Below are positions 1 to 64,000 of a stretch of 64,000 nt of DNA, one piece after another (positions within the stretch are counted from its first letter, which is position 1; the number at the start of each line of letters is the position of its first letter). A program made the position numbers and the translations under genes. A model generated the notes under the pieces. That model saw only the letters and a list, made by a program, of their open reading frames with translations. It was not told the origin of the DNA and ran no database searches. This DNA comes from an uncultured Bacteroidota bacterium (GTDB taxonomy: Bacteria > Bacteroidota > Ignavibacteria > UBA10030 > UBA8401), in assembly GCA_963843065.1 (NCBI GenBank), contig CAWJKX010000196.1:1109-65108 (forward strand), in the 5' to 3' direction.

Positions 1-2
1 AC

Positions 3-1013
3 GTCACACTCTTCTGTTCTCGTTTCGAAGGCTCACCGGAAAAAGAAGAGATGAACGGCATTCATGTTATTCGTGAGGGGGGACGATCGTTCTTCAATTA
101 TCGTGTCCCGCAAAAATATTTCTCCACGTTCAAAGCGCAGAACTTCGACCTCGTGGTCGATGACATGAACAAGATTCCCTTTTACACACCCCTTTTCGTG
201 AAGGAGCCGCTGCTCGGTGTAACGCATCATCTCTTCGGAAAAAGTATTTTTCTCGAAGCCTCCTTCCCCGCTGCATCGTATGTGTATCTGACAGAGCGCG
301 CTGCACTTCCCATTTACAAACGATTGCGGTTCATCGTCGGTTCGCCAAGCACGCATAAGGAAATGCTGCACGCCGGCTTCCCGGAAGAACGGACGCATCT
401 TATCCACTACGGCGTCGATCATGACTCGTTCAGGCTCCTCGGGATTCCAAAAAGCCCAACACCTCTTATCGGTTTAGTCGGGCGGTTAAAAAAATATAAA
501 AGCGTCGACCATCTCATGGAAGCGTTCGTAATCGTCCGCCAGGAATTGCCCGCGGCGAAATTGCTCATCGTCGGCGACGGCGATGACAAATCGCGTTTGG
601 AAGCAATCGCTGAAAAGCTCGGAATATCAGAAGCCGTAACTTTTACAGGGTTCGTCAGCGAAGAACAGAAGGTCAAATATATGAACGAGATGCATGTCGC
701 CGTCAATACATCGGCAAAAGAGGGCTGGGGATTAACGGCGATTGAAGCAAACGCGTGCGGCACGCCGACGGTGTCAAGCAATGTGCAGGGGTTGCGCGAT
801 GCGGTTGTGGAGGGAGAAACCGGCCTGCTTTACGAGTACGGAAACCGTGAACAACTCGCCGAGAAGATATTGCTGATGCTGCGGGACGATCATTTGCGTC
901 AACGACTTGCCGAAAATGCAATACGGCGTTCAAAGCAATTCGACTGGAACGTTGCAGCTGAACAAACGATGGACGTCATCGGGAAGGTTCGCTTTGAGCA
1001 CCGCCGCCGATGA
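3..1013 (+). CDS. Glycosyltransferase family 4 (Glycos_transf_1); 5' end lies off-window
   Basis: The frame stays open from base 3, so the ATG at 51 is probably internal. The C-terminal half carries the GT4 signature SAKEGWGLTAIEANACGTPTVSSNVQGLRDAVVEGETGLLY. Confidence 0.85.
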   Translation, partial: VTLFCSRFEGSPEKEEMNGIHVIREGGRSFFNYRVPQKYFSTFKAQNFDLVVDDMNKIPFYTPLFVKEPLLGVTHHLFGKSIFLEASFPAASYVYLTERAALPIYKRLRFIVGSPSTHKEMLHAGFPEERTHLIHYGVDHDSFRLLGIPKSPTPLIGLVGRLKKYKSVDHLMEAFVIVRQELPAAKLLIVGDGDDKSRLEAIAEKLGISEAVTFTGFVSEEQKVKYMNEMHVAVNTSAKEGWGLTAIEANACGTPTVSSNVQGLRDAVVEGETGLLYEYGNREQLAEKILLMLRDDHLRQRLAENAIRRSKQFDWNVAAEQTMDVIGKVRFEHRRR

Positions 1014-1017
1014 AGAA

Positions 1018-1668
1018 TTAATCAAGCTTCTTCCGCAGCCAATCGCAGACATCCGCCAAACTCTCCCCGCTAATTTCATGTCCCATCGGATATTCTTTAT
1101 ACACAAAGTCCGCGTTTGATTTTGAGAACATGGCTCTTGTTTTCCGTGCCGCTGCAACCGGAATGACCGGGTCGTTAACGCCGTGCGTAATGATAAAGGA
1201 GCAATTGCTCAGCGCATTCCACTGAAAATCCAGATCCGGGTGGTCGCGGACGAAGCCGCTCTGCGCCACAACGCCGGCAAATTTTTCCGGATGTGTCAGA
1301 GACAATGCATACGACATGATCGTCCCCATGCTGAATCCTAATAAAAAAATTCTGTCAGCGTCAACTTCGGGGAGTGATGCAATGCCATCCGCAAATTCCA
1401 TCAGCCGTCTGTAGCTCTCCATGAACATGACTGGCTCGGCGGTGCCGTCATCGTTCAACTGAAAGTATGTATACCCGCCGAATTCGAACGGGTACGGCGC
1501 TCGTACGCTGAATACTGCCAGCCGCTCATCGAAATACTGCGCAAGTCCCAGCAAATCGTTTTCGTCGGCACCGCGTCCATGAAGAAGGATTACGGCGGGG
1601 GATTTTCCGCCGACAACGCGTCTTGGCTCAAGAGCTGTGTAGAAGAGGTTTGTCGCGACTTTATTCAT
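1018..1668 (-). CDS. Phospholipase/carboxylesterase-family alpha/beta hydrolase
   Basis: 216 aa. Has LLHGRGADENDL, the nucleophile elbow GFSMGT (G-x-S-x-G), THGVNDPVIP and a C-terminal GH (Abhydrolase_2 layout). Convergent with the GT4 gene; the stops are 4 bp apart. Confidence 0.8.
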   Translation of the reverse strand: MNKVATNLFYTALEPRRVVGGKSPAVILLHGRGADENDLLGLAQYFDERLAVFSVRAPYPFEFGGYTYFQLNDDGTAEPVMFMESYRRLMEFADGIASLPEVDADRIFLLGFSMGTIMSYALSLTHPEKFAGVVAQSGFVRDHPDLDFQWNALSNCSFIITHGVNDPVIPVAAARKTRAMFSKSNADFVYKEYPMGHEISGESLADVCDWLRKKLD

Positions 1669-1693
1669 TGCAAAACAGTAATGGGGAAAAAAA

Positions 1694-2281
1694 TTATTTG
1701 AGAATATTCTGGACGCCGACCCGGATCATCATCACTGCGATTGCCGCCATAAAGAGAGAGGCAACCTTGCCGAACGCCCGCGAGCCGGCAACACCCATCA
1801 CTTTCATCATGAATTCAGAAAAGTGGAAAACTAGCCACACAATAAACAAATTAACGAAGAGCGAGGCAATCGTCATCCAGTATCCATAATTGTCCACTAC
1901 GATGATGATCGAGGTTAGCGCGGCGGGACCCATGATAAGCGGAATACCGATCGGCACAACGCCAACCGACGTTCCCGGGTCGCGCTGGGTGTCTTTTGCA
2001 AAAAGCAATTCATAGACCGATAAGACCAGAAGAACAATTCCGCCGCCGATGCGGAAATCGTTTTCGGTGATGCCGAGAAATGAAAAGATAAGTTTTCCGG
2101 AAGCGAGAAACACGAGTGCAACGGCGCCGGCAGTAAGCGTCGCCTCGATCACGAGGCGTTTCTTCGCTTTTGCACCCATTCCTGAAGTAAGAGAAATGAA
2201 AATCGGAAGAGCGCCGATAATGTCGATGGCGACAAAAAGCGGAATAAACGCCATCAAAAGATTGTGGAGGGAAAATTTCAT
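1694..2281 (-). CDS. MarC/UPF0056 (NAAT) family integral membrane protein
   Basis: 195 aa and multi-TM. The N-terminus FIPLFVAIDIIGALPIFISLT is typical of the MarC family. Confidence 0.8.
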   Translation of the reverse strand: MKFSLHNLLMAFIPLFVAIDIIGALPIFISLTSGMGAKAKKRLVIEATLTAGAVALVFLASGKLIFSFLGITENDFRIGGGIVLLVLSVYELLFAKDTQRDPGTSVGVVPIGIPLIMGPAALTSIIIVVDNYGYWMTIASLFVNLFIVWLVFHFSEFMMKVMGVAGSRAFGKVASLFMAAIAVMMIRVGVQNILK

Positions 2282-2287
2282 TGCCGA

Positions 2288-2554
2288 TTATTCTACCGAG
2301 ATCCCCGCTCGCTTGAGCGATTCCCCGACAATGCGGAGAACATCGGACTCCGGAATCAACAAGCGTGCACCAGAGGTATGAATCGCTTGTGCAAGAGTCC
2401 CCTGCCGCTCGGAGAGAAAACTCCACACACAATAGCCGAGGCGGTTCTGATCGTTCGGTTCGCGCGTCGGAATTGTTGCAACGCTGGTGTAAGCAATTTT
2501 TTCGAGGGTGGAGGGGGAAAACTCTTTCACCTTCGCAGGGGGAACCGTTGTCAT
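2288..2554 (-). CDS. Hypothetical protein (88 aa)
   Basis: The ORF ends 6 bp upstream of the MarC start on the same strand, so it is operon-like. Composition looks ordinary for coding sequence. I recognise no motif. Confidence 0.4.
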   Translation of the reverse strand: MTTVPPAKVKEFSPSTLEKIAYTSVATIPTREPNDQNRLGYCVWSFLSERQGTLAQAIHTSGARLLIPESDVLRIVGESLKRAGISVE

Positions 2555-2660
2555 TATTGTACCTTCCTAACTGATGTTACACAAAACATTGAATTGTCCA
2601 CGAAGTGCACGAAGAGAAAGTGTTTTTTCCAGATTGTTCGCTGTCAAATTCTTTACACTA

Positions 2661-2858
2661 ACTAGAAGCTATCTCAAAAACTCCTAAAAATGTTATTCTG
2701 AACGGAGCGAAGCGGAGTGAAGAATCCATGACAATCATGCATTGTGAATCTACGAGGCTTCAATGTCGTGGATGCTTCTCCCGCCACAAAGCGGCGGGAT
2801 CAGCATGACATTTACAAATGCATTCTACATCGAAACCATTTTTGAGATAGCTTCTAGT
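2661..2858. mobile_element. MITE-like non-autonomous element (family A), 198 bp
   Basis: Perfect 20-bp terminal inverted repeats: ACTAGAAGCTATCTCAAAAA (2661-2680) and TTTTTGAGATAGCTTCTAGT (2839-2858). No ORF. Internal GC hairpin CCCGCC-N7-GGCGGG. TA sits on both flanks if the element is read as 2661-2857. Confidence 0.7.
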
Positions 2859-2905
2859 ATTGTCTCTACCATGGCAGATCTGAACCTTCGTGTTTCTTCG
2901 TGTTC

Positions 2906-3538
2906 TTAGTGGATTTTCCGCGCCGATAATTTTACCTGCACGTACTTGAGGATACCGGGAAGCAGCGAAACGAAAACGACGGCGACGATGACATAATTAA
3001 TATTTTTTCCGATATCCGGAATTGTCGAGCCGAGGAAATATCCGATCAGCAGCATGCTGGTAATCCACCCGACAGCGCCGATGACGTTGAACGAGGCAAA
3101 GCGCGTATACTTCATTTCAGCAATCCCCGCTACCACAGGTGCGAACGTCCGGGCAAACGGCATGAATTGTGCCATGACGATCGTAATCGGTCCGTAGTGT
3201 TCGTAAAACTCTTTTGTTTTCAATAAATGCTGTTTCTTAAAGAACCGGGACTCTTCCTTTGCATAGAGCGCATGTCCCCCTTTTTGCCCGATAAGATAGC
3301 CTGTCGAGTTTCCGAGGATTGCGGCAACAATCAGCAAGAAAATTAGAACTGTGATATTAAAATAACCGGCTGCTGCAAACAACCCGGCCGTGACAAGCAA
3401 TGAGTCTCCCGGCAGAAAAAAACCGACAAGCAGTCCGGTTTCGGAAAAAACAATCAGCGCCAGTCCGGGATAGCCAGCCCATTGGACAAGTTCTTTGACG
3501 TTGGTAAGTTTTTGGAAAAGCTCTTTAAATGCGTCCAT
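2906..3538 (-). CDS. DedA family (SNARE-associated) membrane protein
   Basis: 210 aa. Canonical DedA motif VFSETGLLVGFFLPGDSLLVTAG, followed by further TM segments. Confidence 0.85.
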   Translation of the reverse strand: MDAFKELFQKLTNVKELVQWAGYPGLALIVFSETGLLVGFFLPGDSLLVTAGLFAAAGYFNITVLIFLLIVAAILGNSTGYLIGQKGGHALYAKEESRFFKKQHLLKTKEFYEHYGPITIVMAQFMPFARTFAPVVAGIAEMKYTRFASFNVIGAVGWITSMLLIGYFLGSTIPDIGKNINYVIVAVVFVSLLPGILKYVQVKLSARKIH

Positions 3539-3661
3539 GATGATTTTCGATTTACAATTTGCAATTTACGATTGCCGAATACCGATTGTTGAATGACAAA
3601 TTGTAAACGCTTTTATGAAATTGAAGTTATCATTCGGAAATCGGCATTCGCCATTCGTCAA

Positions 3662-4495
3662 TCATCGAGCCGCCATTCCGAGCAACAACAAACCGAGCGC
3701 GATGCGATAAAAAATGAAAACGTATGTTGTATGGGTCTTAAGATAGCGCAGCAAGAATGCGATTGATGCGTATCCGACAATTCCCGAAACGAGCGTCGCT
3801 ACCACAACATTGACTATGCCGAGGTCGTGCATAAAATTGCGCATCTCATACAGTTCCAGCATGCCGCTGGCAAATACCGCCGGAACGCTGAGAAGAAACG
3901 AGAAGCGGGCGGCGTCTGATCGGTTGATTCCTAAAAACAATCCCGCCGTAATCGTGGTGCCGGAGCGTGAGGACCCCGGAATCAGCGCCAGCGATTGAGC
4001 GAATCCGACAATGAGGCTGTCGAGCCATGTAACGTTCGCCATTTCTTTTTTCCGTGAACCAACCTTCTCCGCCAGCCACAAAACGAGAGCGAGGACAATT
4101 GCGCTTATTCCGATAACGGTAAGGCTCTTGGTGAGAGTCCCTTCAATAATTTTCCTGAACGCGAGGCCGATCACCGCCACCGGCAATGTTCCCAAAATAA
4201 TATACCAGCCCATGCGCGCTCTGCCGAGGCCATTCGACGGCGACTGAACGTACCGTATCCCATCGACAAAAAAGCCTTCAATAATTTCGACAATGTCTTT
4301 AAAAAAATAGATAACCACAGCAGCCATCGTTCCAATTTGGATCACTGCAATGAATGCCGTCCATTCGTCCGGCCGGTCAGGATTAATGAGGCCGAGAAGT
4401 GATCCGGCAATGGTGAGATGCGCCGTACTGCTGACGGGAAGGAATTCTGTGATTCCCTGTATGATTCCGAGGAGAATCGAATAAAAAAGCGACAT
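3662..4495 (-). CDS. uppP: Undecaprenyl-diphosphate phosphatase
   Basis: 277 aa. BacA/UppP signature GIIQGITEFLPVSSTAHL and the second motif PGSSRSGTTITAGL. Confidence 0.95.
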   Translation of the reverse strand: MSLFYSILLGIIQGITEFLPVSSTAHLTIAGSLLGLINPDRPDEWTAFIAVIQIGTMAAVVIYFFKDIVEIIEGFFVDGIRYVQSPSNGLGRARMGWYIILGTLPVAVIGLAFRKIIEGTLTKSLTVIGISAIVLALVLWLAEKVGSRKKEMANVTWLDSLIVGFAQSLALIPGSSRSGTTITAGLFLGINRSDAARFSFLLSVPAVFASGMLELYEMRNFMHDLGIVNVVVATLVSGIVGYASIAFLLRYLKTHTTYVFIFYRIALGLLLLGMAAR

Positions 4496-4521
4496 TCGGT
4501 TACCCTATGAGAGTGGTGAAT

Positions 4522-4550
4522 AAAAAAAGAGGAGGCACCCGATCCTCCTC
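4522..4550 (-). terminator. Rho-independent terminator (minus strand)
   Basis: Read on the minus strand: GAGGAGG-N8-CCTCCTC followed by T7 (the + strand shows A7 at 4522-4528). Lies downstream of the T9SS gene and repeat block, 27 bp before the uppP start codon. Confidence 0.7.
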
Positions 4551-4651
4551 AACTAAATAATAAGACAAGATACCGAAATTTTGGAAACGACGCAAGAAAG
4601 GAGTAGTGTCCTAATTTGAATGGACATGTAAAAGGCCTGAGAATACCCATT

Positions 4652-4807
4652 ATCTCGTTCCCAAACTCTCCCGCTCCCGCGGGACAAGCTGTTTGGGAAC
4701 GTCCTGGCCCTGAAGCAGAGTTTCCGTGGATTGCGTTCCCAAACCAAAAGGGATCACTTCTGCCGAAGGCATCACTTCGTGAGTGACGAGGACGTTGGGA
4801 ACGAGAT
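4652..4807. repeat. REP/BIME-like mosaic palindromic element (GTTCCCAA/TTGGGAAC family), locus R1
   Basis: Bounded by 13-bp inverted ends ATCTCGTTCCCAA (4652) and TTGGGAACGAGAT (4795-4807). Internal heads are GTTCCCAAAC...GTTTGGGAAC and GCGTTCCCAA. The linker hairpin is CTGAAGCAG-like. Confidence 0.85.
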
Positions 4808-4860
4808 GAAAACGGAGTTTGGGAGCAAGGCAACAAGATCGCAGCGTGAAAATGAGGGGG

Positions 4861-4931
4861 AAACACAAAGGCCGGGGTGAACCCGGCCATTGTGTTTAAG
4901 TATTGTCATCGAACCGCAGCAATGCGGTTCG
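4861..4931 (-). terminator. Two stable hairpins just downstream of the T9SS-cargo gene (possible terminator or RNA-stability structures)
   Basis: AAACACAAaGGCCGGG-gtgaa-CCCGGCCaTTGTGTTT (4861-4897) and CGAACCGCA-gcaa-TGCGGTTCG (4910-4931). Neither is followed by a clean U-tract. Confidence 0.35.
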
Positions 4932-4943
4932 CTTGGTCTCTCC

Positions 4944-5786
4944 TTACTTCATCAGCAACATTTTGTTGACCTGCAAAAACGTGCCGGCTTTGAGCTCGTA
5001 GAGATACATTCCCGAAGCAAGTTTCGATGCATCGAACATTTTTTTGTAACGTCCTTGCGGCAGCTGGCCATCGACGAGTGTTTCAACCACTTGCCCCATC
5101 ACGTTATATACTTTTAACGTAACATGCTGCTCCTGCGCAATCGTGAACTCGATTTCGGTCGAAGGGTTGAACGGGTTCGGGTAATTCTGCAAGAGTTGAT
5201 AGGTCGACGGAAGAGCAAATCCCTTGCTCGCCACGCCTGTGACTGTATTATCCAAAACGAGATCGTCAATTAATGCATACGCGGTGATATGGCTCTTACT
5301 CGTGGTCGAGTTTGGCAGCATCATAATATTGATACTGCAAGTGTCGGCGGTCGTACTTGGATACATATCGACTCCAACTGCGAACGCCGTATACACAGAT
5401 TGGACCTGAAAGAATTTCTGCTCTCCAGCTCCCACAGTAGCACCCACTTTTGAAGCAAAAATGGTAACAAAAAATCCGTCCCCGCTATCCGATTTCAACT
5501 GATACCAGCCTTTTAATGAAAAAGAGGAACCGGCGGCAGGCGCTGCCTGATATAACTCTCCCGGCAACACAGCGATTCCCAGAAAAAGATAGTTGCCAAG
5601 CTTTACGGCGGCCGATCCGCTATGAGCGTTCGTACTTTCGGTAACAGATAAGATGTCAGTGGTCCAACCTGTAGGCAGACCGTTGGTCCACGACTCGAAC
5701 CCCCCATTCGTCAAGTAGTTGGTTTGGGCAGCCGTAATCATCACGAAGCAGAGCGTCAATAAAATCACAGGGTATAGAAGTTTCAT
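4944..5786 (-). CDS. Secreted protein with T9SS C-terminal sorting domain
   Basis: 280 aa from the ATG at 5786, which is preceded by AAGGAG. Signal peptide MKLLYPVILLTLCFVMITAAQT. The C-terminus is LLQNYPNPFNPSTEIEFTI...YLYELKAGTFLQVNKMLLMK. The ORF-track start at 5858 looks like an upstream extension. Confidence 0.8.
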   Translation of the reverse strand: MKLLYPVILLTLCFVMITAAQTNYLTNGGFESWTNGLPTGWTTDILSVTESTNAHSGSAAVKLGNYLFLGIAVLPGELYQAAPAAGSSFSLKGWYQLKSDSGDGFFVTIFASKVGATVGAGEQKFFQVQSVYTAFAVGVDMYPSTTADTCSINIMMLPNSTTSKSHITAYALIDDLVLDNTVTGVASKGFALPSTYQLLQNYPNPFNPSTEIEFTIAQEQHVTLKVYNVMGQVVETLVDGQLPQGRYKKMFDASKLASGMYLYELKAGTFLQVNKMLLMK

Positions 5787-6072
5787 GTTTTCTCCTTGTA
5801 AGTATGAATGATTTATTTGCACCCTCGAAGCCGGGTGAAGGGGAATTATGAGCGACAAGCTCCCACAATCTTATCTCTCTCGCTGGCACTTTTCGTAAAA
5901 CAAAAAGCCTCCGCCGACTTTCGCCGGCACAGGCTTCTACTTCCTCTTCACTACTTACTCCCCGCACATAAGAGTCCCTGCAAGGCTTAGCCGGGTTCCA
6001 TGTTGTATTGAGCAAATATCCGTCAATTCTCTGAGATTGTCAAGAAAGGGATGCGATCCCCGTCACTAATAC

Positions 6073-6677
6073 GATGAAATTTTTTGGATAGCGTTCTCAA
6101 ATTCAGGCCGTCGTATCTCGTTCCCAATCTCTGATTGGGAACGTTCTTACTCTGAAGCAGAGCTTCCGTGGATTGCGTTCCCAACGGGACGTTGGGAACG
6201 AGATGAAAAAAAGAAGAACGACCAATCAACGATGAGTGTGTAACATCCACTTTCGACCGCCGGTATCCCGTTCCCGAACTCAGGCCGTCGTACCTCGTTC
6301 CCAATCTCTGATTGGGAACGTTCTTACTCTGAAGCAGAGCTTCCGTGGATTGCGTTCCCAACGGGACGTTGGGAACGAGATGAAAAAAAGAAGAACGACC
6401 AATCAACGATGAGTGTGTAGCATCCACTTTCGACCGCCGGTATCCCGTTCCCGAACTCAGGCCGTCGTACCTCGTTCCCAAACTCTGTTTGGGAACGTTC
6501 TTACTCTGAAGCAGAGCTTCCGTGGATTGCGTTCCCAACGAAACGTTAGGAACGAGATGAAGTGATCACTCCGTATCGAGGACGTTGGGAACGAGATGAT
6601 ACGGTGAAATTTTTTGGATAGCGTTCTCACTTCCGAAGGAATCACTTCGTGAGTGACGAGGACGTTGGAAACGAGAT
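6073..6677. repeat. REP/BIME-like array, locus R2: 177-bp unit x about 3 plus extra heads
   Basis: CTCGTTCCCAATCTCTGATTGGGAACG recurs at 6117, 6294 and 6471. Units 1 and 2 differ at 1 of 177 positions. The flank motif GTGAAATTTTTTGGATAGCGTTCTCA occurs at both 6073 and 6603. Confidence 0.9.
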
Positions 6678-6694
6678 GATAATCTACAGCTCCA

Positions 6695-7957
6695 TTATCT
6701 TCTTCCAATCGCCACAGCCGCGTAAGGACTATTTGAACCTACAGCTATAACAAGATTTCCATTTACTGCAACACGGCCAAAAGAACCATTCGCCAGATAG
6801 GTTTGATCACGATAACTCTTCCAGCTAACGCCGTTAAAATGTTGCATATCACCATCAGCCCCCACAACAAACACATCGTTAATGTCATTGCCATGCACAG
6901 ATGTTGAATAGTAACTTGTGACCACGCCGCTTGGGTAAACACTCCAAGGGCTTGAATCTTGCAATGAATGCTTTTGCCCTATGCCCGCTCCGACAATGTA
7001 ATAGCACCTGTTGGGAACAAACCATACCCCGTTTATAGCACCCGATAGGCCGGTGCCATCAACCGATGCAACCGTTGTTCCCGTTATCTTTACAATTTTC
7101 ATATCAAGAGCAGTCGGATAATCTGACGCAATTGCAAGAATTTCTGTTTGATTTGTTTGCGCATTGTTCGCGCCATAAATGTCCTGAAAATCTAACATCG
7201 TTCCACTCTCGATCTTGGTCCAGGTAGTGCCGTTGTAATGAGCAATGAATCCATTATTGCCAACCACATATAAATTAGCGGAATTACCCCACATCTTTTT
7301 TATTCCTACTCCGATAAAAACCGAATCTATTGGGAGTTGCTGAATATTTTTGCCATTCCAATGGAACCATGGGTCAAGCCAAATATTGGTGTCATTGATC
7401 GCAAAAACAGAATGAACCACAGGAGGAAAACCCTGAAATAGAAGTTGTTGCACATTCCATGATTGTCCGTCCCATCTTGTAATATTATAAATCGTGCCAC
7501 CTTGATAAATTTCTCCCACTGCATACGCCAGGGTGTCATTAATTATTGCAACATCGAATAGAGCGCTGCTACCGCTGCCATCACCAAGATTGTATGTCGT
7601 CCAGGTAAAAACATGGCTTGTCGTATCCATCGTTGTTGCTTTTGTTGTAACGCTTGCTGCTCCTGCCAGAGAAAGCGTGTACGTATATGTGTGCGAGGGG
7701 GATAATCCCGTGTCTCGGATTGTCGTGTCCGTGCCAATTAATTTTATATTTGCCACAACAGAGGTATCTCTCGTAAGCTGTGCCGTGCGACTTACGAAAC
7801 CGGAACCAAGATGAAGTATAAGCCATGCCTCCGTGCAGTTTACATCGTTTACTGTCAATGCAAGGGTGCCGTCAGGCGGCGGTCCGACTGGGTTTTTCTT
7901 ACAGGTGAGTGCGCAAAGTGATAAAAGAAAAGGTAAAACGAATAAAACGTTTTTCAT
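6695..7957 (-). CDS. Probable lipoprotein, Ycf48/BNR-like beta-propeller (paralog 1 of 3)
   Basis: 420 aa. Signal plus Cys: MKNVLFVLPFLLSLCALTCKKNPVGPP. Recurring blades RWDGQSWNV, IAHYNGTTWTKIESGT and MQHFNGVSWKSY. Collinear with the proteins at 27188 and 28612. Confidence 0.7.
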   Translation of the reverse strand: MKNVLFVLPFLLSLCALTCKKNPVGPPPDGTLALTVNDVNCTEAWLILHLGSGFVSRTAQLTRDTSVVANIKLIGTDTTIRDTGLSPSHTYTYTLSLAGAASVTTKATTMDTTSHVFTWTTYNLGDGSGSSALFDVAIINDTLAYAVGEIYQGGTIYNITRWDGQSWNVQQLLFQGFPPVVHSVFAINDTNIWLDPWFHWNGKNIQQLPIDSVFIGVGIKKMWGNSANLYVVGNNGFIAHYNGTTWTKIESGTMLDFQDIYGANNAQTNQTEILAIASDYPTALDMKIVKITGTTVASVDGTGLSGAINGVWFVPNRCYYIVGAGIGQKHSLQDSSPWSVYPSGVVTSYYSTSVHGNDINDVFVVGADGDMQHFNGVSWKSYRDQTYLANGSFGRVAVNGNLVIAVGSNSPYAAVAIGRR

Positions 7958-8001
7958 GTGAACTCAGTAATATAAAGAGGCAAGTGTTCAAAAAAAGTTT
8001 T

Positions 8002-8112
8002 ATCTCGTTCCCAATCTCTGATTGGGAACGTCCTTGCTTTGAAGCTGAGCCTCCGCGGATTGCGTTCCCAATCCCAAGGGATCACTTCGTGACGGGACGT
8101 TGGGAACGAGAT
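8002..8112. repeat. REP/BIME-like element, locus R3
   Basis: ATCTCGTTCCCAATCTCTGATTGGGAACG ... GCGTTCCCAA ... CGTTGGGAACGAGAT. Lies between the lipoprotein start and the hydrolase stop. Confidence 0.85.
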
Positions 8113-8125
8113 TATGAGATTGAAT

Positions 8126-8800
8126 TTATTCAGAAGCATTTTGCAAAACCGCTGTCGGCTGCCGGTGCCTGTCAATCCAATACGCCCACAACACAAGGAG
8201 CCAGACGGCCATTGCAACGACGGCGAGCGCAATAACATTCGGCGGCGGACCTCCGTGATATTTCCGGCAGCTACAAGAACAAGAAATATAATGAACGACC
8301 AGAACGAATATTTCCCCACACGGTCAACAGCGGTAGTTGAGCGGAGGTACAACACAATGCCGATTACGAAAAGAGCGCCTTCAACGATGATCGTCGCGGG
8401 GATAGAATTCCACAAGCCAAGCCCGACGTACGTCTTTACACCCGGCACGATCGGCAAATCCGGCCGATGCACAATCAGGTCAAGAAGCCAGTGGCTTAGC
8501 ACGCAGGCCGCAAGAATCCAGGCATTCCTGGCGGAACGGCGGACGGCATAGTACACCGCTCCGAAAACAATTGCCCATCCAATCCCCGTCAGAAGACTGT
8601 GCGATACCGGATAATCGTAGAAGTCGAGGGGCGTATAGGCCGTGTCGCCCGGATTGATTCGCACGTGCTCAATACCGAGCAGCAAAAAAATCGGCCAGAG
8701 CAGGTCCACAAATTGGGCAGCCATGAATGAGTGTGCCGAGCGAAACTTTCGGCGCAGCTTTTTTTGCTCCCAGCGCAACTGCAAAATGTCCGATGAACAT
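8126..8800 (-). CDS. Membrane-bound metal-dependent hydrolase (YdjM/DUF457-like); two frameshifts as assembled
   Basis: AGGAGG-N5-ATG at 8800 gives MFIGHFAVALGAKKAAPKVSLGTL. The middle part (track ORF 7954-8784) reads FMAAQFVDLLWPIFLLLGIEH...HWLLDLIVHRPDLP. The original frame resumes as GGPPPNVIALAVVAMAVWLLVLWAYWIDRHRQPTAVLQNASE, with a stop at 8126-8128. Total length is 675 nt (225 codons). Confidence 0.7.
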
Positions 8801-8907
8801 TACATCCTCCTGTGTGTAACTGCATCCATTGTAGAAATGAATTCTGCTTTCTTCAGCGACCCCTCGTAACCCCTCGACACCCTCTCCTGTCAGGGGAGGG
8901 ATTAGGG

Positions 8908-11256
8908 TTAAAGTATGTCGCCAATGCCGAGCGTGAGTGTGAACCCGCGGGGCTCCACTCCACGCCAGGTCAGGTCAAACCGGAAAATATCGAGAATGCG
9001 GCTTATGCTTACCCCACCTTCATAGTACCAGCCGTTCGTCGTGTTAAAGATCGGCGGCCCGGCGAGAGCCGAAGGCGAAAGCCACGATTGTGCAACGGAC
9101 CCAAACACAATCAGCTCCAGATTGCTTTCATAGAGAAACGGAATTCCGCTTGCAAGAAACGGTATCCGCCTGAAGTTGTGCTCGACGGAAAGGAGCACGA
9201 AGCGGTCTCCCGAAAATTCCTTTACTCCTGCGGCACGCAAACTTCCAAACCATGCCGTCCCTTCATAACTCGATTCCAGATTGAACAGGCGCTGCGGCAA
9301 GCGCTCACCGGTGAGAATTCCACCGGTGAATGCGATGGAGAGCGTCGGGTTGAAGAAGAGGCTGAGATCATATGTCGGAAACTTCGCTTTAAGCCCGCCG
9401 GAGAGCCTCGTGAACCCGAAATCACTTTTCAGGAGACTCTTCGAAGAATACTCAAGTGTGGTGTGCGCCGTGAGATATGGATTGCTGAAAAGATACTGCG
9501 TTTCATTCCCGTACTCAGCGTTGAATGTGAGCGACCGAAGCGTTCCGTCGTCAATCGGCGGATTGATCCGGAATATTCGATCGCGGTCCACGAAGCTGTA
9601 TTCCGTTATATTTTTGAGCGAAGTTTCTTCTTCATCGGTGTAGCCCAATTGCATCCGGACATCGGGCGGGTCAGTTTGGCGGAGAAAATTCCCTTCGACA
9701 AAACCATGCCATCCCCGTGAAAGAAAATAATCGCGGTAGTCATCCTTCGAAAAGAGCGAACCAAGAAGAATTTCGAAGTCGCCGTAGTAGCCCTCATCGG
9801 GGCGGTTGTCAAGTTTGCGATAGACGTCTCCTCCGATACCGATCGAGCGCTGAGCGGTCGCATAGTACGTGGCGCCGCCGGAGTACTTCCATCGCTTTTC
9901 ATCGAAACTGTACCCGAGACCGCCGCGAAGTGCGAGTGCATTGGTAACTGAATCGAGATCGAATTTTCCGCCGAGGAATAATCCCTCGACCCTGTTAAAT
10001 CGGAGGTCGGCGTATGACAGACCGGAGAGACCCGCAGTGATCGAATTCAACGATTTTGTCCGTTTTCCAATTTGTTTATCGAGCGTCGCGTTGCTGTCCA
10101 AAGTTTTGTACGCCTGCTCTTCGTCGACATTGAGCGGAAGAAGGGGATGTTCCGCCCAATAGGTCGAATCGAAAACCGCCGCTTCCGGCGCAACAGTCAA
10201 CCGAGGCAGCTTTGCAACACTGTCGGCAAAGTCCGGGTTGATCGTGTAGTCGGACATCACGACGTAACGAACGAAGGAGAACTTGATGAGCGAAAATCCC
10301 ATCACGTTCACGCTGGCTTTTCCCTGCACTCTGTAATCGACCGGCATCCAGAACCGGTTCTCGTAGAGCCGGAATTGCTGCAGGTAGTGGAACGACACAT
10401 CTTTCAGAAACGGGATTGCATACGCTTCGTTCGGTTCGAAATCAACGCCGATAACTGCGTAACTCCGTTCAGCAATGGAGATCTTCCCCCGGAAGAGGGG
10501 CCTGATCCTCGAACGCGGAATGACATCGATGTCATAAACGTCCATCCCGTCCATCGAATGAGTCCTGAGGAGTTTGTAATCATAGAAAGAAAATGCGTCG
10601 GGAGACGTCGGCCCGATGAATTTGAAGCCCCCCGTGATGATCGTATCGTCGTTAAAATTGGTTACCTGTCCAACACTATTGACGATATCCCCCACGGCGA
10701 GATTTTTTGTCTGCCGCTTTTGGTGCACGACTTCCCGCAATGAGTCGTTCGCCCGCCAGTACAGCGTAAGATAGGATTCAGTAATTGCGCCGATCGCCGT
10801 GTCGAGGTCTATGGTGATTCGGCTGTATGCTTCGCACTGGAACGTTTTCAATGCGCCCATCCACTTCGGCTTGCTTTCAATCGCCCGGCGGATAATTTCA
10901 TAGGCAGGATCTTCATCGGTAATGATAACTTCGGACATTTTGATTGCCTCCGGCTGCAGCTCAACACGGAGAGCGTGGTTATTCGATGCCGATGCGTCGA
11001 CCGTGTCTGAGCGATAGCCCAGATAACTTATGATAAGGAGGGACTCTCCGGACGAAAGTGAAAGTTGAAACTGGCCGCGTTCGTTGGTTATGGTCCCTTT
11101 GTTGGATGGACCCGCAACGCGGATTGTCGCAGCCGGGAGGGGTTTGCTGGTCGAAGTATCGAGAACAACGCCGGAGACCATAGAGATCGATTGAGCAAAT
11201 GCGATGAACGGGAATATCGCCGGCAATAGCAGGAAGGGAATGCGGTGAAACGACAT
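8908..11256 (-). CDS. Outer-membrane protein with CarboxypepD_reg-like N-domain (DUF5686-like)
   Basis: 782 aa from the ATG at 11256. Signal peptide MSFHRIPFLLLPAIFPFIAFAQS, then GVVLDTSTSKPLPAATIRV...TNERGQFQL (carboxypeptidase-regulatory fold). The C-terminal region looks beta-rich and ends GIGDIL. Confidence 0.6.
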   Translation of the reverse strand: MSFHRIPFLLLPAIFPFIAFAQSISMVSGVVLDTSTSKPLPAATIRVAGPSNKGTITNERGQFQLSLSSGESLLIISYLGYRSDTVDASASNNHALRVELQPEAIKMSEVIITDEDPAYEIIRRAIESKPKWMGALKTFQCEAYSRITIDLDTAIGAITESYLTLYWRANDSLREVVHQKRQTKNLAVGDIVNSVGQVTNFNDDTIITGGFKFIGPTSPDAFSFYDYKLLRTHSMDGMDVYDIDVIPRSRIRPLFRGKISIAERSYAVIGVDFEPNEAYAIPFLKDVSFHYLQQFRLYENRFWMPVDYRVQGKASVNVMGFSLIKFSFVRYVVMSDYTINPDFADSVAKLPRLTVAPEAAVFDSTYWAEHPLLPLNVDEEQAYKTLDSNATLDKQIGKRTKSLNSITAGLSGLSYADLRFNRVEGLFLGGKFDLDSVTNALALRGGLGYSFDEKRWKYSGGATYYATAQRSIGIGGDVYRKLDNRPDEGYYGDFEILLGSLFSKDDYRDYFLSRGWHGFVEGNFLRQTDPPDVRMQLGYTDEEETSLKNITEYSFVDRDRIFRINPPIDDGTLRSLTFNAEYGNETQYLFSNPYLTAHTTLEYSSKSLLKSDFGFTRLSGGLKAKFPTYDLSLFFNPTLSIAFTGGILTGERLPQRLFNLESSYEGTAWFGSLRAAGVKEFSGDRFVLLSVEHNFRRIPFLASGIPFLYESNLELIVFGSVAQSWLSPSALAGPPIFNTTNGWYYEGGVSISRILDIFRFDLTWRGVEPRGFTLTLGIGDIL

Positions 11257-11774
11257 GAAATGCAACTCTCTCCTTTTCAGTTGTTGATGGGAAATATTAC
11301 GCAGGACTGAAACTGAAAGTTGCTGATCGTAAGTGAATTGTATAACTGATACCCCGATGATTTTTTTACACTGCGAAGTCGCCGTTTTCGCAGGTTGAAA
11401 TCCTTCTGCCACAAACTCCCACAAAAAATTACCATTATCCTTGCGAATGACTCCGCTTATTAAGCCTGCAGTGTTTCAAATGTAAACATATCGTGCAATG
11501 GATTCAATAAAAAATTCCCCACGGGCCATTATGTTGGTCGTGGTACGTTTTCGCGAGCTCTCAGACACCCTGTTCACTAATTTTGGCAGATTATTGGGAG
11601 AAGATGTCAGACAGCGTGAGCTAAGCAGGATGAACATGGCCTGTTCACCCTGAGCAAGTCCCGATGATTTTTATCGGGACGCGTCGAAGGGCGGGACCAC
11701 ACGAAGCAGTCAGCACTCAATGTTGCATCTCCTCGATTTTCTTCCCATATTCACGGGATCAAAACTGTATACCA

Positions 11775-14165
11775 ATGAGCAGAATTCCCGATTACATAGC
11801 GAAGTTAGGTCAACGGGACAGTCGGATGATGAAGGGAGGAATTTTTTTCCTTTTTATCTTCATCGTCGCGTTAATGTTCCCAAGCGGAGAATCGATCGAA
11901 TCCGACTACCATGTCGGAACGATCTGGACCGGCAAAGACCTCATCGCACCATTTTTGTTTCCTATCTACAAAGAAGAGCGGGATTACCAGCGCGAGAAAG
12001 CACTTGCCGCTCAAAGCGTCCACATGGTGTTCGAAGAAAACCTTGCGGTGCTCGCACAAAAATATTGATTCGCTGCAGAAATTTTTTACCGAGATCCAAT
12101 CTGTCCTCGACGCCCGGTCCGCGTATCTCCGCCAACAAGAGCTGCGGCGGCGAAACAAGCACGCAAGCCAACACGAGCTCGTTGTCGACTCTACCACTCT
12201 GAGCGACCGCATTCGCAATATTCCCATCAGCATCACAGAAAACGAATGGGAAACACTCCAGCGGCTCCGTTTTGCCGATGCGTTTGCAGGGAATCCACGG
12301 TATCAATTTTCAATGAGTCGGCTGCGCCGCGACGTGCTGCTGGTCGTCAATGAATTGTACCTGCAGGGAATTCTCAATGTCCGCAAGGAATCGGTAGGCA
12401 CCGGAATCAGCATTGCCTTTCGCAGAAAGGACCGACGAACAAATAGTCCCCATCAGCAAGTTTCTCGACGTCGACGACCTCGGCCGGTCAGTGCAGCAAA
12501 CATTCATTTCCGGGTACAAACGAGACAATGATACAGTCTCGATCGCGACGAAAATCGCTCTTTCGTTTCTTTCCCCGAACATAATTTTTCAGAAAGAGCA
12601 GACCGACAAAGAGATTGCGATTGCTGTGGATGAAGTCCCGCGAACCGTCGGGATTGTCCAGGAGAACGAGCGCATCGTTGCCACGCACGAGCGCATCACG
12701 GAGGATGTTAAACTGAAGCTCGACTCGCTCCGCAAAGCGAAAGCGGAACGCGGTGCGGATATTAACAAAGCGACAACGTTCCTCGGAAAATTTCTCCAAA
12801 TTTTTGCCATCTCGTTCTTATTCGGCGTATATTTATACCTTTTCCGCAAACGAATTTTTCACGACAATTCGAAGATTCTTCTCATCACACTCATCGTGTT
12901 GTTGGAGGCGCTGTTGGCGTATCTCATCCTCCACATGAACGCAGAAGCCCCCCTGGAATTGCTGATCATTGTCCCCGCCGCGTCGATGCTTCTGTCGATT
13001 ATTTTCGACTCGCGGGTTGCGTTCTATTGCACGGTGACAATGGCGTTTATCGTTGCGGGGATTCGCGGCAATGACTATTCGATTGCTTTTTTCTCCGTCA
13101 TTGCCGGCTCGTTGGCGGTGTACACGGTGAGGGATATTAAACACCGGACACAAATTTTCCGCTCTATCATATTTATTTTTCTCGGCTATTTTGTTTCAAT
13201 CGTTGCGATGTCGCTGGAGCGGTATGATTCGCTCACCTCCGTGCTTAATCAGTTGACGATGGCGGCGGCAAACGCCGTCTTCTCGCCGGTGTTGACGTAC
13301 GGATTGCTGATATTCTTCGAGCGCTTCTTCCATGTCACGACGGACTTGACGCTGCTTGAGTTGTCGGACTTCAATCAGCCGTTGTTGAAAGAACTGTCGC
13401 AAAAAGCTCCGGGAACGTTCAACCACAGCATCAATATGGGATCGCTTGCGGAATCCGCTGCGGAGGCAATCGGCGCAAACGCCACGCTGGCGCGCGTTGG
13501 GAGCATACTACCACGACATCGGGAAAATCACGAAACCGTCAATGTTCGTCGAAAACCAACTCGGAACCGCAAACAGGCACGAGAAGCTTAGCCCGAAGTT
13601 CAGCGCCCGTGTCATCGCTGCGCATGTGAAAGACGGAATTACGCTCGGACAAGAATTCGGTTTGCCCGATGCGGTCACCGATTTCATACCGATGCATCAT
13701 GGCACAACTAAAATTGGTTTTTTTTACGAACAGGCGCTTCGAAAAAAAGTCGATTTTGAATCCGTCGATGAAGACGAGTTCCATTACCCCGGCCCGAAAC
13801 CGCAGACGAAAGAAACCGGCATCGTGATGCTTGCCGATGCGGTGGAAGCATCGACGCGTTCCATCGACAACCCGACAGTGCAAAAGATAGAGGAACGGAT
13901 TGACGAGCTCGTCAAAGCGCGGTTCATGGAAGGGCAGCTCGATGAATGCGACCTGACGCTTCGCGACATCACGCGCATCAAAGTGGGTTTTGCCAAGATC
14001 CTTACCGGCATTCATCATCCCCGTATACAGTATCCGGAACAGCAGCCGGTTGCAGCGGAGCCCGGACTGCAGGAAGAAAACCCTGTTCCTCTCAAAAAAG
14101 AGAGCCCGGAGGGAAAACGTTCGAGAGGCCGCCGTCGAACAGCCGGTAATTCTTCGAAGCCTTAG
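11775..14165 (+). CDS. pgpH: 7TM receptor with intracellular HD hydrolase (PgpH-like cyclic-di-AMP phosphodiesterase family); three frameshifts as assembled
   Basis: Track ORFs 11664-12068, 11911-12531, 12413-13591 and 13446-14165 (frames 0, 1, 2, 0) join into about 796 aa. The parts are an extracellular N-domain, a 7-TM block and an HD domain ([23 protein letters not shown]). The joins sit at A-run 12058-12062, T-run 12418-12420 and G-run 13499-13501. Confidence 0.8.
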
Positions 14166-14170
14166 ACCGC

Positions 14171-15073
14171 ATGAAGTCTGATATAGAAAAGTTTTTCCGA
14201 TTTCTCCAGCTTGAGAAAAGCCTCGCCACCAACTCCATCGATGCGTATCAACACGACATTGCCCGGTATGCGGCGTTCCTTGAAGCACGCGGCATTGCTT
14301 CTGCGAACGGCGCAGCAGGCGACGATGTCGGCGCGTTCATCCATGAACTGCACCGGCTCGGCTTATCGGCCCGAAGCGTCGCGCGCAACCTTTCCGCCGT
14401 CAAGAGCTTCCATAAATTCCTGCTTGGAGAAAAAATAACGACGAGCGATCCGACGCTGACTATCGAGCTTCCGAAGAGGGGCAAGTTTCTTCCGGACGTA
14501 CTAAGCGTCGGCGAGATTAATAAAATTATCGACGCAACATCACAAAAAAAGAGAGACGACAAGAATCTTTGGATTCGAGACCGTGCAATTCTGGAAACTC
14601 TGTACGCAACCGGGATGCGCGTTTCGGAATTAACGGATCTAAAACAATCGAACATCTTTTTTGAGGATGAAATAGTACGGGTGTTCGGCAAAGGCTCGAA
14701 GGAACGCTTCGTCCCGATCGGCAAACCGGCGCTAGAATGGATTCAAAAATATCAGACGGAGGTCAGAGGAAAACTCGCCGGCAGGCATGCCGCAAACAAT
14801 GCGGTCTTCCTCAACTGGCGCGGCAGATCGATGTCGCGCGCAGCGATCTGGAACATTGTAAAAGAATACACCCGCCTTGCGCGTATTACGAAGGAAGTCC
14901 ACCCGCACACATTCCGCCATTCGTTCGCCACGCACCTTCTTGAAGGAGGAGCCGACCTTCGCGCCGTGCAGGAAATGCTCGGCCACGCGGACATTTCAAC
15001 AACGCAAATTTATACCCACATCGACAGAGAGTTCGTAAAAGCCGAACACAGGAAATATCATCCGAGAGGATAA
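14171..15073 (+). CDS. xerD: Site-specific tyrosine recombinase XerD
   Basis: 300 aa. N-terminal SAM-like domain FLQLEKSLATNSIDAYQHDI. Catalytic region HTFRHSFATHLLEGGADLRAVQEMLGHADISTTQIYTH. Confidence 0.85.
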   Translation: MKSDIEKFFRFLQLEKSLATNSIDAYQHDIARYAAFLEARGIASANGAAGDDVGAFIHELHRLGLSARSVARNLSAVKSFHKFLLGEKITTSDPTLTIELPKRGKFLPDVLSVGEINKIIDATSQKKRDDKNLWIRDRAILETLYATGMRVSELTDLKQSNIFFEDEIVRVFGKGSKERFVPIGKPALEWIQKYQTEVRGKLAGRHAANNAVFLNWRGRSMSRAAIWNIVKEYTRLARITKEVHPHTFRHSFATHLLEGGADLRAVQEMLGHADISTTQIYTHIDREFVKAEHRKYHPRG

Positions 15074-15164
15074 TAAAGTGCAAAGCGCGCAAGGACGCGA
15101 AGCCGCGAATTGATTCCCAAAAAGAACGTCGCGCCTTTGCGACTTAGCGAGAGGCAATTCACTC

Positions 15165-15626
15165 ATCTCGTTCCCAAGCTCTCCCGCTCCCGCGGGACAG
15201 GTTGTTTGGGAACGCCGTCTACGACACACTCCGTCATATTGTTATGGGGCAAAGCTTCACAACAATGCGTTCCCAATCCCAAAGGGATCACTTCGTGACG
15301 GGACGTTGGGAACGAGAAGAAAATAATCAAGAAAGTCATAAGATCGCTTTCATCTCGTTCCCAAACTCTGTTTGGGAACGCCGTCTACGACACACTCCGT
15401 CACATTGTTATGGGAAAAGCTTCACAACAATGCGTTCCCAATCCCAAAGGGATCACTTCGTGACGGGACGTTGGGAACGAGAAGAAAATAATCAAGAAAG
15501 TCATAAGATCGCTTTCATCTCGTTCCCAAACTCTGTTTGGGAACGCCGTCTACGACACACTCCGTCACATTGTTATGGGGCAAAGCTTCACAACAATGCG
15601 TTCCCAACGGGACGTTGGGAACGAGA
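15165..15626. repeat. REP/BIME-like array, locus R4 (units of 187, 165 and about 110 bp)
   Basis: CATCTCGTTCCCAA heads at 15164, 15351 and 15516. Each is followed by a linker with the hairpin CATTGTT-N16-AACAATG, then GCGTTCCCAA...CGTTGGGAACGAGA. The heads match R1-R3 but the linker differs. Confidence 0.9.
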
Positions 15627-15754
15627 AGAGGCGCTGGTCGCCACCATACTCTTTGCGGCCTGGCGAGAAGCAATTCACTGAGAACGTTATGGCATCATTT
15701 GACTGAAACTTGACTTTTTTTTGTTTTTTTTGCTTCATATAGACACAAAGAGAA

Positions 15755-15812
15755 CCCGCCGGCACGATTGTCCGAGTAGCGAGGGCACGCCGGCGGGCTT
15801 TCTTGTTTTTTT
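15755..15812 (+). terminator. Terminator-like hairpin plus T-tract in the lysC leader (terminator or attenuator)
   Basis: CCCGCCGGC (15755-15763) pairs with GCCGGCGGG (15789-15797) across a 25-nt loop. It is followed by CTTTCTTGTTTTTTT. The hairpin ends 18 bp before the lysC ATG. Confidence 0.5.
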
Positions 15813-15829
15813 GATAACATCGACAACCT

Positions 15830-17212
15830 ATGATCATCATGAAATTCGGCGGTACCTCGGTTGAGGATGCCGCAGCAATAAAGAATATTACAGAAATCGT
15901 CCGGAAGGAAATTCCGCGCCGGCCGGTCGTCGTTGTCTCCGCCTGCGCAGGGGTAACGAACCAGCTTCTAAAAACTGCCGCGCTCGCTTCGAAAGGGAAA
16001 AAAGACGACGCATTGCAGAACGTCGCCGCAATCGAAGGCCGCCACAAGAACATCGCCAAGGAATTGTTCGACGCCGACACTGCGAAATTCCTCTTCAAAC
16101 ACATCGCCGTATTTGCCGAAGAACTTGCCGCGCTCGTCAACGGCGTCGTGATACTCGGCGAGCTGACACCGCGCTCGCTCGACACATTCGCGTCGTACGG
16201 TGAACGAATGTCGTCGTTCATCATCCATCATTATTTCGAAGCGTGCAAACTTCGGTCGTTCCTCGTCGACGCCCGCTCGTTCATGATTACGGACGACCAG
16301 TTTACCAAAGCATTGCCGCTCTTCGATGTCGTCGAGCGGAAACTGCGGGAGATCGTTCAGCCGAAGATCGAAAACAGCTACGTTGTTCTCACACAAGGCT
16401 TTATTGGGTCGACCCAATCCGGCATTACGACGACGATCGGTCGGGGCGGATCCGACTATACTGCAGCAATTATCGGCTCGCTCCTTGATGCAAAGGATAT
16501 TCAGATTTGGACCGATGTCGACGGCATCCTGACATCGGACCCGAGCATCGTAAACAACGCCAAGAAAATTAAGGTCATGTCGTTCAACGAAGCGGCGGAA
16601 CTTGCCTATTTCGGCGCCCGCGTGCTTCATCCGGAAACAATCCTGCCGGCAGTGAAAAAAGACATTCCCGTCCACGTCCTGAACTCCCGGCGCCCCGAAT
16701 CAACAGGAACGCTGATCATCGCGAAACCGAGAGTCAACAACGAGTGCATTGTGAAATCGATCGCCTACAAAGAAGGGATCACGCTCATCAGCATCGTATC
16801 GACGAGAATGTTTCTTGCGTACGGATTTCTGGAGAACGTGTTCGACGTTTTCCATAAATACGAAACAGTCGTTCACACGGTTGCCACCTCGGAAGTCAGC
16901 ATTTCTGCCACCATTGATAATGTCGAGAACCTTGGACTTATCCTGCAAGAATTAAAAACATTTTCAACGGTGAGCGTGAGCGACAGGAAAGCGATCGTCT
17001 GCGTCGTCGGCGAGCACCTGAAGAACAGTCCCGGCGTCGCTGCAAAAGTTCTGAGTTCGATCACCGATATTAACGTCAACATGATTTCCCAGGGAGCGTC
17101 GGAGATCAATATCAGTTTTGTCATCGACGAAGAACACGTCGACGATGTTGTCCGCAGGCTCCATAAAGAATTTTTTTCAGACGTCAAACACTTAACCGAA
17201 ATTTTTGAATAG
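15830..17212 (+). CDS. lysC: Aspartate kinase
   Basis: 460 aa. MKFGGTSV start motif, an amino-acid-kinase fold and C-terminal ACT repeats (VCVVGEHLKNSPGVAAKVLSSI). Confidence 0.9.
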   Translation: MIIMKFGGTSVEDAAAIKNITEIVRKEIPRRPVVVVSACAGVTNQLLKTAALASKGKKDDALQNVAAIEGRHKNIAKELFDADTAKFLFKHIAVFAEELAALVNGVVILGELTPRSLDTFASYGERMSSFIIHHYFEACKLRSFLVDARSFMITDDQFTKALPLFDVVERKLREIVQPKIENSYVVLTQGFIGSTQSGITTTIGRGGSDYTAAIIGSLLDAKDIQIWTDVDGILTSDPSIVNNAKKIKVMSFNEAAELAYFGARVLHPETILPAVKKDIPVHVLNSRRPESTGTLIIAKPRVNNECIVKSIAYKEGITLISIVSTRMFLAYGFLENVFDVFHKYETVVHTVATSEVSISATIDNVENLGLILQELKTFSTVSVSDRKAIVCVVGEHLKNSPGVAAKVLSSITDINVNMISQGASEINISFVIDEEHVDDVVRRLHKEFFSDVKHLTEIFE

Positions 17213-17233
17213 CACATGAGAGGATGAGAGAGT

Positions 17234-18241
17234 ATGAAGTTGTATAATGTCGTTGTTGCAGGCGCTACCGGCATGGTCGGAAGGAAAATGATTCAGGTGT
17301 TGGAGGAGCGGGATTTCCCGGTGGGGAAATTGATACCGCTTGCATCAAGCCGTTCCGCGGGACAAAAAATCAAGTTCAAGGGAACCAATGTTATCGTGGA
17401 AGAGCTGACGCACGAAATTCTCTCTCAGAACAACATCGAACTGGCGCTCTTTTCAGCCGGTGCCTCGGTCAGCCGCGAATTTGCACCGACAGCCGCAATG
17501 CACGGCACGCTTGTCATCGATAACAGCAGTGCATTCCGCATGGAACCGGACATCCCTCTCGTCGTACCGGAGGTCAACCCTCAGAAAATTTTTGACCATG
17601 TCGGAATTATAGCCAATCCGAACTGTTCGACAATTCAAATGGTCGTGGCGCTCAAGCCCCTGCATGATCGGTTCAAAATCAAGCGCATTGTCGTTTCCAC
17701 CTATCAATCCGTTACCGGAGCAGGCAAAAAAGGCTACGACCAGTTGATGAAAGAACTGAATAAGGAAGAAGTCATCGCAAAAAAATTTCCCTACCAGATT
17801 TCGTTCAATTGTCTTCCGCACATCGACGACTTTCTTGAAGACGGATATTCCAAGGAAGAGGTCAAGATGATGAAAGAAACACAAAAAATCATGGGCGACG
17901 ATTCGATCAAAGTCACTGCAACGTGCGTCCGGGTTCCCGTCATCGGCGGGCACAGTGAATCGGTGAACGTCGAATTCGAAAAACCGTTTGACCTCGTGGA
18001 TGTCCGGGAAATCTTGCGCAAGGCGCAAGGCGTCGTTGTACAGGATGACCCGAAGGACAAACAATACCCGATGCCGATTTGGGCATACGATAAGGACGAG
18101 GTGTTTGTGGGACGGCTGAGACGCGATGAAACGGTGAAGAACGGCTTGAATATGTGGATCGTTTCCGACAACATCCGCAAGGGCGCCGCGACAAATGCTG
18201 TTCAAATTGCGGAAGCCTGGATTGCGGGAAAGCAAGACTAG
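17234..18241 (+). CDS. asd: Aspartate-semialdehyde dehydrogenase
   Basis: 335 aa. VVAGATGMVGRKM NAD(P) loop, active-site NPNCSTIQMVVAL and CVRVPVIGGHSESV. Confidence 0.9.
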   Translation: MKLYNVVVAGATGMVGRKMIQVLEERDFPVGKLIPLASSRSAGQKIKFKGTNVIVEELTHEILSQNNIELALFSAGASVSREFAPTAAMHGTLVIDNSSAFRMEPDIPLVVPEVNPQKIFDHVGIIANPNCSTIQMVVALKPLHDRFKIKRIVVSTYQSVTGAGKKGYDQLMKELNKEEVIAKKFPYQISFNCLPHIDDFLEDGYSKEEVKMMKETQKIMGDDSIKVTATCVRVPVIGGHSESVNVEFEKPFDLVDVREILRKAQGVVVQDDPKDKQYPMPIWAYDKDEVFVGRLRRDETVKNGLNMWIVSDNIRKGAATNAVQIAEAWIAGKQD

Positions 18242-18273
18242 CCTCTTTCTGCGAAAGCACATCTCGCGCAAAG

Positions 18274-18336
18274 ACGCCAAGGCGCAAAGGAAATCTTTCC
18301 AGAAATTCCTTGGCGTTCCTTTGCGGTTATTTTTTT
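18274..18336 (+). promoter_or_regulatory. Interleaved stems followed by a T-tract between asd and lysA (possible attenuator)
   Basis: A = ACGCCAAGG (18274-82), B = CGCAAAGGA (18283-91), A' = CCTTGGCGT (18308-16), B' = TCCTTTGCG (18317-25). These are followed by GTTATTTTTTT. The order A-B-A'-B' means the stems are either mutually exclusive hairpins or a pseudoknot. Confidence 0.35.
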
Positions 18337-18349
18337 GTGAACAGCTGTA

Positions 18350-19645
18350 ATGCAACCCTTCGAGAACGATAAAAACATGGCTGAATGTTTCAAATATAGA
18401 GACAGGGAAATGTTCTGTGAGGATGTGCGGATCGCCGATATTGTTCGCGATGTCGGGACGCCTGCGTACATCTACAGCAAGGCCTCTTTCGTAGAGGCCT
18501 TCCGCGACTTCGACACGGCGTTCTCGGGAGTTGACCATCTTGTCTGTTTTTCGCTAAAAGCGAATTCCAACTTAAACGTTTGCCGGATATTTTATAATGC
18601 TGGGAGCGGTATCGACTGTAATTCCGGCGGAGAATTTTACCGCGCGCTGAAGGCCGGCGTTGACCCTCGAGTGATCGTTTTTACCGGTGTAGGAAAAACA
18701 GCGGAAGAAATCCGCACTGTGCTGCAACACCCCATCATCATGCTCAAAGCCGAATCGCTGCAGGAGCTGCATCTTATCAACACTATTGCCGGCGAATTGA
18801 ACATCAAAGCCCCTGTTGGCATCCGCGTCAACCCCGATGTCGATGCGAAAACACATCCGTACATTTCCACCGGATTATCCGAAAATAAGTTCGGCATTGA
18901 TTCGTCTCAGGCAGTCCGCGCATTCGAACTCGCGGCATCGCTGCCGAACCTTCGCATCGCAGGAATCGACATGCATATCGGATCGCAGATAACGAGCGCG
19001 GGGCCGTTCATCGAAGCATGCAGAAAACTGGCAGAACTTGCCGCAGCGTTGAAACGCGGTGGCATCATGCTCAGCCATTTTGATGTCGGCGGCGGCCTCG
19101 GAATTTCATACGACAACGGCGCAAGCACATCGCCTCATGAACTTGCAAACCAACTTCTCCCGATTCTCACCGGCGTCGGATGCAAAATCCTTTTCGAGCC
19201 GGGAAGATTCCTCACCGCCAATGCAGGGATTCTTGCAACGAAGGTGCTATACGTTAAACAGAACGGGAAAAAGAATTTTATTGTTGTGGATGCCGCGATG
19301 AACGACCTCCTTCGTCCGAGCCTTTACAAGGCTTTCCATAAAATCAAACCCGTCGCACAAACAAGTGATAAAACAATTGTTGCGGATATTGTTGGGCCTG
19401 TCTGCGAGTCTGCAGATTTTTTTGCACAAGGACGCGAAATCCAGAAAAGCGAACAAGGCGATGTGCTCGCCGTTATGTCTGCAGGCGCATACTCATTTGT
19501 GATGAGCTCAAACTACAATCAGCGGCGCCGCGCTCCTGAAGTGATCGTTGATGGAAATAAGTACTCCATTGTGCGGGAACGCGAGACGTATGAGGACTTA
19601 GTTGCAAAAGAACACCTTGTCGCCGACCTCATCAATCTGCGGTAA
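18350..19645 (+). CDS. lysA: Diaminopimelate decarboxylase
   Basis: 431 aa; the start could instead be the ATG at 18377. Fold-III PLP decarboxylase motifs: FSLKANSN (PLP lysine), HIGSQ, FDVGGGLGI, EPGR and CESAD. Confidence 0.9.
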   Translation: MQPFENDKNMAECFKYRDREMFCEDVRIADIVRDVGTPAYIYSKASFVEAFRDFDTAFSGVDHLVCFSLKANSNLNVCRIFYNAGSGIDCNSGGEFYRALKAGVDPRVIVFTGVGKTAEEIRTVLQHPIIMLKAESLQELHLINTIAGELNIKAPVGIRVNPDVDAKTHPYISTGLSENKFGIDSSQAVRAFELAASLPNLRIAGIDMHIGSQITSAGPFIEACRKLAELAAALKRGGIMLSHFDVGGGLGISYDNGASTSPHELANQLLPILTGVGCKILFEPGRFLTANAGILATKVLYVKQNGKKNFIVVDAAMNDLLRPSLYKAFHKIKPVAQTSDKTIVADIVGPVCESADFFAQGREIQKSEQGDVLAVMSAGAYSFVMSSNYNQRRRAPEVIVDGNKYSIVRERETYEDLVAKEHLVADLINLR

Positions 19646-19776
19646 GAGCGGTCCGCAGTAGAATCCTTCGGAAGGCTGCCTGCTTAGATGCCGTACACCT
19701 TATCAAAAAAATTGGAATACGGTGAAATAATTGACAATGTAAATCGACAAGGTGTCCGACATCTTTCCAAAATGAG

Positions 19777-19907
19777 GGTAGTGTTACAATCTCAAAGTAA
19801 ATGTCTTTCCGGCGAAAGCCGGAATCCAGTTTAATCGGTCTGGATGCCAGCTTTCGCTGGCATGACACACATTTTTCGGTTTGATATGCTTAAACTGTAA
19901 CACTACC
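19777..19907 (+). mobile_element. MITE family B, copy 1 (131 bp)
   Basis: Terminal inverted repeats GGTAGTGTTACA / TGTAACACTACC. Internal hairpins are TTCCGGCGAAAGCCGGAA and ATGCCAGCTTTCGCTGGCAT. The 9-mer CAAAATGAG occurs at both junctions (19769-19777 and 19907-19915). Confidence 0.8.
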
Positions 19908-19963
19908 AAAATGAGCATTTCCTTGGTTTGATTAATTCGTATCAGTTCGTTATATTAGAAGTA

Positions 19964-20314
19964 ATGCCAATCACTCAACGACGACTTATTCCCATCCTGT
20001 TGCTCTTTGTTTATGCAACAGGCTTATTGCTTGTTGCGCCGCATACGGAGCTGGACCTTATTTCCGGCTCCGGCAACGTACAATTGGCGACGCACGCCGA
20101 TGCGGACAATTGCAAGCATATCCCTATCTCGAATCTGGATTCGTGCCCCATTTGTGCGTCTGTAGCGGGCAGAGCCATTCTGAATCCGGCGCCGTTTACG
20201 CTTGAATTTATTGATGCCGCTCCTGTCCCGCAAGTTTTCTCTTTTTCTTCTTCTTATTCCTTTGCCCTTTTAACTTCTATTTCCCGGCGCGGTCCCCCTT
20301 CTCTCCTCGTTTAA
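19964..20314 (+). CDS. Small membrane-anchored Cys/His protein (DUF2946-like), upstream of a TonB-dependent receptor
   Basis: About 116 aa from MPITQRRLIPILLLFVYATGLLL (a TM anchor). Has HADADNCKHIPISNLDSCPICASV and the C-terminus SRRGPPSLL. Position and size match the small proteins that often precede metal-type TonB receptors. Confidence 0.5.
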   Translation: MPITQRRLIPILLLFVYATGLLLVAPHTELDLISGSGNVQLATHADADNCKHIPISNLDSCPICASVAGRAILNPAPFTLEFIDAAPVPQVFSFSSSYSFALLTSISRRGPPSLLV

Positions 20315-20400
20315 TCCTCTGATACTTTACGTTCGTTCTAATGCGGATTAATCGTTCCGCCTGTCTTATACTCTATTAATTTTTTGAGAGAGAAAGAATT

Positions 20401-22933
20401 ATGCGCTCTATTCTTATTCCGTTAATGTTTCTCACCTGTACTAGCTGGCTTTTCGGGCAAAATACACTTCAGTCGGATGACGGAACTGGCTCCAAAATAT
20501 TTCCATCTGTTGGAGATGCTCTTTCCCGGCCAGCTCAAAATATTCCGCCCTCGGAAAAAAATGCCCTCGGGGCGGAAATCCACGGCACCGACGCCGACAT
20601 GCCGGCGGCAAACGACGACCGTCTGCAATTCCGTGTTTCGGTCAACGATGCCGATGGAAATGTTCCTATTGAGCTTGCACGCGTTGCACTCTCAATCGAT
20701 GGAAGATATATTGCAAACACTGTGACTAATCCCGCCGGCCAGGCGCGATTTCGCGACATCAAAGCAGGAGCATACCGCATCACTGCCTGGTTCGTCGGTT
20801 ACGACACGTTTGTCGATTCCATAACCGTCGACAAAGACCATTCGACTTACAAAATCATTCTCCATTCACTTGGCACTACGGAAAAAGAAGTCGTCGTCGT
20901 AGGACAACGCGATCCGAGTTCTTCAAACATTAACCCTGTCACCGCCAACCAGGTGTTTGAATCGGAGACGTTCCATGCGCCGCCGACGGCACGGATGACA
21001 AATGTTATCCAGGAAAATCTTATGGGAGCAGCGCGAGCTCCGACCGGAGAAGTACATATCCGCGGACAGCATGGTGAATTCACGTACTACGTCGACGGCA
21101 TTCCGGTTCCGCTCGGAGTTTTCGGAGGATTGAATGAAATCGTCGATCCGAAGGTTATTGACCGCATCACATTTATCACCGGCGGTTTTCCTGCGGAATA
21201 CGGAGGACAAATGTCTGCAATCATCGACCTCAACAATCGGGTCCCAACCGGTACGTTCCACCTCGACGCTTCAACGTACGTCGGCAGCTATCTTACTTTT
21301 AACGGAACTACGCCTTTTTCACCGGGGACACTGGGGAATCCGCATCGCCTGGAGATACGCTTGGCAGCAGAGTCGGTCCATTTCGCGCTCTCAACTCCAA
21401 CGGACAAGACCTTTCTCTCAGCGACCACATTGGAAACTTGGGGTTCTTCCTTTCGGGCTCACGCCAGGAAACCGACCGGCGCATCGATCCGCCGACCCCG
21501 GACATTTTCAACGACCATGGGTTTCGATTACTTTCCTTTACGGAAAATTCGATTATGTCCTCAGCGACAACGAATATTTGACCGCGAACCTCAATATCGG
21601 GAAGACCAACACGCAGGTTCCATACGATTCTGTAGAAGCGATTGCCAAAGACATCCAACAGACGTCGAACTCATTCCAAAACGTTTCGTACTTCAGAGCG
21701 CTCAATTCCGAAATCGATCGGGAATCGAATCTTTTTATCGGGGGATTCGCACGCGAGGGAGAACTTATTTACACTCCGGGGTCAATCGACCCGCCAAACT
21801 TTGAATTCGCGGGGGACACAGTGCACAAATACCTGCTTTCCGAAGACAGGACGTTCACGACGATTGGCATGAGAACGACGTTTGACAAACGGCTGGCACA
21901 TGAGCTTATGTATAAAATCGGTCTCAATTTTTCCAGCACGAGCGGGAAAGAGGATTTTACTTCCAAAGATTCAGTCCAGAATCCCGGCCCCACAGACTTG
22001 ACAAATTTCAAAGGGTCGGATTTTGGAGTGTTCGGCGAAGTAGATTACCACCCGATGGAATGGACATTGTTTGAACTCGGCGCGCGCTACGACCAGCATA
22101 TCGCTCCCGATATCCCGCTCCAGCACCAAATTAGTCCACGCATTCGGTGGAATTTCCTTATCGATGACAACAACACCGCATATCTGTACTACGGAAAATT
22201 GTTCATGCCGACAAATATTGAAGGACTGAGAACCATCGCTCTCAATGTGAGCAACACCCTTGTTCCGACGCTGCCGGAGAGAGATAATTTTTACGAAGCC
22301 GTCTATACGCATGGTTTCGATTTCGGACTCCGGAGCAAGATGGCGTACTTCTACAAAGACGCGACACCGGGAGTTGACGACGAGACTGTCGGCGGCAGTG
22401 CCATCAAAACTCCGGTCAATATCCAAGAAGTGAAAACGCAGGGAATAGAACTCGGATTTACCTACAATCTTCCGGAAACTCCTTTTTCAGGGTTCCTGAA
22501 CGGAGCTCTTACGCATGCGTACGGAACGGGCCTGATCAGCGGCGGGTTTTTGAATTTTGATACGGACGGAAACGGAACGGATCTCGATCATGATCAGCGG
22601 CTTTCGATTACTACGGGTCTCAACTATCAACCGCAAGATTGGTTCTACAATCTTGTAGGCATCTACGGCTCAGGGCTTGCGAACGGAAATCCGGATGCCG
22701 TTTACAAAAATGGTCTCTTCGATTTCAACACATCGGCGCATACGACCCCATCGTGGATTTTCAACGTTAGCGTCGGTCATACAATTCATCTTCAAGGAGG
22801 TTCCTCGCTTGAGCCTTCACTCTACGTAACGAATCTCCTGGATCACGATCACCTGATCAAAGGAACATATTTCAGCGGAGCAAGCTGGGAAGAACCACGA
22901 AACGTAGTGTTTAGACTCTCATACCATATATAA
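20401..22933 (+). CDS. TonB-dependent receptor with CarboxypepD_reg-like N-domain; two frameshifts as assembled
   Basis: ORFs 20401-21804 and 21134-22933 are bridged by the third frame about 21325-21535 (LSLSDHIGNLGFFLSGSRQETDRRIDPPTPDIFNDHGF). Signal peptide, then a plug domain (IRGQHGEFTYYVDGIPV), then a barrel ending NVVFRLSYHI. Needs one added base in G-run 21324-21327 and one near 21531-21540. Confidence 0.85.
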
Positions 22934-22958
22934 ATACGGATGCGCGATGCGTTTTGAG

Positions 22959-22996
22959 ACGGGGCTTTTATCTCTTGATGAAGCCCCGTTTTTTTA
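22959..22996 (+). terminator. Rho-independent terminator after the TonB receptor
   Basis: ACGGGGCTT (22959-67) pairs with AAGCCCCGT (22981-89) across a 13-nt loop and is followed by T7. Confidence 0.8.
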
Positions 22997-23533
22997 TGAG
23001 ATTTCGCCGCAAGCGCCGGGATATTGAACCCATTAGTGAATGAATTTCCGCTGTACCAGTTTCGCGTAACAGCGATAGCTCTTAAACTCCATTGTTTCAA
23101 TACATCATTACCGGGGATTAGCATTTCACAAAGCAACTCTAACTGCGACGACCTTCCTTCCAAAACCTGCTACAAACATCACAAAGACCCTAAAAATACT
23201 CAGAATCCCGACTTGTAAATTCTACATTTTTCATATTTTGGCCGAAATGAAAGATCTTCAACCTCTCAACTTGCTGTGACTCTTCCTTTTACCTGAGCGA
23301 AAGCCGTTTAAAAAACTGAGCTTTAGAGGCATTCCACATCTTATTTCACCGGTGTAATATTTACAAAATGCCTGAAATTTTAGAAATAGAGGCAACTTCG
23401 CGTAGTGCTTGTTTCGGCCTCGTCTACTCTCTTAACTTCATTGTAAGCAATCAATTACAAGTGTTTTTCATGTTCAGGATTCGTTGGACTTCACTTTGCA
23501 ACTCTTCTCTGCATAACTCAAGGAGAAGGCAAC

Positions 23534-24113
23534 GTGAAAACATCAAGAAAAGAATCGAATCTGATAAAGAGAGTAATGCTGACTCTTCTTTTCGTTTTCA
23601 CGGCTTCCAACAGTCAGACCTTCGACCTCCTTTCTGCAAAATCAACCGACAAAGTAGCCCAAAGCAAATTTTTTGAGATCGACAGCAACAAAGTCCTCAA
23701 CGAGTACAACTTGTTTGCATTCAACTCACCCGTCTCCCGCATATACGATTCAGTGTTCGAAGTTGCCGGAATTACTGCCGCCGTCTCTGCCGTTAACAAT
23801 TCAAACGTCGGCACAGCGAAAGATCTTTTCCCTCGATCAGAATTATCCGAACCCATTCAATCCGTCAACAACGATTCATTTCAATGTTGGTAAGAGAGCA
23901 AAAGTTTCCGTAGTTTTGTTCGATGCGACGGGGAAGAAAGTAACAACCCTGGTGAATGACAGTAAAGAAGCGGGAAGCTACAATGTGAGATGGAATGGAA
24001 CGTCGGGCAACGGTGCTTCGGTCGCAACCGGAACGTATTTCTGCCGAATGCTTGCAACTGCCGACGACGGAAGCACGACAATGGAAACAAAAAAAATGGC
24101 GTTGATCAAATGA
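23534..24113 (+). CDS. Small secreted protein with T9SS C-terminal sorting domain; one frameshift as assembled
   Basis: ORFs 23534-23893 and 23673-24113 join at T-run 23826-23829. The N-terminus is ...VMLTLLFVFTASNSQ (signal-like). The join reads ...GTAKDLSLDQNYPNPFNPSTTIHFNV...GTYFCRMLA...KKMALIK. Length is 580 nt (3n+1). Confidence 0.7.
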
Positions 24114-26530
24114 GGATGAAAACATCGGTTAGCTTTAGCGGAATAGTTGTTCTCATCGCCGCGCTCTGCTTGCCGGTGTTCGGACAAAATCTGATTGTGA
24201 AAAAATTCGGTGCCAAGGATAGTCTTCAAAAATTCAGTTCAAACACATCGCTGCAGCAGGTAATTCAGGGGGGAAAAGTCCTCTCAGCCATGAGCGTGGA
24301 TGAAAACCAAAAAGTAAATGTGATTGTCGAACTTTCAACACCGGTGGTATTTCATCCAAAAGGGATTACTGTCAGCAACCGGGCCGCCGCATCTCAGCAG
24401 AGAAGCATGTTTGTGAACAGGATTCTTTCCATTTCATCCACTGCGAAAATTCTCCATCAATTCTCGCAAATTATAAACGGCGTTTCCCTTAACGCTGCCC
24501 GGTCCGAAATCGAGCAGATGGCAGCCCTCCCGGAAGTAAAGCGCATTTATGAAGATAAAAAAGTAACAGCGTTTTCAGCCTCGTCATCAATGAAACCTGC
24601 ACCCGCATCAACTCAATCGGATGCAACTCTCACAGCAACCGGTAAGGGAGTAAAGGTGGGAGTCATTGACACGGGAGTTGATTATTTGCATGAAGCGCTG
24701 GGCGGGGGTTTTGGTCCGGGCTTTAAAGTGGCCGGCGGTTACGATTTTGTAAATAACAAGCCCGATCCTCTCGACGACAACGGACATGGAACGCATGTCG
24801 CCGGAATAATCGCCGGAAACTCCGCATCATTGAAAAGCATGGCGCCCGATGCCCGGTTGTTTGCCTATAAAGTTCTCGACGCATCGGGAAACGGAAACGC
24901 TTCAACAGTCATAGCCGGAATCGAGCAAGCGATGATGGACAGCGTCGATATCATCAACCTTAGTTTAGGAACTTCGGACGGCGATCCCGACGATATCCTC
25001 TCGCAAGCGGTCGACCGAGCGGTTGACGCGGGTATCGTTGTCGTCGTGGCGGCAGGCAACGACGGCGACTACGGCACGATTTCTTCCCCCGGAGCTGCCC
25101 GCGAGGCGTTGACCGTCGGGGCGATCGATTCTCTGCAATCCATTGCCGCATTCAGTTCGAAAGGACCTTCGAATAAAATCTACGGGATCAAACCCGACGT
25201 TGTCGCTCCCGGAGTGAATATTCTATCGGCGAAGATGGGGGGCGGTTACATCACAATGAGCGGAACATCGATGGCCGCTCCCTACGCGACGGCCGTTGCA
25301 GCAACTCTGCGGCAATTGCATCCGGAGTGGAGCGCGCTTGAAATACGGGATGCCATGATCACCGCGACGGAAGATTTGGGCTCATCGATTTTTTCTCAAG
25401 GCAAAGGGAAACTCGATACTTCCAAAATCAACGGAGTTGAGTCGTTCGCGACCCCCGCAACACTGAGTTTTGGGTTCGACAATTCTTCGACAGGGGAATG
25501 GACGCATACAGATACGATCTCTCTCACTAACGTCTCTCCTTCATCAAAGACCTATGCATTCAAAAACTTTTCTTCATCCGGCGGAATCGACGTTCAATTC
25601 TCTTCCGCCGCAGCGACTCTCTCTTCACATGAGACAAAGAGCATTGTCGTAGAAGTGAGCATCAATAATTCTCTCCTCCCCAACAACACACTTCTTTACC
25701 AGGGATACGGCGGACAAATTCTTGCAATTTCAAACAGCGATACGGTTATTGTTCCTTACGTTTTTTTTAAGGGGACGGTATTCCAGGTCTCATTCAGCGA
25801 AACCCCGTTTCAAGTCGTCATCCATGACCGGAAAAGCAATTCGTACTATTTCAATCCGACAAATTCATTCCTTACAGCGGTCGTTCCTGCCGGAACATAC
25901 GACATCATCACAGCGTTTTCAGGATCAGCGTACGTCATCAAAGAAAATTTGAATACGCTGGATAATTTAGAAGTCTCAATTGATAGGCAGCAGGCAAATC
26001 ATGTTGTAACAGTATCGCCGACCGATGAAAACGGAGAAACCCTGATTCCCGTCGGAACGAATACCTCGTGCAGTTACATCGAGGCATTGATGCACAACTC
26101 GTCGGGGATCAGTGAAGTGTTGTTGGGAGGGGGAAAGGTTCAAACAGCGTCGCTCGTTCAGACGATGTATTTTTCAGATGTGAGCAGCAATTATTCCTTC
26201 GGGTATGCCATCAATGTCCAGTATGGAAACCTGAAATCTTATACATTCGACATTGAATTGGATTCGGGCATTACCGCTTCTCAGTCCGTCCAGTTTGCAG
26301 CGTCCGATCTTAAGAGGGTGGATTTCAAGTACGAGATCGATTCAACGGTAACGAAAGTGTTTCCGATTACGTGGTCGACATTTGTCCAGCAGAATAACGT
26401 TATTGCTGTGACGTACTACGACGGAAACGACGCGCCTCTTCTTTATCCCTTTGCCCAGACAGGGTATTACACGCGGCGGGCATCCTCAAAGTTTCCTATC
26501 TTCCATTTTAGAGAAGCCTACAAGTACTAA
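24110..26530 (+). CDS. Subtilisin-like serine peptidase (S8) with long C-terminal beta-rich extension
   Basis: About 806 aa from the ATG at 24110, which overlaps the upstream stop as ATGA. Signal peptide MRMKTSVSFSGIVVLIAALCLPVFGQ. Catalytic triad motifs VGVIDTGVD, HGTHVAGII and GTSMAAPY. No T9SS tail is visible. Confidence 0.9.
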   Translation: MRMKTSVSFSGIVVLIAALCLPVFGQNLIVKKFGAKDSLQKFSSNTSLQQVIQGGKVLSAMSVDENQKVNVIVELSTPVVFHPKGITVSNRAAASQQRSMFVNRILSISSTAKILHQFSQIINGVSLNAARSEIEQMAALPEVKRIYEDKKVTAFSASSSMKPAPASTQSDATLTATGKGVKVGVIDTGVDYLHEALGGGFGPGFKVAGGYDFVNNKPDPLDDNGHGTHVAGIIAGNSASLKSMAPDARLFAYKVLDASGNGNASTVIAGIEQAMMDSVDIINLSLGTSDGDPDDILSQAVDRAVDAGIVVVVAAGNDGDYGTISSPGAAREALTVGAIDSLQSIAAFSSKGPSNKIYGIKPDVVAPGVNILSAKMGGGYITMSGTSMAAPYATAVAATLRQLHPEWSALEIRDAMITATEDLGSSIFSQGKGKLDTSKINGVESFATPATLSFGFDNSSTGEWTHTDTISLTNVSPSSKTYAFKNFSSSGGIDVQFSSAAATLSSHETKSIVVEVSINNSLLPNNTLLYQGYGGQILAISNSDTVIVPYVFFKGTVFQVSFSETPFQVVIHDRKSNSYYFNPTNSFLTAVVPAGTYDIITAFSGSAYVIKENLNTLDNLEVSIDRQQANHVVTVSPTDENGETLIPVGTNTSCSYIEALMHNSSGISEVLLGGGKVQTASLVQTMYFSDVSSNYSFGYAINVQYGNLKSYTFDIELDSGITASQSVQFAASDLKRVDFKYEIDSTVTKVFPITWSTFVQQNNVIAVTYYDGNDAPLLYPFAQTGYYTRRASSKFPIFHFREAYKY

Positions 26531-26642
26531 AGGTTATCTCAACAAGGTAAAGACAGATCTTTCGACGCGTTATCACACTCAGCAATTTCCATCCTCATCG
26601 GTCGTCTCTTCCCAGAGAACATTCACTTGCTAATCGATATTG

Positions 26643-26773
26643 GGTAGTGTTACAGTTTGAGCATATCAAACCGAAAAATGTGTGTCATGCCAGCGAAAGC
26701 TGGCATCCAGGCCGATTAAACTGGATTCCGGCTTTCGCCGGAATGACATTTACTTCGAAATTGTAACACTACC
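26643..26773 (-). mobile_element. MITE family B, copy 2 (131 bp, inverted relative to copy 1)
   Basis: About 95% identical to the reverse complement of 19777-19907. The junction 9-mers are CGATATTGG (26635-43) and CGAAATTGG (26774-82), which match at 8 of 9 positions. Confidence 0.8.
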
Positions 26774-26921
26774 CGAAATTGGAAATTCTCTCCGAGAAAC
26801 TAACTCAACGATGCATCGCACGTCGTTCTTCATTGCAAAATAAATGCCGCGTCATTATCTATGAAGAAGGTCTTCTGCAAAGTGTCATCGATCGCTCTTT
26901 CAAGCAAAGTATCCAACGATT

Positions 26922-27131
26922 TTACTTGACTATTATATAACGAATACGCAAATTCTCTGCAAGTAATTCAGTCTTATGCATTGTCGGGAAAGGCGGGGCG
27001 ACATTGTAGTCAGGGTAGCAAATTACTTCCGTCCTCTCTGCACTTCGCAGGAAAGAATTCCAAAATATTTTTGGTGCTCTATCATCCATCCACTGAGAGA
27101 AATGATTCATTTTTTCCCCCATCTTTTGCAT
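26922..27131 (-). CDS. Hypothetical small protein (uncertain)
   Basis: The ORF has protein-like composition (HFSQWMDDRAPKIFWNSFLRS...YPDYNVAPPFP). The track start at 27203 would overlap the divergent lipoprotein start, so internal ATGs at 27131, 27122 or 27110 are more plausible. A downstream frame continues plausibly to 26830 (KSLDTLLERAIDDTLQKTFFIDNDAAFILQ). Confidence 0.25.
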   Translation of the reverse strand: MQKMGEKMNHFSQWMDDRAPKIFWNSFLRSAERTEVICYPDYNVAPPFPTMHKTELLAENLRIRYIIVK

Positions 27132-27187
27132 CGGGTTGGCGGGGATGTATTCCTGAATTACCTTCAATCCTTCAAGGTTGCACTCAC

Positions 27188-28487
27188 ATGAAAACAACAT
27201 CATTCAAATTCTTCGTTCTGTTTTCTCTACTTTCATTCACTTGCAAGAAAAATGGTCCCATAACGCCGCCCGATACTACAGTTGCATTGACGGCAGACAA
27301 TGCGAACTGCACAGAAGTCTATTTAGAGTTAAAGCTAGGAGCGGGCATTACTACCCGCAGTGTAATACTCAAGCGAGACTCGATAACTATTTTTACAAAA
27401 ACAATTAACGCAACCGATACGGTGTTGGCGGATACCGGCCTGATTCCGAACCACACGTTTACCTATACTGCAATACTGGGAGGAGAAACACAAAAGTGCA
27501 CAGCAACCACGCTTGGTACCACGAGCAGCAACTTCACCTGGCAGTCGTTTACATTGGGTGGCGCTGCATCCAGTGCATTGTATGACGTAGCGATCATTAA
27601 CGATACGCTGGCGTATGCCGTAGGTCAAATGTATATAAATGACTCGACGGGGCTGGTTGACCAACAACCATATAATTTGGCAATATGGAATGGACAAAAA
27701 TGGCAACTTATCAGAATTTATTTTAACACCGTTTGTGGCCAATCAAATCTGACGCCATATCCCGCGACTGCAATTTTTGCTTTATCCGACACAGATATAT
27801 GGATAGCGGGAGCAGGACAAGTTGTTCGATTTAATGGACACTCACAGAATCCGCCTACGTGCGTTGAATCACCCACCTCCTTTGCAATAAACAGACTTTG
27901 GGGGAATAATGCCAATTCCATGTACGTTGTTGGTGATGGCGGCTCAATTGCTCACTACAACGGCAACAATTGGACGAAGATCGAGAGTGGGACGACCCTG
28001 GACGTGCGTGATATATGGGGCGCACAAAATACAAACACAAGCGCGTGGGAGATATATGCAACTGCGGGTAATCCTTTAATCAGCCCAGATCGAGAAATAA
28101 TACAAATATCCGGCACTACAGTCCAAGCGATCTTAGCTCAAGGAATCGGTGGAGGACTGAACGGGATCTGGTTTTCACCTGAACATTACTACTGGGCAGT
28201 TGGAGACGGAACATGGGAGAAGCATCCAACTCTCACTGATGCGATCTGGCACAGTCAAACGTTGACATCTTATACCATTGATGCCGTGAGGGGTAACGGG
28301 ATCAATGATGTGTTCATGTGTGGAGCGTATGGAGAAGTTCTTCATTTCAACGGAGTTTCCTGGAAGAGTTATCAAACTCAAACCGGGATAGCGGGAGCGT
28401 ACCTTGGATTAGCTGTACCGAGGAAATACAGTCATTGCGGTGGGAGAGGAACCACCGCAGGCTGTCGTACTCATTGGCAAACGCTGA
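27188..28487 (+). CDS. Probable lipoprotein, Ycf48/BNR-like beta-propeller (paralog 2 of 3); C-terminal frameshift as assembled
   Basis: Starts MKTTSFKFFVLFSLLSFTCKKNGPITPP. Blades: IWNGQKWQL, IAHYNGNNWTKIESGT and LHFNGVSWKSY. After about 28413-28418 the +1 frame reads YRGNTVIAVGEEPPQAVVLIGKR-stop (28485-87). This matches the paralog C-termini NGNLVIAVG...AIGRR and NGDVVIAVG...MGMRQ. The assembled frame runs on to 28519 with unrelated sequence. Confidence 0.7.
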
Positions 28488-28611
28488 CAATCAAGATAAA
28501 GGAGGGGGTGATTCTATGAGAACAAAATAACGTTGCCGCTGTTGTTACGAGCATAACGGCAACGCAACAAAGAAATAGTTGCCATTACAACTGTTTGAAA
28601 AAGGAAAGTTG

Positions 28612-29682
28612 ATGACAAAATATATTTTACTGGGGTTCGCAGGTTTGTTGATGTTTTCAGGTGTTGACTGCAAGCATAACCCTGTTGGTCCGCCGAACGG
28701 GACAGATACAACCTCCAATAACTTCAGTTTCCAGACGTACACCTTCGGAGGTAATGCAGGAAGTTGCATGTTCTCTGATGTTGCCGTTATCAGTGCCAAA
28801 GATATCTGGGTTGTGGGGGCGGTGTATCTGGATTCGGCCGATGGAGCGCCCGACCCCTTCCCTTACAACGCCGCTCATTGGGATGGCAATAGCTGGACGC
28901 TGATGAAGATTACTGTTCAAACAAAGTATGGCCCTGTTACTGCACCATTTTATGGGATAACTGCTTTTTTATCGAATGATATTTGGATTTCGTCGGGTTT
29001 ACCAATTCATGGAGACGGGTCAAACTGGACACAGTTTGATTTATACACAATGGGGATTCTTGGTTCAAACGACGGGTATCTGACACGAGCCTGGGGGAGT
29101 AGCTCCGGTAACATATATTTTGTTGGTACTTCAGGAAGCATTGTCCACTACACGAACGGCATTTGGAGTAAGATTGAAAGCGGGACAAGTCTTCAGTTCA
29201 ATGATATCTGGGGTGGGGAAACCTTGTTCGGGTCTCAGATTCTTGCCGTGTGTTTACAGTTTGATCCCCTAGGCGGTGAGATATTCAGTATTCAAGGAAA
29301 CACGGCAAACCAAATTTCATCCTCTCCGATTCAGGGAGACCAATTGTACGGCGTTTGGTTTATTCCTAACCAACGATACGACCTTGCATTAGATTTCGGG
29401 GGTATCTACGAAAAGCGTTCTCTGAGCGACACCAGTTGGGTACCGTTAGAGATCACGGGAGCTGCAACAACAGGAGTGAGAGGCAACAGTGTGAACGATA
29501 TTGTGGTTGTCTCAGCGACAGGAGATTTGTTGCATTGGAATGGAGGGATGTGGAAGAGCTTTAGAAGTCAAACAGGAGTTGCCGGTAACAGTTATGCAAG
29601 AGTCGCTATGAACGGGGACGTTGTTATTGCCGTAGGAGTCAACGGCACCCAAGCGGCCATTACTATGGGTATGAGGCAATAA
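28612..29682 (+). CDS. Probable lipoprotein, Ycf48/BNR-like beta-propeller (paralog 3 of 3; lacks the N-terminal Ig-like module)
   Basis: 356 aa from MTKYILLGFAGLLMFSGVDCKHNPVGPP. Blades: HWDGNSWTL, IVHYTNGIWSKIESGT and LLHWNGGMWKSF. Confidence 0.7.
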   Translation: MTKYILLGFAGLLMFSGVDCKHNPVGPPNGTDTTSNNFSFQTYTFGGNAGSCMFSDVAVISAKDIWVVGAVYLDSADGAPDPFPYNAAHWDGNSWTLMKITVQTKYGPVTAPFYGITAFLSNDIWISSGLPIHGDGSNWTQFDLYTMGILGSNDGYLTRAWGSSSGNIYFVGTSGSIVHYTNGIWSKIESGTSLQFNDIWGGETLFGSQILAVCLQFDPLGGEIFSIQGNTANQISSSPIQGDQLYGVWFIPNQRYDLALDFGGIYEKRSLSDTSWVPLEITGAATTGVRGNSVNDIVVVSATGDLLHWNGGMWKSFRSQTGVAGNSYARVAMNGDVVIAVGVNGTQAAITMGMRQ

Positions 29683-29693
29683 GAAAGGAGGGC

Positions 29694-30098
29694 ATGACCA
29701 TGAGTGCTTTCATATAACCACAGGCGGTCTGCTTGCTGCAGTCACAGCTAAAGGGGTACGCTGCGGTGAATCCGACGGCAGGTCTTGCAAAAGCTTCGTT
29801 GAACGAATTGACTTTGGGAGGATTGGACATTCCCACGAGCTACGCCCTTGAGCAGAACTATCCGAATCCATTCAACCCGTCTACCACGATCAATTATCAG
29901 ATTCCGAAAGACGGTCTTGTGTCACTGAAAATCTACGATGCGCTAGGTCGTGAGGTGAAGACATTGTTAAACGAATACAAATCCACCGGCAAGTATTCGG
30001 TACAGTTCGACGCTTCGCATCTTGCAAGCGGCGTCTATTTTTATTCGATCCATGCAGGCGACTTTGTAGACGTGAAGAAGATGATGTTGATCAAGTAA
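29694..30098 (+). pseudogene. Orphan T9SS C-terminal sorting domain (gene remnant with in-frame stop)
   Basis: AAGGAGG-N4-ATG at 29694 reads MTMSAFI, then TAA (29715-17). The same frame continues PQAVCLLQSQLKG...YALEQNYPNPFNPSTTINYQIP...VYFYSIHAGDFVDVKKMMLIK. There is no signal peptide and no cargo domain. Confidence 0.55.
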
Positions 30099-30125
30099 TC
30101 GCTCTTTCGTTTGTCGCTCCAAACG

Positions 30126-30160
30126 ATCCCCGAAGCAGATGATGTTTCGGGGATTTTTAT
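30126..30160 (+). terminator. Terminator hairpin between convergent genes
   Basis: ATCCCCGAA (30126-34) pairs with TTCGGGGAT (30146-54) across an 11-nt loop and is followed by TTTTATT. Confidence 0.65.
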
Positions 30161-30242
30161 TAAACGCAAAGAGATCCGTATTTAAAAAACACTACTGTAG
30201 AATGGATTTCCAAGAGGCCGTCGCATGGCATTTCTCTCAATT

Positions 30243-31604
30243 TTATTTTTTTGAAATGCCGTACTGTTGAATCTTGGTATACAGCGTTTTTAAACTGATG
30301 CCGAGAATTTTCGCCGCAAGATTTTTGTCCCACCCGGTATGATGGAGCAGTCCCGTAATGTGTTCATGCTCAAGCTCCCGGAGTGAAACGGCGCTCCCGA
30401 TTTTTCCCGGCGCGGCTCCGGCTGAGCTGCTTCGGGGAAGAGCGAGATCTTTCGGTCGAATATACTCATCGGTTGAGAGAATGGCAGCCCGTTCGAGGAT
30501 GTTCTCAAGCTCGCGCACATTGCCCGGCCACTGATACTCCATCAACACCGGGATGACGTCGGGATGCAATTTTTTCGCGGTGCGCGTTCTCAGTTTATGC
30601 GCGACAATCTCGTTTGCCAGCAGGGGGATATCTTCCCGCCGGTCGCGCAGCGGCGGAATCGTAAGCGTAATAACATTGATGCGATAGAGCAAATCCTCAC
30701 GGAAACGTCCTTCTTTCACATCATCGATGAGATGCCTGTTTGTCGCGGAAATAATCCGTACGTCGGATTTCATGATCTTGTTCCCCCCCACACGGCGAAA
30801 TTCTCCCGTCTGAATGAAACGGAGAAGTTTCGGCTGGAATACCGGACTGATCTCGCCGATCTCGTCCAGAAACAGCGTCCCGCCGTTTGCTAATTCAACC
30901 AGCCCCTGCCGCATTGCGTGCGCATCGGTGAATGCTCCTTTTTCGTGCCCAAACAGTTCGCTCTCGATAAGCGTGTCGGGAATGGAGGCACAGTTGAGAG
31001 CAACAAACGGCTTTTCTGAGCGGGGGCTGTTCTTGAATAAAAAATTCGCAAACAATTCTTTGCCGGTTCCGCTGGCTCCTTCAATGAGGACGGTGGAATC
31101 GGTCGGGGCTACTTTGCTTGCCAGCTCCAACGCCCCGATGAACGCCGGGCTTTGCCCGATAAGGCTCGATGACGATGCCAAACGGGCCAGCTCGGATTTC
31201 ATGACTTTGTTTTCAATAAGCAGCTGACGCCGCTCCAGCGCTCTCGTAATAAGCGCAATCAGTTCATCGGCAGAGTACGGCTTGGTGAGATAATGGAATG
31301 CACCCAATTTCATGCACTCGACGGCGATGCGCACGTCATCAACACCGGTGAGCATGATCACCTGCGTGTCGATGTAGTTTTCTTTGATGAAATGGAGAAC
31401 CTCAATGCCGTCGACGTTCGGCATCTTCACATCAAGTAAAACGAGATCAAAAAAAGAATTCTGGACGGCATTTATTGCTTCAACGCCGTTGGCTGCCGTC
31501 GCCGCTGAGTATCCTTGCGACGCGAGGATCGTGCTCAGCATCTCGCGAAAACCCGCTTCATCGTCGACGATAAGGATCGAAGCTGTCGAGTTGTGTTTTC
31601 CCAT
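30243..31604 (-). CDS. Sigma-54-dependent response regulator (NtrC/AtoC family)
   Basis: 453 aa. REC domain (ILIVDDE...DLVLLDVKMP). AAA+ sigma-54 interaction domain (GASGTGKELFA, ESELFGHEKGAFTDA, FLDEIGE). C-terminal Fis-type HTH (NLAAKILGISLKTLYTKI). Confidence 0.9.
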   Translation of the reverse strand: MGKHNSTASILIVDDEAGFREMLSTILASQGYSAATAANGVEAINAVQNSFFDLVLLDVKMPNVDGIEVLHFIKENYIDTQVIMLTGVDDVRIAVECMKLGAFHYLTKPYSADELIALITRALERRQLLIENKVMKSELARLASSSSLIGQSPAFIGALELASKVAPTDSTVLIEGASGTGKELFANFLFKNSPRSEKPFVALNCASIPDTLIESELFGHEKGAFTDAHAMRQGLVELANGGTLFLDEIGEISPVFQPKLLRFIQTGEFRRVGGNKIMKSDVRIISATNRHLIDDVKEGRFREDLLYRINVITLTIPPLRDRREDIPLLANEIVAHKLRTRTAKKLHPDVIPVLMEYQWPGNVRELENILERAAILSTDEYIRPKDLALPRSSSAGAAPGKIGSAVSLRELEHEHITGLLHHTGWDKNLAAKILGISLKTLYTKIQQYGISKK

Positions 31605-31804
31605 GGGTAGATTCTAAGTTTTCTCTTCGAGACATCCGTTGTGAGTAACCGGGTAAACGAGACTCATCACAATGGGATGAGAGAATGAAGAAGATTCGCG
31701 GCCGTATCTTTCATAAATGAGGGCGCCGGGCAAACGATCCTCGACGGTACAATGCCTTTCGAGTGCGCTCGCGATGTAAACAGTGTTCCGGTTTCATTTC
31801 TGAT

Positions 31805-32176
31805 TTATGCTTTCATCACTTTTTTTACGGCATCGATCAATTGCTGCATGACAATGGGCTTCTCAAGATATACAACATTCGGGTTTGAATCCCACGCCCC
31901 TGCCTGTTGCGCTTCGCCGGTAACAAAAATTATCGGAATGTTTTGTGTTGCCGGGTCATCATGTAAGAGCTCATAGAGCATGAAGCCATTGACATTTTCC
32001 ATCATCACATCGCTGATGATGAGGTCGGGCATTTTTGTCTTTACGAGGTCGAGCGCTATAGAACCATCCTCGGCTTCAATAATCCCATACCCTTCCTTGC
32101 TCAAAATAATAGTTGCCAATTTCCGCATATCAGGATCGTCATCGACAACAAGGATGGTCTTCATCGTTTTCTCCAA
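31805..32176 (-). CDS. Single-domain response regulator (CheY-like receiver)
   Basis: 123 aa. ILVVDDDPDMR, DLIISDVMMENVNG and IPIIFVTGEA. Confidence 0.85.
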   Translation of the reverse strand: MEKTMKTILVVDDDPDMRKLATIILSKEGYGIIEAEDGSIALDLVKTKMPDLIISDVMMENVNGFMLYELLHDDPATQNIPIIFVTGEAQQAGAWDSNPNVVYLEKPIVMQQLIDAVKKVMKA

Positions 32177-32230
32177 TAGTGTCCTATCAAAACAGGTCCA
32201 TCGAATTCATATGTTAAGGGTGAAATGCAG

Positions 32231-32300
32231 TTCGAAACATCTGAAAAATTGTTTCGCGCTAAGCCGCTGGCGAAGCCATCCCTTTGGGAAAAGGCGCGAA
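32231..32300 (+). repeat. 70-bp repeat family C, copy 1
   Basis: TTCGAAACATCTGAAAAATT...AAGCCGCTGGCGAAGCCATCCC...GCGCGAA. A second copy lies at 38572-38640 at roughly 75-80% identity by eye. Lies about 40 bp 3' of the tricorn-like gene stop. Confidence 0.6.
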
Positions 32301-32338
32301 GATTCTGTTATAGACTTTTCCTTCGATTAGGCCCGATC

Positions 32339-35300
32339 TTACGGCTTCTTAAACGGCGGCACCGGAGGAAATTTGAACGGATTCTCCGTTGCTTTCTTGA
32401 GAGCTACTTCAATCGCTTTTTCCAACTGCGGGTCTTTTCCCGACATCACGCTTCCAGGATCGTTATCCACCCAAATGTCCGGATCGCCGCCATGGTTTTC
32501 GATAAGCCATTCGCCGGTCTGTCCATAAAAGCCGGTGTTCGATTGTTCTACTTTTCCGTTGTCAATCGTAATTTGCGTGTTCTGGATTCCGACCAAGTCC
32601 GCCCCACGATGTTACTCCTACGATCGTCCCAAGTTTTCTCGCTTTGAAGCTTTCGAGGAAGGCTTCGCCGTCGGACCCGTTGTCTTCGTTCGAGACAACT
32701 ACATAATTTCCGGCTGATGTGCTTCCCGGATAGCGCAGAGGGATCATGCCGTGCAAAGCACTCTGTGCCGTTACTTTTCGTTCAAGTTTATCGATGAGAA
32801 AATATTCAGTCCATCCTCCGCTGTTTCGCCGCACGTCAATGATGATTGCATCCTTGTACCGGAATGCGCGCCAGAATTTATCGAATTCTCCAATGCCGCC
32901 CGCTCCCATCGCATTGATATGCATGTAGCCGACTTTTCCGTCCGTCTCCTTCGATACTTTATTAATATTGTCGGCAAGCCAGCGTGCGTAACGGAGATTA
33001 TTATCGTTTCGGATCGGCTCAACCTCATACACTTTTGATCCCTGCATGGTCGGCTTGGCGTTCACAGTGATGCTGAATTTCTGTCCGCTGCTCATTTGCA
33101 AATACTTATTGTAATCGTCCGGGACTTTAACCTCCGTCCCGTTGATCGCCAACAGATAGTATCCTTCATGAATATCAAAGTCGGGACGGGAAAGAGGACC
33201 TGTAATGCTCGCATTGTATTCCGTCGGTCCGTAGATTTTTTCAAATTTATAAAAGCCGGATTTTTTATCGGCAACGAGGTCTGCGCCGAGCCAGCCCGTG
33301 TAGAGCAGAGGGGAAGCCGGCGAAACCGTTCCAGCATCGCCGCCGCTGATGTACGTGTGCGATACACAAAGCTCTCCCACCATTTGCTGCATCACCCAGT
33401 TCAGCTCTTCGCGAGAACTAAGGCCCGGAATGTATGCCCGGTATTTTTCGCCGATGGCTTTCCAGTCGTGCCCGTACATGTTGGGATCGTAGAAGAAATC
33501 ACGGTACCATCTCCAGCAGTCGTTGAATATCTGATTCCATTCCGCCGCGTAATCCACCGTGTAGACCATTCCGCCAAGGTTCACCTTCTCTCCTGCACTC
33601 CCCGATGAAAATGCCTTATCGAATGATGTAACGAAAACATCGTTCTCTTTTCCGATAATCAACTGTTCGCCGTTGAGCGACAGATCGAAATCGCTTATTT
33701 TGTCCCCGAGCACTGCATCCTTCTTCGCAGTCATATCATACATCATCAACTGCCATTTCGATGCCCCGTTCGGTTTGAAAATCTCTTCGTACTCGTCTTC
33801 TGTAAAGTGATCGATGGCGCACCATGCTACTTTTCCTTTACCCGCTTTAAGGTAGAAATAGTTTCCGGCGGGAACGGGAAGCGGGTACGTGCGTTTCTGC
33901 AGACCGTCAACATCGATATGCACAGTTCCCGATTCTTTTTTCTTCGCATCGCTTTCGTCGGATTCGACAAACGGAGGTTTTTCGCCATCCTTTAATTGAA
34001 CTGCCATGACGGTCTGGGGTGTGCGAATGGTATGGTCATCCTCGTAAAAATCCATGAGGATATCAAAATTCCGACTCGAAACAAAATAAAGGTAGTCGCC
34101 ATTCTGGTCGAAGCAGGGGTAAATATTGTCAAAAAAATCATCGGTCGCAGCGTATTTCTTTCCTTCTTCTACGTTGTAAAGATAGATCTGGCTGTTCCGG
34201 TTATACTGGACGAGGCTGTAGCAAACCCATTTGCTGTCCGGCGACCAATTGTAATCGCTGACCTCCCAATAAAATTCGTCGTTTTTTAGCTGGTTTGATT
34301 CGTCGATTTTTGTCAGCTTTTTCGTTGCAACATCGAGAACAAAGATTGCAAAATCCTTGTTGCCGAAAAGAATCTTTTTCCCGTCCGGGGACCATTTACA
34401 GTGATACACCGTGCGGTCGAGCGTTGTCGTTAACTGTGTCCATTCCCCGCCGGCAGCGCTTTGCGTATACAACTGATACTCTCCGGACTTATCCGAGAAG
34501 AATGCCACTGTTTTTCCGTCGGGTGAAAATTGCGGATATCTCTCGCGCGTGCCGGGCGAATTCGAGAGGTTCTTTGTCTCCCCTTTTCCCGTTGGGACGA
34601 CAAAGAGATCGCCTCGTGCTTCGACGACAATCTTCTTCCCGTCGTTGGAAACATTGACGCTGTGGACGTAATCCTTCGGGTTTATCGGCTTCGTCCGCAG
34701 TGCCCACCGATCGGAGGGACATTCAACTGAAATTTTTCTTACTTCTCCGCTCGCAATGTTCAGCAGATGAATAAATCCATCATGGAGAAATACAATCGTT
34801 TCGCCGTCGGTCGACGGCATCATCGCGTCGACATCGTTGAACGATGTGATCTCGTCGACCTTCTTTGTCGATAAATTTTCTTTGTAAATATTGGAAACGC
34901 CGTTTGTGCGGTCGGAAACAAAATACATCGCGTCGCCGAGCCACATGGGATAACTGTTTTTTCCAACATAATCCGTGACCGGTGTAAAAACTCCGGTCGT
35001 AAAATCATACATCCAGATATCCGGATACTGACCACCTTTATACCGTTTCCAATAATTTTCCTCACTCCCTCTTCGTTGATAAAGCATTTTCTTTCCGTCC
35101 GGCGCAAAACTGCAGAGACGTCCCCGGTCGATAGGAAATCGCTCCGGCGCCGAGCCGTTTTTATTGACAAAATAAAGATTGGGATCTCTCCCGATATAGT
35201 TTTCCGCATACGAACGATAAACGATCCGTTCGCCGTCGGGCGTCCAGCAGACCACTTGTGCGCCTCCGGAATGATACGTAACACGGACAGGTTCTCCCCC

Positions 35301-35585
35301 TTCCGATGGAATAACATACACGTTCGATGAACCGTCGTAACTCCCGGTGAACGCAATCCACTTTCCGTCCGGTGAGAATTTTGCGCTGTACTCCATTCCA
35401 GGAGCGTTTGTAATGCGGCGGGCAATTCCACCCCCCGTTGTTGCCAGCCAGAGATCTCCTTCATATGTGAAGACTATCTTATCTTTATAAATGTCAGGGT
35501 ACCTCATGAAACGCGCCTCGTTCCCAGCGTTCATACTCCCAACAAGAATAAGAAAGAGTGTCAGCGTATTCAGAAGTTGTTTCAT
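32339..35585 (-). CDS. Tricorn-like S41 family protease; one frameshift as assembled
   Basis: ORF 32562-35585 has a signal peptide, repeated PDGK-IAF/TolB-like propeller blades and an S41 core. ORF 32339-32596 (VGIQNTQITIDNGKVEQSNTGFYG...) joins it as ...GVTSWGGL|VGIQN... at GG 32595-96. Length is 3247 nt (3n+1), about 1081 aa. Confidence 0.85.
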
Positions 35586-36186
35586 ACGAGATCCTTTAAT
35601 TGATGTTCTATTTGATGTTTTTCCGAAACTTTGAAATTCCTAAGATTCGGCCAAAAATCGTCCAGACGTCCTTATATTGGACTGCTACATAGCGAATAAT
35701 TCCCACAATTTCAAGTCGCGGGAAACACTTTATCGATTGCCATGGATCGACCGACGGGCCCGGCCTGCTTTACTTAATATGCTGGCCAAGCTCGGAAAAG
35801 CTTTTCTGCCGCATTTTTCACTGAAGCGACATGCTTAACGTATTTCTCCGGAGGTCGACAGCAGCATTATCTTGTCCTTTTCCCAGCCGAGGATCGAGAA
35901 CTACTCCATTTCCAAATTGCCGTGTACGATCATTCCTTTCGCCAAAAGTGTAAACAATGCCGAACATATTGATCGCACGCGGAACATCACGAATGATTCT
36001 TTTTTAGATGGGATTTACAGAGGTCAAAACAATCAAGAAGGAATATTTGCGAGTATTTATCGTGCGGTTAATTCAAATTTTCACAGGTCGATCAAAAACA
36101 GTCAAACACTTCCGTACAAGAAAAATGCGACACATTCAATTCTTGTATCGCATTTAAGAGAATAAATGACCTTATATCAGGAACTC

Positions 36187-36600
36187 TTAACTCAGCCGCG
36201 AATATTCTGCAGCGTCCGGCAGCTGATAGATTCGCTGGAGCGTCCACTTCACTCCGTTGTACTGCAAGATCGCGACCATCGTTACTTGAAATCCGTTGTA
36301 TGTCCCGGTCGACGTCACGCGCATTTGCGTCCCTGAAAGCCCTGCCGGCCGATCTGCAATGTACGTCACGCTTCCGCCATTGAAGCTTACTGTGCTTGAA
36401 GGGAAGGCGGCTGCCGAGTTGCCTCCTACATCTCCGATGGCAAACTTTATCCCTGCAGTGGAAATCTGTCGTGCATCGTCATGGAAAGCCTGCGACTGCG
36501 CAACGTTGTAGATAGCCTGGTCTGTCGATGTAAACAGCAATGCATACATGCCAATCATAACGTATGCGCCGAGACCTATGATCACTTTCGATGTTCCCAC
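36187..36600 (-). CDS. Membrane-anchored protein, weakly PilX-N/pseudopilin-like
   Basis: 137 aa with a GTG start. Single N-terminal TM IIGLGAYVMIGMYALLF, then AQSQAFHDDARQISTAGIKFAIGD, then a beta-rich domain. No prepilin cleavage motif. A weak minus-strand hairpin ATGCGA-N19-TCGCAT plus T5 lies at about 36124-36158. Confidence 0.4.
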   Translation of the reverse strand: MGTSKVIIGLGAYVMIGMYALLFTSTDQAIYNVAQSQAFHDDARQISTAGIKFAIGDVGGNSAAAFPSSTVSFNGGSVTYIADRPAGLSGTQMRVTSTGTYNGFQVTMVAILQYNGVKWTLQRIYQLPDAAEYSRLS

Positions 36601-37074
36601 GTACTATCCTTGGTAATTTGGCTTATCTACACACAAAAACTTCTTGCGAAGCTTTCCCTTTTTATCCTACAACTGTATACAAGATACTCGATTACGTTAA
36701 AAAAGCAATGGTGTAGATCACGTATTTATTAAACTACGGTATGAACGGTAGAATGCCTAATTTCTTCTTAAAAACACCATTTTTCTGCCTGATCCTTAAC
36801 AATCTTATTCCCAACTTAGTTTCCATAGGTGCCTAAAGAGAAGAATTCTGGAAAAAAGGGGATAAAACAGCGGCCAATGTCGTCATCAAGGCCTGCCTTA
36901 CACGCAAGAAGCCAACCCGTACCAATGATCCCTCAAGGAGTCATTTTTTAAGCCTGCAATATCTTTACTTGACGAAGGACGAAGATTGCGTTTTCATCTA
37001 TCGGTTTCAGAAATAAAATTAATTAGGATAGTGATTAAAGAGCTTGAAGACAGCGCGGGGGGCAAAAAGATGAC

Positions 37075-38204
37075 TCAAAGAGCGGCGAGCAATCCGAGCA
37101 GCTCATCGACACAACTGTCCATGCTGAATCGCCGGAGAGCATCTTCGCGAGCAGAATGACCGAGGGAAATTCGGAGTTCATCGTTGTCGAGAATCTTGTC
37201 GATAGCATTGGCAACAGCTTCGACGTTTCGCGGTTCGACGAGCAGTCCGGTTTTGCCGTCTATAATAATTTCCGGCAGCCCGCCGGCATTAGTGGCAATG
37301 ACAGGTTTTTCCATTGCCATAGCTTCAATGACAACAAGACCGTACGTCTCGGCAAACGACGGAAGAACAAAAATATCCAACGCCGCCATGAGCTGTGGAA
37401 CGGCATCGGTAAAAGGAAGAAACTTCACATTTTGATCCATTCCGATCGTCTTGCAAATTTTTTGTAGGTACGCTTTGTAGCCTGGTTCTCCGGCAGTCTC
37501 GTCGCCGGCAATAACTATCAGAATCTCAGGATGGCGTTTCATTAGCTCCGGGGATGGCACGGAGCAGCACCTCCTGCCCCTTGCCGGGGTCGAGGCGCCC
37601 AAGCACACCGATGATTTTTTTATCGTGCGGCAATCCAAAAAAAGACCGGGCTTCAGGCTGGTTGAAATGCGCCGGGACAAACCGGTGAAGGTCTGTGCCC
37701 AGCGGAACAACTTTTACTTTCGCGCCGGCCATCCGGGTACACGCAAGCACATTCTCTCTCATACTATTCGTAAGAGTTATCCAGAGCGAGAGCTTTGAAA
37801 AAATCCATGTATGCCAAAAATCGCGTTTGTTGTGCCGTGAGTCCATCTGCTGATAAAATACAAATTTTGCCGAGGCGCGAAAAGTACGCTGCAAGCGATG
37901 CAAGATGAATATCCTGCGATTGCATCAATACGACTCGATCGATGTTCTTGTCCTGAAGAATTTTCGCAAGATGGAATGCAGCCGGGATGTCGCCGTACTT
38001 CCACCGCGGCGTTAGTGTAGCCAGGTCGAGGCCTAATTCGAGAGCGCGCTGGTGAAGCGGAGAGGATGGCGGGACGATAACCATCGCATACACTCCCTTG
38101 GTTTTCATACCCTGCGCAATGCGGAGCGTAGATAATTCAAGCCCCCCCAGCGAACGTGAAAAGCAAACCAAAGCGATCCGTTGTTGAGAACTTGTCATAC
38201 TCAT
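37075..38204 (-). CDS. Glycosyltransferase family 4; two frameshifts as assembled
   Basis: ORFs 37764-38276, 37526-37903 and 37075-37710 join at 37880-83 and 37550-53 (4-nt homopolymers). N-terminus RIALVCFSRSLGGLELSTLRIA. C-terminus VLPSFAETYGLVVIEAMAMEKPVIATNAGGLPEIIIDGKTGLLVE. Length is 1130 nt (3n+2). Confidence 0.8.
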
Positions 38205-38571
38205 AAAAGGTGCAGCGCCGATTATTTTGACCGGGCGATGAGATTGCAAGATTCGATTCCGGAGAATGATTGCCATAGGAAAGAAAAATGCTTCACAAAT
38301 ATTCCCCCAACTTTCTTGTTGGTTTGTGATGTAAAGATATGAGTTTGGTCGTCCCTGACAACTGGTGATGATTGTATTATCCAGCCAATATAAGAGGCCG
38401 TACGAGGAATATCAAGAATATCGGTGAGGGTAAATATTAGATTTTGGGAACGGATTTCCATCCGTTCCCAGAAAAAACGCACCAATACCGGAATATCAGC
38501 AGTAGCCCATCCCAACATAAGTGATGCCATGACTTTCACATTAACAAAAATCATGGCATCAATTTTTATAA

Positions 38572-38640
38572 TTCGAGACATCTGAAAAATTACCCCTCGC
38601 CAAGCCACTGGCGAAGCCATCCCCTCGGGATTTGCGCGAG
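38572..38640 (+). repeat. 70-bp repeat family C, copy 2
   Basis: TTCGAGACATCTGAAAAATT...AAGCCACTGGCGAAGCCATCCC...GCGCGAG. Lies about 60 bp 3' of the Gly-rich protein stop. The same spacer also holds GATGCCATGA-N18-TCATGGCATC (38523-60) and TGGGAACGGAT-ttcc-ATCCGTTCCCA (38445-70). Confidence 0.6.
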
Positions 38641-38698
38641 ACGTATTTTTGGAATTATTCAGAAATCTCAATTCATCTTTTGCAACTTACCGGAATCG

Positions 38699-39589
38699 CT
38701 ATTTCGCCATCGAAGTATCACGGACTGCCAATTGCACTTTTGCCCACATTGTAAACGGCTCTCCCTGTCCGCCGGAGGATGATCTTCCACCACCGCCGCC
38801 GCCGCCCCGGTGTCCTCTTCCACCTCCACCCATGCCACTACCGCCGTAACCTCCGCCGCCGCCCATGCCGCCCCCCCCTCCGTAGCCGCCACCTTCAGAA
38901 ACGCCTTCCGAGGGCTTAGGCGAAGTTTTGTTCTGTGAAGTTTCAGCGCCAACTCCGATCAACGCGCCCGATTTTGTTCCGATCGCAAACGGACTGGAAG
39001 TTTTATCCGAAAGCGGAACTTTCAATTCATAGACAAGTACGCCGTTCGCTATTTTATACTTGGCTTCAATTCCCCCCGCTTCCGCGAACGTCATAGGGTG
39101 GTGATCATCTTTTCCCGGCCCTTCAATTTCGAGGTCGTCGGTCGGGATGTCTTTCTGAACGGTCGCAGACTGATTGTCTGCATCCGTCCCGTTATCTTTC
39201 CAGGGGCGCACAGCATCGAAACCCAGCGGATAGTGAACTCCAAATTTCTCATCTTTGCCCCCTTCGACATCAAACCAAAATGTAATTCCCCGCCTCGAGA
39301 CCTGATTTCGAAGGTTCCGATTGGTCGAGACGAGTCCTATATAAATAAATTCGGAATCGTTCATTATCCCGATCGAAGTTTCTTTGTCGTCAAGGAGCAC
39401 TAAGGAATTTCCCCACTCCGTATTTTTGCCGTCAATAACAACCGGACGGTTACGCCAATGGCTCTTGAGGTCGATCATTCCGCAGCCGGCCATGAAACAA
39501 AGAGCCATGATAAGCCCGTACCGAAAATTAATTCCCCGGGACCGTGCGCCGTCTCGTAACGCTGCGGCCATTGGTGCAAATGCTTTCAT
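38699..39589 (-). CDS. Probable lipoprotein with a Gly/Met/Tyr-rich C-terminal low-complexity tail
   Basis: About 296 aa from the ATG at 39589 (...LIMALCFMAGCGM). A globular beta domain follows (VVIDGKNTEWGNSLVLLDD...ITFWFD). The tail is GGGYGGGGGMGGGGGYGGSGMGGGGRGHRGGGGGGGRSSSGGQG, ending EPFTMWAKVQLAVRDTSMAK. Confidence 0.6.
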   Translation of the reverse strand: MKAFAPMAAALRDGARSRGINFRYGLIMALCFMAGCGMIDLKSHWRNRPVVIDGKNTEWGNSLVLLDDKETSIGIMNDSEFIYIGLVSTNRNLRNQVSRRGITFWFDVEGGKDEKFGVHYPLGFDAVRPWKDNGTDADNQSATVQKDIPTDDLEIEGPGKDDHHPMTFAEAGGIEAKYKIANGVLVYELKVPLSDKTSSPFAIGTKSGALIGVGAETSQNKTSPKPSEGVSEGGGYGGGGGMGGGGGYGGSGMGGGGRGHRGGGGGGGRSSSGGQGEPFTMWAKVQLAVRDTSMAK

Positions 39590-39843
39590 CGTGTAGATAC
39601 TTTCTCTGCAATTCAGGGTATAAGAAATTTGAGGATTACAATGATGCCCGTTTTTTCCGTGTGCCGGCACGACAAGAAACACAAACCTCCGGCAATCTGG
39701 CAACAAAAACGGATCACCCATTCCTGTGATTAGAACATCATCTCATAACAAAGGTTTAACTTTATAAACCGTGTTTTGAGAATGATTGATCCATAACCGG
39801 CTTATTTGCCTTCACCCTTTTTTGCATGTCGATGTTGACCGAC

Positions 39844-41184
39844 TCAACGGTGTTTCATGCTTTTGACGAACTCGCTCAAAATTGTGCGAAGGCTTGGCTC
39901 TCCGATTTCTTCCAGTTCGTACGTAACGCGGAGTGCCGGTTTTTTAATTTTCACAATGCGTTTCAGGTCGATCGGCGTTCCGATAATAACGACATCGCAC
40001 GGAACCTTATTGATCGTTGACTCAAGGTCCCGTATTTGCTGATCGCTGTAGCCCATCGCCGGCAGCAGTATGCCGATTTTGGGATATGTCTGATACGTTT
40101 TTTTGATTTCTCCCGTCGCATACGGACGCGGGTCGATAATCTCCGCCGCGCCAAATTTTTGAGCCGCAACGGTCCCGGCTCCGATTCTCATTTCACCATG
40201 AGTCAGCGTCGGCCCGTCTTCGATCACGAGCACCCTTTTTCCAGCCACCATCTCGCTCCGCTCGAGCATAATCGGCGATGCTGCATCGACGATTTTCGCT
40301 TTTGTATTGACACTGCGAATGTTTTCACGAAGTTTAATCACCGCTTCCGGCGTCGCAGAATCGATCTTGTTGATAATGACGACATCGGCCATGCGAAGGT
40401 TTGCTTCGCTCGGATAATATGTCAATTCATCGCCGGCTCGCAGCGGGTCCGCTACGACAATATGAACGTCAGGTTTATAGAACGGAAGATCGTTGTTCCC
40501 GCCGTCCCAAATGATGATATCGGCGTCGTTCTCGGCCTGCCGGAGAATCGCCTCATAGTCTACCCCCGCATAAATAATCGTTCCGCTGACGATGTGCGGT
40601 TCGTATTCCTCCATCTCTTCAATCGTGCATTTATGTTTTTTCAAATCGGCAACGGCCGCAAAACGCTGCACTTTTTGCTTTTCGAGATCGCCGTACGGCA
40701 TCGGGTGGCGGACGGCCGCAACGCGGAACCCGAATTCATGCAGCAATTTCGCTACCTTCCTGCAGGTTTGACTTTTACCGCTTCCCGTGCGCACCGCACA
40801 GACGGAAATCACCGGCTTGCTGCTTTCAATCATCGTTTCGCGGGCGCTTAAAAGTTTAAAATGCGCTCCCGCAGCGATCGCGCGCGAGCCGATGCTCATC
40901 ACGCGGCGGTACGGAACATCGCTGTATGAAAAGACAACCTCGTCCACGCTGTGTGTAACGATCAACTGCTCAAGGTCTTTTTCCTCGTAGATTGGAATTC
41001 CTTTCGGGTACAACGCTCCCGCCAGTGAGGCCGGGTATTTCCTTCCGGCAATATTGGGAATTTGTGCCGCGGTAAAAGCGACGACGTTATACTGCTCGTT
41101 GTCGCGGTAGACCATATTGAAGTTATGAAAATCACGTCCCGCCGCTCCAACGATAATTGTGTTGATCCGTTTGTGTTCAGACAT
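39844..41184 (-). CDS. COG2403-family P-loop protein (often annotated GTPase / cyclic 2,3-diphosphoglycerate synthase-like)
   Basis: 446 aa. N-terminus IIVGAAGRDFHNFNMVYRDNEQYNVVAFTAAQIP. P-loop AVRTGSGKSQT. Also VRHPMPYGDL and CTIEEMEEYEP. Confidence 0.7.
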   Translation of the reverse strand: MSEHKRINTIIVGAAGRDFHNFNMVYRDNEQYNVVAFTAAQIPNIAGRKYPASLAGALYPKGIPIYEEKDLEQLIVTHSVDEVVFSYSDVPYRRVMSIGSRAIAAGAHFKLLSARETMIESSKPVISVCAVRTGSGKSQTCRKVAKLLHEFGFRVAAVRHPMPYGDLEKQKVQRFAAVADLKKHKCTIEEMEEYEPHIVSGTIIYAGVDYEAILRQAENDADIIIWDGGNNDLPFYKPDVHIVVADPLRAGDELTYYPSEANLRMADVVIINKIDSATPEAVIKLRENIRSVNTKAKIVDAASPIMLERSEMVAGKRVLVIEDGPTLTHGEMRIGAGTVAAQKFGAAEIIDPRPYATGEIKKTYQTYPKIGILLPAMGYSDQQIRDLESTINKVPCDVVIIGTPIDLKRIVKIKKPALRVTYELEEIGEPSLRTILSEFVKSMKHR

Positions 41185-41217
41185 ATAAATCTCCTTATGG
41201 AATATTGTTGTTCGGTA

Positions 41218-42414
41218 TCAGGACAGCGATTGAATAGCTTTTGCTATTCGGGCGCATGCCCAGTCGATTTCCTTTTTTGTGATGATAAGAGGCGGAGCGA
41301 AACGAATGACATTTTCGTGCGTCTCTTTGCAGAGAATATTTTCCTTCATAAGCGCTTCACAGTAGGGGCGCGCATTTGTGTCGAGGACGAGCCCGATCCA
41401 CAACCCTTTTCCCCGGATTTCTTTTATATGGGGATTTTTGATAGCACGCAGTTTTTCGATAAAATAATTCCCGAGTTTCAGAGACCGGGCAATCAGTTTT
41501 TCTTTCACCAATACTTTCAGCGCTGCGCACGCAACGGCAGCTGCAAGCGGGTTGCCGCCGAACGTCGAACCGTGATCTCCCGGGGTGAAGACGCCGAGAA
41601 TTTCTTTGCTCGACAGCACGGCTGAGACAGGGTAAAAACCGCCTGCAAGCGCTTTCCCGATAATTACCATGTCGGGGCGGATATTTTCGTATTCAAACGC
41701 GAACAGTTTGCCGCACCGGCCAAGGCCGGATTGAATTTCATCGGCAATAAAGAGAACGTTGTTTTCCTTACACAGCCGTGCCGCCTCCCGTAAATATCCC
41801 TCCGGCGGAAGGACGATTCCGGCTTCGCCTTGAATCGGTTCTACAAGAAACGCCGCCGTATTTTTGTTGATGGCTCGCTTCAATTCACCGGCGTCGCCGT
41901 ACTTCACAACCGGGAATCCGGGTGTGAACGGGCCGAAGCCGTTTCGGTATTGTGCCTCGGTAGAGAAACTGATGATTGTTGTCGTCCGTCCGTGGAAGTT
42001 GTCCGTCGCGCAGATGATCTCCGCTTTATTTTCCGGAATTCCTTTCACGGTGTAACCCCACTTCCGCGCCGCCTTGACGGCAGTTTCCACCGCTTCCACG
42101 CCGGTATTCATCGGCAGCGAAGCTTCGTAGCCCGTTAACTCATGAAGCATTTTGTATAACAACGGAAGCCGGTCGTTGCGAAACGCCCGGCTCGTCAACG
42201 TAACTTTTTTCGCCTGGTCGATAAACGCCTTAAGAATAGCGGGGTGACAATGCCCCTGGTTGACGGCAGAATACGCCGCAAGGCAATCGAGATATTTCTT
42301 CCCGTCGACGTCAGTCACCCAAGAACCTTTCGCTTTGTGCACGACAACGTCGAGAGGACGGTAGTTGTGAGCGCCGTATCGCTCTTCGAGTGAGATATAG
42401 TCTTGAGTCTTCAT
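41218..42414 (-). CDS. rocD: Ornithine aminotransferase (class III PLP aminotransferase)
   Basis: 398 aa from the ATG at 42414. YGAHNYRPLDVVVHKAKGSWVTDVDGKKYLDCLAAYSAVNQGHCHP is OAT-like. Also DEIQSGLGRCGKLFAFE and GDHGSTFGGNPLA. Confidence 0.85.
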   Translation of the reverse strand: MKTQDYISLEERYGAHNYRPLDVVVHKAKGSWVTDVDGKKYLDCLAAYSAVNQGHCHPAILKAFIDQAKKVTLTSRAFRNDRLPLLYKMLHELTGYEASLPMNTGVEAVETAVKAARKWGYTVKGIPENKAEIICATDNFHGRTTTIISFSTEAQYRNGFGPFTPGFPVVKYGDAGELKRAINKNTAAFLVEPIQGEAGIVLPPEGYLREAARLCKENNVLFIADEIQSGLGRCGKLFAFEYENIRPDMVIIGKALAGGFYPVSAVLSSKEILGVFTPGDHGSTFGGNPLAAAVACAALKVLVKEKLIARSLKLGNYFIEKLRAIKNPHIKEIRGKGLWIGLVLDTNARPYCEALMKENILCKETHENVIRFAPPLIITKKEIDWACARIAKAIQSLS

Positions 42415-42577
42415 AGATGAGTTCCATGCTCTTAGTGAGAGAATATGCCAAAACAATAATGAACCGCAGCAGGAACAACGATGAAGAAGTCAGGTCAAAT
42501 TGAGGTAATATGCGACCAGCGCTGTATCGAAAAGCGCGGGTGTTGGAGTCCCGGCATGATAAGATTTTAATGCAGTG

Positions 42578-43495
42578 TTATTCATGTTCAAACAAAAGCG
42601 TAAGCAATGCCATACGAACGTATAAACCGTTGCGCGATTGGCGAAAATAGACCGCCCGAGGATCATCGTCCACCCCGGGGTCGATTTCCACCGACCGGGG
42701 AAGCGGATGCATGATAACGGCGTTCGACTTCATTTTTTTCAGCACACCGGCATTGATGTTGTACGCAGAAAGGTCGATATCGCTCCGCAGGAGCCGCTCG
42801 CGGTCGATGTGCGTTTGATACACAACGTCGATCTGAGAAAGAATTTTTTCCGGGCTTTCCGCCAATTCGTACTCAACTCTATGATGTTCCAAGTACGCCA
42901 AGATATCCGGTTTGATTTGCATTTCCTTCGGTGCAATGAAATAGAGCTTCACACGTTCAAATTTACTAAGCAGGTACGCCAGCGAGCGCGCTGTGCGCCC
43001 TTCATCCAGGGCTCCGATAAGCGCAACCGAAAGACCGTTCAATGCTTTACATTCTCGGTAGATAGTGTAAAGGTCGAGGAGCGCCTGCGTCGGATGCTGG
43101 CCGCCGGCCCCTTCACCCGCATTGATGACCGGAACAGCTGCAACGGCAGCAGCTCGCTTCGCAGCGCCTTCTTCCGTATGACGGAGAACGATGACATCGC
43201 TGCAGCTTGAGATGATACGAATTGTATCTTCCAGATGCTCACCCTTCACCTCGGAAGAGAATTCATTCGCCCGTTCCGTCGAGAGAACGCTCCCGCCAAG
43301 CCTATGCATCGCCGCTTCGAACGAAAACCGTGTTCTGGTTGATGGCCGGTAAAACAGCGTCGCCATGATTTTATTTTCATAGTCGCGCGTCCCTCCTCGG
43401 ACAACGACCTTTTCCATCTGCTGCGTCCTTTCAAACAACTCCATCAACAGCGGAACCGTAAACTGTTGTGATTCGATGACGTGCTTCAGGTGCAT
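42578..43495 (-). CDS. Aspartate carbamoyltransferase-fold protein (PyrB-like) with atypical second-substrate residues
   Basis: 305 aa. Has PSTRTRFSFEAA, VLRH, GGQHPTQALLD, GRTARS and MHPLPR. The canonical T-R-x-Q-x-E-R position reads QTHIDRER. No pyrI gene is adjacent. Confidence 0.75.
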   Translation of the reverse strand: MHLKHVIESQQFTVPLLMELFERTQQMEKVVVRGGTRDYENKIMATLFYRPSTRTRFSFEAAMHRLGGSVLSTERANEFSSEVKGEHLEDTIRIISSCSDVIVLRHTEEGAAKRAAAVAAVPVINAGEGAGGQHPTQALLDLYTIYRECKALNGLSVALIGALDEGRTARSLAYLLSKFERVKLYFIAPKEMQIKPDILAYLEHHRVEYELAESPEKILSQIDVVYQTHIDRERLLRSDIDLSAYNINAGVLKKMKSNAVIMHPLPRSVEIDPGVDDDPRAVYFRQSRNGLYVRMALLTLLFEHE

Positions 43496-43516
43496 TGCGT
43501 GCTCCGTTTCAGAATT

Positions 43517-44458
43517 TCAGGGAAAAATATGCGTACCGGTTTTTCCATCCACCGCATCGATAAGACATTCGAATGAAGTGATAATCGCTTCCTTTCCCCC
43601 TTTTTTGAGAAAGCGTATCGCCGATTCGACTTTGGGCCCCATACTGCCGGCTGCAAACTGCTTTTCAGCGAGATGCTTTTCCATTTCTTTCACCGTTGTT
43701 TTCTCCACCGCGCGCTGCGCCGGTTTTTTGAAATCAAGATAGACTTGTTTCACATCAGTGCTGATGATGAAGAGGTCGGCGGCCAGACTCGACGCGAGAA
43801 GCGCTGAGGCGCGGTCTTTATCGATTACTGCTTCAGAGCCAAGAACGAGATAGTGCTCCTTTTCGATGACAGGAATTCCACCGCCTCCGACGGCGATAAC
43901 AATCATGTTAAGGTCAAGAATTTTACGGATAATATCCTGTTCGAATACTTCAACAGGTTCCGGTGAAGGAACAACTCTCCGGTAGCCGCGTGCAGAATCT
44001 TCGACAATATTCCAGCCGAGAGTTCTTTGTTTTTCTTCCGCGTCTGTTTTTGAATAGAACGGTCCGATCGGTTTTGTTGGATTTTTGAATGCAGGATCGT
44101 TTTCATCGACACGTACTTGCGTGAGGACAGTCATGACCGGTGTGAAGAGGCCGATCTGGCGCAATTCATATTCCATTGCGCGCTGAATAATATAGCCGAT
44201 CTCGCTCTGCGTCGTCGCAACGCAGATGTCGAGAGGATGCGTGTATACTTCACCGGCCGCGCGCTCCGAACGAAGGAGAGCGGCACCGACCTGAGGACCG
44301 TTGCCATGCGTAATCACCAGCCGCCATCCGCGGGCGACCAGCTGTACGATGTTTCGCGCTGTCGCGTGGGCGTTTGCAAGCTGTTCGCCAATCGTCCCTC
44401 GCTCGCCCGCATGAATAAGAGAATTTCCGCCGATCGCTATGAGAGCCGTTTTGGACAT
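43517..44458 (-). CDS. arcC: Carbamate kinase
   Basis: 313 aa. IAIGGNSL, ITHGNGPQVG, VIAVGGGGIPV and the C-terminus SAIRFLKKGGKEAIITS. Confidence 0.9.
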   Translation of the reverse strand: MSKTALIAIGGNSLIHAGERGTIGEQLANAHATARNIVQLVARGWRLVITHGNGPQVGAALLRSERAAGEVYTHPLDICVATTQSEIGYIIQRAMEYELRQIGLFTPVMTVLTQVRVDENDPAFKNPTKPIGPFYSKTDAEEKQRTLGWNIVEDSARGYRRVVPSPEPVEVFEQDIIRKILDLNMIVIAVGGGGIPVIEKEHYLVLGSEAVIDKDRASALLASSLAADLFIISTDVKQVYLDFKKPAQRAVEKTTVKEMEKHLAEKQFAAGSMGPKVESAIRFLKKGGKEAIITSFECLIDAVDGKTGTHIFP

Positions 44459-44588
44459 GCTGCCTTTCCCGTTACTCCTGCATGTTGTGAGGTGTTCGTT
44501 ATGCGCTTTATGTTATACGTGAAAAATGAACTCGTAGAATCTTTTGGAACGTATAGCTCAAAACGTAAAACATATAACCTACAACATC

Positions 44589-45515
44589 CTACCCCTTCAT
44601 CAACTGGTACATGATCGCCTTCTGAGCATGGAGCCGGTTCTCCGCTTCGTCGAAGACCACAGATTGCTTCGAGTCGATCACTTCGTCCGTTACCTCGTCG
44701 CCCCGGTGAGCGGGCAAACAGTGCATAAAAATTGCGTCCTTCTTCGCCTTGGACATTAATGCGGTGTTCACTTGATACGGAAGAAAGATTTTTTTGCGTT
44801 CTTCAGCTTCCGATTCCTGTCCCATCGATGCCCAGACATCCGTGTACACAACGTCGGCATTTTTCACTCCCTCAAAAGGATCATGCACAACTTCGATCCG
44901 TGCACCTGTTGCTTTTGCATCGTCTGTTGCTTGTTCCGTCGCGGTCAAGCTAGGCTCATAGCCGGCAGGGCACGCTACGGTTACGCTCACACCAAGCCGT
45001 GCGCCTGCAAACATAAGCGAATGGGCAACGTTGTTGCCGTCGCCCACGTAGCAGAGCTTCAATCCTTTCAGTTTCTTCTTTTTCTCCTGGATTGTCATGA
45101 AGTCTGCCATGGCCTGGCACGGATGAGAGTAGTCGGTGAGGCCATTGATCACCGGAATCGACGCATGCTTTGCCATGTCGATTACAATTTGATGGGCAAA
45201 CGTTCGAATCATGATTCCCTGTACCATCCGCTCAAGGTTTTTTGCAACATCGTAAACCGATTCGCGTTTTCCAAGGCTGATTTCCGCCGGCGACAAATAG
45301 AGCGAGAAGCCGCCGAGCTGCTGGATGCCGACGTCAAACGATGTGCGCGTGCGCAACGACGGTTTTTCAAAAATGAGCGCAAGTGTCTTGCCCTCCAGCG
45401 CTTTACTATATTTTTTCCTGTTAGCTTTCATCTTGCGGGCAAGAACAAATGTCGCGAGAATTTCTTTCGAGGTCATATCCCTAACTGAGAGAAAATCGTG
45501 TGCTTTCACGGACAA
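44589..45515 (-). CDS. argF: Ornithine carbamoyltransferase
   Basis: 308 aa. FEKPSLRTRTSF, HPCQAMADF, DVWASMGQE (D-x-x-x-SMG) and FMHCLPAHRGDEV. Confidence 0.9.
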   Translation of the reverse strand: MSVKAHDFLSVRDMTSKEILATFVLARKMKANRKKYSKALEGKTLALIFEKPSLRTRTSFDVGIQQLGGFSLYLSPAEISLGKRESVYDVAKNLERMVQGIMIRTFAHQIVIDMAKHASIPVINGLTDYSHPCQAMADFMTIQEKKKKLKGLKLCYVGDGNNVAHSLMFAGARLGVSVTVACPAGYEPSLTATEQATDDAKATGARIEVVHDPFEGVKNADVVYTDVWASMGQESEAEERKKIFLPYQVNTALMSKAKKDAIFMHCLPAHRGDEVTDEVIDSKQSVVFDEAENRLHAQKAIMYQLMKG

Positions 45516-45547
45516 ACTCCTTCATAATCATACATGCGTGGAATTGC

Positions 45548-47584
45548 TTACTTCAACAGGGTCATTTTTTTTGATTGAATGAATTGGCCGGCCCGCAAGC
45601 GGTAGAAATATATCCCGCTCGGCAGATTGCCGGCGTTCCATGGTATTGTGTACGTGCCCGGATTCATCGTCGTATTCGCAAGTGTTGCTACTTCTTTTCC
45701 AAGAACATCATATATTTTCAACGTGATAAGCCGTGCATCGGCAATCGAAAATTCAATACGCGTTGCAGGGTTAAATGGGTTGGGATAATTTTGTTCAAGC
45801 TGATAGCTCAATGGATGGAGACTGGCACCAGACGTTCTCGTCGACGCCACCGTACTATCTTCTTTCAAAACGATATCATTATTGGGGTCGAATACGACAG
45901 CTGTGACGCTCTTGTTGAACATGAAACTGAAATCTTGTTTGTTTGCAGTGTTCATCACTCGGACGGTCGTGTCCTGGCCGCTGCCAAACGAGAATTTCAA
46001 TTCAACCGGCATAGTAAAAAACTGAGCGTTTGTTTGGATCTGATTCATCGTCACGCCAACTTCATGCCCTGCAGGATCTATCGAGTACGTGTTTTGGTAA
46101 ACCGGATGGTTTGCCCCCTTGACCCATTCATCAAAGAACCAATGCAGGTCCTGGCCCGATACATTGCTTATCTTTTGAATGAAGTCATTGGTCGTCGCGT
46201 TCTTCAGCCGAAAATTTATTGAGTCGGCCGCATACCCTTTTATCGAAGCAAAGAAGAGAGAATCGCCCAGCACATAGCGAAGCATGTGAAGAACACAGGC
46301 TCCCTTGTCATAGGTGATTGCAACGTTGAACATTGTATTGACATCGGGTGTTGATACAGCCCATTCGGGGTTGTAAATGGGCCAGCCCGGATTCTCATAG
46401 AGATATTGGCTTGCATCGAGGAGTATTGTATTTTTGTACGCCGGGTAGTCTCCAGTGTATTCGTCCCACAACGCCTCACAATATGTGGCAAAACCCTCAT
46501 TGAGCCAAACGTCGGCCCACGTCCCGGGGCTAATCATATCTCCGAACCAATGATGTGCAAACTCATGCGACACCAGATCCTCATCCCAGCTATTCGGCTC
46601 CAGGCTAACGAGTGTCTGATTTTCCATGCCGCCCCAAATAAAGCCCGCTCCCTGTGCGATCGTAGCCAAACCAATTTTTTCGAATGGATACTCGCCAAAG
46701 AGCGCTGAGTAGTGTGTTGCCATCGGAAGAATTAATGTTTCGATGTCCTTAAGAGATGCAACAGATTCTCCGCTGTTCCAGTAAAACAGAACCGGAATGC
46801 TGTCGTTCGCGTTTGAAAGTTTTCTCCAATACTCTTTGTCAAGATTGTAATCGACTTTGCCCGTCATTACCATCAAGTACGTTGCAATCGGGTCGCGGCT
46901 TATCCAGTGGTAATAAATCGAGCCGCCTACGTTTGTCGAGTCGGCCAACCTCCCGTTAGACCCCAATTTTACCGTTGCAGGAACTTTTGCCGTTAAATCG
47001 AGCGTCGCTTTGTCCGATGGACGGTCCCAGCAGGGGAACCATTTCCTCGCCCCTTCCGGTTCACAATCGGTAAAAACCATTCCGTTGAACGTATAAAAAG
47101 CGCCGTCTGCAATATTGTTATGACGGTAATATATTTTTACACTGAGAGTGTCGTTCGGTTGATACGTCGAATCAAATGTGATCGTTAGAATATCTGCTGC
47201 TTGTGAAAATTTCTCGGCGGGTAATGAAACGGAATCAATCATCAACGATGCGTTAACAGCGTTCAATTGGATTGCGTTGAGCGCGGAATCAACTTTAAAT
47301 GTTATTGTATTTGTTGCGGTATACGAATTAGGGTACGGCGAGATGAAACAACTATCGATATCGAGGAAGAGTGTATAATTCAGGACGTCAAACGAATGTT
47401 GCGGCGTATTGGGGGATAATTCTTTCATAAACTGACCGTACTGCTTTATCCGTTTCAGCGAACAACGTTCCGCCCCGCTCAAGTGCCGCTCCTGCGAAAA
47501 CATCACGTTTGCACACAAGATTATTGTCACAATGAAATTCTTGAACAACCCAAAATCTCTTGTTAAATACCGATGCTTCATCAT
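45548..47584 (-). CDS. M1 family aminopeptidase with T9SS C-terminal sorting domain
   Basis: 678 aa. GGMENQT, HEFAHHWFGD and WLNEGFATY. C-terminus LEQNYPNPFNPATRIEFSI...IYFYRLRAGQFIQSKKMTLLK. Confidence 0.9.
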   Translation of the reverse strand: MMKHRYLTRDFGLFKNFIVTIILCANVMFSQERHLSGAERCSLKRIKQYGQFMKELSPNTPQHSFDVLNYTLFLDIDSCFISPYPNSYTATNTITFKVDSALNAIQLNAVNASLMIDSVSLPAEKFSQAADILTITFDSTYQPNDTLSVKIYYRHNNIADGAFYTFNGMVFTDCEPEGARKWFPCWDRPSDKATLDLTAKVPATVKLGSNGRLADSTNVGGSIYYHWISRDPIATYLMVMTGKVDYNLDKEYWRKLSNANDSIPVLFYWNSGESVASLKDIETLILPMATHYSALFGEYPFEKIGLATIAQGAGFIWGGMENQTLVSLEPNSWDEDLVSHEFAHHWFGDMISPGTWADVWLNEGFATYCEALWDEYTGDYPAYKNTILLDASQYLYENPGWPIYNPEWAVSTPDVNTMFNVAITYDKGACVLHMLRYVLGDSLFFASIKGYAADSINFRLKNATTNDFIQKISNVSGQDLHWFFDEWVKGANHPVYQNTYSIDPAGHEVGVTMNQIQTNAQFFTMPVELKFSFGSGQDTTVRVMNTANKQDFSFMFNKSVTAVVFDPNNDIVLKEDSTVASTRTSGASLHPLSYQLEQNYPNPFNPATRIEFSIADARLITLKIYDVLGKEVATLANTTMNPGTYTIPWNAGNLPSGIYFYRLRAGQFIQSKKMTLLK

Positions 47585-47647
47585 AACGGCTATGTTCTCT
47601 CGGTAAATATAACAATTTTTTCTCTTTGTCTCCCGCTCTTATTTGAT

Positions 47648-48744
47648 CTAAAACTTTGAAAGTACCAGGGCATTTGTGGGATATTGCTTGACAAGTTTGA
47701 GAACGGCGAGCATGGCTTCCCGTGGAGGCATTTTCGCAATGGACCGCCTGAGCGCCTGGTATGCGGCCGTTTCAGAGCCAAAAAGGAGTTCTTCACGTCG
47801 TGTTCCCGATACAGGAAGATTGATAGCGGGAAAAATTCTTTCATTTGCCATACCACGGTCGAGCACAAGTTCCATATTTCCTGTCCCTTTGAACTCCTGA
47901 AAAATCAATTCATCCATGCGCGAGTTCGTTTCAATCAGCGCCGTAGCGATAATCGTCAGCGAGCCGCCCTGTTCACAGTTGCGCGCCGCACCGAAAATGC
48001 GTTTGGGAATTTCAAGTGCACGGATGTCGACGCCGCCGGACATGGTGCGCCCGCTGCTTTTCTGATGAATGTTGAATGCCCGTCCAAGGCGAGTAAGCGA
48101 GTCGAGCAGCACAACAACATCTCTTCCTGTTTCAACTTTACGTTTTGCGTATTCGAGGACCAATTGCGCGAGCCGGACATGGCTCCCGCGGTCGCTGTCG
48201 CTTGAACTCGCAAACACTTCTCCCGAAATCGAACGGCGCATATCGGTCACTTCTTCCGGGCGTTCGTCAATTAATAAGACAAGAAGATCAATCTCCGGAT
48301 TGTTGATGCTGATCGCGTGCGCGAGTTGCTGCATGAGCATTGTCTTTCCAGCTTTGGGGGGAGAAACGATAAGCGCCCGCTGTCCTTTACCAAGCGGACA
48401 GAACAGGTCTACGATGCGCATGGAGATATTGCTCTTCTCCCCTTCAAGCCGGATGATTTCGTTCGGTGAAATAACTTCATACGACGAAAATTCTTTGACG
48501 GTCTTCCACTCTTCAGGAGCCAAACCATTAACGCGTTCGATTGTCACGCCCTGCGGTGTTACCTTTTCCAGATGCATCCACTGTTCCTTCAACTAAAACT
48601 CCAGTCCGAAGAGCGAGGTGCTGGATAAGAGAGAGCGGAGACATGCACATCCTTGTCGGTGTGGCTGAGACCGTGCGAGAGCGTCCGAACGAAAGCGCGC
48701 CGCTGCGAATCAATTTCAAGTATGCCGGAGAAAGGTACTGACAT
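47648..48744 (-). CDS. rho: Rho-like transcription termination ATPase lacking the N-terminal helix bundle; two frameshifts as assembled
   Basis: The ATG at 48744 gives [36 protein letters not shown]. The second frame reads [19 protein letters not shown]. The third frame (track ORF 47648-48592) has [37 protein letters not shown] and [11 protein letters not shown]. Length is 1097 nt (3n+2). Confidence 0.7.
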
Positions 48745-49086
48745 GATGAATATGTAAAAAATCAAACGGATGAAAATGCCGAGGCAGGGCGGTATTTCTT
48801 GAAACCCCTATTGAACAGTGTGCATCGCCAAAAAGGGACGCTTCAGGGTAAATAATCAAGAAGCTGTCTCAGCGATTATTCGTCAGAGGAAATCCGACGG
48901 GTTTCGGCTTATTGTTAGCAAGGCAGGAATCTGGGGGATAGCATTCTTACTTACGCACACAACCCATCGAGCCGCAGCTTCTTCGAGACGGCAAACCTCT
49001 GTGAGACTTATTGCACCGTCCTCTTCTACAAAGGTACGCGACTTCCCGGTCAATCGCAAACGGAGATACGTTTTGTACAGGACATT

Positions 49087-49561
49087 CTACAGTACAACTT
49101 TTCTATTGAAGTATTTTGAATAGTCGCGCAGTGGAGCAGGCGAGTATACTTCTTTGATGAGATGTGAAGAAATAAGGAAGTCCGCAGTCGAGCGGTTACA
49201 GGCGGTCGGAATATTATAGAGGACGGCGATCCGCAGCAGCGCCTTTACATCAACTTCGTGCGGCTGCGGCTCCATCGGGTCCCAGAAAAAAATCAAAATA
49301 TCGATGCCCCCTTCCGCAATCATAGCGCCGAGCTGCTGGTCGCCGCCGAACGGACCCGATTTCAGCTTCAAAATTTTTATTTCATCACGATACTTTACGC
49401 CGGCTATTTTTCTTGAGTGCTTCACTCACCAGCTTCCCGGTCGTTCCGGTGCAGATCAACGTATGGTTGAGAAGAGTATCCCTGTTCCAATCAACCCATT
49501 CCACCATATCTTTTTTGCAGTTATCGTGCGCAACGAGTGCAATTCGTTTTACCGACTCCAT
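49087..49561 (-). CDS. mgsA: Methylglyoxal synthase; one frameshift as assembled
   Basis: The ATG at 49561 follows GAGGAG and gives [23 protein letters not shown]...[17 protein letters not shown]. This joins [44 protein letters not shown] when one base is removed from the 5-nt run 49407-49411. Length is 475 nt (3n+1). Confidence 0.85.
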
Positions 49562-49729
49562 TTTTCTCTCCTCATGGTTAGCTCCGACATATTAGATGCG
49601 AAATCAGTCAGTGGAAAAAGTATTCTAAAAAAAGGAAATCAACATACGGAGAACCCTTGTTGTCCTCTGTAGACAACGAACCCCGATCTTTGTAAAAAAT
49701 CGGGGTCCATTGTATTGTTGTTGCCGTTA

Positions 49730-50144
49730 TTACGCTTTTGGAACGGCTTCCTTTCTTCCGTACACCAACGCGATCACAACCCCTGCAATGATATACTCAA
49801 CCAATGTCAGTAAGAACCAGTGTATCGCAAGCATATGAGGGATGGGAAAGCTTGCATACGAACCAAACGCGAATCCGCTGCTCACGATCATTCCAACATA
49901 AAAGCCGTATCGGATACCCTCCATAATGCCTTTGTTTTCGTACCCCTTGGAAAAGATAACTGCAAAAAAGAATGCAGTGATAATCTTCACGACGTGTAAA
50001 ACCCACATTTTGGCTATCATATCCGTGCGCCAGACATTTTGCATAGCCATGTAAGGTACTCATCAAAATAACGCCATGGATGAGTATGTCGAGTACTTCG
50101 AGAGTAACAAACACTGCAACGAAACCGATCAGCATTTTTTTCAT
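49730..50144 (-). CDS. Small integral membrane protein (unknown family); one frameshift as assembled
   Basis: MKKMLIGFVAVFVTLEVLDILIHGVILMST joins YMAMQNVWRTDMIAKMWVLHVV...VALVYGRKEAVPKA at about 50053. Length is 415 nt (3n+1). About 4 TM segments. Confidence 0.55.
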
Positions 50145-50337
50145 AGACTTTCTCCTAAATTGTGAATTTGGAAAAATGCTTTTGGTGGTTCCAAAATCGA
50201 GCAAGTATAGAAATATGTGGAGACATTGTCAAGTGGGATGAGTTGGACATTGGACGTCACAGGCTTTAAGTTATAAGTTGAAAGTTTCTTGCTTCAAATT
50301 TAAAACTTGTTACGTAAAACTTACAACTCCAACATTC

Positions 50338-52011
50338 TCACGTCCTCATCAGTTTCTTATATTTGATTCTGTGTGGTTGGTCGGCGGCGATGCCGAGACG
50401 CTTTTTCCGGTTTTCTTCGTACTCGGTATAATTCCCGTCGTACCAGAAGACTTTGCTCTCTCCTTCGAAGGCAAGAATATGCGTTGCGATGCGGTCGAGG
50501 AACCAGCGGTCATGCGAGATGACAACAGCGCAGCCGGCAAAATTCATTAATGCTTCCTCGAGAGCGCGGAGCGTATTCACGTCGAGGTCGTTTGTCGGCT
50601 CATCGAGCAGCAGAACATTGGCACCTTCCTTCAGTATTTTTGCCAGATGGACGCGGTTGCGTTCTCCTCCCGAAAGCTCTCCGGTTTTCTTCTGCTGGTC
50701 GCTCCCGCTGAAATTGAAGCGCGCAACGTACGCGCGAGAATTGACGTCGCGGGTACCAAGCTTCAAAATATCCTCGCCTCCGGAGATCTCCTGCCAGATC
50801 GTTTTCTCCGGGTCGAGCGGGCGGCTCTGGTCGACGTATGCGAGTTTCACCGTTTCACCGATTTTGATCTCACCGGCGTCCGGTTTCTCCTGTCCGGTAA
50901 TCATACGGAATAATGTTGTTTTACCGGCTCCATTCGGGCCGATAACACCGATGATGCCCCCGTGGGGAAGGGAGAAATTCATTTCTTCGCACAGGAGATT
51001 GTCGCCGTACGCCTTCGATACATTGTGCGCCTCGATCGCAACATCGCCGAGTCTCGGACCGGAGGGAATAAATATTTCCAGATCCTCATCCCGTTTCTCC
51101 GAATCGTCTGCGAGCATTTTTTCGTACGCCGCAATGCGCGCCTTGCTTTTTGCGTGACGCCCTTTCGGATTCATGCGAACCCATTCCAGTTCCTCCGATA
51201 ACGCCTTCTGCCGTTTTGATTCCTGTTTTTCTTCGAGGCCAAGACGCTGCTGTTTCTGCTCGAGCCAGGAAGAATAATTTCCCTTGAATGGAATCCCTTC
51301 GCCCCGGTCCAATTCCAGAATCCATCCCGCCACATTGTCGAGAAAATACCTGTCGTGTGTCACGGCAAGAACTGTCCCTTTGTACTGACTGAGATGATGT
51401 TCAAGCCATGCAACGGATTCGGCGTCGAGATGGTTTGTCGGTTCGTCGAGAAGCAACACATCCGGCTCCTGAAGAAGAAGGCGGCAGAGGGCAACACGCC
51501 GCCGCTCTCCGCCGGAGAGAACGTTCACCGGAGTATCACCGGGAGGGCAGCGAAGAGCATCCATCGCTTGTTCAAGTTTGCTGTCGATGTCCCACGCATT
51601 GAGATGCTCGATCTTATCCTGAAGATCGCCCTGCTTCTCCAGCAGCTTGTCGATGTCTGCGTCCGGTTCGCCGAACTTCGCGGTAACGGCTTCGTATTCT
51701 TTGATGAGTGCAATAATTTCGTGGACACCTTCTTCCACAATTTCTTTCACCGTTTTCGCCGCATCCAGCTGCGGTTCCTGCGGAAGGTAACCGAAGGAAA
51801 TTCCTTTCTGCGACGTGATTTCGCCGACGTACTCTTTGTCAAGCCCTGCAATAATTCGGAGAAGTGTGCTCTTACCGGCGCCATTCAGTCCTAGTACGCC
51901 GATCTTCGCGCCGTAAAAAAAAGAAAGGTAAATATCTTTCAGAACCTGTTTGTTCGGCTTGTGGATCTTCCCCACGCCGACCATCGAAAAAATTATCTTA
52001 TTATCGCTCAC
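50338..52011 (-). CDS. ettA: Energy-dependent translational throttle ABC-F ATPase EttA
   Basis: 557 aa from the GTG at 52011, preceded by AGGAG. Two ABC cassettes (GLNGAGKST, LSGGERRRVAL, GPNGAGKTT, LSGGERNRV). N-terminus SDNKIIFSMVGVGKIH is typical of EttA. Confidence 0.9.
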   Translation of the reverse strand: MSDNKIIFSMVGVGKIHKPNKQVLKDIYLSFFYGAKIGVLGLNGAGKSTLLRIIAGLDKEYVGEITSQKGISFGYLPQEPQLDAAKTVKEIVEEGVHEIIALIKEYEAVTAKFGEPDADIDKLLEKQGDLQDKIEHLNAWDIDSKLEQAMDALRCPPGDTPVNVLSGGERRRVALCRLLLQEPDVLLLDEPTNHLDAESVAWLEHHLSQYKGTVLAVTHDRYFLDNVAGWILELDRGEGIPFKGNYSSWLEQKQQRLGLEEKQESKRQKALSEELEWVRMNPKGRHAKSKARIAAYEKMLADDSEKRDEDLEIFIPSGPRLGDVAIEAHNVSKAYGDNLLCEEMNFSLPHGGIIGVIGPNGAGKTTLFRMITGQEKPDAGEIKIGETVKLAYVDQSRPLDPEKTIWQEISGGEDILKLGTRDVNSRAYVARFNFSGSDQQKKTGELSGGERNRVHLAKILKEGANVLLLDEPTNDLDVNTLRALEEALMNFAGCAVVISHDRWFLDRIATHILAFEGESKVFWYDGNYTEYEENRKKRLGIAADQPHRIKYKKLMRT

Positions 52012-52158
52012 TGGACTCCTAAAATTGGCGTTCCCAAGCAGGAGCGTGAACGAGATGTAGGATATTTTATCTAAAGAAATTGACTCTATTGAAAAATGTT
52101 CCAAATCTAATTACAAAGATGTCCTACATCTTGTCGATATCGAGATGACCATGTAAAA

Positions 52159-54789
52159 TCAAATCCAATTCTTCCGAAGCAAGATAGCTTTGATAGTCTG
52201 AGTGAGAACTACGTAACAAAGAAGCGTTACAAAAAGAATTGGCCAATACAAAACCGGAAGTTCCGTAAGCCCGAGCGACGATGCCAAGCCTGAATAAGGC
52301 AGCCACATTCCCACAGCCATGATAATGCCGGAAGTAAGAATAAGCGGCACACTTGCGAAACTCTGAATAAATGGAATCTTGTTGGTGCGAATAATATGAA
52401 TGATGAGTGTCTGAGTCATGAGCGACTCGACAAACCAGCCCGTTTGAAATAACGAAGCGCGGGAAGGATCCCAGCAGTGAAAAACATACAACATGACAAA
52501 ATACGTCGTGTAATCAAAAATGGAACTAATTGGACCGATATAAAGAATGAATCGACTGATCTCACTCATTGACCAGGGACGCGGCCGGTCAATTTGTTCA
52601 GGATCGACGTTATCAGTCGGGATCGGAACCTGTGAGAAATCATATAGTAAGTTGTTGGTGAGCACCTGGATGGGCAGCATCGGAACGAATGGCAAAAACG
52701 CACTTGCTCCCAGTACGCTGAACATGTTTCCGAAATTCGAGCTCGCGCCCATCCGGACGTACTTGACAATATTTGCAAACACCTTCCGGCCTTCGAGCAC
52801 TCCTTCCTCGAGAACCATCAAGCTTTTTTCGAGAAGGATAACGTCGGCTGACTCTTTCGCAATATCCACTGCCGTATCAACAGAAATGCCGACATCAGCC
52901 GCGCGCAAAGCCGGAGCGTCGTTGATACCATCGCCCATGAACCCAACAGTATGGCCTTTGGCGCGCAGCGCGCGAACAATTCGCTGTTTATGAGCGGGCG
53001 AAAGTCGGGCAAAGATATGCGTAGTACCTACAGCCTCAGCCAATTGTTCGTCTGACATCGCTTCAATGTCCGCACCGAGGAGAATGCGATCGGTGGAAAG
53101 TCCAACGTCATGGCACACTTTCTTCGTCACGAGGTCATTGTCGCCGGTAAGGATTTTGACGGTTACCCCGTGTTTTTGAAGAACGGCAATGGCCGGTCCG
53201 GCGCTTTCCTTTGGCGGATCGAGAAAGGCAACGTATCCAATAAGCACCAAATCCTGTTCATCATCCTTTGAGTATGCTGCGCGTTGCACTAAATCCTTGT
53301 AGGCAACGGCAAGTACACGAAAGCCATCCGCACTCAATCGCTCGTACTCATCACGCAAATCCTGAATGAGAATCGGATCCATCGGAAGAATTTCACCATC
53401 CAGCTCGAACCGCGCGCACCGCCGGAAGACTTCCTCAGGCGCTCCTTTTGTCAGGAGACGATGAGTACCATTCGGCATCTGCACAACCACCGACATCATG
53501 CGGCGTGAAAAATCAAACGGAATTTCATCGACTTTATTATATTGTTCGATAGTTGCGTGTTCATGCACTTCATGGTGGTCGAGGATGGCGCGATCGAGGA
53601 CATTTTTCAGACCTGTTTGAAAATGACTGATGAGATATGCATCGAGCAAGACGGGATCGTCCTGTTTGCCGACAACGTCGCAATATTGCTCCAGGACAAC
53701 ATGGTCGAGCGTCAGTGTTCCGGTTTTGTCCGTACAGAGCACATCCATCGCTCCAAAATTCTGAATCGAATTCAGCCTTTTAACGATGACCTTTTTCTTG
53801 GACATGAGTATCGCGCCACGGGAGAGACTCACGGAGACAATCATCGGCAGCATCTCCGGCGTGAGACCGACGGCAACAGCAAGTGCAAAAAAGAACGCTT
53901 CGCCCCAATTACCTTTTGTGAATCCGTTGATGAGAAACACCAACGGCACCATCACCATCATGAAACGGATCATCAGCCATGTGAAACGCTTGATCCCTTT
54001 ATCAAAGCTTGTCTCCACCTGTTGCCCCGTCAAGCTCGCTGCCATGCTGCCGAAGTACGTCTGTTTGCCGGTAGCAACGACAACTGCGGTTGCAGTCCCG
54101 CTTTCTACACTTGTCCCGAGAAAACAGATATTCGAGAACTCAAGCGGTGAGATTTTATCCTGCATTTCCCGTGCATCATACTTCTCTACGGGCAATGATT
54201 CTCCAGTGAGACTTGCTTGAATAATAAAGAGATCTTTCGAGGAAACGACGCGAATGTCAGCGGGTATCATGTCCCCAGCAGAAAGCTTGACGATATCTCC
54301 CGGCACCAAATCTTTGAGAGGAATTTCCGTCGGTACCCCTTGACGAATGACCGTCGCAGTCACTTTGATCATTGCCTTTAATTTAGCCGCCGCGCTATCT
54401 GCGCGAGTTTCTTGAATAAACCTTAGCATCACTCCAAGGACCACCATCAGAGCCATCACCGTTCCCGCCCGCATATCGCCTGTGGCGTACGAGATCGTTG
54501 CCAATGCGGTGAGAAGAATAACGAGCGGATTTCGCGTAGTGATCAACAGCCGCCAGGGCCAACTATGATGTGTCTCCTGGGCCACTTCATTCAATCCATG
54601 TAATTGCCTGATTTCTTCTGCCTCAGTTTCTGCGAGACCTTGAAGCGAAGTTTTGAGCTTGCTCAACACATCGTTGACTTCTGCATGAGCTGCTTCGACA
54701 AGCTGCGGTGAAACATGGATTGTATTAGCCGACTTATTCTTCTGAGTCGATAGTCGGGTAATGATGCTATTCAGAGTTTGGTTCGGCAT
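52159..54789 (-). CDS. mgtA: Magnesium-translocating P-type ATPase
   Basis: 876 aa. DKTGTLT, TGDN and GDGINDAPALRAADVGISV, with an MgtA/B-type N-terminus and 10 TM segments. Confidence 0.9.
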   Translation of the reverse strand: MPNQTLNSIITRLSTQKNKSANTIHVSPQLVEAAHAEVNDVLSKLKTSLQGLAETEAEEIRQLHGLNEVAQETHHSWPWRLLITTRNPLVILLTALATISYATGDMRAGTVMALMVVLGVMLRFIQETRADSAAAKLKAMIKVTATVIRQGVPTEIPLKDLVPGDIVKLSAGDMIPADIRVVSSKDLFIIQASLTGESLPVEKYDAREMQDKISPLEFSNICFLGTSVESGTATAVVVATGKQTYFGSMAASLTGQQVETSFDKGIKRFTWLMIRFMMVMVPLVFLINGFTKGNWGEAFFFALAVAVGLTPEMLPMIVSVSLSRGAILMSKKKVIVKRLNSIQNFGAMDVLCTDKTGTLTLDHVVLEQYCDVVGKQDDPVLLDAYLISHFQTGLKNVLDRAILDHHEVHEHATIEQYNKVDEIPFDFSRRMMSVVVQMPNGTHRLLTKGAPEEVFRRCARFELDGEILPMDPILIQDLRDEYERLSADGFRVLAVAYKDLVQRAAYSKDDEQDLVLIGYVAFLDPPKESAGPAIAVLQKHGVTVKILTGDNDLVTKKVCHDVGLSTDRILLGADIEAMSDEQLAEAVGTTHIFARLSPAHKQRIVRALRAKGHTVGFMGDGINDAPALRAADVGISVDTAVDIAKESADVILLEKSLMVLEEGVLEGRKVFANIVKYVRMGASSNFGNMFSVLGASAFLPFVPMLPIQVLTNNLLYDFSQVPIPTDNVDPEQIDRPRPWSMSEISRFILYIGPISSIFDYTTYFVMLYVFHCWDPSRASLFQTGWFVESLMTQTLIIHIIRTNKIPFIQSFASVPLILTSGIIMAVGMWLPYSGLASSLGLTELPVLYWPILFVTLLCYVVLTQTIKAILLRKNWI

Positions 54790-55018
54790 CTTGAACGTAG
54801 ATTGTTTTTGTGAATATCTAACGGAGAATCATCGTATGCAAACGATTTCTCTGCATGGTCTTTTGGTATCGCGGAAATCAGTCCCAAACACAATTGCACA
54901 GAACACCAAAAGTACGGACGAACGTGCGTGCGAATCAGCGACTTGAAGTGGGATTTGAATTGCTATGAAGATATTGAAAACCAGTATTAGAGGCAATAAA
55001 GAAAGTGTAAGCGAACTG

Positions 55019-55834
55019 TTATTTTACGGCTACGGAGGTCCCGCGTAATATTTTTTTATAGTTCGCCCATGTTACGCTGCCTGCCAACGGACTAATGTGG
55101 TAGGTCTCCTGTTTCCTCAACCGCAAAATTTCAGCACACCGGTCCTGAGAATTCGGGTGGGTACTAATCCATTCAAAGTGCTTTGGAACGTCATTTTTTT
55201 CCTGCGACAATCGGAAGATCACATCGGCAAAGGCTTCTGGGTCAATCTCTGCTTTTGCCATCATGTGCACGGCAGAAGCGTCCGCCTCGCTCTCCAGCTG
55301 CCTGTCAAAAGCCGTAGAGGAGAGCAGCCTCGCCGTTTCCCGCGCGATTTCTCCGTTTGCTTCGCCGCCCGCGAGTGCTGACAGCATCGAAAGCCCCACT
55401 TCTTTCCTGAGCCGTTTCATGATGTGTCCATGTTCGATGTGGCTGATTTCATGCGCTAGCACGCTGCTTAACTCTTCAGGTGATTTGCAGTAGCGGATCA
55501 TTCCTGTGTAAACGACAAGATGCCGGTCGGGGAGCGCAATTGCGTTGACCTCATCACGGACAAGAATATGAAGGGTAATTGAGGAATCGTTAATGCCGTT
55601 CGCTGTGCAGAGTCTATTCTTGATGCCGTTGACGAACGAGTACACGGTATCCGAATGAAGTTCACTGCTCCCCTTCTGCAGTTCATCGAGAATCAATTCT
55701 CCCAGGTTATGCTCGGTCTCCTTCGTCAGTTCTTCAACCCGAAAATGTTTGAGATAATCGACGTAGCCGAGAAGGAACCACGTGCCGAAAAAGAGGGCAA
55801 CAAGAACAATGAAGTGAACGATGATCTTCGCCAT
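55019..55834 (-). CDS. M48 family zinc metallopeptidase (membrane-anchored)
   Basis: 271 aa. N-terminal TM, HEISHIEHGH (HExxH) and a downstream ESEAD. Confidence 0.8.
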   Translation of the reverse strand: MAKIIVHFIVLVALFFGTWFLLGYVDYLKHFRVEELTKETEHNLGELILDELQKGSSELHSDTVYSFVNGIKNRLCTANGINDSSITLHILVRDEVNAIALPDRHLVVYTGMIRYCKSPEELSSVLAHEISHIEHGHIMKRLRKEVGLSMLSALAGGEANGEIARETARLLSSTAFDRQLESEADASAVHMMAKAEIDPEAFADVIFRLSQEKNDVPKHFEWISTHPNSQDRCAEILRLRKQETYHISPLAGSVTWANYKKILRGTSVAVK

Positions 55835-55835
55835 G

Positions 55836-56264
55836 CTATGCTTTCACCAGCGTTTCTGTCAGCGGTCCGAAGAACCACCAGACAACGTGTTTTCCTTTCC
55901 TTGTTTGAACGGCTGCATAGATGGTCGCAATGAACTCAACGAGGTTAAACAATATAATGGTGAGTATGTACGCAATATAATTGTTTGATACCGTCGTGCG
56001 GTCGAAGATGATTCCGAGCGTCCAGTACAGACCCGCAGCGTTGACCGGCAAGGTAAACCCCTGTGCCAGGAGCGTTTGCGTGCAATGCCAACGGACGAAG
56101 CGGGCCGACTTCTTGTTCGCGAAATAGAAAATCGCCGACGCTATCACATTGACGATCGGCAAAGGGAGTCCGACCATGATCACGACGAGCGACATCAAAT
56201 AACTGTTCGACGCTTTTTCGGTTTCGTAATCGTCGGGTGCGTAAGAAAATTCCTGGAGGGTCAC
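55836..56264 (-). CDS. DUF4870-like membrane protein
   Basis: 142 aa from the GTG at 56264, 1 nt after the upstream stop. LPIVNVIASAIFYFANKKSARFVRWHCTQTLLAQ resembles the DUF4870 core. The stop lies 1 nt before the M48 start. Confidence 0.55.
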   Translation of the reverse strand: MTLQEFSYAPDDYETEKASNSYLMSLVVIMVGLPLPIVNVIASAIFYFANKKSARFVRWHCTQTLLAQGFTLPVNAAGLYWTLGIIFDRTTVSNNYIAYILTIILFNLVEFIATIYAAVQTRKGKHVVWWFFGPLTETLVKA

Positions 56265-56265
56265 G

Positions 56266-56679
56266 CTACAACCCTTTCGTAATATTCCAGAACCAGTTGA
56301 GAGCGACGATTGCGGCAGCACATGCGGCGAGGAGTTTATTGTGTGAAAGGAGATATTCCATTCGCGTGTACCGGATGTAGAAACTACCGCTGCCGCGCAA
56401 GACGTCTGCCATCATCCACAAAGGAATGATTACGAGTGCAAGGGCAAGCATCACGCCGAACGGGTTCATCATGAACGATTCCCGGAATTGACCATGTACC
56501 AGCAAGAAAAGCGAACGGGTCGTACCGCAAGAAGGGCACGGGAGACCGGTAACCTCCTTAAATAAACAGACCGATGGTGCGGCGGAATGCGCCGAGCTAT
56601 CAATAAAATTCCAGCCAAGCCAGACATAGCCGGCCAGCGATAGCCCGGCCAGAATAGTGTAGAGTTTTCTCTTGGTCAT
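56266..56679 (-). CDS. DUF2752 domain membrane protein
   Basis: 137 aa from the ATG at 56679. CLFKEVTGLPCPSCGTTRS is the DUF2752 Cys motif. Confidence 0.7.
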   Translation of the reverse strand: MTKRKLYTILAGLSLAGYVWLGWNFIDSSAHSAAPSVCLFKEVTGLPCPSCGTTRSLFLLVHGQFRESFMMNPFGVMLALALVIIPLWMMADVLRGSGSFYIRYTRMEYLLSHNKLLAACAAAIVALNWFWNITKGL

Positions 56680-56686
56680 ACGAAGT

Positions 56687-57025
56687 TTAGAACAACACTT
56701 GCAGGATACGGTGTAAATTATATTCACGCGTTTTTCCAAGGATCAGAAACCAATCGACGATTGTCCAGATGCCGAGCCCGCCGCACGTCAACAGCTTTGC
56801 AATTCCGAGACCGACTTCGCCGAGCATGAACCGGTCGATGCCGAAATGCCCGCCGACGAGCGAAACGATAAGCATTATTGTCGGGTCTTTGAGATTCACA
56901 CCCTGGACCTGAATGAGTTTTGAATCATCCATTTTCAACAATTTTTCGCGGATCGCCGTGAGCTGGTATCCTTCAAAATACTTGGAGGACATCATCATGT
57001 ACATGTCGACTTTTTGCGGGTCCAT
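56687..57025 (-). CDS. TM2 domain-containing protein
   Basis: 112 aa. [38 protein letters not shown] matches the TM2 two-helix motif. Confidence 0.75.
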
Positions 57026-57069
57026 AAATATTTCCTTTCAATAAATGTTGTGAGTGTCCGGAGTGGATG

Positions 57070-57560
57070 GTTAAATCCCCAACACGTGGGAAGTCCGGCC
57101 CGTTATGCCGCGAAATAAACTCCCGAAACTTAATAATCGCTTCTTCAAAAAGCAATGAACGAATCGTCTTCAAGCTATCCGAAGGACAGCTTACCGGGAT
57201 TATCGCATGGCTTAATATCAGTTCACTTCTTGAAAGAATCCTTGGGAAGCCTCTGAACTACCGCCGCGCCAGGTTTCCTTCATCAAGTCCTGCCCCACGC
57301 TGAATTAAAGTGTCGAGATATAATCGTCATGCGCCTTGGTACTTTACGACAGTTTGTATGAATTTGTTTCCGTTAAATGTTCCTTTGACAGGAGGGGGGC
57401 ATTTCGTTCTGCCGGCATTCGCGAACAATTCGTCTAGAATTTTTTCAGGAATGCCAACATTCGGATTAATACCGATCTTGAGGATTTTTGCGGAGAATTA
57501 TTTCCTTCGTCGGACCTTTTGGATCCGGACTGGCGTGTGTCTTTGCCTTTTATACTCCGG
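57070..57560 (-). pseudogene. Decayed YdeI/DUF1905-like gene remnant
   Basis: The minus strand reads FSAKILKIGINPNVGIPEKILDELFANAGRTKCPPPVKGTFNGNKFIQTVVKYQGA-TGA-RLYLDTLIQRGAGLDEGNLARR-TAG-... and later SLKTIRSLLFEEAIIKFREFISRHNG. There are in-frame TAA, TGA and TAG stops and no clean start. Confidence 0.45.
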
Positions 57561-57649
57561 TACATCTCTCTTCTTAAGAGGTTTTGAGAATGGAAAAAAA
57601 CACACACCAATTCAGGCAGGGCGAGTTTCTGCCCGAGGAGCCATGAATA

Positions 57650-58315
57650 TTAATTCTTTTTGTCTTTGAACAATGTATGTCCTTTCACCAACCATGAAAT
57701 ACCGAATGCAAACAATGCGACGGATTCAAGTATCAACACCGGGTTCATCGCCGCAAGAAAAGTCCCCCGCAAAAAAAATGTATATATCGTTATACATACT
57801 ATTGCAAGAATCATGACAATTCCGCAAATGCGATAGATCATATTCCTTCGCTTTTTTTCTTTCCCCATAACGCCCGGGTGGCGTTTGGTGAAGAGGAAGA
57901 GAGAATTGAACGACAATGCAAGAAAAAACAATGTACCGAAGGTCAAATGGATCTTTTCGGAAATGCTGTCATCAATGAGAAACATTCCGACTCTGACAAT
58001 CTTGCCGGAGAACATTGCCGTAGGAAAGAAAATCATTCCCAGCGCAAATATACCGCTCATCTTCGCTACGATGCTGTCAATGTCTTCATAACCTCTGTAC
58101 GATATGAGAAACAATGCAACTCCACTCAACATTCCGACTAGAAAATCGCGCATATTTGTATAATAGTAACCGCTTATCGATCCCTGTACATCAGGTTCAC
58201 CTTGTGTAAATCCCCCGAGGACAACGATAAGGGGAAGCGATATTCCCAGAATACCTATTAACCTCCGCATTGCTAAATATGAGATGATCAGACTTTTTTC
58301 TCGATTGGTTGACAT
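57650..58315 (-). CDS. Integral membrane protein (about 6 TM, unknown family)
   Basis: 221 aa. IISYLAMRRLIGILGISLPLIVVLGG and SISGYYYTNMRDFLVGML. Hydrophobic periodicity runs throughout. Confidence 0.6.
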   Translation of the reverse strand: MSTNREKSLIISYLAMRRLIGILGISLPLIVVLGGFTQGEPDVQGSISGYYYTNMRDFLVGMLSGVALFLISYRGYEDIDSIVAKMSGIFALGMIFFPTAMFSGKIVRVGMFLIDDSISEKIHLTFGTLFFLALSFNSLFLFTKRHPGVMGKEKKRRNMIYRICGIVMILAIVCITIYTFFLRGTFLAAMNPVLILESVALFAFGISWLVKGHTLFKDKKN

Positions 58316-58369
58316 ATCAACGCCCTTGCTAAATTACATGCTATCAAGTTTCTCGATACTATTTGTTTA

Positions 58370-58883
58370 TCACAGAGGGGAATCTACCTTCATTGCAACC
58401 CAGTCGACTCCAATGTTTTCTCTCGTTCGAAGCCTGTCGATAAGTGCTCCTGCATGATGCTGGATGTGGCGGATATTGTAGAACTGGAGCTCTATCTTCT
58501 TGAACGGCAGCCAGTAAAATCCTGACTCAGCGTCCAGGTCTATTGACGAGATTTTCTCCTCGACCTGGTTTTTGCATAGATCTAAGTACCTCGAGAGTTT
58601 CTTCCTTCGTGTATGGTTTTCCTATATTCGGTTTTGTATGCGGCGGCCAGGGAAGATTCCCAAGGAATTGGTGGTGCTCCTTGTGCTTCTTCCAGGGGAC
58701 AAACTGATTCTCAGCATCTTGTAAGTACAAATGTGTATAGAAGAGAACGTGGTATGAAATATGCCAGCATCTATTTTTGAAGTCTTCGCTGTTCCATAAA
58801 GAAGGCGGGCATTTGGTGATTGCACTTCGCAACATCTCGAGCGATGCATAATACTGAGACTTGATGACTTCCTTCGTCTCCAT
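58370..58883 (-). CDS. DinB-family (DinB_2-like) four-helix protein; one frameshift as assembled
   Basis: METKEVIKSQYYASLEMLRSAI...CWHISYHVLFYTHLYL...KEETLE joins YLDLCKNQVEEKISSIDLDAESGFYW...FYNIRHIQHHAGALIDRL at GG 58589-90. Length is 514 nt (3n+1). Confidence 0.7.
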
Positions 58884-58991
58884 TCATTGTCCTTTCGTTT
58901 ATGCTCCGACCCTTCTGCGGACTGAATGATACATGGCATTTTAACGCACTGCGTTGAAATTTTTTGACGCAGTGTGTTTTGTGATCCGCCC

Positions 58992-59531
58992 CTACTTCCC
59001 CGATTGATTTGTTCTGACCAAACCGGTAAGGTCGTAGCCCTTTGCTTTAATTTGGTCAAGCAGAGTGTTGAGCGTCGATTCATCCATTCCCGGAGTTCTG
59101 GAAAGCACCCACAGATATTTCCGGGCAGGTTCACCGATGACGGCATAGCTGTAGTCGGGTGAAAGAGCAATGATCCAATAATCACCCCACACAAATGGAA
59201 GGAATGAGAGGATTGAAGGGGCGAACCGTACTTTCAACTTGGTATTTGGTACATCGTCGCCGGAAAGTTTTGCCTCTCCTTCCGCTTCATCGATCTCTCC
59301 GGTTTTTTTTCGACAGCGGTTAACAACTTTGATTCTTCCATTCTCGAGCAGTGTGTACGTCGCCGTCACATCGCCGGCACACTGTTTCTGAAACCCGTTT
59401 GGCAATCGGGCAATTTCGTACCATACTCCAGCGTACCTAGTAAGGTCAACACTAGGAACCACTTCAAGCGATTGTGTTGATTGATCTTGAGCGTTGCTCG
59501 CGCCTGCGAGAAGTGCTAAGATGATATACAT
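58992..59531 (-). CDS. blc: Bacterial lipocalin (Blc-like)
   Basis: About 179 aa from MYIILALLAGASNAQ. YAGVWYEIARLPNGFQKQC is the lipocalin SCR1 motif. Also WIIALSPDYSYAVIGEP and YLWVLSRTP. Confidence 0.85.
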   Translation of the reverse strand: MYIILALLAGASNAQDQSTQSLEVVPSVDLTRYAGVWYEIARLPNGFQKQCAGDVTATYTLLENGRIKVVNRCRKKTGEIDEAEGEAKLSGDDVPNTKLKVRFAPSILSFLPFVWGDYWIIALSPDYSYAVIGEPARKYLWVLSRTPGMDESTLNTLLDQIKAKGYDLTGLVRTNQSGK

Positions 59532-59632
59532 GTGTTTGCACCAGTTCTTGAGCCTGTGCTCTAGATTGTTGTTCGCCCTCATTCCGAGCATTTTCATCTC
59601 GCTTCCAAGTTTCACTTGGGAATCATCTCGTC

Positions 59633-59665
59633 ATCTCGTTCCCAAGCTGAACTTGGGAACGAGAT
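59633..59665. repeat. REP-like single hairpin, locus R5 (minimal unit of the family)
   Basis: ATCTCGTTCCCAAG-ctgaa-CTTGGGAACGAGAT, a 14-bp perfect stem. A degenerate copy (CTTCCAAG-tttca-CTTGGGAA) sits just upstream at about 59601-59621. Confidence 0.85.
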
Positions 59666-59699
59666 ACTAAGAGTGAAGCGATTGCTTAGAGTCGCGGCA

Positions 59700-60254
59700 T
59701 CACTTGGCCGCTGAACTTTCTTCTATAAGATAAAGACGATTATCTTCGACCCGGTACAGCAGCGGAGCTATTACAATCTTCGGGTAGCGCAAGCGAAGCC
59801 GCTTCACTTCGCTCAGAATAAAATCAACTTCGTTCCCAATTTCGAACATCGGGGCAAAGTGAAAGAAATGTTCTTCAGCCGATTGTTCCTGCCAGCCTGC
59901 TGCTTTGACGAGACCTTGAACAAATTGCTCTTTGCGGGCGATGAGGTTGACCATTCCGCATTGTGTATGTCCGATCAACGCGATGCATCGTACTCCGCCG
60001 ACTGCGATGGCATACGAAACTTTGAACTCGCTGTATCTGAGGTTTGCACCCCCCGTACGAATAATAAATGCGAAATTATCCGGGATATGGAGATGTTTCC
60101 GATTATCCATGCACATCCCGATCAACAAGCTGGCGTTAGTGTACGAGTCCAAAGTCCGCCCGAGATTGTGGTATTCGAGCAGAAGTCCGATCGGAGTCTC
60201 CCGGTACTGCGGAGGAATATTTTCTTTCGACGTTACCGTCAGTAGTCTGTTCAT
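59700..60254 (-). CDS. Beta-class carbonic anhydrase-like protein
   Basis: 184 aa. CMDNR (C-x-D-x-R) and GHTQCGMV (H-x-x-C) zinc ligand motifs. Confidence 0.75.
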   Translation of the reverse strand: MNRLLTVTSKENIPPQYRETPIGLLLEYHNLGRTLDSYTNASLLIGMCMDNRKHLHIPDNFAFIIRTGGANLRYSEFKVSYAIAVGGVRCIALIGHTQCGMVNLIARKEQFVQGLVKAAGWQEQSAEEHFFHFAPMFEIGNEVDFILSEVKRLRLRYPKIVIAPLLYRVEDNRLYLIEESSAAK

Positions 60255-60278
60255 TCGGTTTTTGTATTCATCGTGAAA

Positions 60279-61067
60279 TTAAACTCCCTTTGGAAATGAA
60301 ACTCCAGACAATCGGTCACATTCTGAAATGTATTTTTCCTGTACAGCGATATCGGCAGCCGCCGGAAGAAAACTCCGCAGTTTCTTATGGTAAAAATATT
60401 TCCCCGAAACCAAAGCTTCCTTTTCCTCGCTCGAGGCGAGCCAAACTTGTGTTGCAGGCCCTTTGTCCAGGCTGACGGATGCTTCGGGTCCCCCCATTTT
60501 CGTGGCAACCCAGCCGGGTTCCAGTGCGTTGGAAAACACATCAGGCCATTTACGGGCGACGGCAAAAGCAAGGATCACATTATGCAATTTAGAATCGGCG
60601 TAGGCAGTGGAACCTTCCCACGAACGCGTACTCCAGGTCAAATCTTTCAAGCTCTGGTCGCCGCTTCGATGCATGCCTGAGCTGGTGTACACCAAACGTT
60701 TCGGCCTGTTGATCAAGCATGTCAGAATGTACGGGGCCAACGAATTTACGGCGAAAATATGCGATAAGCCATCGACGGTCTGGATACGACGCGATTCGCG
60801 ATAGCCGATACCGGCATTGTGAATAACAGCATCAAATACGCCGAGCATATTTACTTGTTCCGCAACGTGTTTGGTTTCCGAAATGCTTGAAAGGTCGCCG
60901 ACCGCCGCGGTTGCAGCTCCGGGAACATGTGATAATGCTTCGTCAGCCCGCTTTTGATTGCGGGCATGCAATACTACCCGGTGCCCATCTGCAACCAGCA
61001 ACCGAGCGGCCATTAAACCTAATCCATCGGCAGAACCGGTGATGAAGATTGACTTAGAAATAGTCAA
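60279..61067 (-). CDS. Short-chain dehydrogenase/reductase (SDR)
   Basis: 262 aa. ITGSADGLGLMAARLL (T-G-x3-G-x-G), NAGIG and YADSKL (Y-x3-K). Confidence 0.85.
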   Translation of the reverse strand: MTISKSIFITGSADGLGLMAARLLVADGHRVVLHARNQKRADEALSHVPGAATAAVGDLSSISETKHVAEQVNMLGVFDAVIHNAGIGYRESRRIQTVDGLSHIFAVNSLAPYILTCLINRPKRLVYTSSGMHRSGDQSLKDLTWSTRSWEGSTAYADSKLHNVILAFAVARKWPDVFSNALEPGWVATKMGGPEASVSLDKGPATQVWLASSEEKEALVSGKYFYHKKLRSFLPAAADIAVQEKYISECDRLSGVSFPKGV

Positions 61068-61202
61068 ATGATGTATGCTTTTTATAAATAGTTATCCGCT
61101 GTTTACAATGCCATTTAGTAGACATTCTTCAAAACAATAACGCTGACTTTTTTCAGGGCATTATTCTCCAAGGATGCTCATCAGCCTGTGCGCACCCTGA
61201 AC

Positions 61203-61231
61203 AAAGTAAGTGTTCTCTCCTGTTTTGTCAA
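61203..61231 (-). promoter_or_regulatory. Sigma-70-type promoter candidate for the SDR gene (shared module, copy A)
   Basis: Minus strand: TTGACA (61231-61226), 17-nt spacer, TACTTT (61208-61203). It sits inside a 23-bp block identical to 62777-62799. GGCTA/TAGCC half-sites lie 33-63 bp upstream (61264-61294). Confidence 0.5.
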
Positions 61232-61336
61232 GCAATGCAATGAGGAGACAGTTGCGGTTTGTTCGGCTAGCGGTTAGCTTTTAGCCATTGGCTATTACGT
61301 GTTGTTTCCCCTTATTCTTTGCTGTGAGGTCGCTTG

Positions 61337-62596
61337 CTATTTGAGTACACTGAATTTTTTTGTTTCACTGTACGTCCCTGCCTGGAACCTGTAGAAATAT
61401 GTCCCGCTCGAGATGCCGGCTGCGTTGAACGTTACCGAATGAGTCCCCGCACTTTGCTCTCCATCCACGAGCGTGGCGATTTCTCTTCCGAGTACGTCGT
61501 ACACTTTTAACGTCGCACGACTGTTCACTGGCATCTGATATCTGATAACGGTACTCGGATTGAACGGATTGGGAAAATTCTGATACAAGGCATATTGCGC
61601 TGGCAATTGAGAAGGATGGTTATTCACGGATGTGGCAATGTCGGCAAGTGGAATTCGCCACACGCCCCCTTGTGTACCGGCAAAGAGATATTTTTTGTTC
61701 GCTGCTATGGCGTTGATGGCAGCACCCCCAAAGACGGTACCGCTGACAGGAATCCATGCCAGGCCGAAATCGGAAGTGACGTAGAAGCCTACGCTGATAC
61801 CACTCATGAAGAGCAGGTTCCCTGCTGAGGCAAACAAACAGTATTCAAGATATTCCGGAAGGCCATTGCTCCGCGCCAGCCACGTCGTGTCTTTTCCGCT
61901 GTACATAAAGACCCCATCCCATGCGCCGACAAAGATGGCAGTGTCAAAGACAATCATAGCACCGGCATCGAACCAATGCCCTCCGAGACCGGCAAATTTC
62001 CATGTTGTATCTCCAGGGTGCATCACATAAGCTCCTCCGAGAAGATACAGTGTGGCGTAAAGACCGGAAGGTGTAGAAACTATTCCATACGCAGGCATGG
62101 TGTAAACCATAGAATGACTCTGGCCGGTGGCAAGCCCATTATTTGCCGGTATCCAGGAAGTGCCGAAGTCCGTGCTTCGATAAACGCCAGACTGATTGGC
62201 TGCGTAAAGAACGGTGTCGACGCTGGCGAATTGGTTTATAGCACCTCCGCCCCATTCAAAGCCGGTGTTTGCCGTCTCCCATGTATCTCCGTTGTCCGAA
62301 GACCGGCATACGCCGTCATTTGTGCCGGCAAATATATATCTGCCCGCAGAAGTAAGAGAGAGTATTGTGTCTACGGGAATTTGGCCCGCAGTGTTGACCC
62401 ACGTTTCCCCGCCATCGGTAGAGCGATAGAGGGAATGAAAATAGCCCCCCACAAACACGGTGCTGTCCGTTGTTACGAGGAAGGATGTAACTGCAGCATT
62501 TTGCATCTGCGGAATTGCATACCACTGTGCAACCGCATTATTAGTGTTGGCTGCAAAAGATATGGCGATTAATACGGAAAGAAATTGCGTTTTCAT
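61337..62596 (-). CDS. BNR/Asp-box repeat protein with T9SS C-terminal sorting domain
   Basis: 419 aa from the ATG at 62596, preceded by AAGGAGG. Signal peptide MKTQFLSVLIAISFAANTNNAVAQ. Asp-boxes STDGGETW, SSDNGDTW and STDFGTSW. C-terminus LYQNFPNPFNPSTVIRYQM...TYFYRFQAGTYSETKKFSVLK. Confidence 0.85.
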   Translation of the reverse strand: MKTQFLSVLIAISFAANTNNAVAQWYAIPQMQNAAVTSFLVTTDSTVFVGGYFHSLYRSTDGGETWVNTAGQIPVDTILSLTSAGRYIFAGTNDGVCRSSDNGDTWETANTGFEWGGGAINQFASVDTVLYAANQSGVYRSTDFGTSWIPANNGLATGQSHSMVYTMPAYGIVSTPSGLYATLYLLGGAYVMHPGDTTWKFAGLGGHWFDAGAMIVFDTAIFVGAWDGVFMYSGKDTTWLARSNGLPEYLEYCLFASAGNLLFMSGISVGFYVTSDFGLAWIPVSGTVFGGAAINAIAANKKYLFAGTQGGVWRIPLADIATSVNNHPSQLPAQYALYQNFPNPFNPSTVIRYQMPVNSRATLKVYDVLGREIATLVDGEQSAGTHSVTFNAAGISSGTYFYRFQAGTYSETKKFSVLK

Positions 62597-62767
62597 CTTG
62601 ACCTCCTTCTTGATATTCAGGACTTTCCCTGCCGCGCTCCTGAATTGACTAATCCGTTGCTTCGGCATTCACATGCAACTTGGAACAAACACACGTCGTA
62701 CGAATACTATTGATTTCTCGCTGAGCATCTCCTCCTAAGACGCGGTTCGGCTGGTACAGCTGAGAAC

Positions 62768-62796
62768 AAGGTAGCGGTTCTCTCCTGTTTTGTCAA
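62768..62796 (-). promoter_or_regulatory. Sigma-70-type promoter candidate for the BNR/T9SS gene (shared module, copy B)
   Basis: Minus strand: TTGACA (62796-62791), 17-nt spacer, TACCTT (62773-62768). GGCTA-N8-TAGCC lies at 62834-62851, upstream of the -35. Confidence 0.45.
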
Positions 62797-62943
62797 GCAG
62801 CGTAGGGAAAGGAGGCTGTGGTATGTACCAGTCGGCTATTAGCAATTAGCCGTTAGCTACCACCTTCTTGCTATACTTATCTCAAAGCACCCCTTTTGAA
62901 GGACGGCCTTACTGAGAATCGATCATTGTTCATTGTTGATTGT

Positions 62944-64000
62944 TCATTGTTTCTTTCTCGCCATCGTTCTGTACTCCTGCGCTTTCTCTTTGTCTCCAAG
63001 CGCCGCGTAACATTCCGCTGTGTTGAGATACCCCCCATAAAAATTCGGGTCGAGGCGAACGGCCTTGAGAAAATATGGAAGAGCTTTTGAATACTCTTTT
63101 TGATTGGCGAAGACGGCTCCGATGTCGTTTTTGATCTTCGGCGATTCGGGGGATAATCTCTCGGCCTCTTGCAGGTAGAATAATGCTTCGTCGAAATGTC
63201 CCGTTTGTGCAAGGATTACGCCGAGGGGAGCTAAGTAGTCCGGGTTCGAGGGACCGAGCCGAGCAAGCTCTCTATATGCTGCAATCGCTTTGCTGAAATT
63301 CCCGGCTGCCTGTTCTGCTTTCGCGCAATTGAGCCACGCCCAGTTGCTAGTCGAATCAAGAGCAACGTACCGTTCGAAGCACACGGCGGCCTGGGCAAAT
63401 TCACGGCGGTCCCTATGATAATTCGCAAGTTCTTCGTATGCTTCGAGGCAGGCTTGAGTCCCCCAAAGTTCTTTCTCTTCTAGAATCTCGAATCGGGCTA
63501 TTGCGCTGTGCGCGTCCGCGTTGAGTGCCACCCAGGCTCCGGTTTGGAGCAGCGTTACAACGCTGAGGACCAGCATGGCGCGTTGTCTGATTTCTCTGTT
63601 GTCGGCGACGGTTGTCCAGATCGCGATTGCCGCGACGGGTATTCCCACGCTGAACGGCGCTGCGATATCCCAATCCCTGCTCATCCCCAGCGTGCAATTC
63701 AACACGGCAATCAAACCAATGCCGCATCCCATCGCCAGTAGAAGAAACCACTCGGATGTTTCCAGCGGCCTGCGTTTTTTTAGCGATGCAACGATTGCGA
63801 CGACGAGGAGTACCACAGCGGCGGGGGTGCAAAGAAGAAAAAGATTTGCCAAATCCGCCGCATGGCTCAACGAAAATATACTATATGCCTGATGTTTCCC
63901 GGCCGGACTGCCGAAAGGAAGAATATTGGTGCCGGCATCGTTAAAGACTTGCGAAAAGAAGGAAGAAGAATACCCCGAGACAAACAGTAAGGCGATAAAA
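62944..64000 (-). CDS. Multi-TM plus TPR-repeat protein; 5' end lies off-window
   Basis: The frame stays open to base 64000 (...FIALLFVSGYSSSFFSQVFNDAGTNILPFG...), so the track start at 63870 (TTG) is internal. TM segments are followed by TPR units (AIAAYRELARLGPSNPDY, ALFYLQEAERLSPESP, ALPYFLKAVRLDPNF). Confidence 0.75.
   Translation of the reverse strand, partial: FIALLFVSGYSSSFFSQVFNDAGTNILPFGSPAGKHQAYSIFSLSHAADLANLFLLCTPAAVVLLVVAIVASLKKRRPLETSEWFLLLAMGCGIGLIAVLNCTLGMSRDWDIAAPFSVGIPVAAIAIWTTVADNREIRQRAMLVLSVVTLLQTGAWVALNADAHSAIARFEILEEKELWGTQACLEAYEELANYHRDRREFAQAAVCFERYVALDSTSNWAWLNCAKAEQAAGNFSKAIAAYRELARLGPSNPDYLAPLGVILAQTGHFDEALFYLQEAERLSPESPKIKNDIGAVFANQKEYSKALPYFLKAVRLDPNFYGGYLNTAECYAALGDKEKAQEYRTMARKKQ

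What the first reader, a model, noticed from the sequence alone, without database searches (positions are those of the whole stretch)
42578..43495. PyrB-fold carbamoyltransferase with a rewired second-substrate pocket, sitting 21 bp downstream of carbamate kinase
The 305-aa protein keeps everything a transcarbamylase needs for carbamoyl phosphate: PSTRTR, LRH, HPTQ and HPLPR. It also keeps the Arg of GRTxxS, which is the E. coli R167 equivalent. In canonical ATCases the aspartate side-chain carboxylate is held by the invariant T-R-x-Q-x-E-R motif (E. coli MTR229-V-Q231-KER, recalled from memory). At that position this protein reads Q-T-H-I-D-R-E-R, so Arg becomes His and Gln becomes Asp. Replacing a cationic and an amide ligand with His and Asp argues against aspartate as the acceptor. 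It hints instead at an acceptor with a neutral or cationic distal group. There is no pyrI and no other pyr gene nearby. The neighbours are arcC, argF and rocD. This fits an uncharacterised member of the transcarbamylase superfamily rather than housekeeping PyrB.
Basis: partly seen in the sequence, partly recalled or inferred. Interest (0 to 1): 0.7.

Follow-up and report, generated by a model that had tools for sequence, protein, structure and literature searches.

The report
Carbamate-kinase-linked ATCase look-alike in arginine cluster
This gene is annotated as the pyrimidine enzyme aspartate carbamoyltransferase, but it belongs to a distinct, well-conserved family that has lost the aspartate-binding residues and always sits directly after carbamate kinase inside an arginine-breakdown gene cluster, so it probably does some other, still unknown, carbamoyl-phosphate-related job.

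Summary
The 305-aa ORF lies on the minus strand at 42578-43495. It keeps every carbamoyl-phosphate (CP) motif and Arg167, and reads YQT-H-I-D-RER where E. coli PyrB has YMT-R229-V-Q231-KER, with no indel.

The protein belongs to a tight, monophyletic family ("ATCL", all members at least 64% identical) found in Bacteroidota/Ignavibacteria and Acidobacteriota MAGs. Carbamate kinase is directly upstream in 146 of 147 loci. The usual module is OTC, CK, ATCL and ornithine aminotransferase, plus a 446-aa protein that fits the recently described arginine synthetase ArcE. The closest canonical ATCase (55-56% identical) sits in an ordinary pyr operon instead.

Across the family the CP site is invariant, while the aspartate-site positions 50, 84, 162, 231 and 233 are variable or fixed differently in each clade. 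His229 occurs only in a shallow subclade. This is relaxation of the aspartate site, not one rewired His/Asp pocket.

dN/dS of 0.01-0.08 shows the protein is functional. Most likely it is a CK-coupled transcarbamylase with a non-aspartate substrate. A CP-binding non-catalytic partner and an atypical ATCase are not excluded. Whether the same genomes also carry a canonical pyrB could not be tested.

The parts
42578..43495 (-). ATCL: 305-aa ATCase-fold protein (the finding). The CP site is intact and the aspartate site is altered (Arg50, Lys84, Ala162, Arg167, His229, Asp231).
   Evidence: ORF and translation. Pfam OTCace_N + OTCace. TIGR00670 295.7 bits against 236.95. Alignment with E. coli PyrB. 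Family analysis.
42794..42820 (-). 240s-loop motif YQTHIDRER (residues 226-234), in place of canonical Y-x-T-R-x-Q-x-E-R.
43235..43261 (-). 80s loop FSSEVKGEH (residues 79-87). Lys84 is kept in this protein but is E/K/D/Q/R/P/H/S across the family.
43328..43357 (-). CP loop LFYRPSTRTR (residues 47-56). STRTR is intact and Glu50 is replaced by Arg.
42983..43018 (-). IGALDEGRTARS (residues 160-171). Asp162 is replaced by Ala and Arg167 is kept.
43517..44458 (-). Carbamate kinase (arcC), 313 aa, ending 21 bp upstream of ATCL. It is the obligate upstream neighbour of ATCL.
   Evidence: TIGR00746 378.5 bits against 358.25. Directly upstream in 146/147 loci.
44589..45515 (-). Ornithine carbamoyltransferase (argF/arcB type), 308 aa, with DVWASMG and HCLP motifs.
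   Evidence: NF001986 445 bits against 306, TIGR00658 420 against 281. Upstream of CK in 106/108 loci.
41218..42456 (-). Ornithine--oxo-acid aminotransferase (rocD). The ORF as listed starts at TTG 42456; the likely true start is the ATG at 42414 (MKTQDY...).
   Evidence: TIGR01885 545 bits against 378. Sequence. Directly downstream of ATCL in 101/126 loci.
39844..41184 (-). 446-aa P-loop protein, inferred to be an ArcE-type arginine synthetase homologue.
   Evidence: No Pfam or NCBIfam family at 1e-5. Weak cobW/CbiA/MeaB P-loop hits. The only PDB hit is cDPG synthetase 9sxb, E = 8e-5. Homologues are named 'predicted GTPase' or 'cyclic 2,3-diphosphoglycerate synthase'. This matches the description of ArcE/TK2200 homologues in PMC11032458. 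Present in 59/71 loci with long flanks.
45548..47584 (-). Secreted M1 aminopeptidase with a T9SS sorting tail, 32 bp upstream of argF. It is a neighbour only in the window's own clade.
   Evidence: Pfam. Contexts.

Best explanation
ATCL is a functional, ATCase-derived paralogue that works together with carbamate kinase. It is a fifth component of a bacterial arginine-catabolic module made of an ArcE-like arginine synthetase, OTC, CK, ATCL and ornithine aminotransferase. It is not the housekeeping PyrB. Proposed mechanism: it binds carbamoyl phosphate (or phosphate plus a ureido compound) in a fully conserved CP site. It then catalyses reversible carbamoyl transfer between phosphate and an amine acceptor that is not recognised in the way aspartate is. 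It thereby shares one CP pool with OTC and CK, most plausibly phosphorolysing a second ureido substrate so that CK can make ATP. Shown here: family identity, conserved linkage to CK and the arginine module, an intact CP site, loss or relaxation of the aspartate-site residues, and purifying selection. Inferred: catalysis, the direction of the reaction, the identity of the acceptor, and that the 446-aa protein is ArcE.
For: (1) Context. CK is directly upstream in 146/147 loci, OTC upstream in 106/108, OAT directly downstream in 101/126. With long flanks, OAT is present in 66/71 and the ArcE-like gene in 59/71. This holds across Bacteroidota/Ignavibacteria and Acidobacteriota genomes and JGI metagenomes. 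(2) The nearest canonical RxQ ATCase (55-56% identity) lies in a pyrB-PRTase-carAB-pyrK-pyrD operon, so the context switch coincides with the active-site change. (3) CP-site residues S52, T55, R105, H134, Q137 and HPLPR, plus R167, are invariant in 82 non-redundant members, and T53 and R54 are kept in 81 of 82. Of the 42 sites that are near-invariant in canonical ATCases, only 84, 231 and 233 have more than 1 bit of entropy. Positions 50 and 162 are also changed. (4) dN/dS is 0.01-0.08, equal to or lower than for CK, OTC, OAT and the ArcE-like gene. (5) ATCL is monophyletic (100/100 NJ). Its nearest neighbours P0135 and P0137 are other diverged ATCase-branch proteins that also sit directly after a carbamate kinase, one of them in an amidase/amidohydrolase/AllH cluster. 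That is the usual layout of catabolic transcarbamylases. (6) In L008 the CK-ATCL pair is detached from the arginine genes and lies next to XDH-like, SsnA-like and YgfK-like genes, so the pair is a separable unit. (7) The literature describes the ArcE/ArcB/ArcC pathway and the role of CP from it (PMC11032458, PMC13260591). The review says RxQxER occurs in all known ATCases and anticipates undiscovered catabolic ATCase-branch enzymes (PMC4581275).
Against: No family-wide, newly fixed polar residue marks a new acceptor pocket. Positions 84 and 50 vary even between close relatives, and position 231 reverses charge between clades. That is unexpected for residues that contact a defined substrate and fits a non-catalytic CP binder at least as well. 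No gene that would produce a second ureido substrate recurs in the module. Arg167 and (mostly) Arg229, the two carboxylate binders for aspartate, are retained, so weak aspartate use is not excluded. The sister relation to P0135 and P0137 could be long-branch attraction in a simple NJ tree. No biochemical data exist for any member.
Confidence: 0.42

Rival explanations
1. ATCL is a non-catalytic (pseudoenzyme) CP-binding partner of carbamate kinase. An ATCase-type trimer binds, protects or hands over labile carbamoyl phosphate between OTC and CK, or senses CP and regulates the pathway. It might form a trimer/dimer assembly with CK analogous to ATCase-PyrI or ATCase-DHOase dodecamers.
For: This is the simplest reading of the conservation pattern: the CP site and scaffold are invariant while the second-substrate and domain-closure residues (50, 84, 231, 233) drift freely. 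No canonical-invariant site is re-fixed family-wide. Genetic coupling to CK is near-absolute (146/147) and persists when the arginine genes are absent (L008). No second ureido-producing enzyme is in the module. The family has its own invariant, probably surface, positions (P15, G34, D38, Y39, D164, R181). From my own knowledge, not tested here: ATCase and OTCase binding strongly slows CP decomposition, and inactive paralogue subunits exist in this pathway family, such as the P. aeruginosa pseudo-DHOase (PMC7053772 was listed but not read).
Against: Residues that polarise the carbamoyl group for catalysis (T55, R105, H134, Q137), the Leu-Pro of HPLPR, and the non-CP residues R167 and R229 are all kept. 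A mere binder would not obviously need them. The CK-linked relatives sit in clusters that look enzymatic. No interaction data exist.
Confidence: 0.25
2. ATCL is a real, kinetically unusual aspartate carbamoyltransferase. It diverts arginine-derived CP into pyrimidine synthesis (or runs in reverse on carbamoyl-aspartate). It may be the only ATCase of these genomes.
For: It passes the NCBIfam ATCase equivalogs TIGR00670 and NF002032. It is 55-56% identical to canonical enzymes. It keeps both aspartate carboxylate-binding arginines (R167 always; R229 in 70 of 82). In Thermococcus kodakarensis the ArcE/ArcB pathway is the physiological CP source for pyrimidines (PMC13260591), so a pyrB in such a cluster would make sense. 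I could not show that a canonical pyrB coexists in the same genomes.
Against: Lys84, Asp162, Gln231 and Glu50 are lost or variable. From memory, replacement of each strongly impairs E. coli ATCase. RxQxER is reported in all known ATCases (PMC4581275). Of 112 full-length nearest representatives, 104 keep K84+R229+Q231, and 103 of those 104 keep D162. The family was detected in only 228 stretches among 185,579 species genomes, so it cannot be the general ATCase of either phylum. Its closest canonical relatives are in pyr operons while ATCL never is.
Confidence: 0.18
3. ATCL is a decaying duplicate or an assembly artefact with no function.
For: The window does contain frameshifted genes: Rho and a glycosyltransferase are each split over three frames.
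Against: The ORF is intact and full-length in about 160 loci. dN/dS is 0.01-0.08. 80 of 305 sites are invariant across two phyla. The variant residues are shared by independent assemblies.
Confidence: 0.01

Closest known systems
Aspartate carbamoyltransferase catalytic chain (PyrB; E. coli, Arabidopsis PYRB 6ypo)
   Same: Same unknotted two-domain fold and length. It is 39% identical to E. coli PyrB and scores 315.6 bits against plant PYRB. STRTR, R105, H134, Q137, R167 and HPLPR are identical. It passes the NCBIfam ATCase cutoffs.
   Different: It fails both ATCase signature motifs: FxExSTR (E50 is variable) and RxQxER (Q231 is lost, E233 is variable, R229 is His in this subclade). K84 and D162 are not conserved. 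The 240s loop has a 3-residue deletion and there is a 1-residue insertion before QHPTQ. It is never next to pyrI or pyr genes and is always next to carbamate kinase.
Ureidoglycine transcarbamylase (UGTCase, Rubrobacter xylanophilus; ATCase branch; described in PMC4581275)
   Same: It is an ATCase-branch paralogue mis-annotated as (pseudo-)ATCase, with the beta-carboxylate binders replaced, a catabolic logic, and CP passed to carbamate kinase.
   Different: UGTCase has an H(T/S)LP motif, Ser/Lys at the 229/231 equivalents, and keeps the Lys84 equivalent. ATCL has HPLP, R/H229 and a variable 231, and does not keep Lys84. The context is arginine catabolism, not purine catabolism (except L008).
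Catabolic OTCase or PTCase with carbamate kinase (arginine deiminase and agmatine deiminase pathways)
   Same: The operon logic is the same: a transcarbamylase next to arcC, yielding ATP from a ureido compound.
   Different: Those enzymes belong to the OTCase branch (DxxxSMG, HCLP). The module here already contains such an OTCase (44589-45515), and ATCL is an additional gene of the ATCase branch.
Arginine synthetase pathway ArcE-ArcB-ArcC of Thermococcus kodakarensis (PMC11032458, PMC13260591)
   Same: An ArcE-like P-loop protein is clustered with OTC and CK, with no arcA in the module. Arginine serves as a source of ATP, ornithine and CP.
   Different: The described pathway has three enzymes and no ATCase-like member. 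The bacterial module adds ATCL and an ornithine aminotransferase. ArcE identity here is inferred and was not aligned to TK2200.
YgeW knotted carbamoyltransferase with YqeA carbamate kinase (enterobacterial purine-fermentation locus)
   Same: It is a transcarbamylase of unknown substrate paired with a carbamate kinase. In L008 the CK-ATCL pair lies beside XDH-like, SsnA-like and YgfK-like genes, reminiscent of that locus (the comparison with the E. coli locus is from memory).
   Different: ATCL is unknotted and scores only 25-27 bits on the YgeW models, against cutoffs of 453-500. The purine-type context occurs in 1 of about 159 loci.

Membership tests
Aspartate carbamoyltransferase (PyrB, EC 2.1.3.2) | Two-domain OTCace_N + OTCace fold and a family HMM score above the curated cutoff | tested here: met
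   Pfam 141 and 99 bits. TIGR00670 295.7 against 236.95, NF002032 268.1 against 263.
Aspartate carbamoyltransferase (PyrB, EC 2.1.3.2) | CP-binding residues S52-T53-R54-T55, R105, H134, Q137 and the HPLP loop | tested here: met
   S52, T55, R105, H134, Q137 and the HPLP loop are invariant in 82 non-redundant family members, and T53 and R54 are kept in 81 of 82.
Aspartate carbamoyltransferase (PyrB, EC 2.1.3.2) | RxQxER motif of the 240s loop (R229 and Q231 bind the beta-carboxylate of aspartate); 'found in all known ATCases' (PMC4581275) | tested here: not met
   H-I-D-R-E-R in the window, ungapped against E. coli. Family-wide, position 231 is D/R/N/E/K/Y/Q/H and position 233 is E/D/S/T/A/G/V/K.
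Aspartate carbamoyltransferase (PyrB, EC 2.1.3.2) | FxExSTR motif (Glu50, the interdomain bridge) | tested here: not met
   F-Y-R-P-STR in the window. Family-wide it is K/R/E/A/N/Q/T/S.
Aspartate carbamoyltransferase (PyrB, EC 2.1.3.2) | Lys84 from the neighbouring chain's 80s loop | tested here: inconclusive
   Lys is present in the window protein, but the position is at the 92nd percentile of variability in the family (E36, K17, D8, Q8, R4 and others).
Aspartate carbamoyltransferase (PyrB, EC 2.1.3.2) | Asp162 (partner of Gln231) | tested here: not met
   Ala162 in the window and the Bacteroidota-type clade, Glu162 in the Acidobacteriota type. Canonical set: 103 of 104 are Asp.
Aspartate carbamoyltransferase (PyrB, EC 2.1.3.2) | Genomic association with pyrimidine genes (pyrI, pyrC, carAB, pyrD and others) | tested here: not met
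   None in the window or in about 2 Mb of flanks of 159 loci. The nearest canonical relative is in a pyr operon.
Aspartate carbamoyltransferase (PyrB, EC 2.1.3.2) | Catalyses CP + L-aspartate to N-carbamoyl-L-aspartate; sole or housekeeping ATCase of the genome | not testable with these tools
   This needs an enzyme assay, pyrB complementation and whole-genome scans of OY970334.1, OY970265.1 and CAWGZY01.
Ureidoglycine transcarbamylase (UGTCase) | H(T/S)LP motif; Ser and Lys at the 229/231 equivalents; Lys84 equivalent retained; purine-degradation context | tested here: not met
   HPLPR is invariant, 229 is R/H, 231 is variable and 84 is variable. Features are taken from PMC4581275. A purine-type context occurs only in L008.
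Ornithine/putrescine transcarbamylases (OTCase branch) | DxxxSMG loop and HCLP motif | tested here: not met
   Both are absent. OTC models score 130-160 bits against cutoffs of 281-306. The neighbouring gene at 44589-45515 has both motifs.
Knotted transcarbamylases (AOTCase, SOTCase, YgeW) | Family HMM above cutoff; proline-rich loop and extended 120s loop | tested here: not met
   YgeW models give 25-27 bits against 453-500, and the AOTCase model 58 against 288.
Arginine synthetase pathway module (ArcE-ArcB-ArcC) | ArcB (OTC) and ArcC (CK) present and clustered | tested here: met
Arginine synthetase pathway module (ArcE-ArcB-ArcC) | ArcE (TK2200-family arginine synthetase) present | tested here: inconclusive
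   The 446-aa P-loop protein matches the published description: 'putative GTPase', weak cDPG-synthetase similarity, next to arcB/arcC, reported in Acidobacteria and Bacteroidota. I had no TK2200 sequence to align.

The most novel reading that the evidence does not exclude
ATCL is a previously unrecognised functional class within the ATCase branch and an obligate partner of carbamate kinase. It would be one of two things. Either it is a new phosphorolytic transcarbamylase that harvests ATP from a still unidentified ureido compound. Or it is a CP-holding or CP-channelling subunit that makes the bacterial arginine synthetase pathway a five-component system (ArcE, OTC, CK, ATCL, OAT). On either reading, the family (228 relatives detected among the species-representative genomes scanned) is currently mis-annotated as aspartate carbamoyltransferase.
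Probability: 0.6. Interest if true: 0.75.

Novelty: new variant of a known kind. Interest (0 to 1): 0.62.

Why it matters
The arginine synthetase pathway was described only in 2024, and only in an archaeon. This locus shows a widespread bacterial version in soil and sediment Acidobacteriota and Ignavibacteria-like Bacteroidota, with two extra conserved genes, one of them an ATCase look-alike.

If ATCL is an enzyme, it is a new transcarbamylase specificity and possibly a new substrate-level ATP-yielding reaction. If it is a CP-binding partner, it would be, as far as I know, the first pseudo-transcarbamylase and a handle on how labile carbamoyl phosphate is managed.

There is also a practical consequence. 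Automated annotation (NCBIfam equivalog, IMG) calls these proteins aspartate carbamoyltransferase and calls the ArcE-like neighbour 'cyclic 2,3-diphosphoglycerate synthase' or 'GTPase'. That distorts metabolic reconstructions of pyrimidine and arginine metabolism in abundant uncultured soil lineages.

Tried and rejected
1. Indel-shift explanation for the missing R/Q. Rejected: the alignments to Arabidopsis PYRB and to the real E. coli PyrB are ungapped at the motif.

2. 'H-x-D is the defining pocket of a new enzyme'. Rejected at family level: His229 is restricted to a subclade, and Asp231 is specific to one clade.

3. UGTCase, OTCase/PTCase and YgeW membership. Rejected by motifs and HMM scores.

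4. Charge-swap salt bridges between positions 50/84 or 84/231. The combinations of residues show no consistent pairing. Only the pair 162/231 co-varies by clade.

5. Search for a canonical pyrB, carAB or other pyr genes in the window and in about 2 Mb of flanks of 159 loci. None was found. The extra hit in L053 is a duplicated 3' remnant of ATCL itself.

Cluster-name look-ups and context look-ups gave no taxonomically useful seed. I therefore left the third homologue search unused and the same-genome question open.

7. Search for additional conserved neighbours that would point to a second ureido substrate. Only the five module genes recur. A DDAH-like gene appears in a minority of Acidobacteriota loci.

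8. The xanthine-dehydrogenase context of L008 as a general clue. It did not recur in 80 further metagenome loci.

9. Promoter and terminator scans. Counts were at the level of shuffled controls, so they were uninformative.

10. Supplementary files of the arginine synthetase paper. None are held.

11. Structure prediction was not run. The tool returns no coordinates, so pocket geometry and docking could not be evaluated, and the fold is already certain from sequence.
Full report
**The object.** The finding's coordinates hold an intact 305-aa ORF on the minus strand (42578..43495). It has the two transcarbamylase Pfam domains. It passes the NCBIfam ATCase equivalogs: TIGR00670 at 295.7 bits against a 236.95 cutoff, and NF002032 at 268.1 against 263. 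Its best solved-structure match is Arabidopsis PYRB (6ypo, 315.6 bits).

I fetched the real E. coli K-12 pyrB and aligned it. The query is 39% identical to it. By coincidence of compensating indels, the query has the same residue numbers as mature E. coli PyrB at 50, 84, 105, 134, 137, 162, 167, 229, 231, 233 and 234. The motif YQT-H229-I-D231-RER aligns without gaps to YMT-R229-V-Q231-KER. Carbamate kinase ends 21 bp upstream, and OTC and ornithine aminotransferase flank the pair.

**A discrete family, not a lone oddity.** The 120 closest database proteins (72-98% identity) are all from Bacteroidota or Ignavibacteria MAGs. A scan of one genome per species gave 228 relatives. The window itself comes from MAG contig CAWGZY010000002.1. 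The best 80 loci span Bacteroidota/Ignavibacteria and Acidobacteriota (Terriglobia, Vicinamibacterales) at 64-100% identity.

In an exhaustive search of 1.84 billion 50%-identity representatives, the whole family is represented by one full-length sequence (P0121, 443 bits) plus a few truncated ones. The score then drops to 336 bits for canonical ATCases. In a neighbour-joining tree with 66 canonical representatives and an OTC outgroup, the family (which I call ATCL) is monophyletic in 100 of 100 bootstraps.

**Context.** In the 80 genome loci and 80 further JGI metagenome loci (159 usable; a few contigs occur in both sets), the neighbours are as follows:
- Carbamate kinase lies directly upstream of ATCL in 146 of 147 loci with enough upstream DNA.
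- OTC lies upstream of CK in 106 of 108.
- Ornithine aminotransferase lies directly downstream in 101 of 126.
- Where both flanks are long, OAT is present in 66 of 71 and a 446-aa protein in 59 of 71.

The 446-aa gene lies downstream of OAT in the Bacteroidota type and upstream of OTC in most Acidobacteriota-type loci. No other gene recurs across both phyla. By contrast, the closest canonical relative (P0271, 55-56% identical, with RxQ intact) lies in a classical pyrB-PRTase-carAB-pyrK-pyrD operon. Neither the window nor about 2 Mb of flanking DNA contains a pyr gene, pyrI, carAB or a second ATCase.

**The 446-aa neighbour.** It has no Pfam or NCBIfam family at 1e-5. It gives weak P-loop hits to cobW, CbiA and MeaB. 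Its only PDB hit is cyclic 2,3-diphosphoglycerate synthetase, 9sxb, at E = 8e-5. Sources name its homologues 'predicted GTPase' or 'cyclic 2,3-diphosphoglycerate synthase'.

This is how Michimori et al. describe homologues of arginine synthetase ArcE (TK2200). They are hypothetical proteins or 'putative GTPases', weakly similar to cDPG synthase, P-loop NTPase-like, found near arcB/arcC, and present in Acidobacteria and Bacteroidota (PMC11032458). I infer that the module is a bacterial version of the arginine synthetase pathway, extended by OAT and ATCL. I could not align the protein to TK2200 itself. A 2026 paper shows that ArcE and ArcB supply carbamoyl phosphate for pyrimidines in T. kodakarensis (PMC13260591). 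That keeps a true-ATCase reading alive.

**What changed in the active site.** I compared 82 non-redundant ATCL sequences (under 90% identity) with 104 canonical representatives. The 104 are those of 112 full-length representatives that carry K84+R229+Q231, so those three positions are invariant in the comparison set by construction.
- S52, T55, R56, S80, R105, H134, Q137, R167 and the HPLPR loop are invariant in ATCL, and T53, R54 and T168 are each kept in 81 of 82.
- Of the 42 sites that are near-invariant in canonical enzymes, only three have more than 1 bit of entropy in ATCL: 84 (E36, K17, D8, Q8, R4, P3, H2 and others; 92nd percentile of variability), 231 (D54, R17, N3, E3, K2 and others) and 233.
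- Glu50 (91 of 104 canonical) is K/R/E/A/N/Q/T/S.
- Asp162 (103 of 104 canonical) is Ala in the Bacteroidota-type clade and Glu in the Acidobacteriota-type clade. It co-varies with position 231: Asp231 goes with Ala162, and Arg/Lys/His231 goes with Glu162.
- His229 occurs in only 11 of 82 members, the shallow subclade around the window. Arg is kept in 70.
- No canonical-invariant site is re-fixed to one new residue family-wide.
- ATCL also shares a 3-residue deletion in the 240s loop and a 1-residue insertion before QHPTQ. It has its own invariant positions: P15, G34, D38, Y39, G131, Q133, D164, R170 and R181.

[quoted passage not shown] From memory, replacing K84, D162, Q231 or E50 severely impairs E. 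coli ATCase.

**It is functional.** Pairwise dN/dS for ATCL is 0.01-0.08 at dS of 0.06-1.6. This is the same as or lower than for the adjacent CK, OTC, OAT and ArcE-like genes (0.02-0.17). In addition, 80 of 305 sites are invariant across two phyla. Rho and a glycosyltransferase in the window are frameshifted, but ATCL is intact and its variant residues recur in independent assemblies.

**Relatives that share the CK linkage.** The two sequences nearest to ATCL in the tree, P0135 and P0137, are other diverged ATCase-branch proteins with altered 80s and 240s loops. Both sit immediately after a carbamate-kinase-family gene. P0135's upstream neighbour is 49% identical to the window's CK, and P0137 lies in an amidase/amidohydrolase/AllH cluster. 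The sister relationship could be long-branch attraction, but the shared CK adjacency does not depend on the tree.

In one genome locus (L008, ATCL 83-84% identical to the window's and with H229/D231) the CK-ATCL pair is detached from the arginine genes. It lies next to XDH-type subunits, an SsnA-like amidohydrolase and a YgfK-like oxidoreductase. This did not recur in the other loci. The CK-ATCL pair is therefore the conserved core.

**Interpretation.**
- The specific argument, that a His/Asp pair designs a pocket for a neutral or cationic acceptor, does not survive family-level comparison. The signal is relaxation of the aspartate site with clade-specific repair of the 162/231 pair.
- My preferred explanation (0.42) is a CK-coupled transcarbamylase that uses a non-aspartate acceptor or ureido substrate and shares the CP pool with OTC and CK.
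- The conservation pattern fits a non-catalytic CP-binding partner of CK almost as well (0.25).
- An atypical true ATCase that drains arginine-derived CP into pyrimidines remains possible (0.18). This is mainly because I could not test whether the same genomes carry a canonical pyrB.
- A decaying duplicate is excluded.

**Comparison with known systems and novelty.** ATCL meets the fold, HMM and CP-site criteria of ATCase but fails the RxQxER, FxExSTR, Asp162 and genomic-context criteria. It should not be filed as PyrB. It is also not UGTCase (which has H(T/S)LP, Ser/Lys at 229/231 and keeps Lys84), not an OTCase or PTCase, and not a knotted YgeW-type enzyme.

Full-text searches found only the two ArcE papers on this pathway, and nothing I read in them mentions an ATCase-like member. 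I rate it a new variant of a known kind: a new, widespread, mis-annotated subfamily with an unknown role in a pathway described only recently. Interest is 0.62.

Noticed in passing
window 39844-41184 (-): A 446-aa P-loop protein with no Pfam or NCBIfam family. Databases call its homologues 'predicted GTPase' or 'cyclic 2,3-diphosphoglycerate synthase'. It fits the published description of arginine synthetase ArcE (TK2200 family) and is probably mis-annotated in public records.
   Followed up: partly
window 47651-48807 (-) and 37105-38108 (-); also 20401-22933 (+): Rho and a GT4 glycosyltransferase are each spread over three reading frames compared with the intact orthologues in L001. A TonB-dependent receptor also appears split into two overlapping ORFs. 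These are likely indel errors of a long-read MAG assembly, or pseudogenes.
   Followed up: partly
L008 11369-19778: In this one Bacteroidota MAG the CK-ATCL pair is not followed by OAT and ArcE. Instead it is followed by XDH-type 2Fe-2S/FAD and MoCo subunits, an SsnA-like amidohydrolase and a YgfK-like Fe-S/FAD oxidoreductase. This gene set is reminiscent of the enterobacterial ygeW/yqeA purine-fermentation locus.
   Followed up: partly
L053 13064-13330: A duplicated 3' remnant of the ATCL gene (…LHPLPRTVELD…YVRMALLT…) sits downstream of two inserted dehydrogenase/reductase genes that separate ATCL from OAT. It is a scar of a rearrangement inside the module.
   Followed up: yes
L072 3995-4852; also L136, L152, L159, L162-L164: A DDAH-like (dimethylarginine dimethylaminohydrolase family) gene follows OAT in a subset of Acidobacteriota-type modules. 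This suggests methylated arginines may also be fed into the pathway as citrulline.
   Followed up: no
L088 683-1603 (P0135) and L089 8001-8942 (P0137): Two other diverged ATCase-branch proteins have altered 80s and 240s loops and even altered STRTR (SMRTR, SIRTR). Each lies directly after a carbamate-kinase-family gene. P0137 is in a cluster with two amidohydrolases, an amidase and an AllH-like gene. They are possibly further uncharacterised catabolic transcarbamylases.
   Followed up: partly
L059 and L078 (contigs DATEGI010000105.1 and DATEGI010000138.1): Two CK-ATCL copies fall in the same Terriglobales MAG (SMAG_U8781). This is either a duplicated module or mixed strains in the bin.
   Followed up: no
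window 38699-39721 (-): A 340-aa protein without any Pfam family has a long Gly-rich C-terminal tract (GGYGGGGGMGGGGGYGGSGMGGGGRGHRGGGGGGG). It is conserved next to the module in L001 (75% identity).
   Followed up: no
window 23990-26530 (+), 32562-35585 (-), 45548-47584 (-), 4944-5858 (-), 61337-62668 (-): The window has a high density of proteases (S8 subtilase, tricorn/S41-type, M1 aminopeptidase) and of proteins with T9SS sorting tails. This is consistent with a peptide-degrading lifestyle that would supply arginine.
   Followed up: no
window 15830-19645 (+): Aspartokinase (with ACT domains), aspartate-semialdehyde dehydrogenase and an Orn/DAP/Arg-decarboxylase-fold enzyme lie in a row. 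It is probably a lysine-biosynthesis cluster and unrelated to the finding.
   Followed up: no
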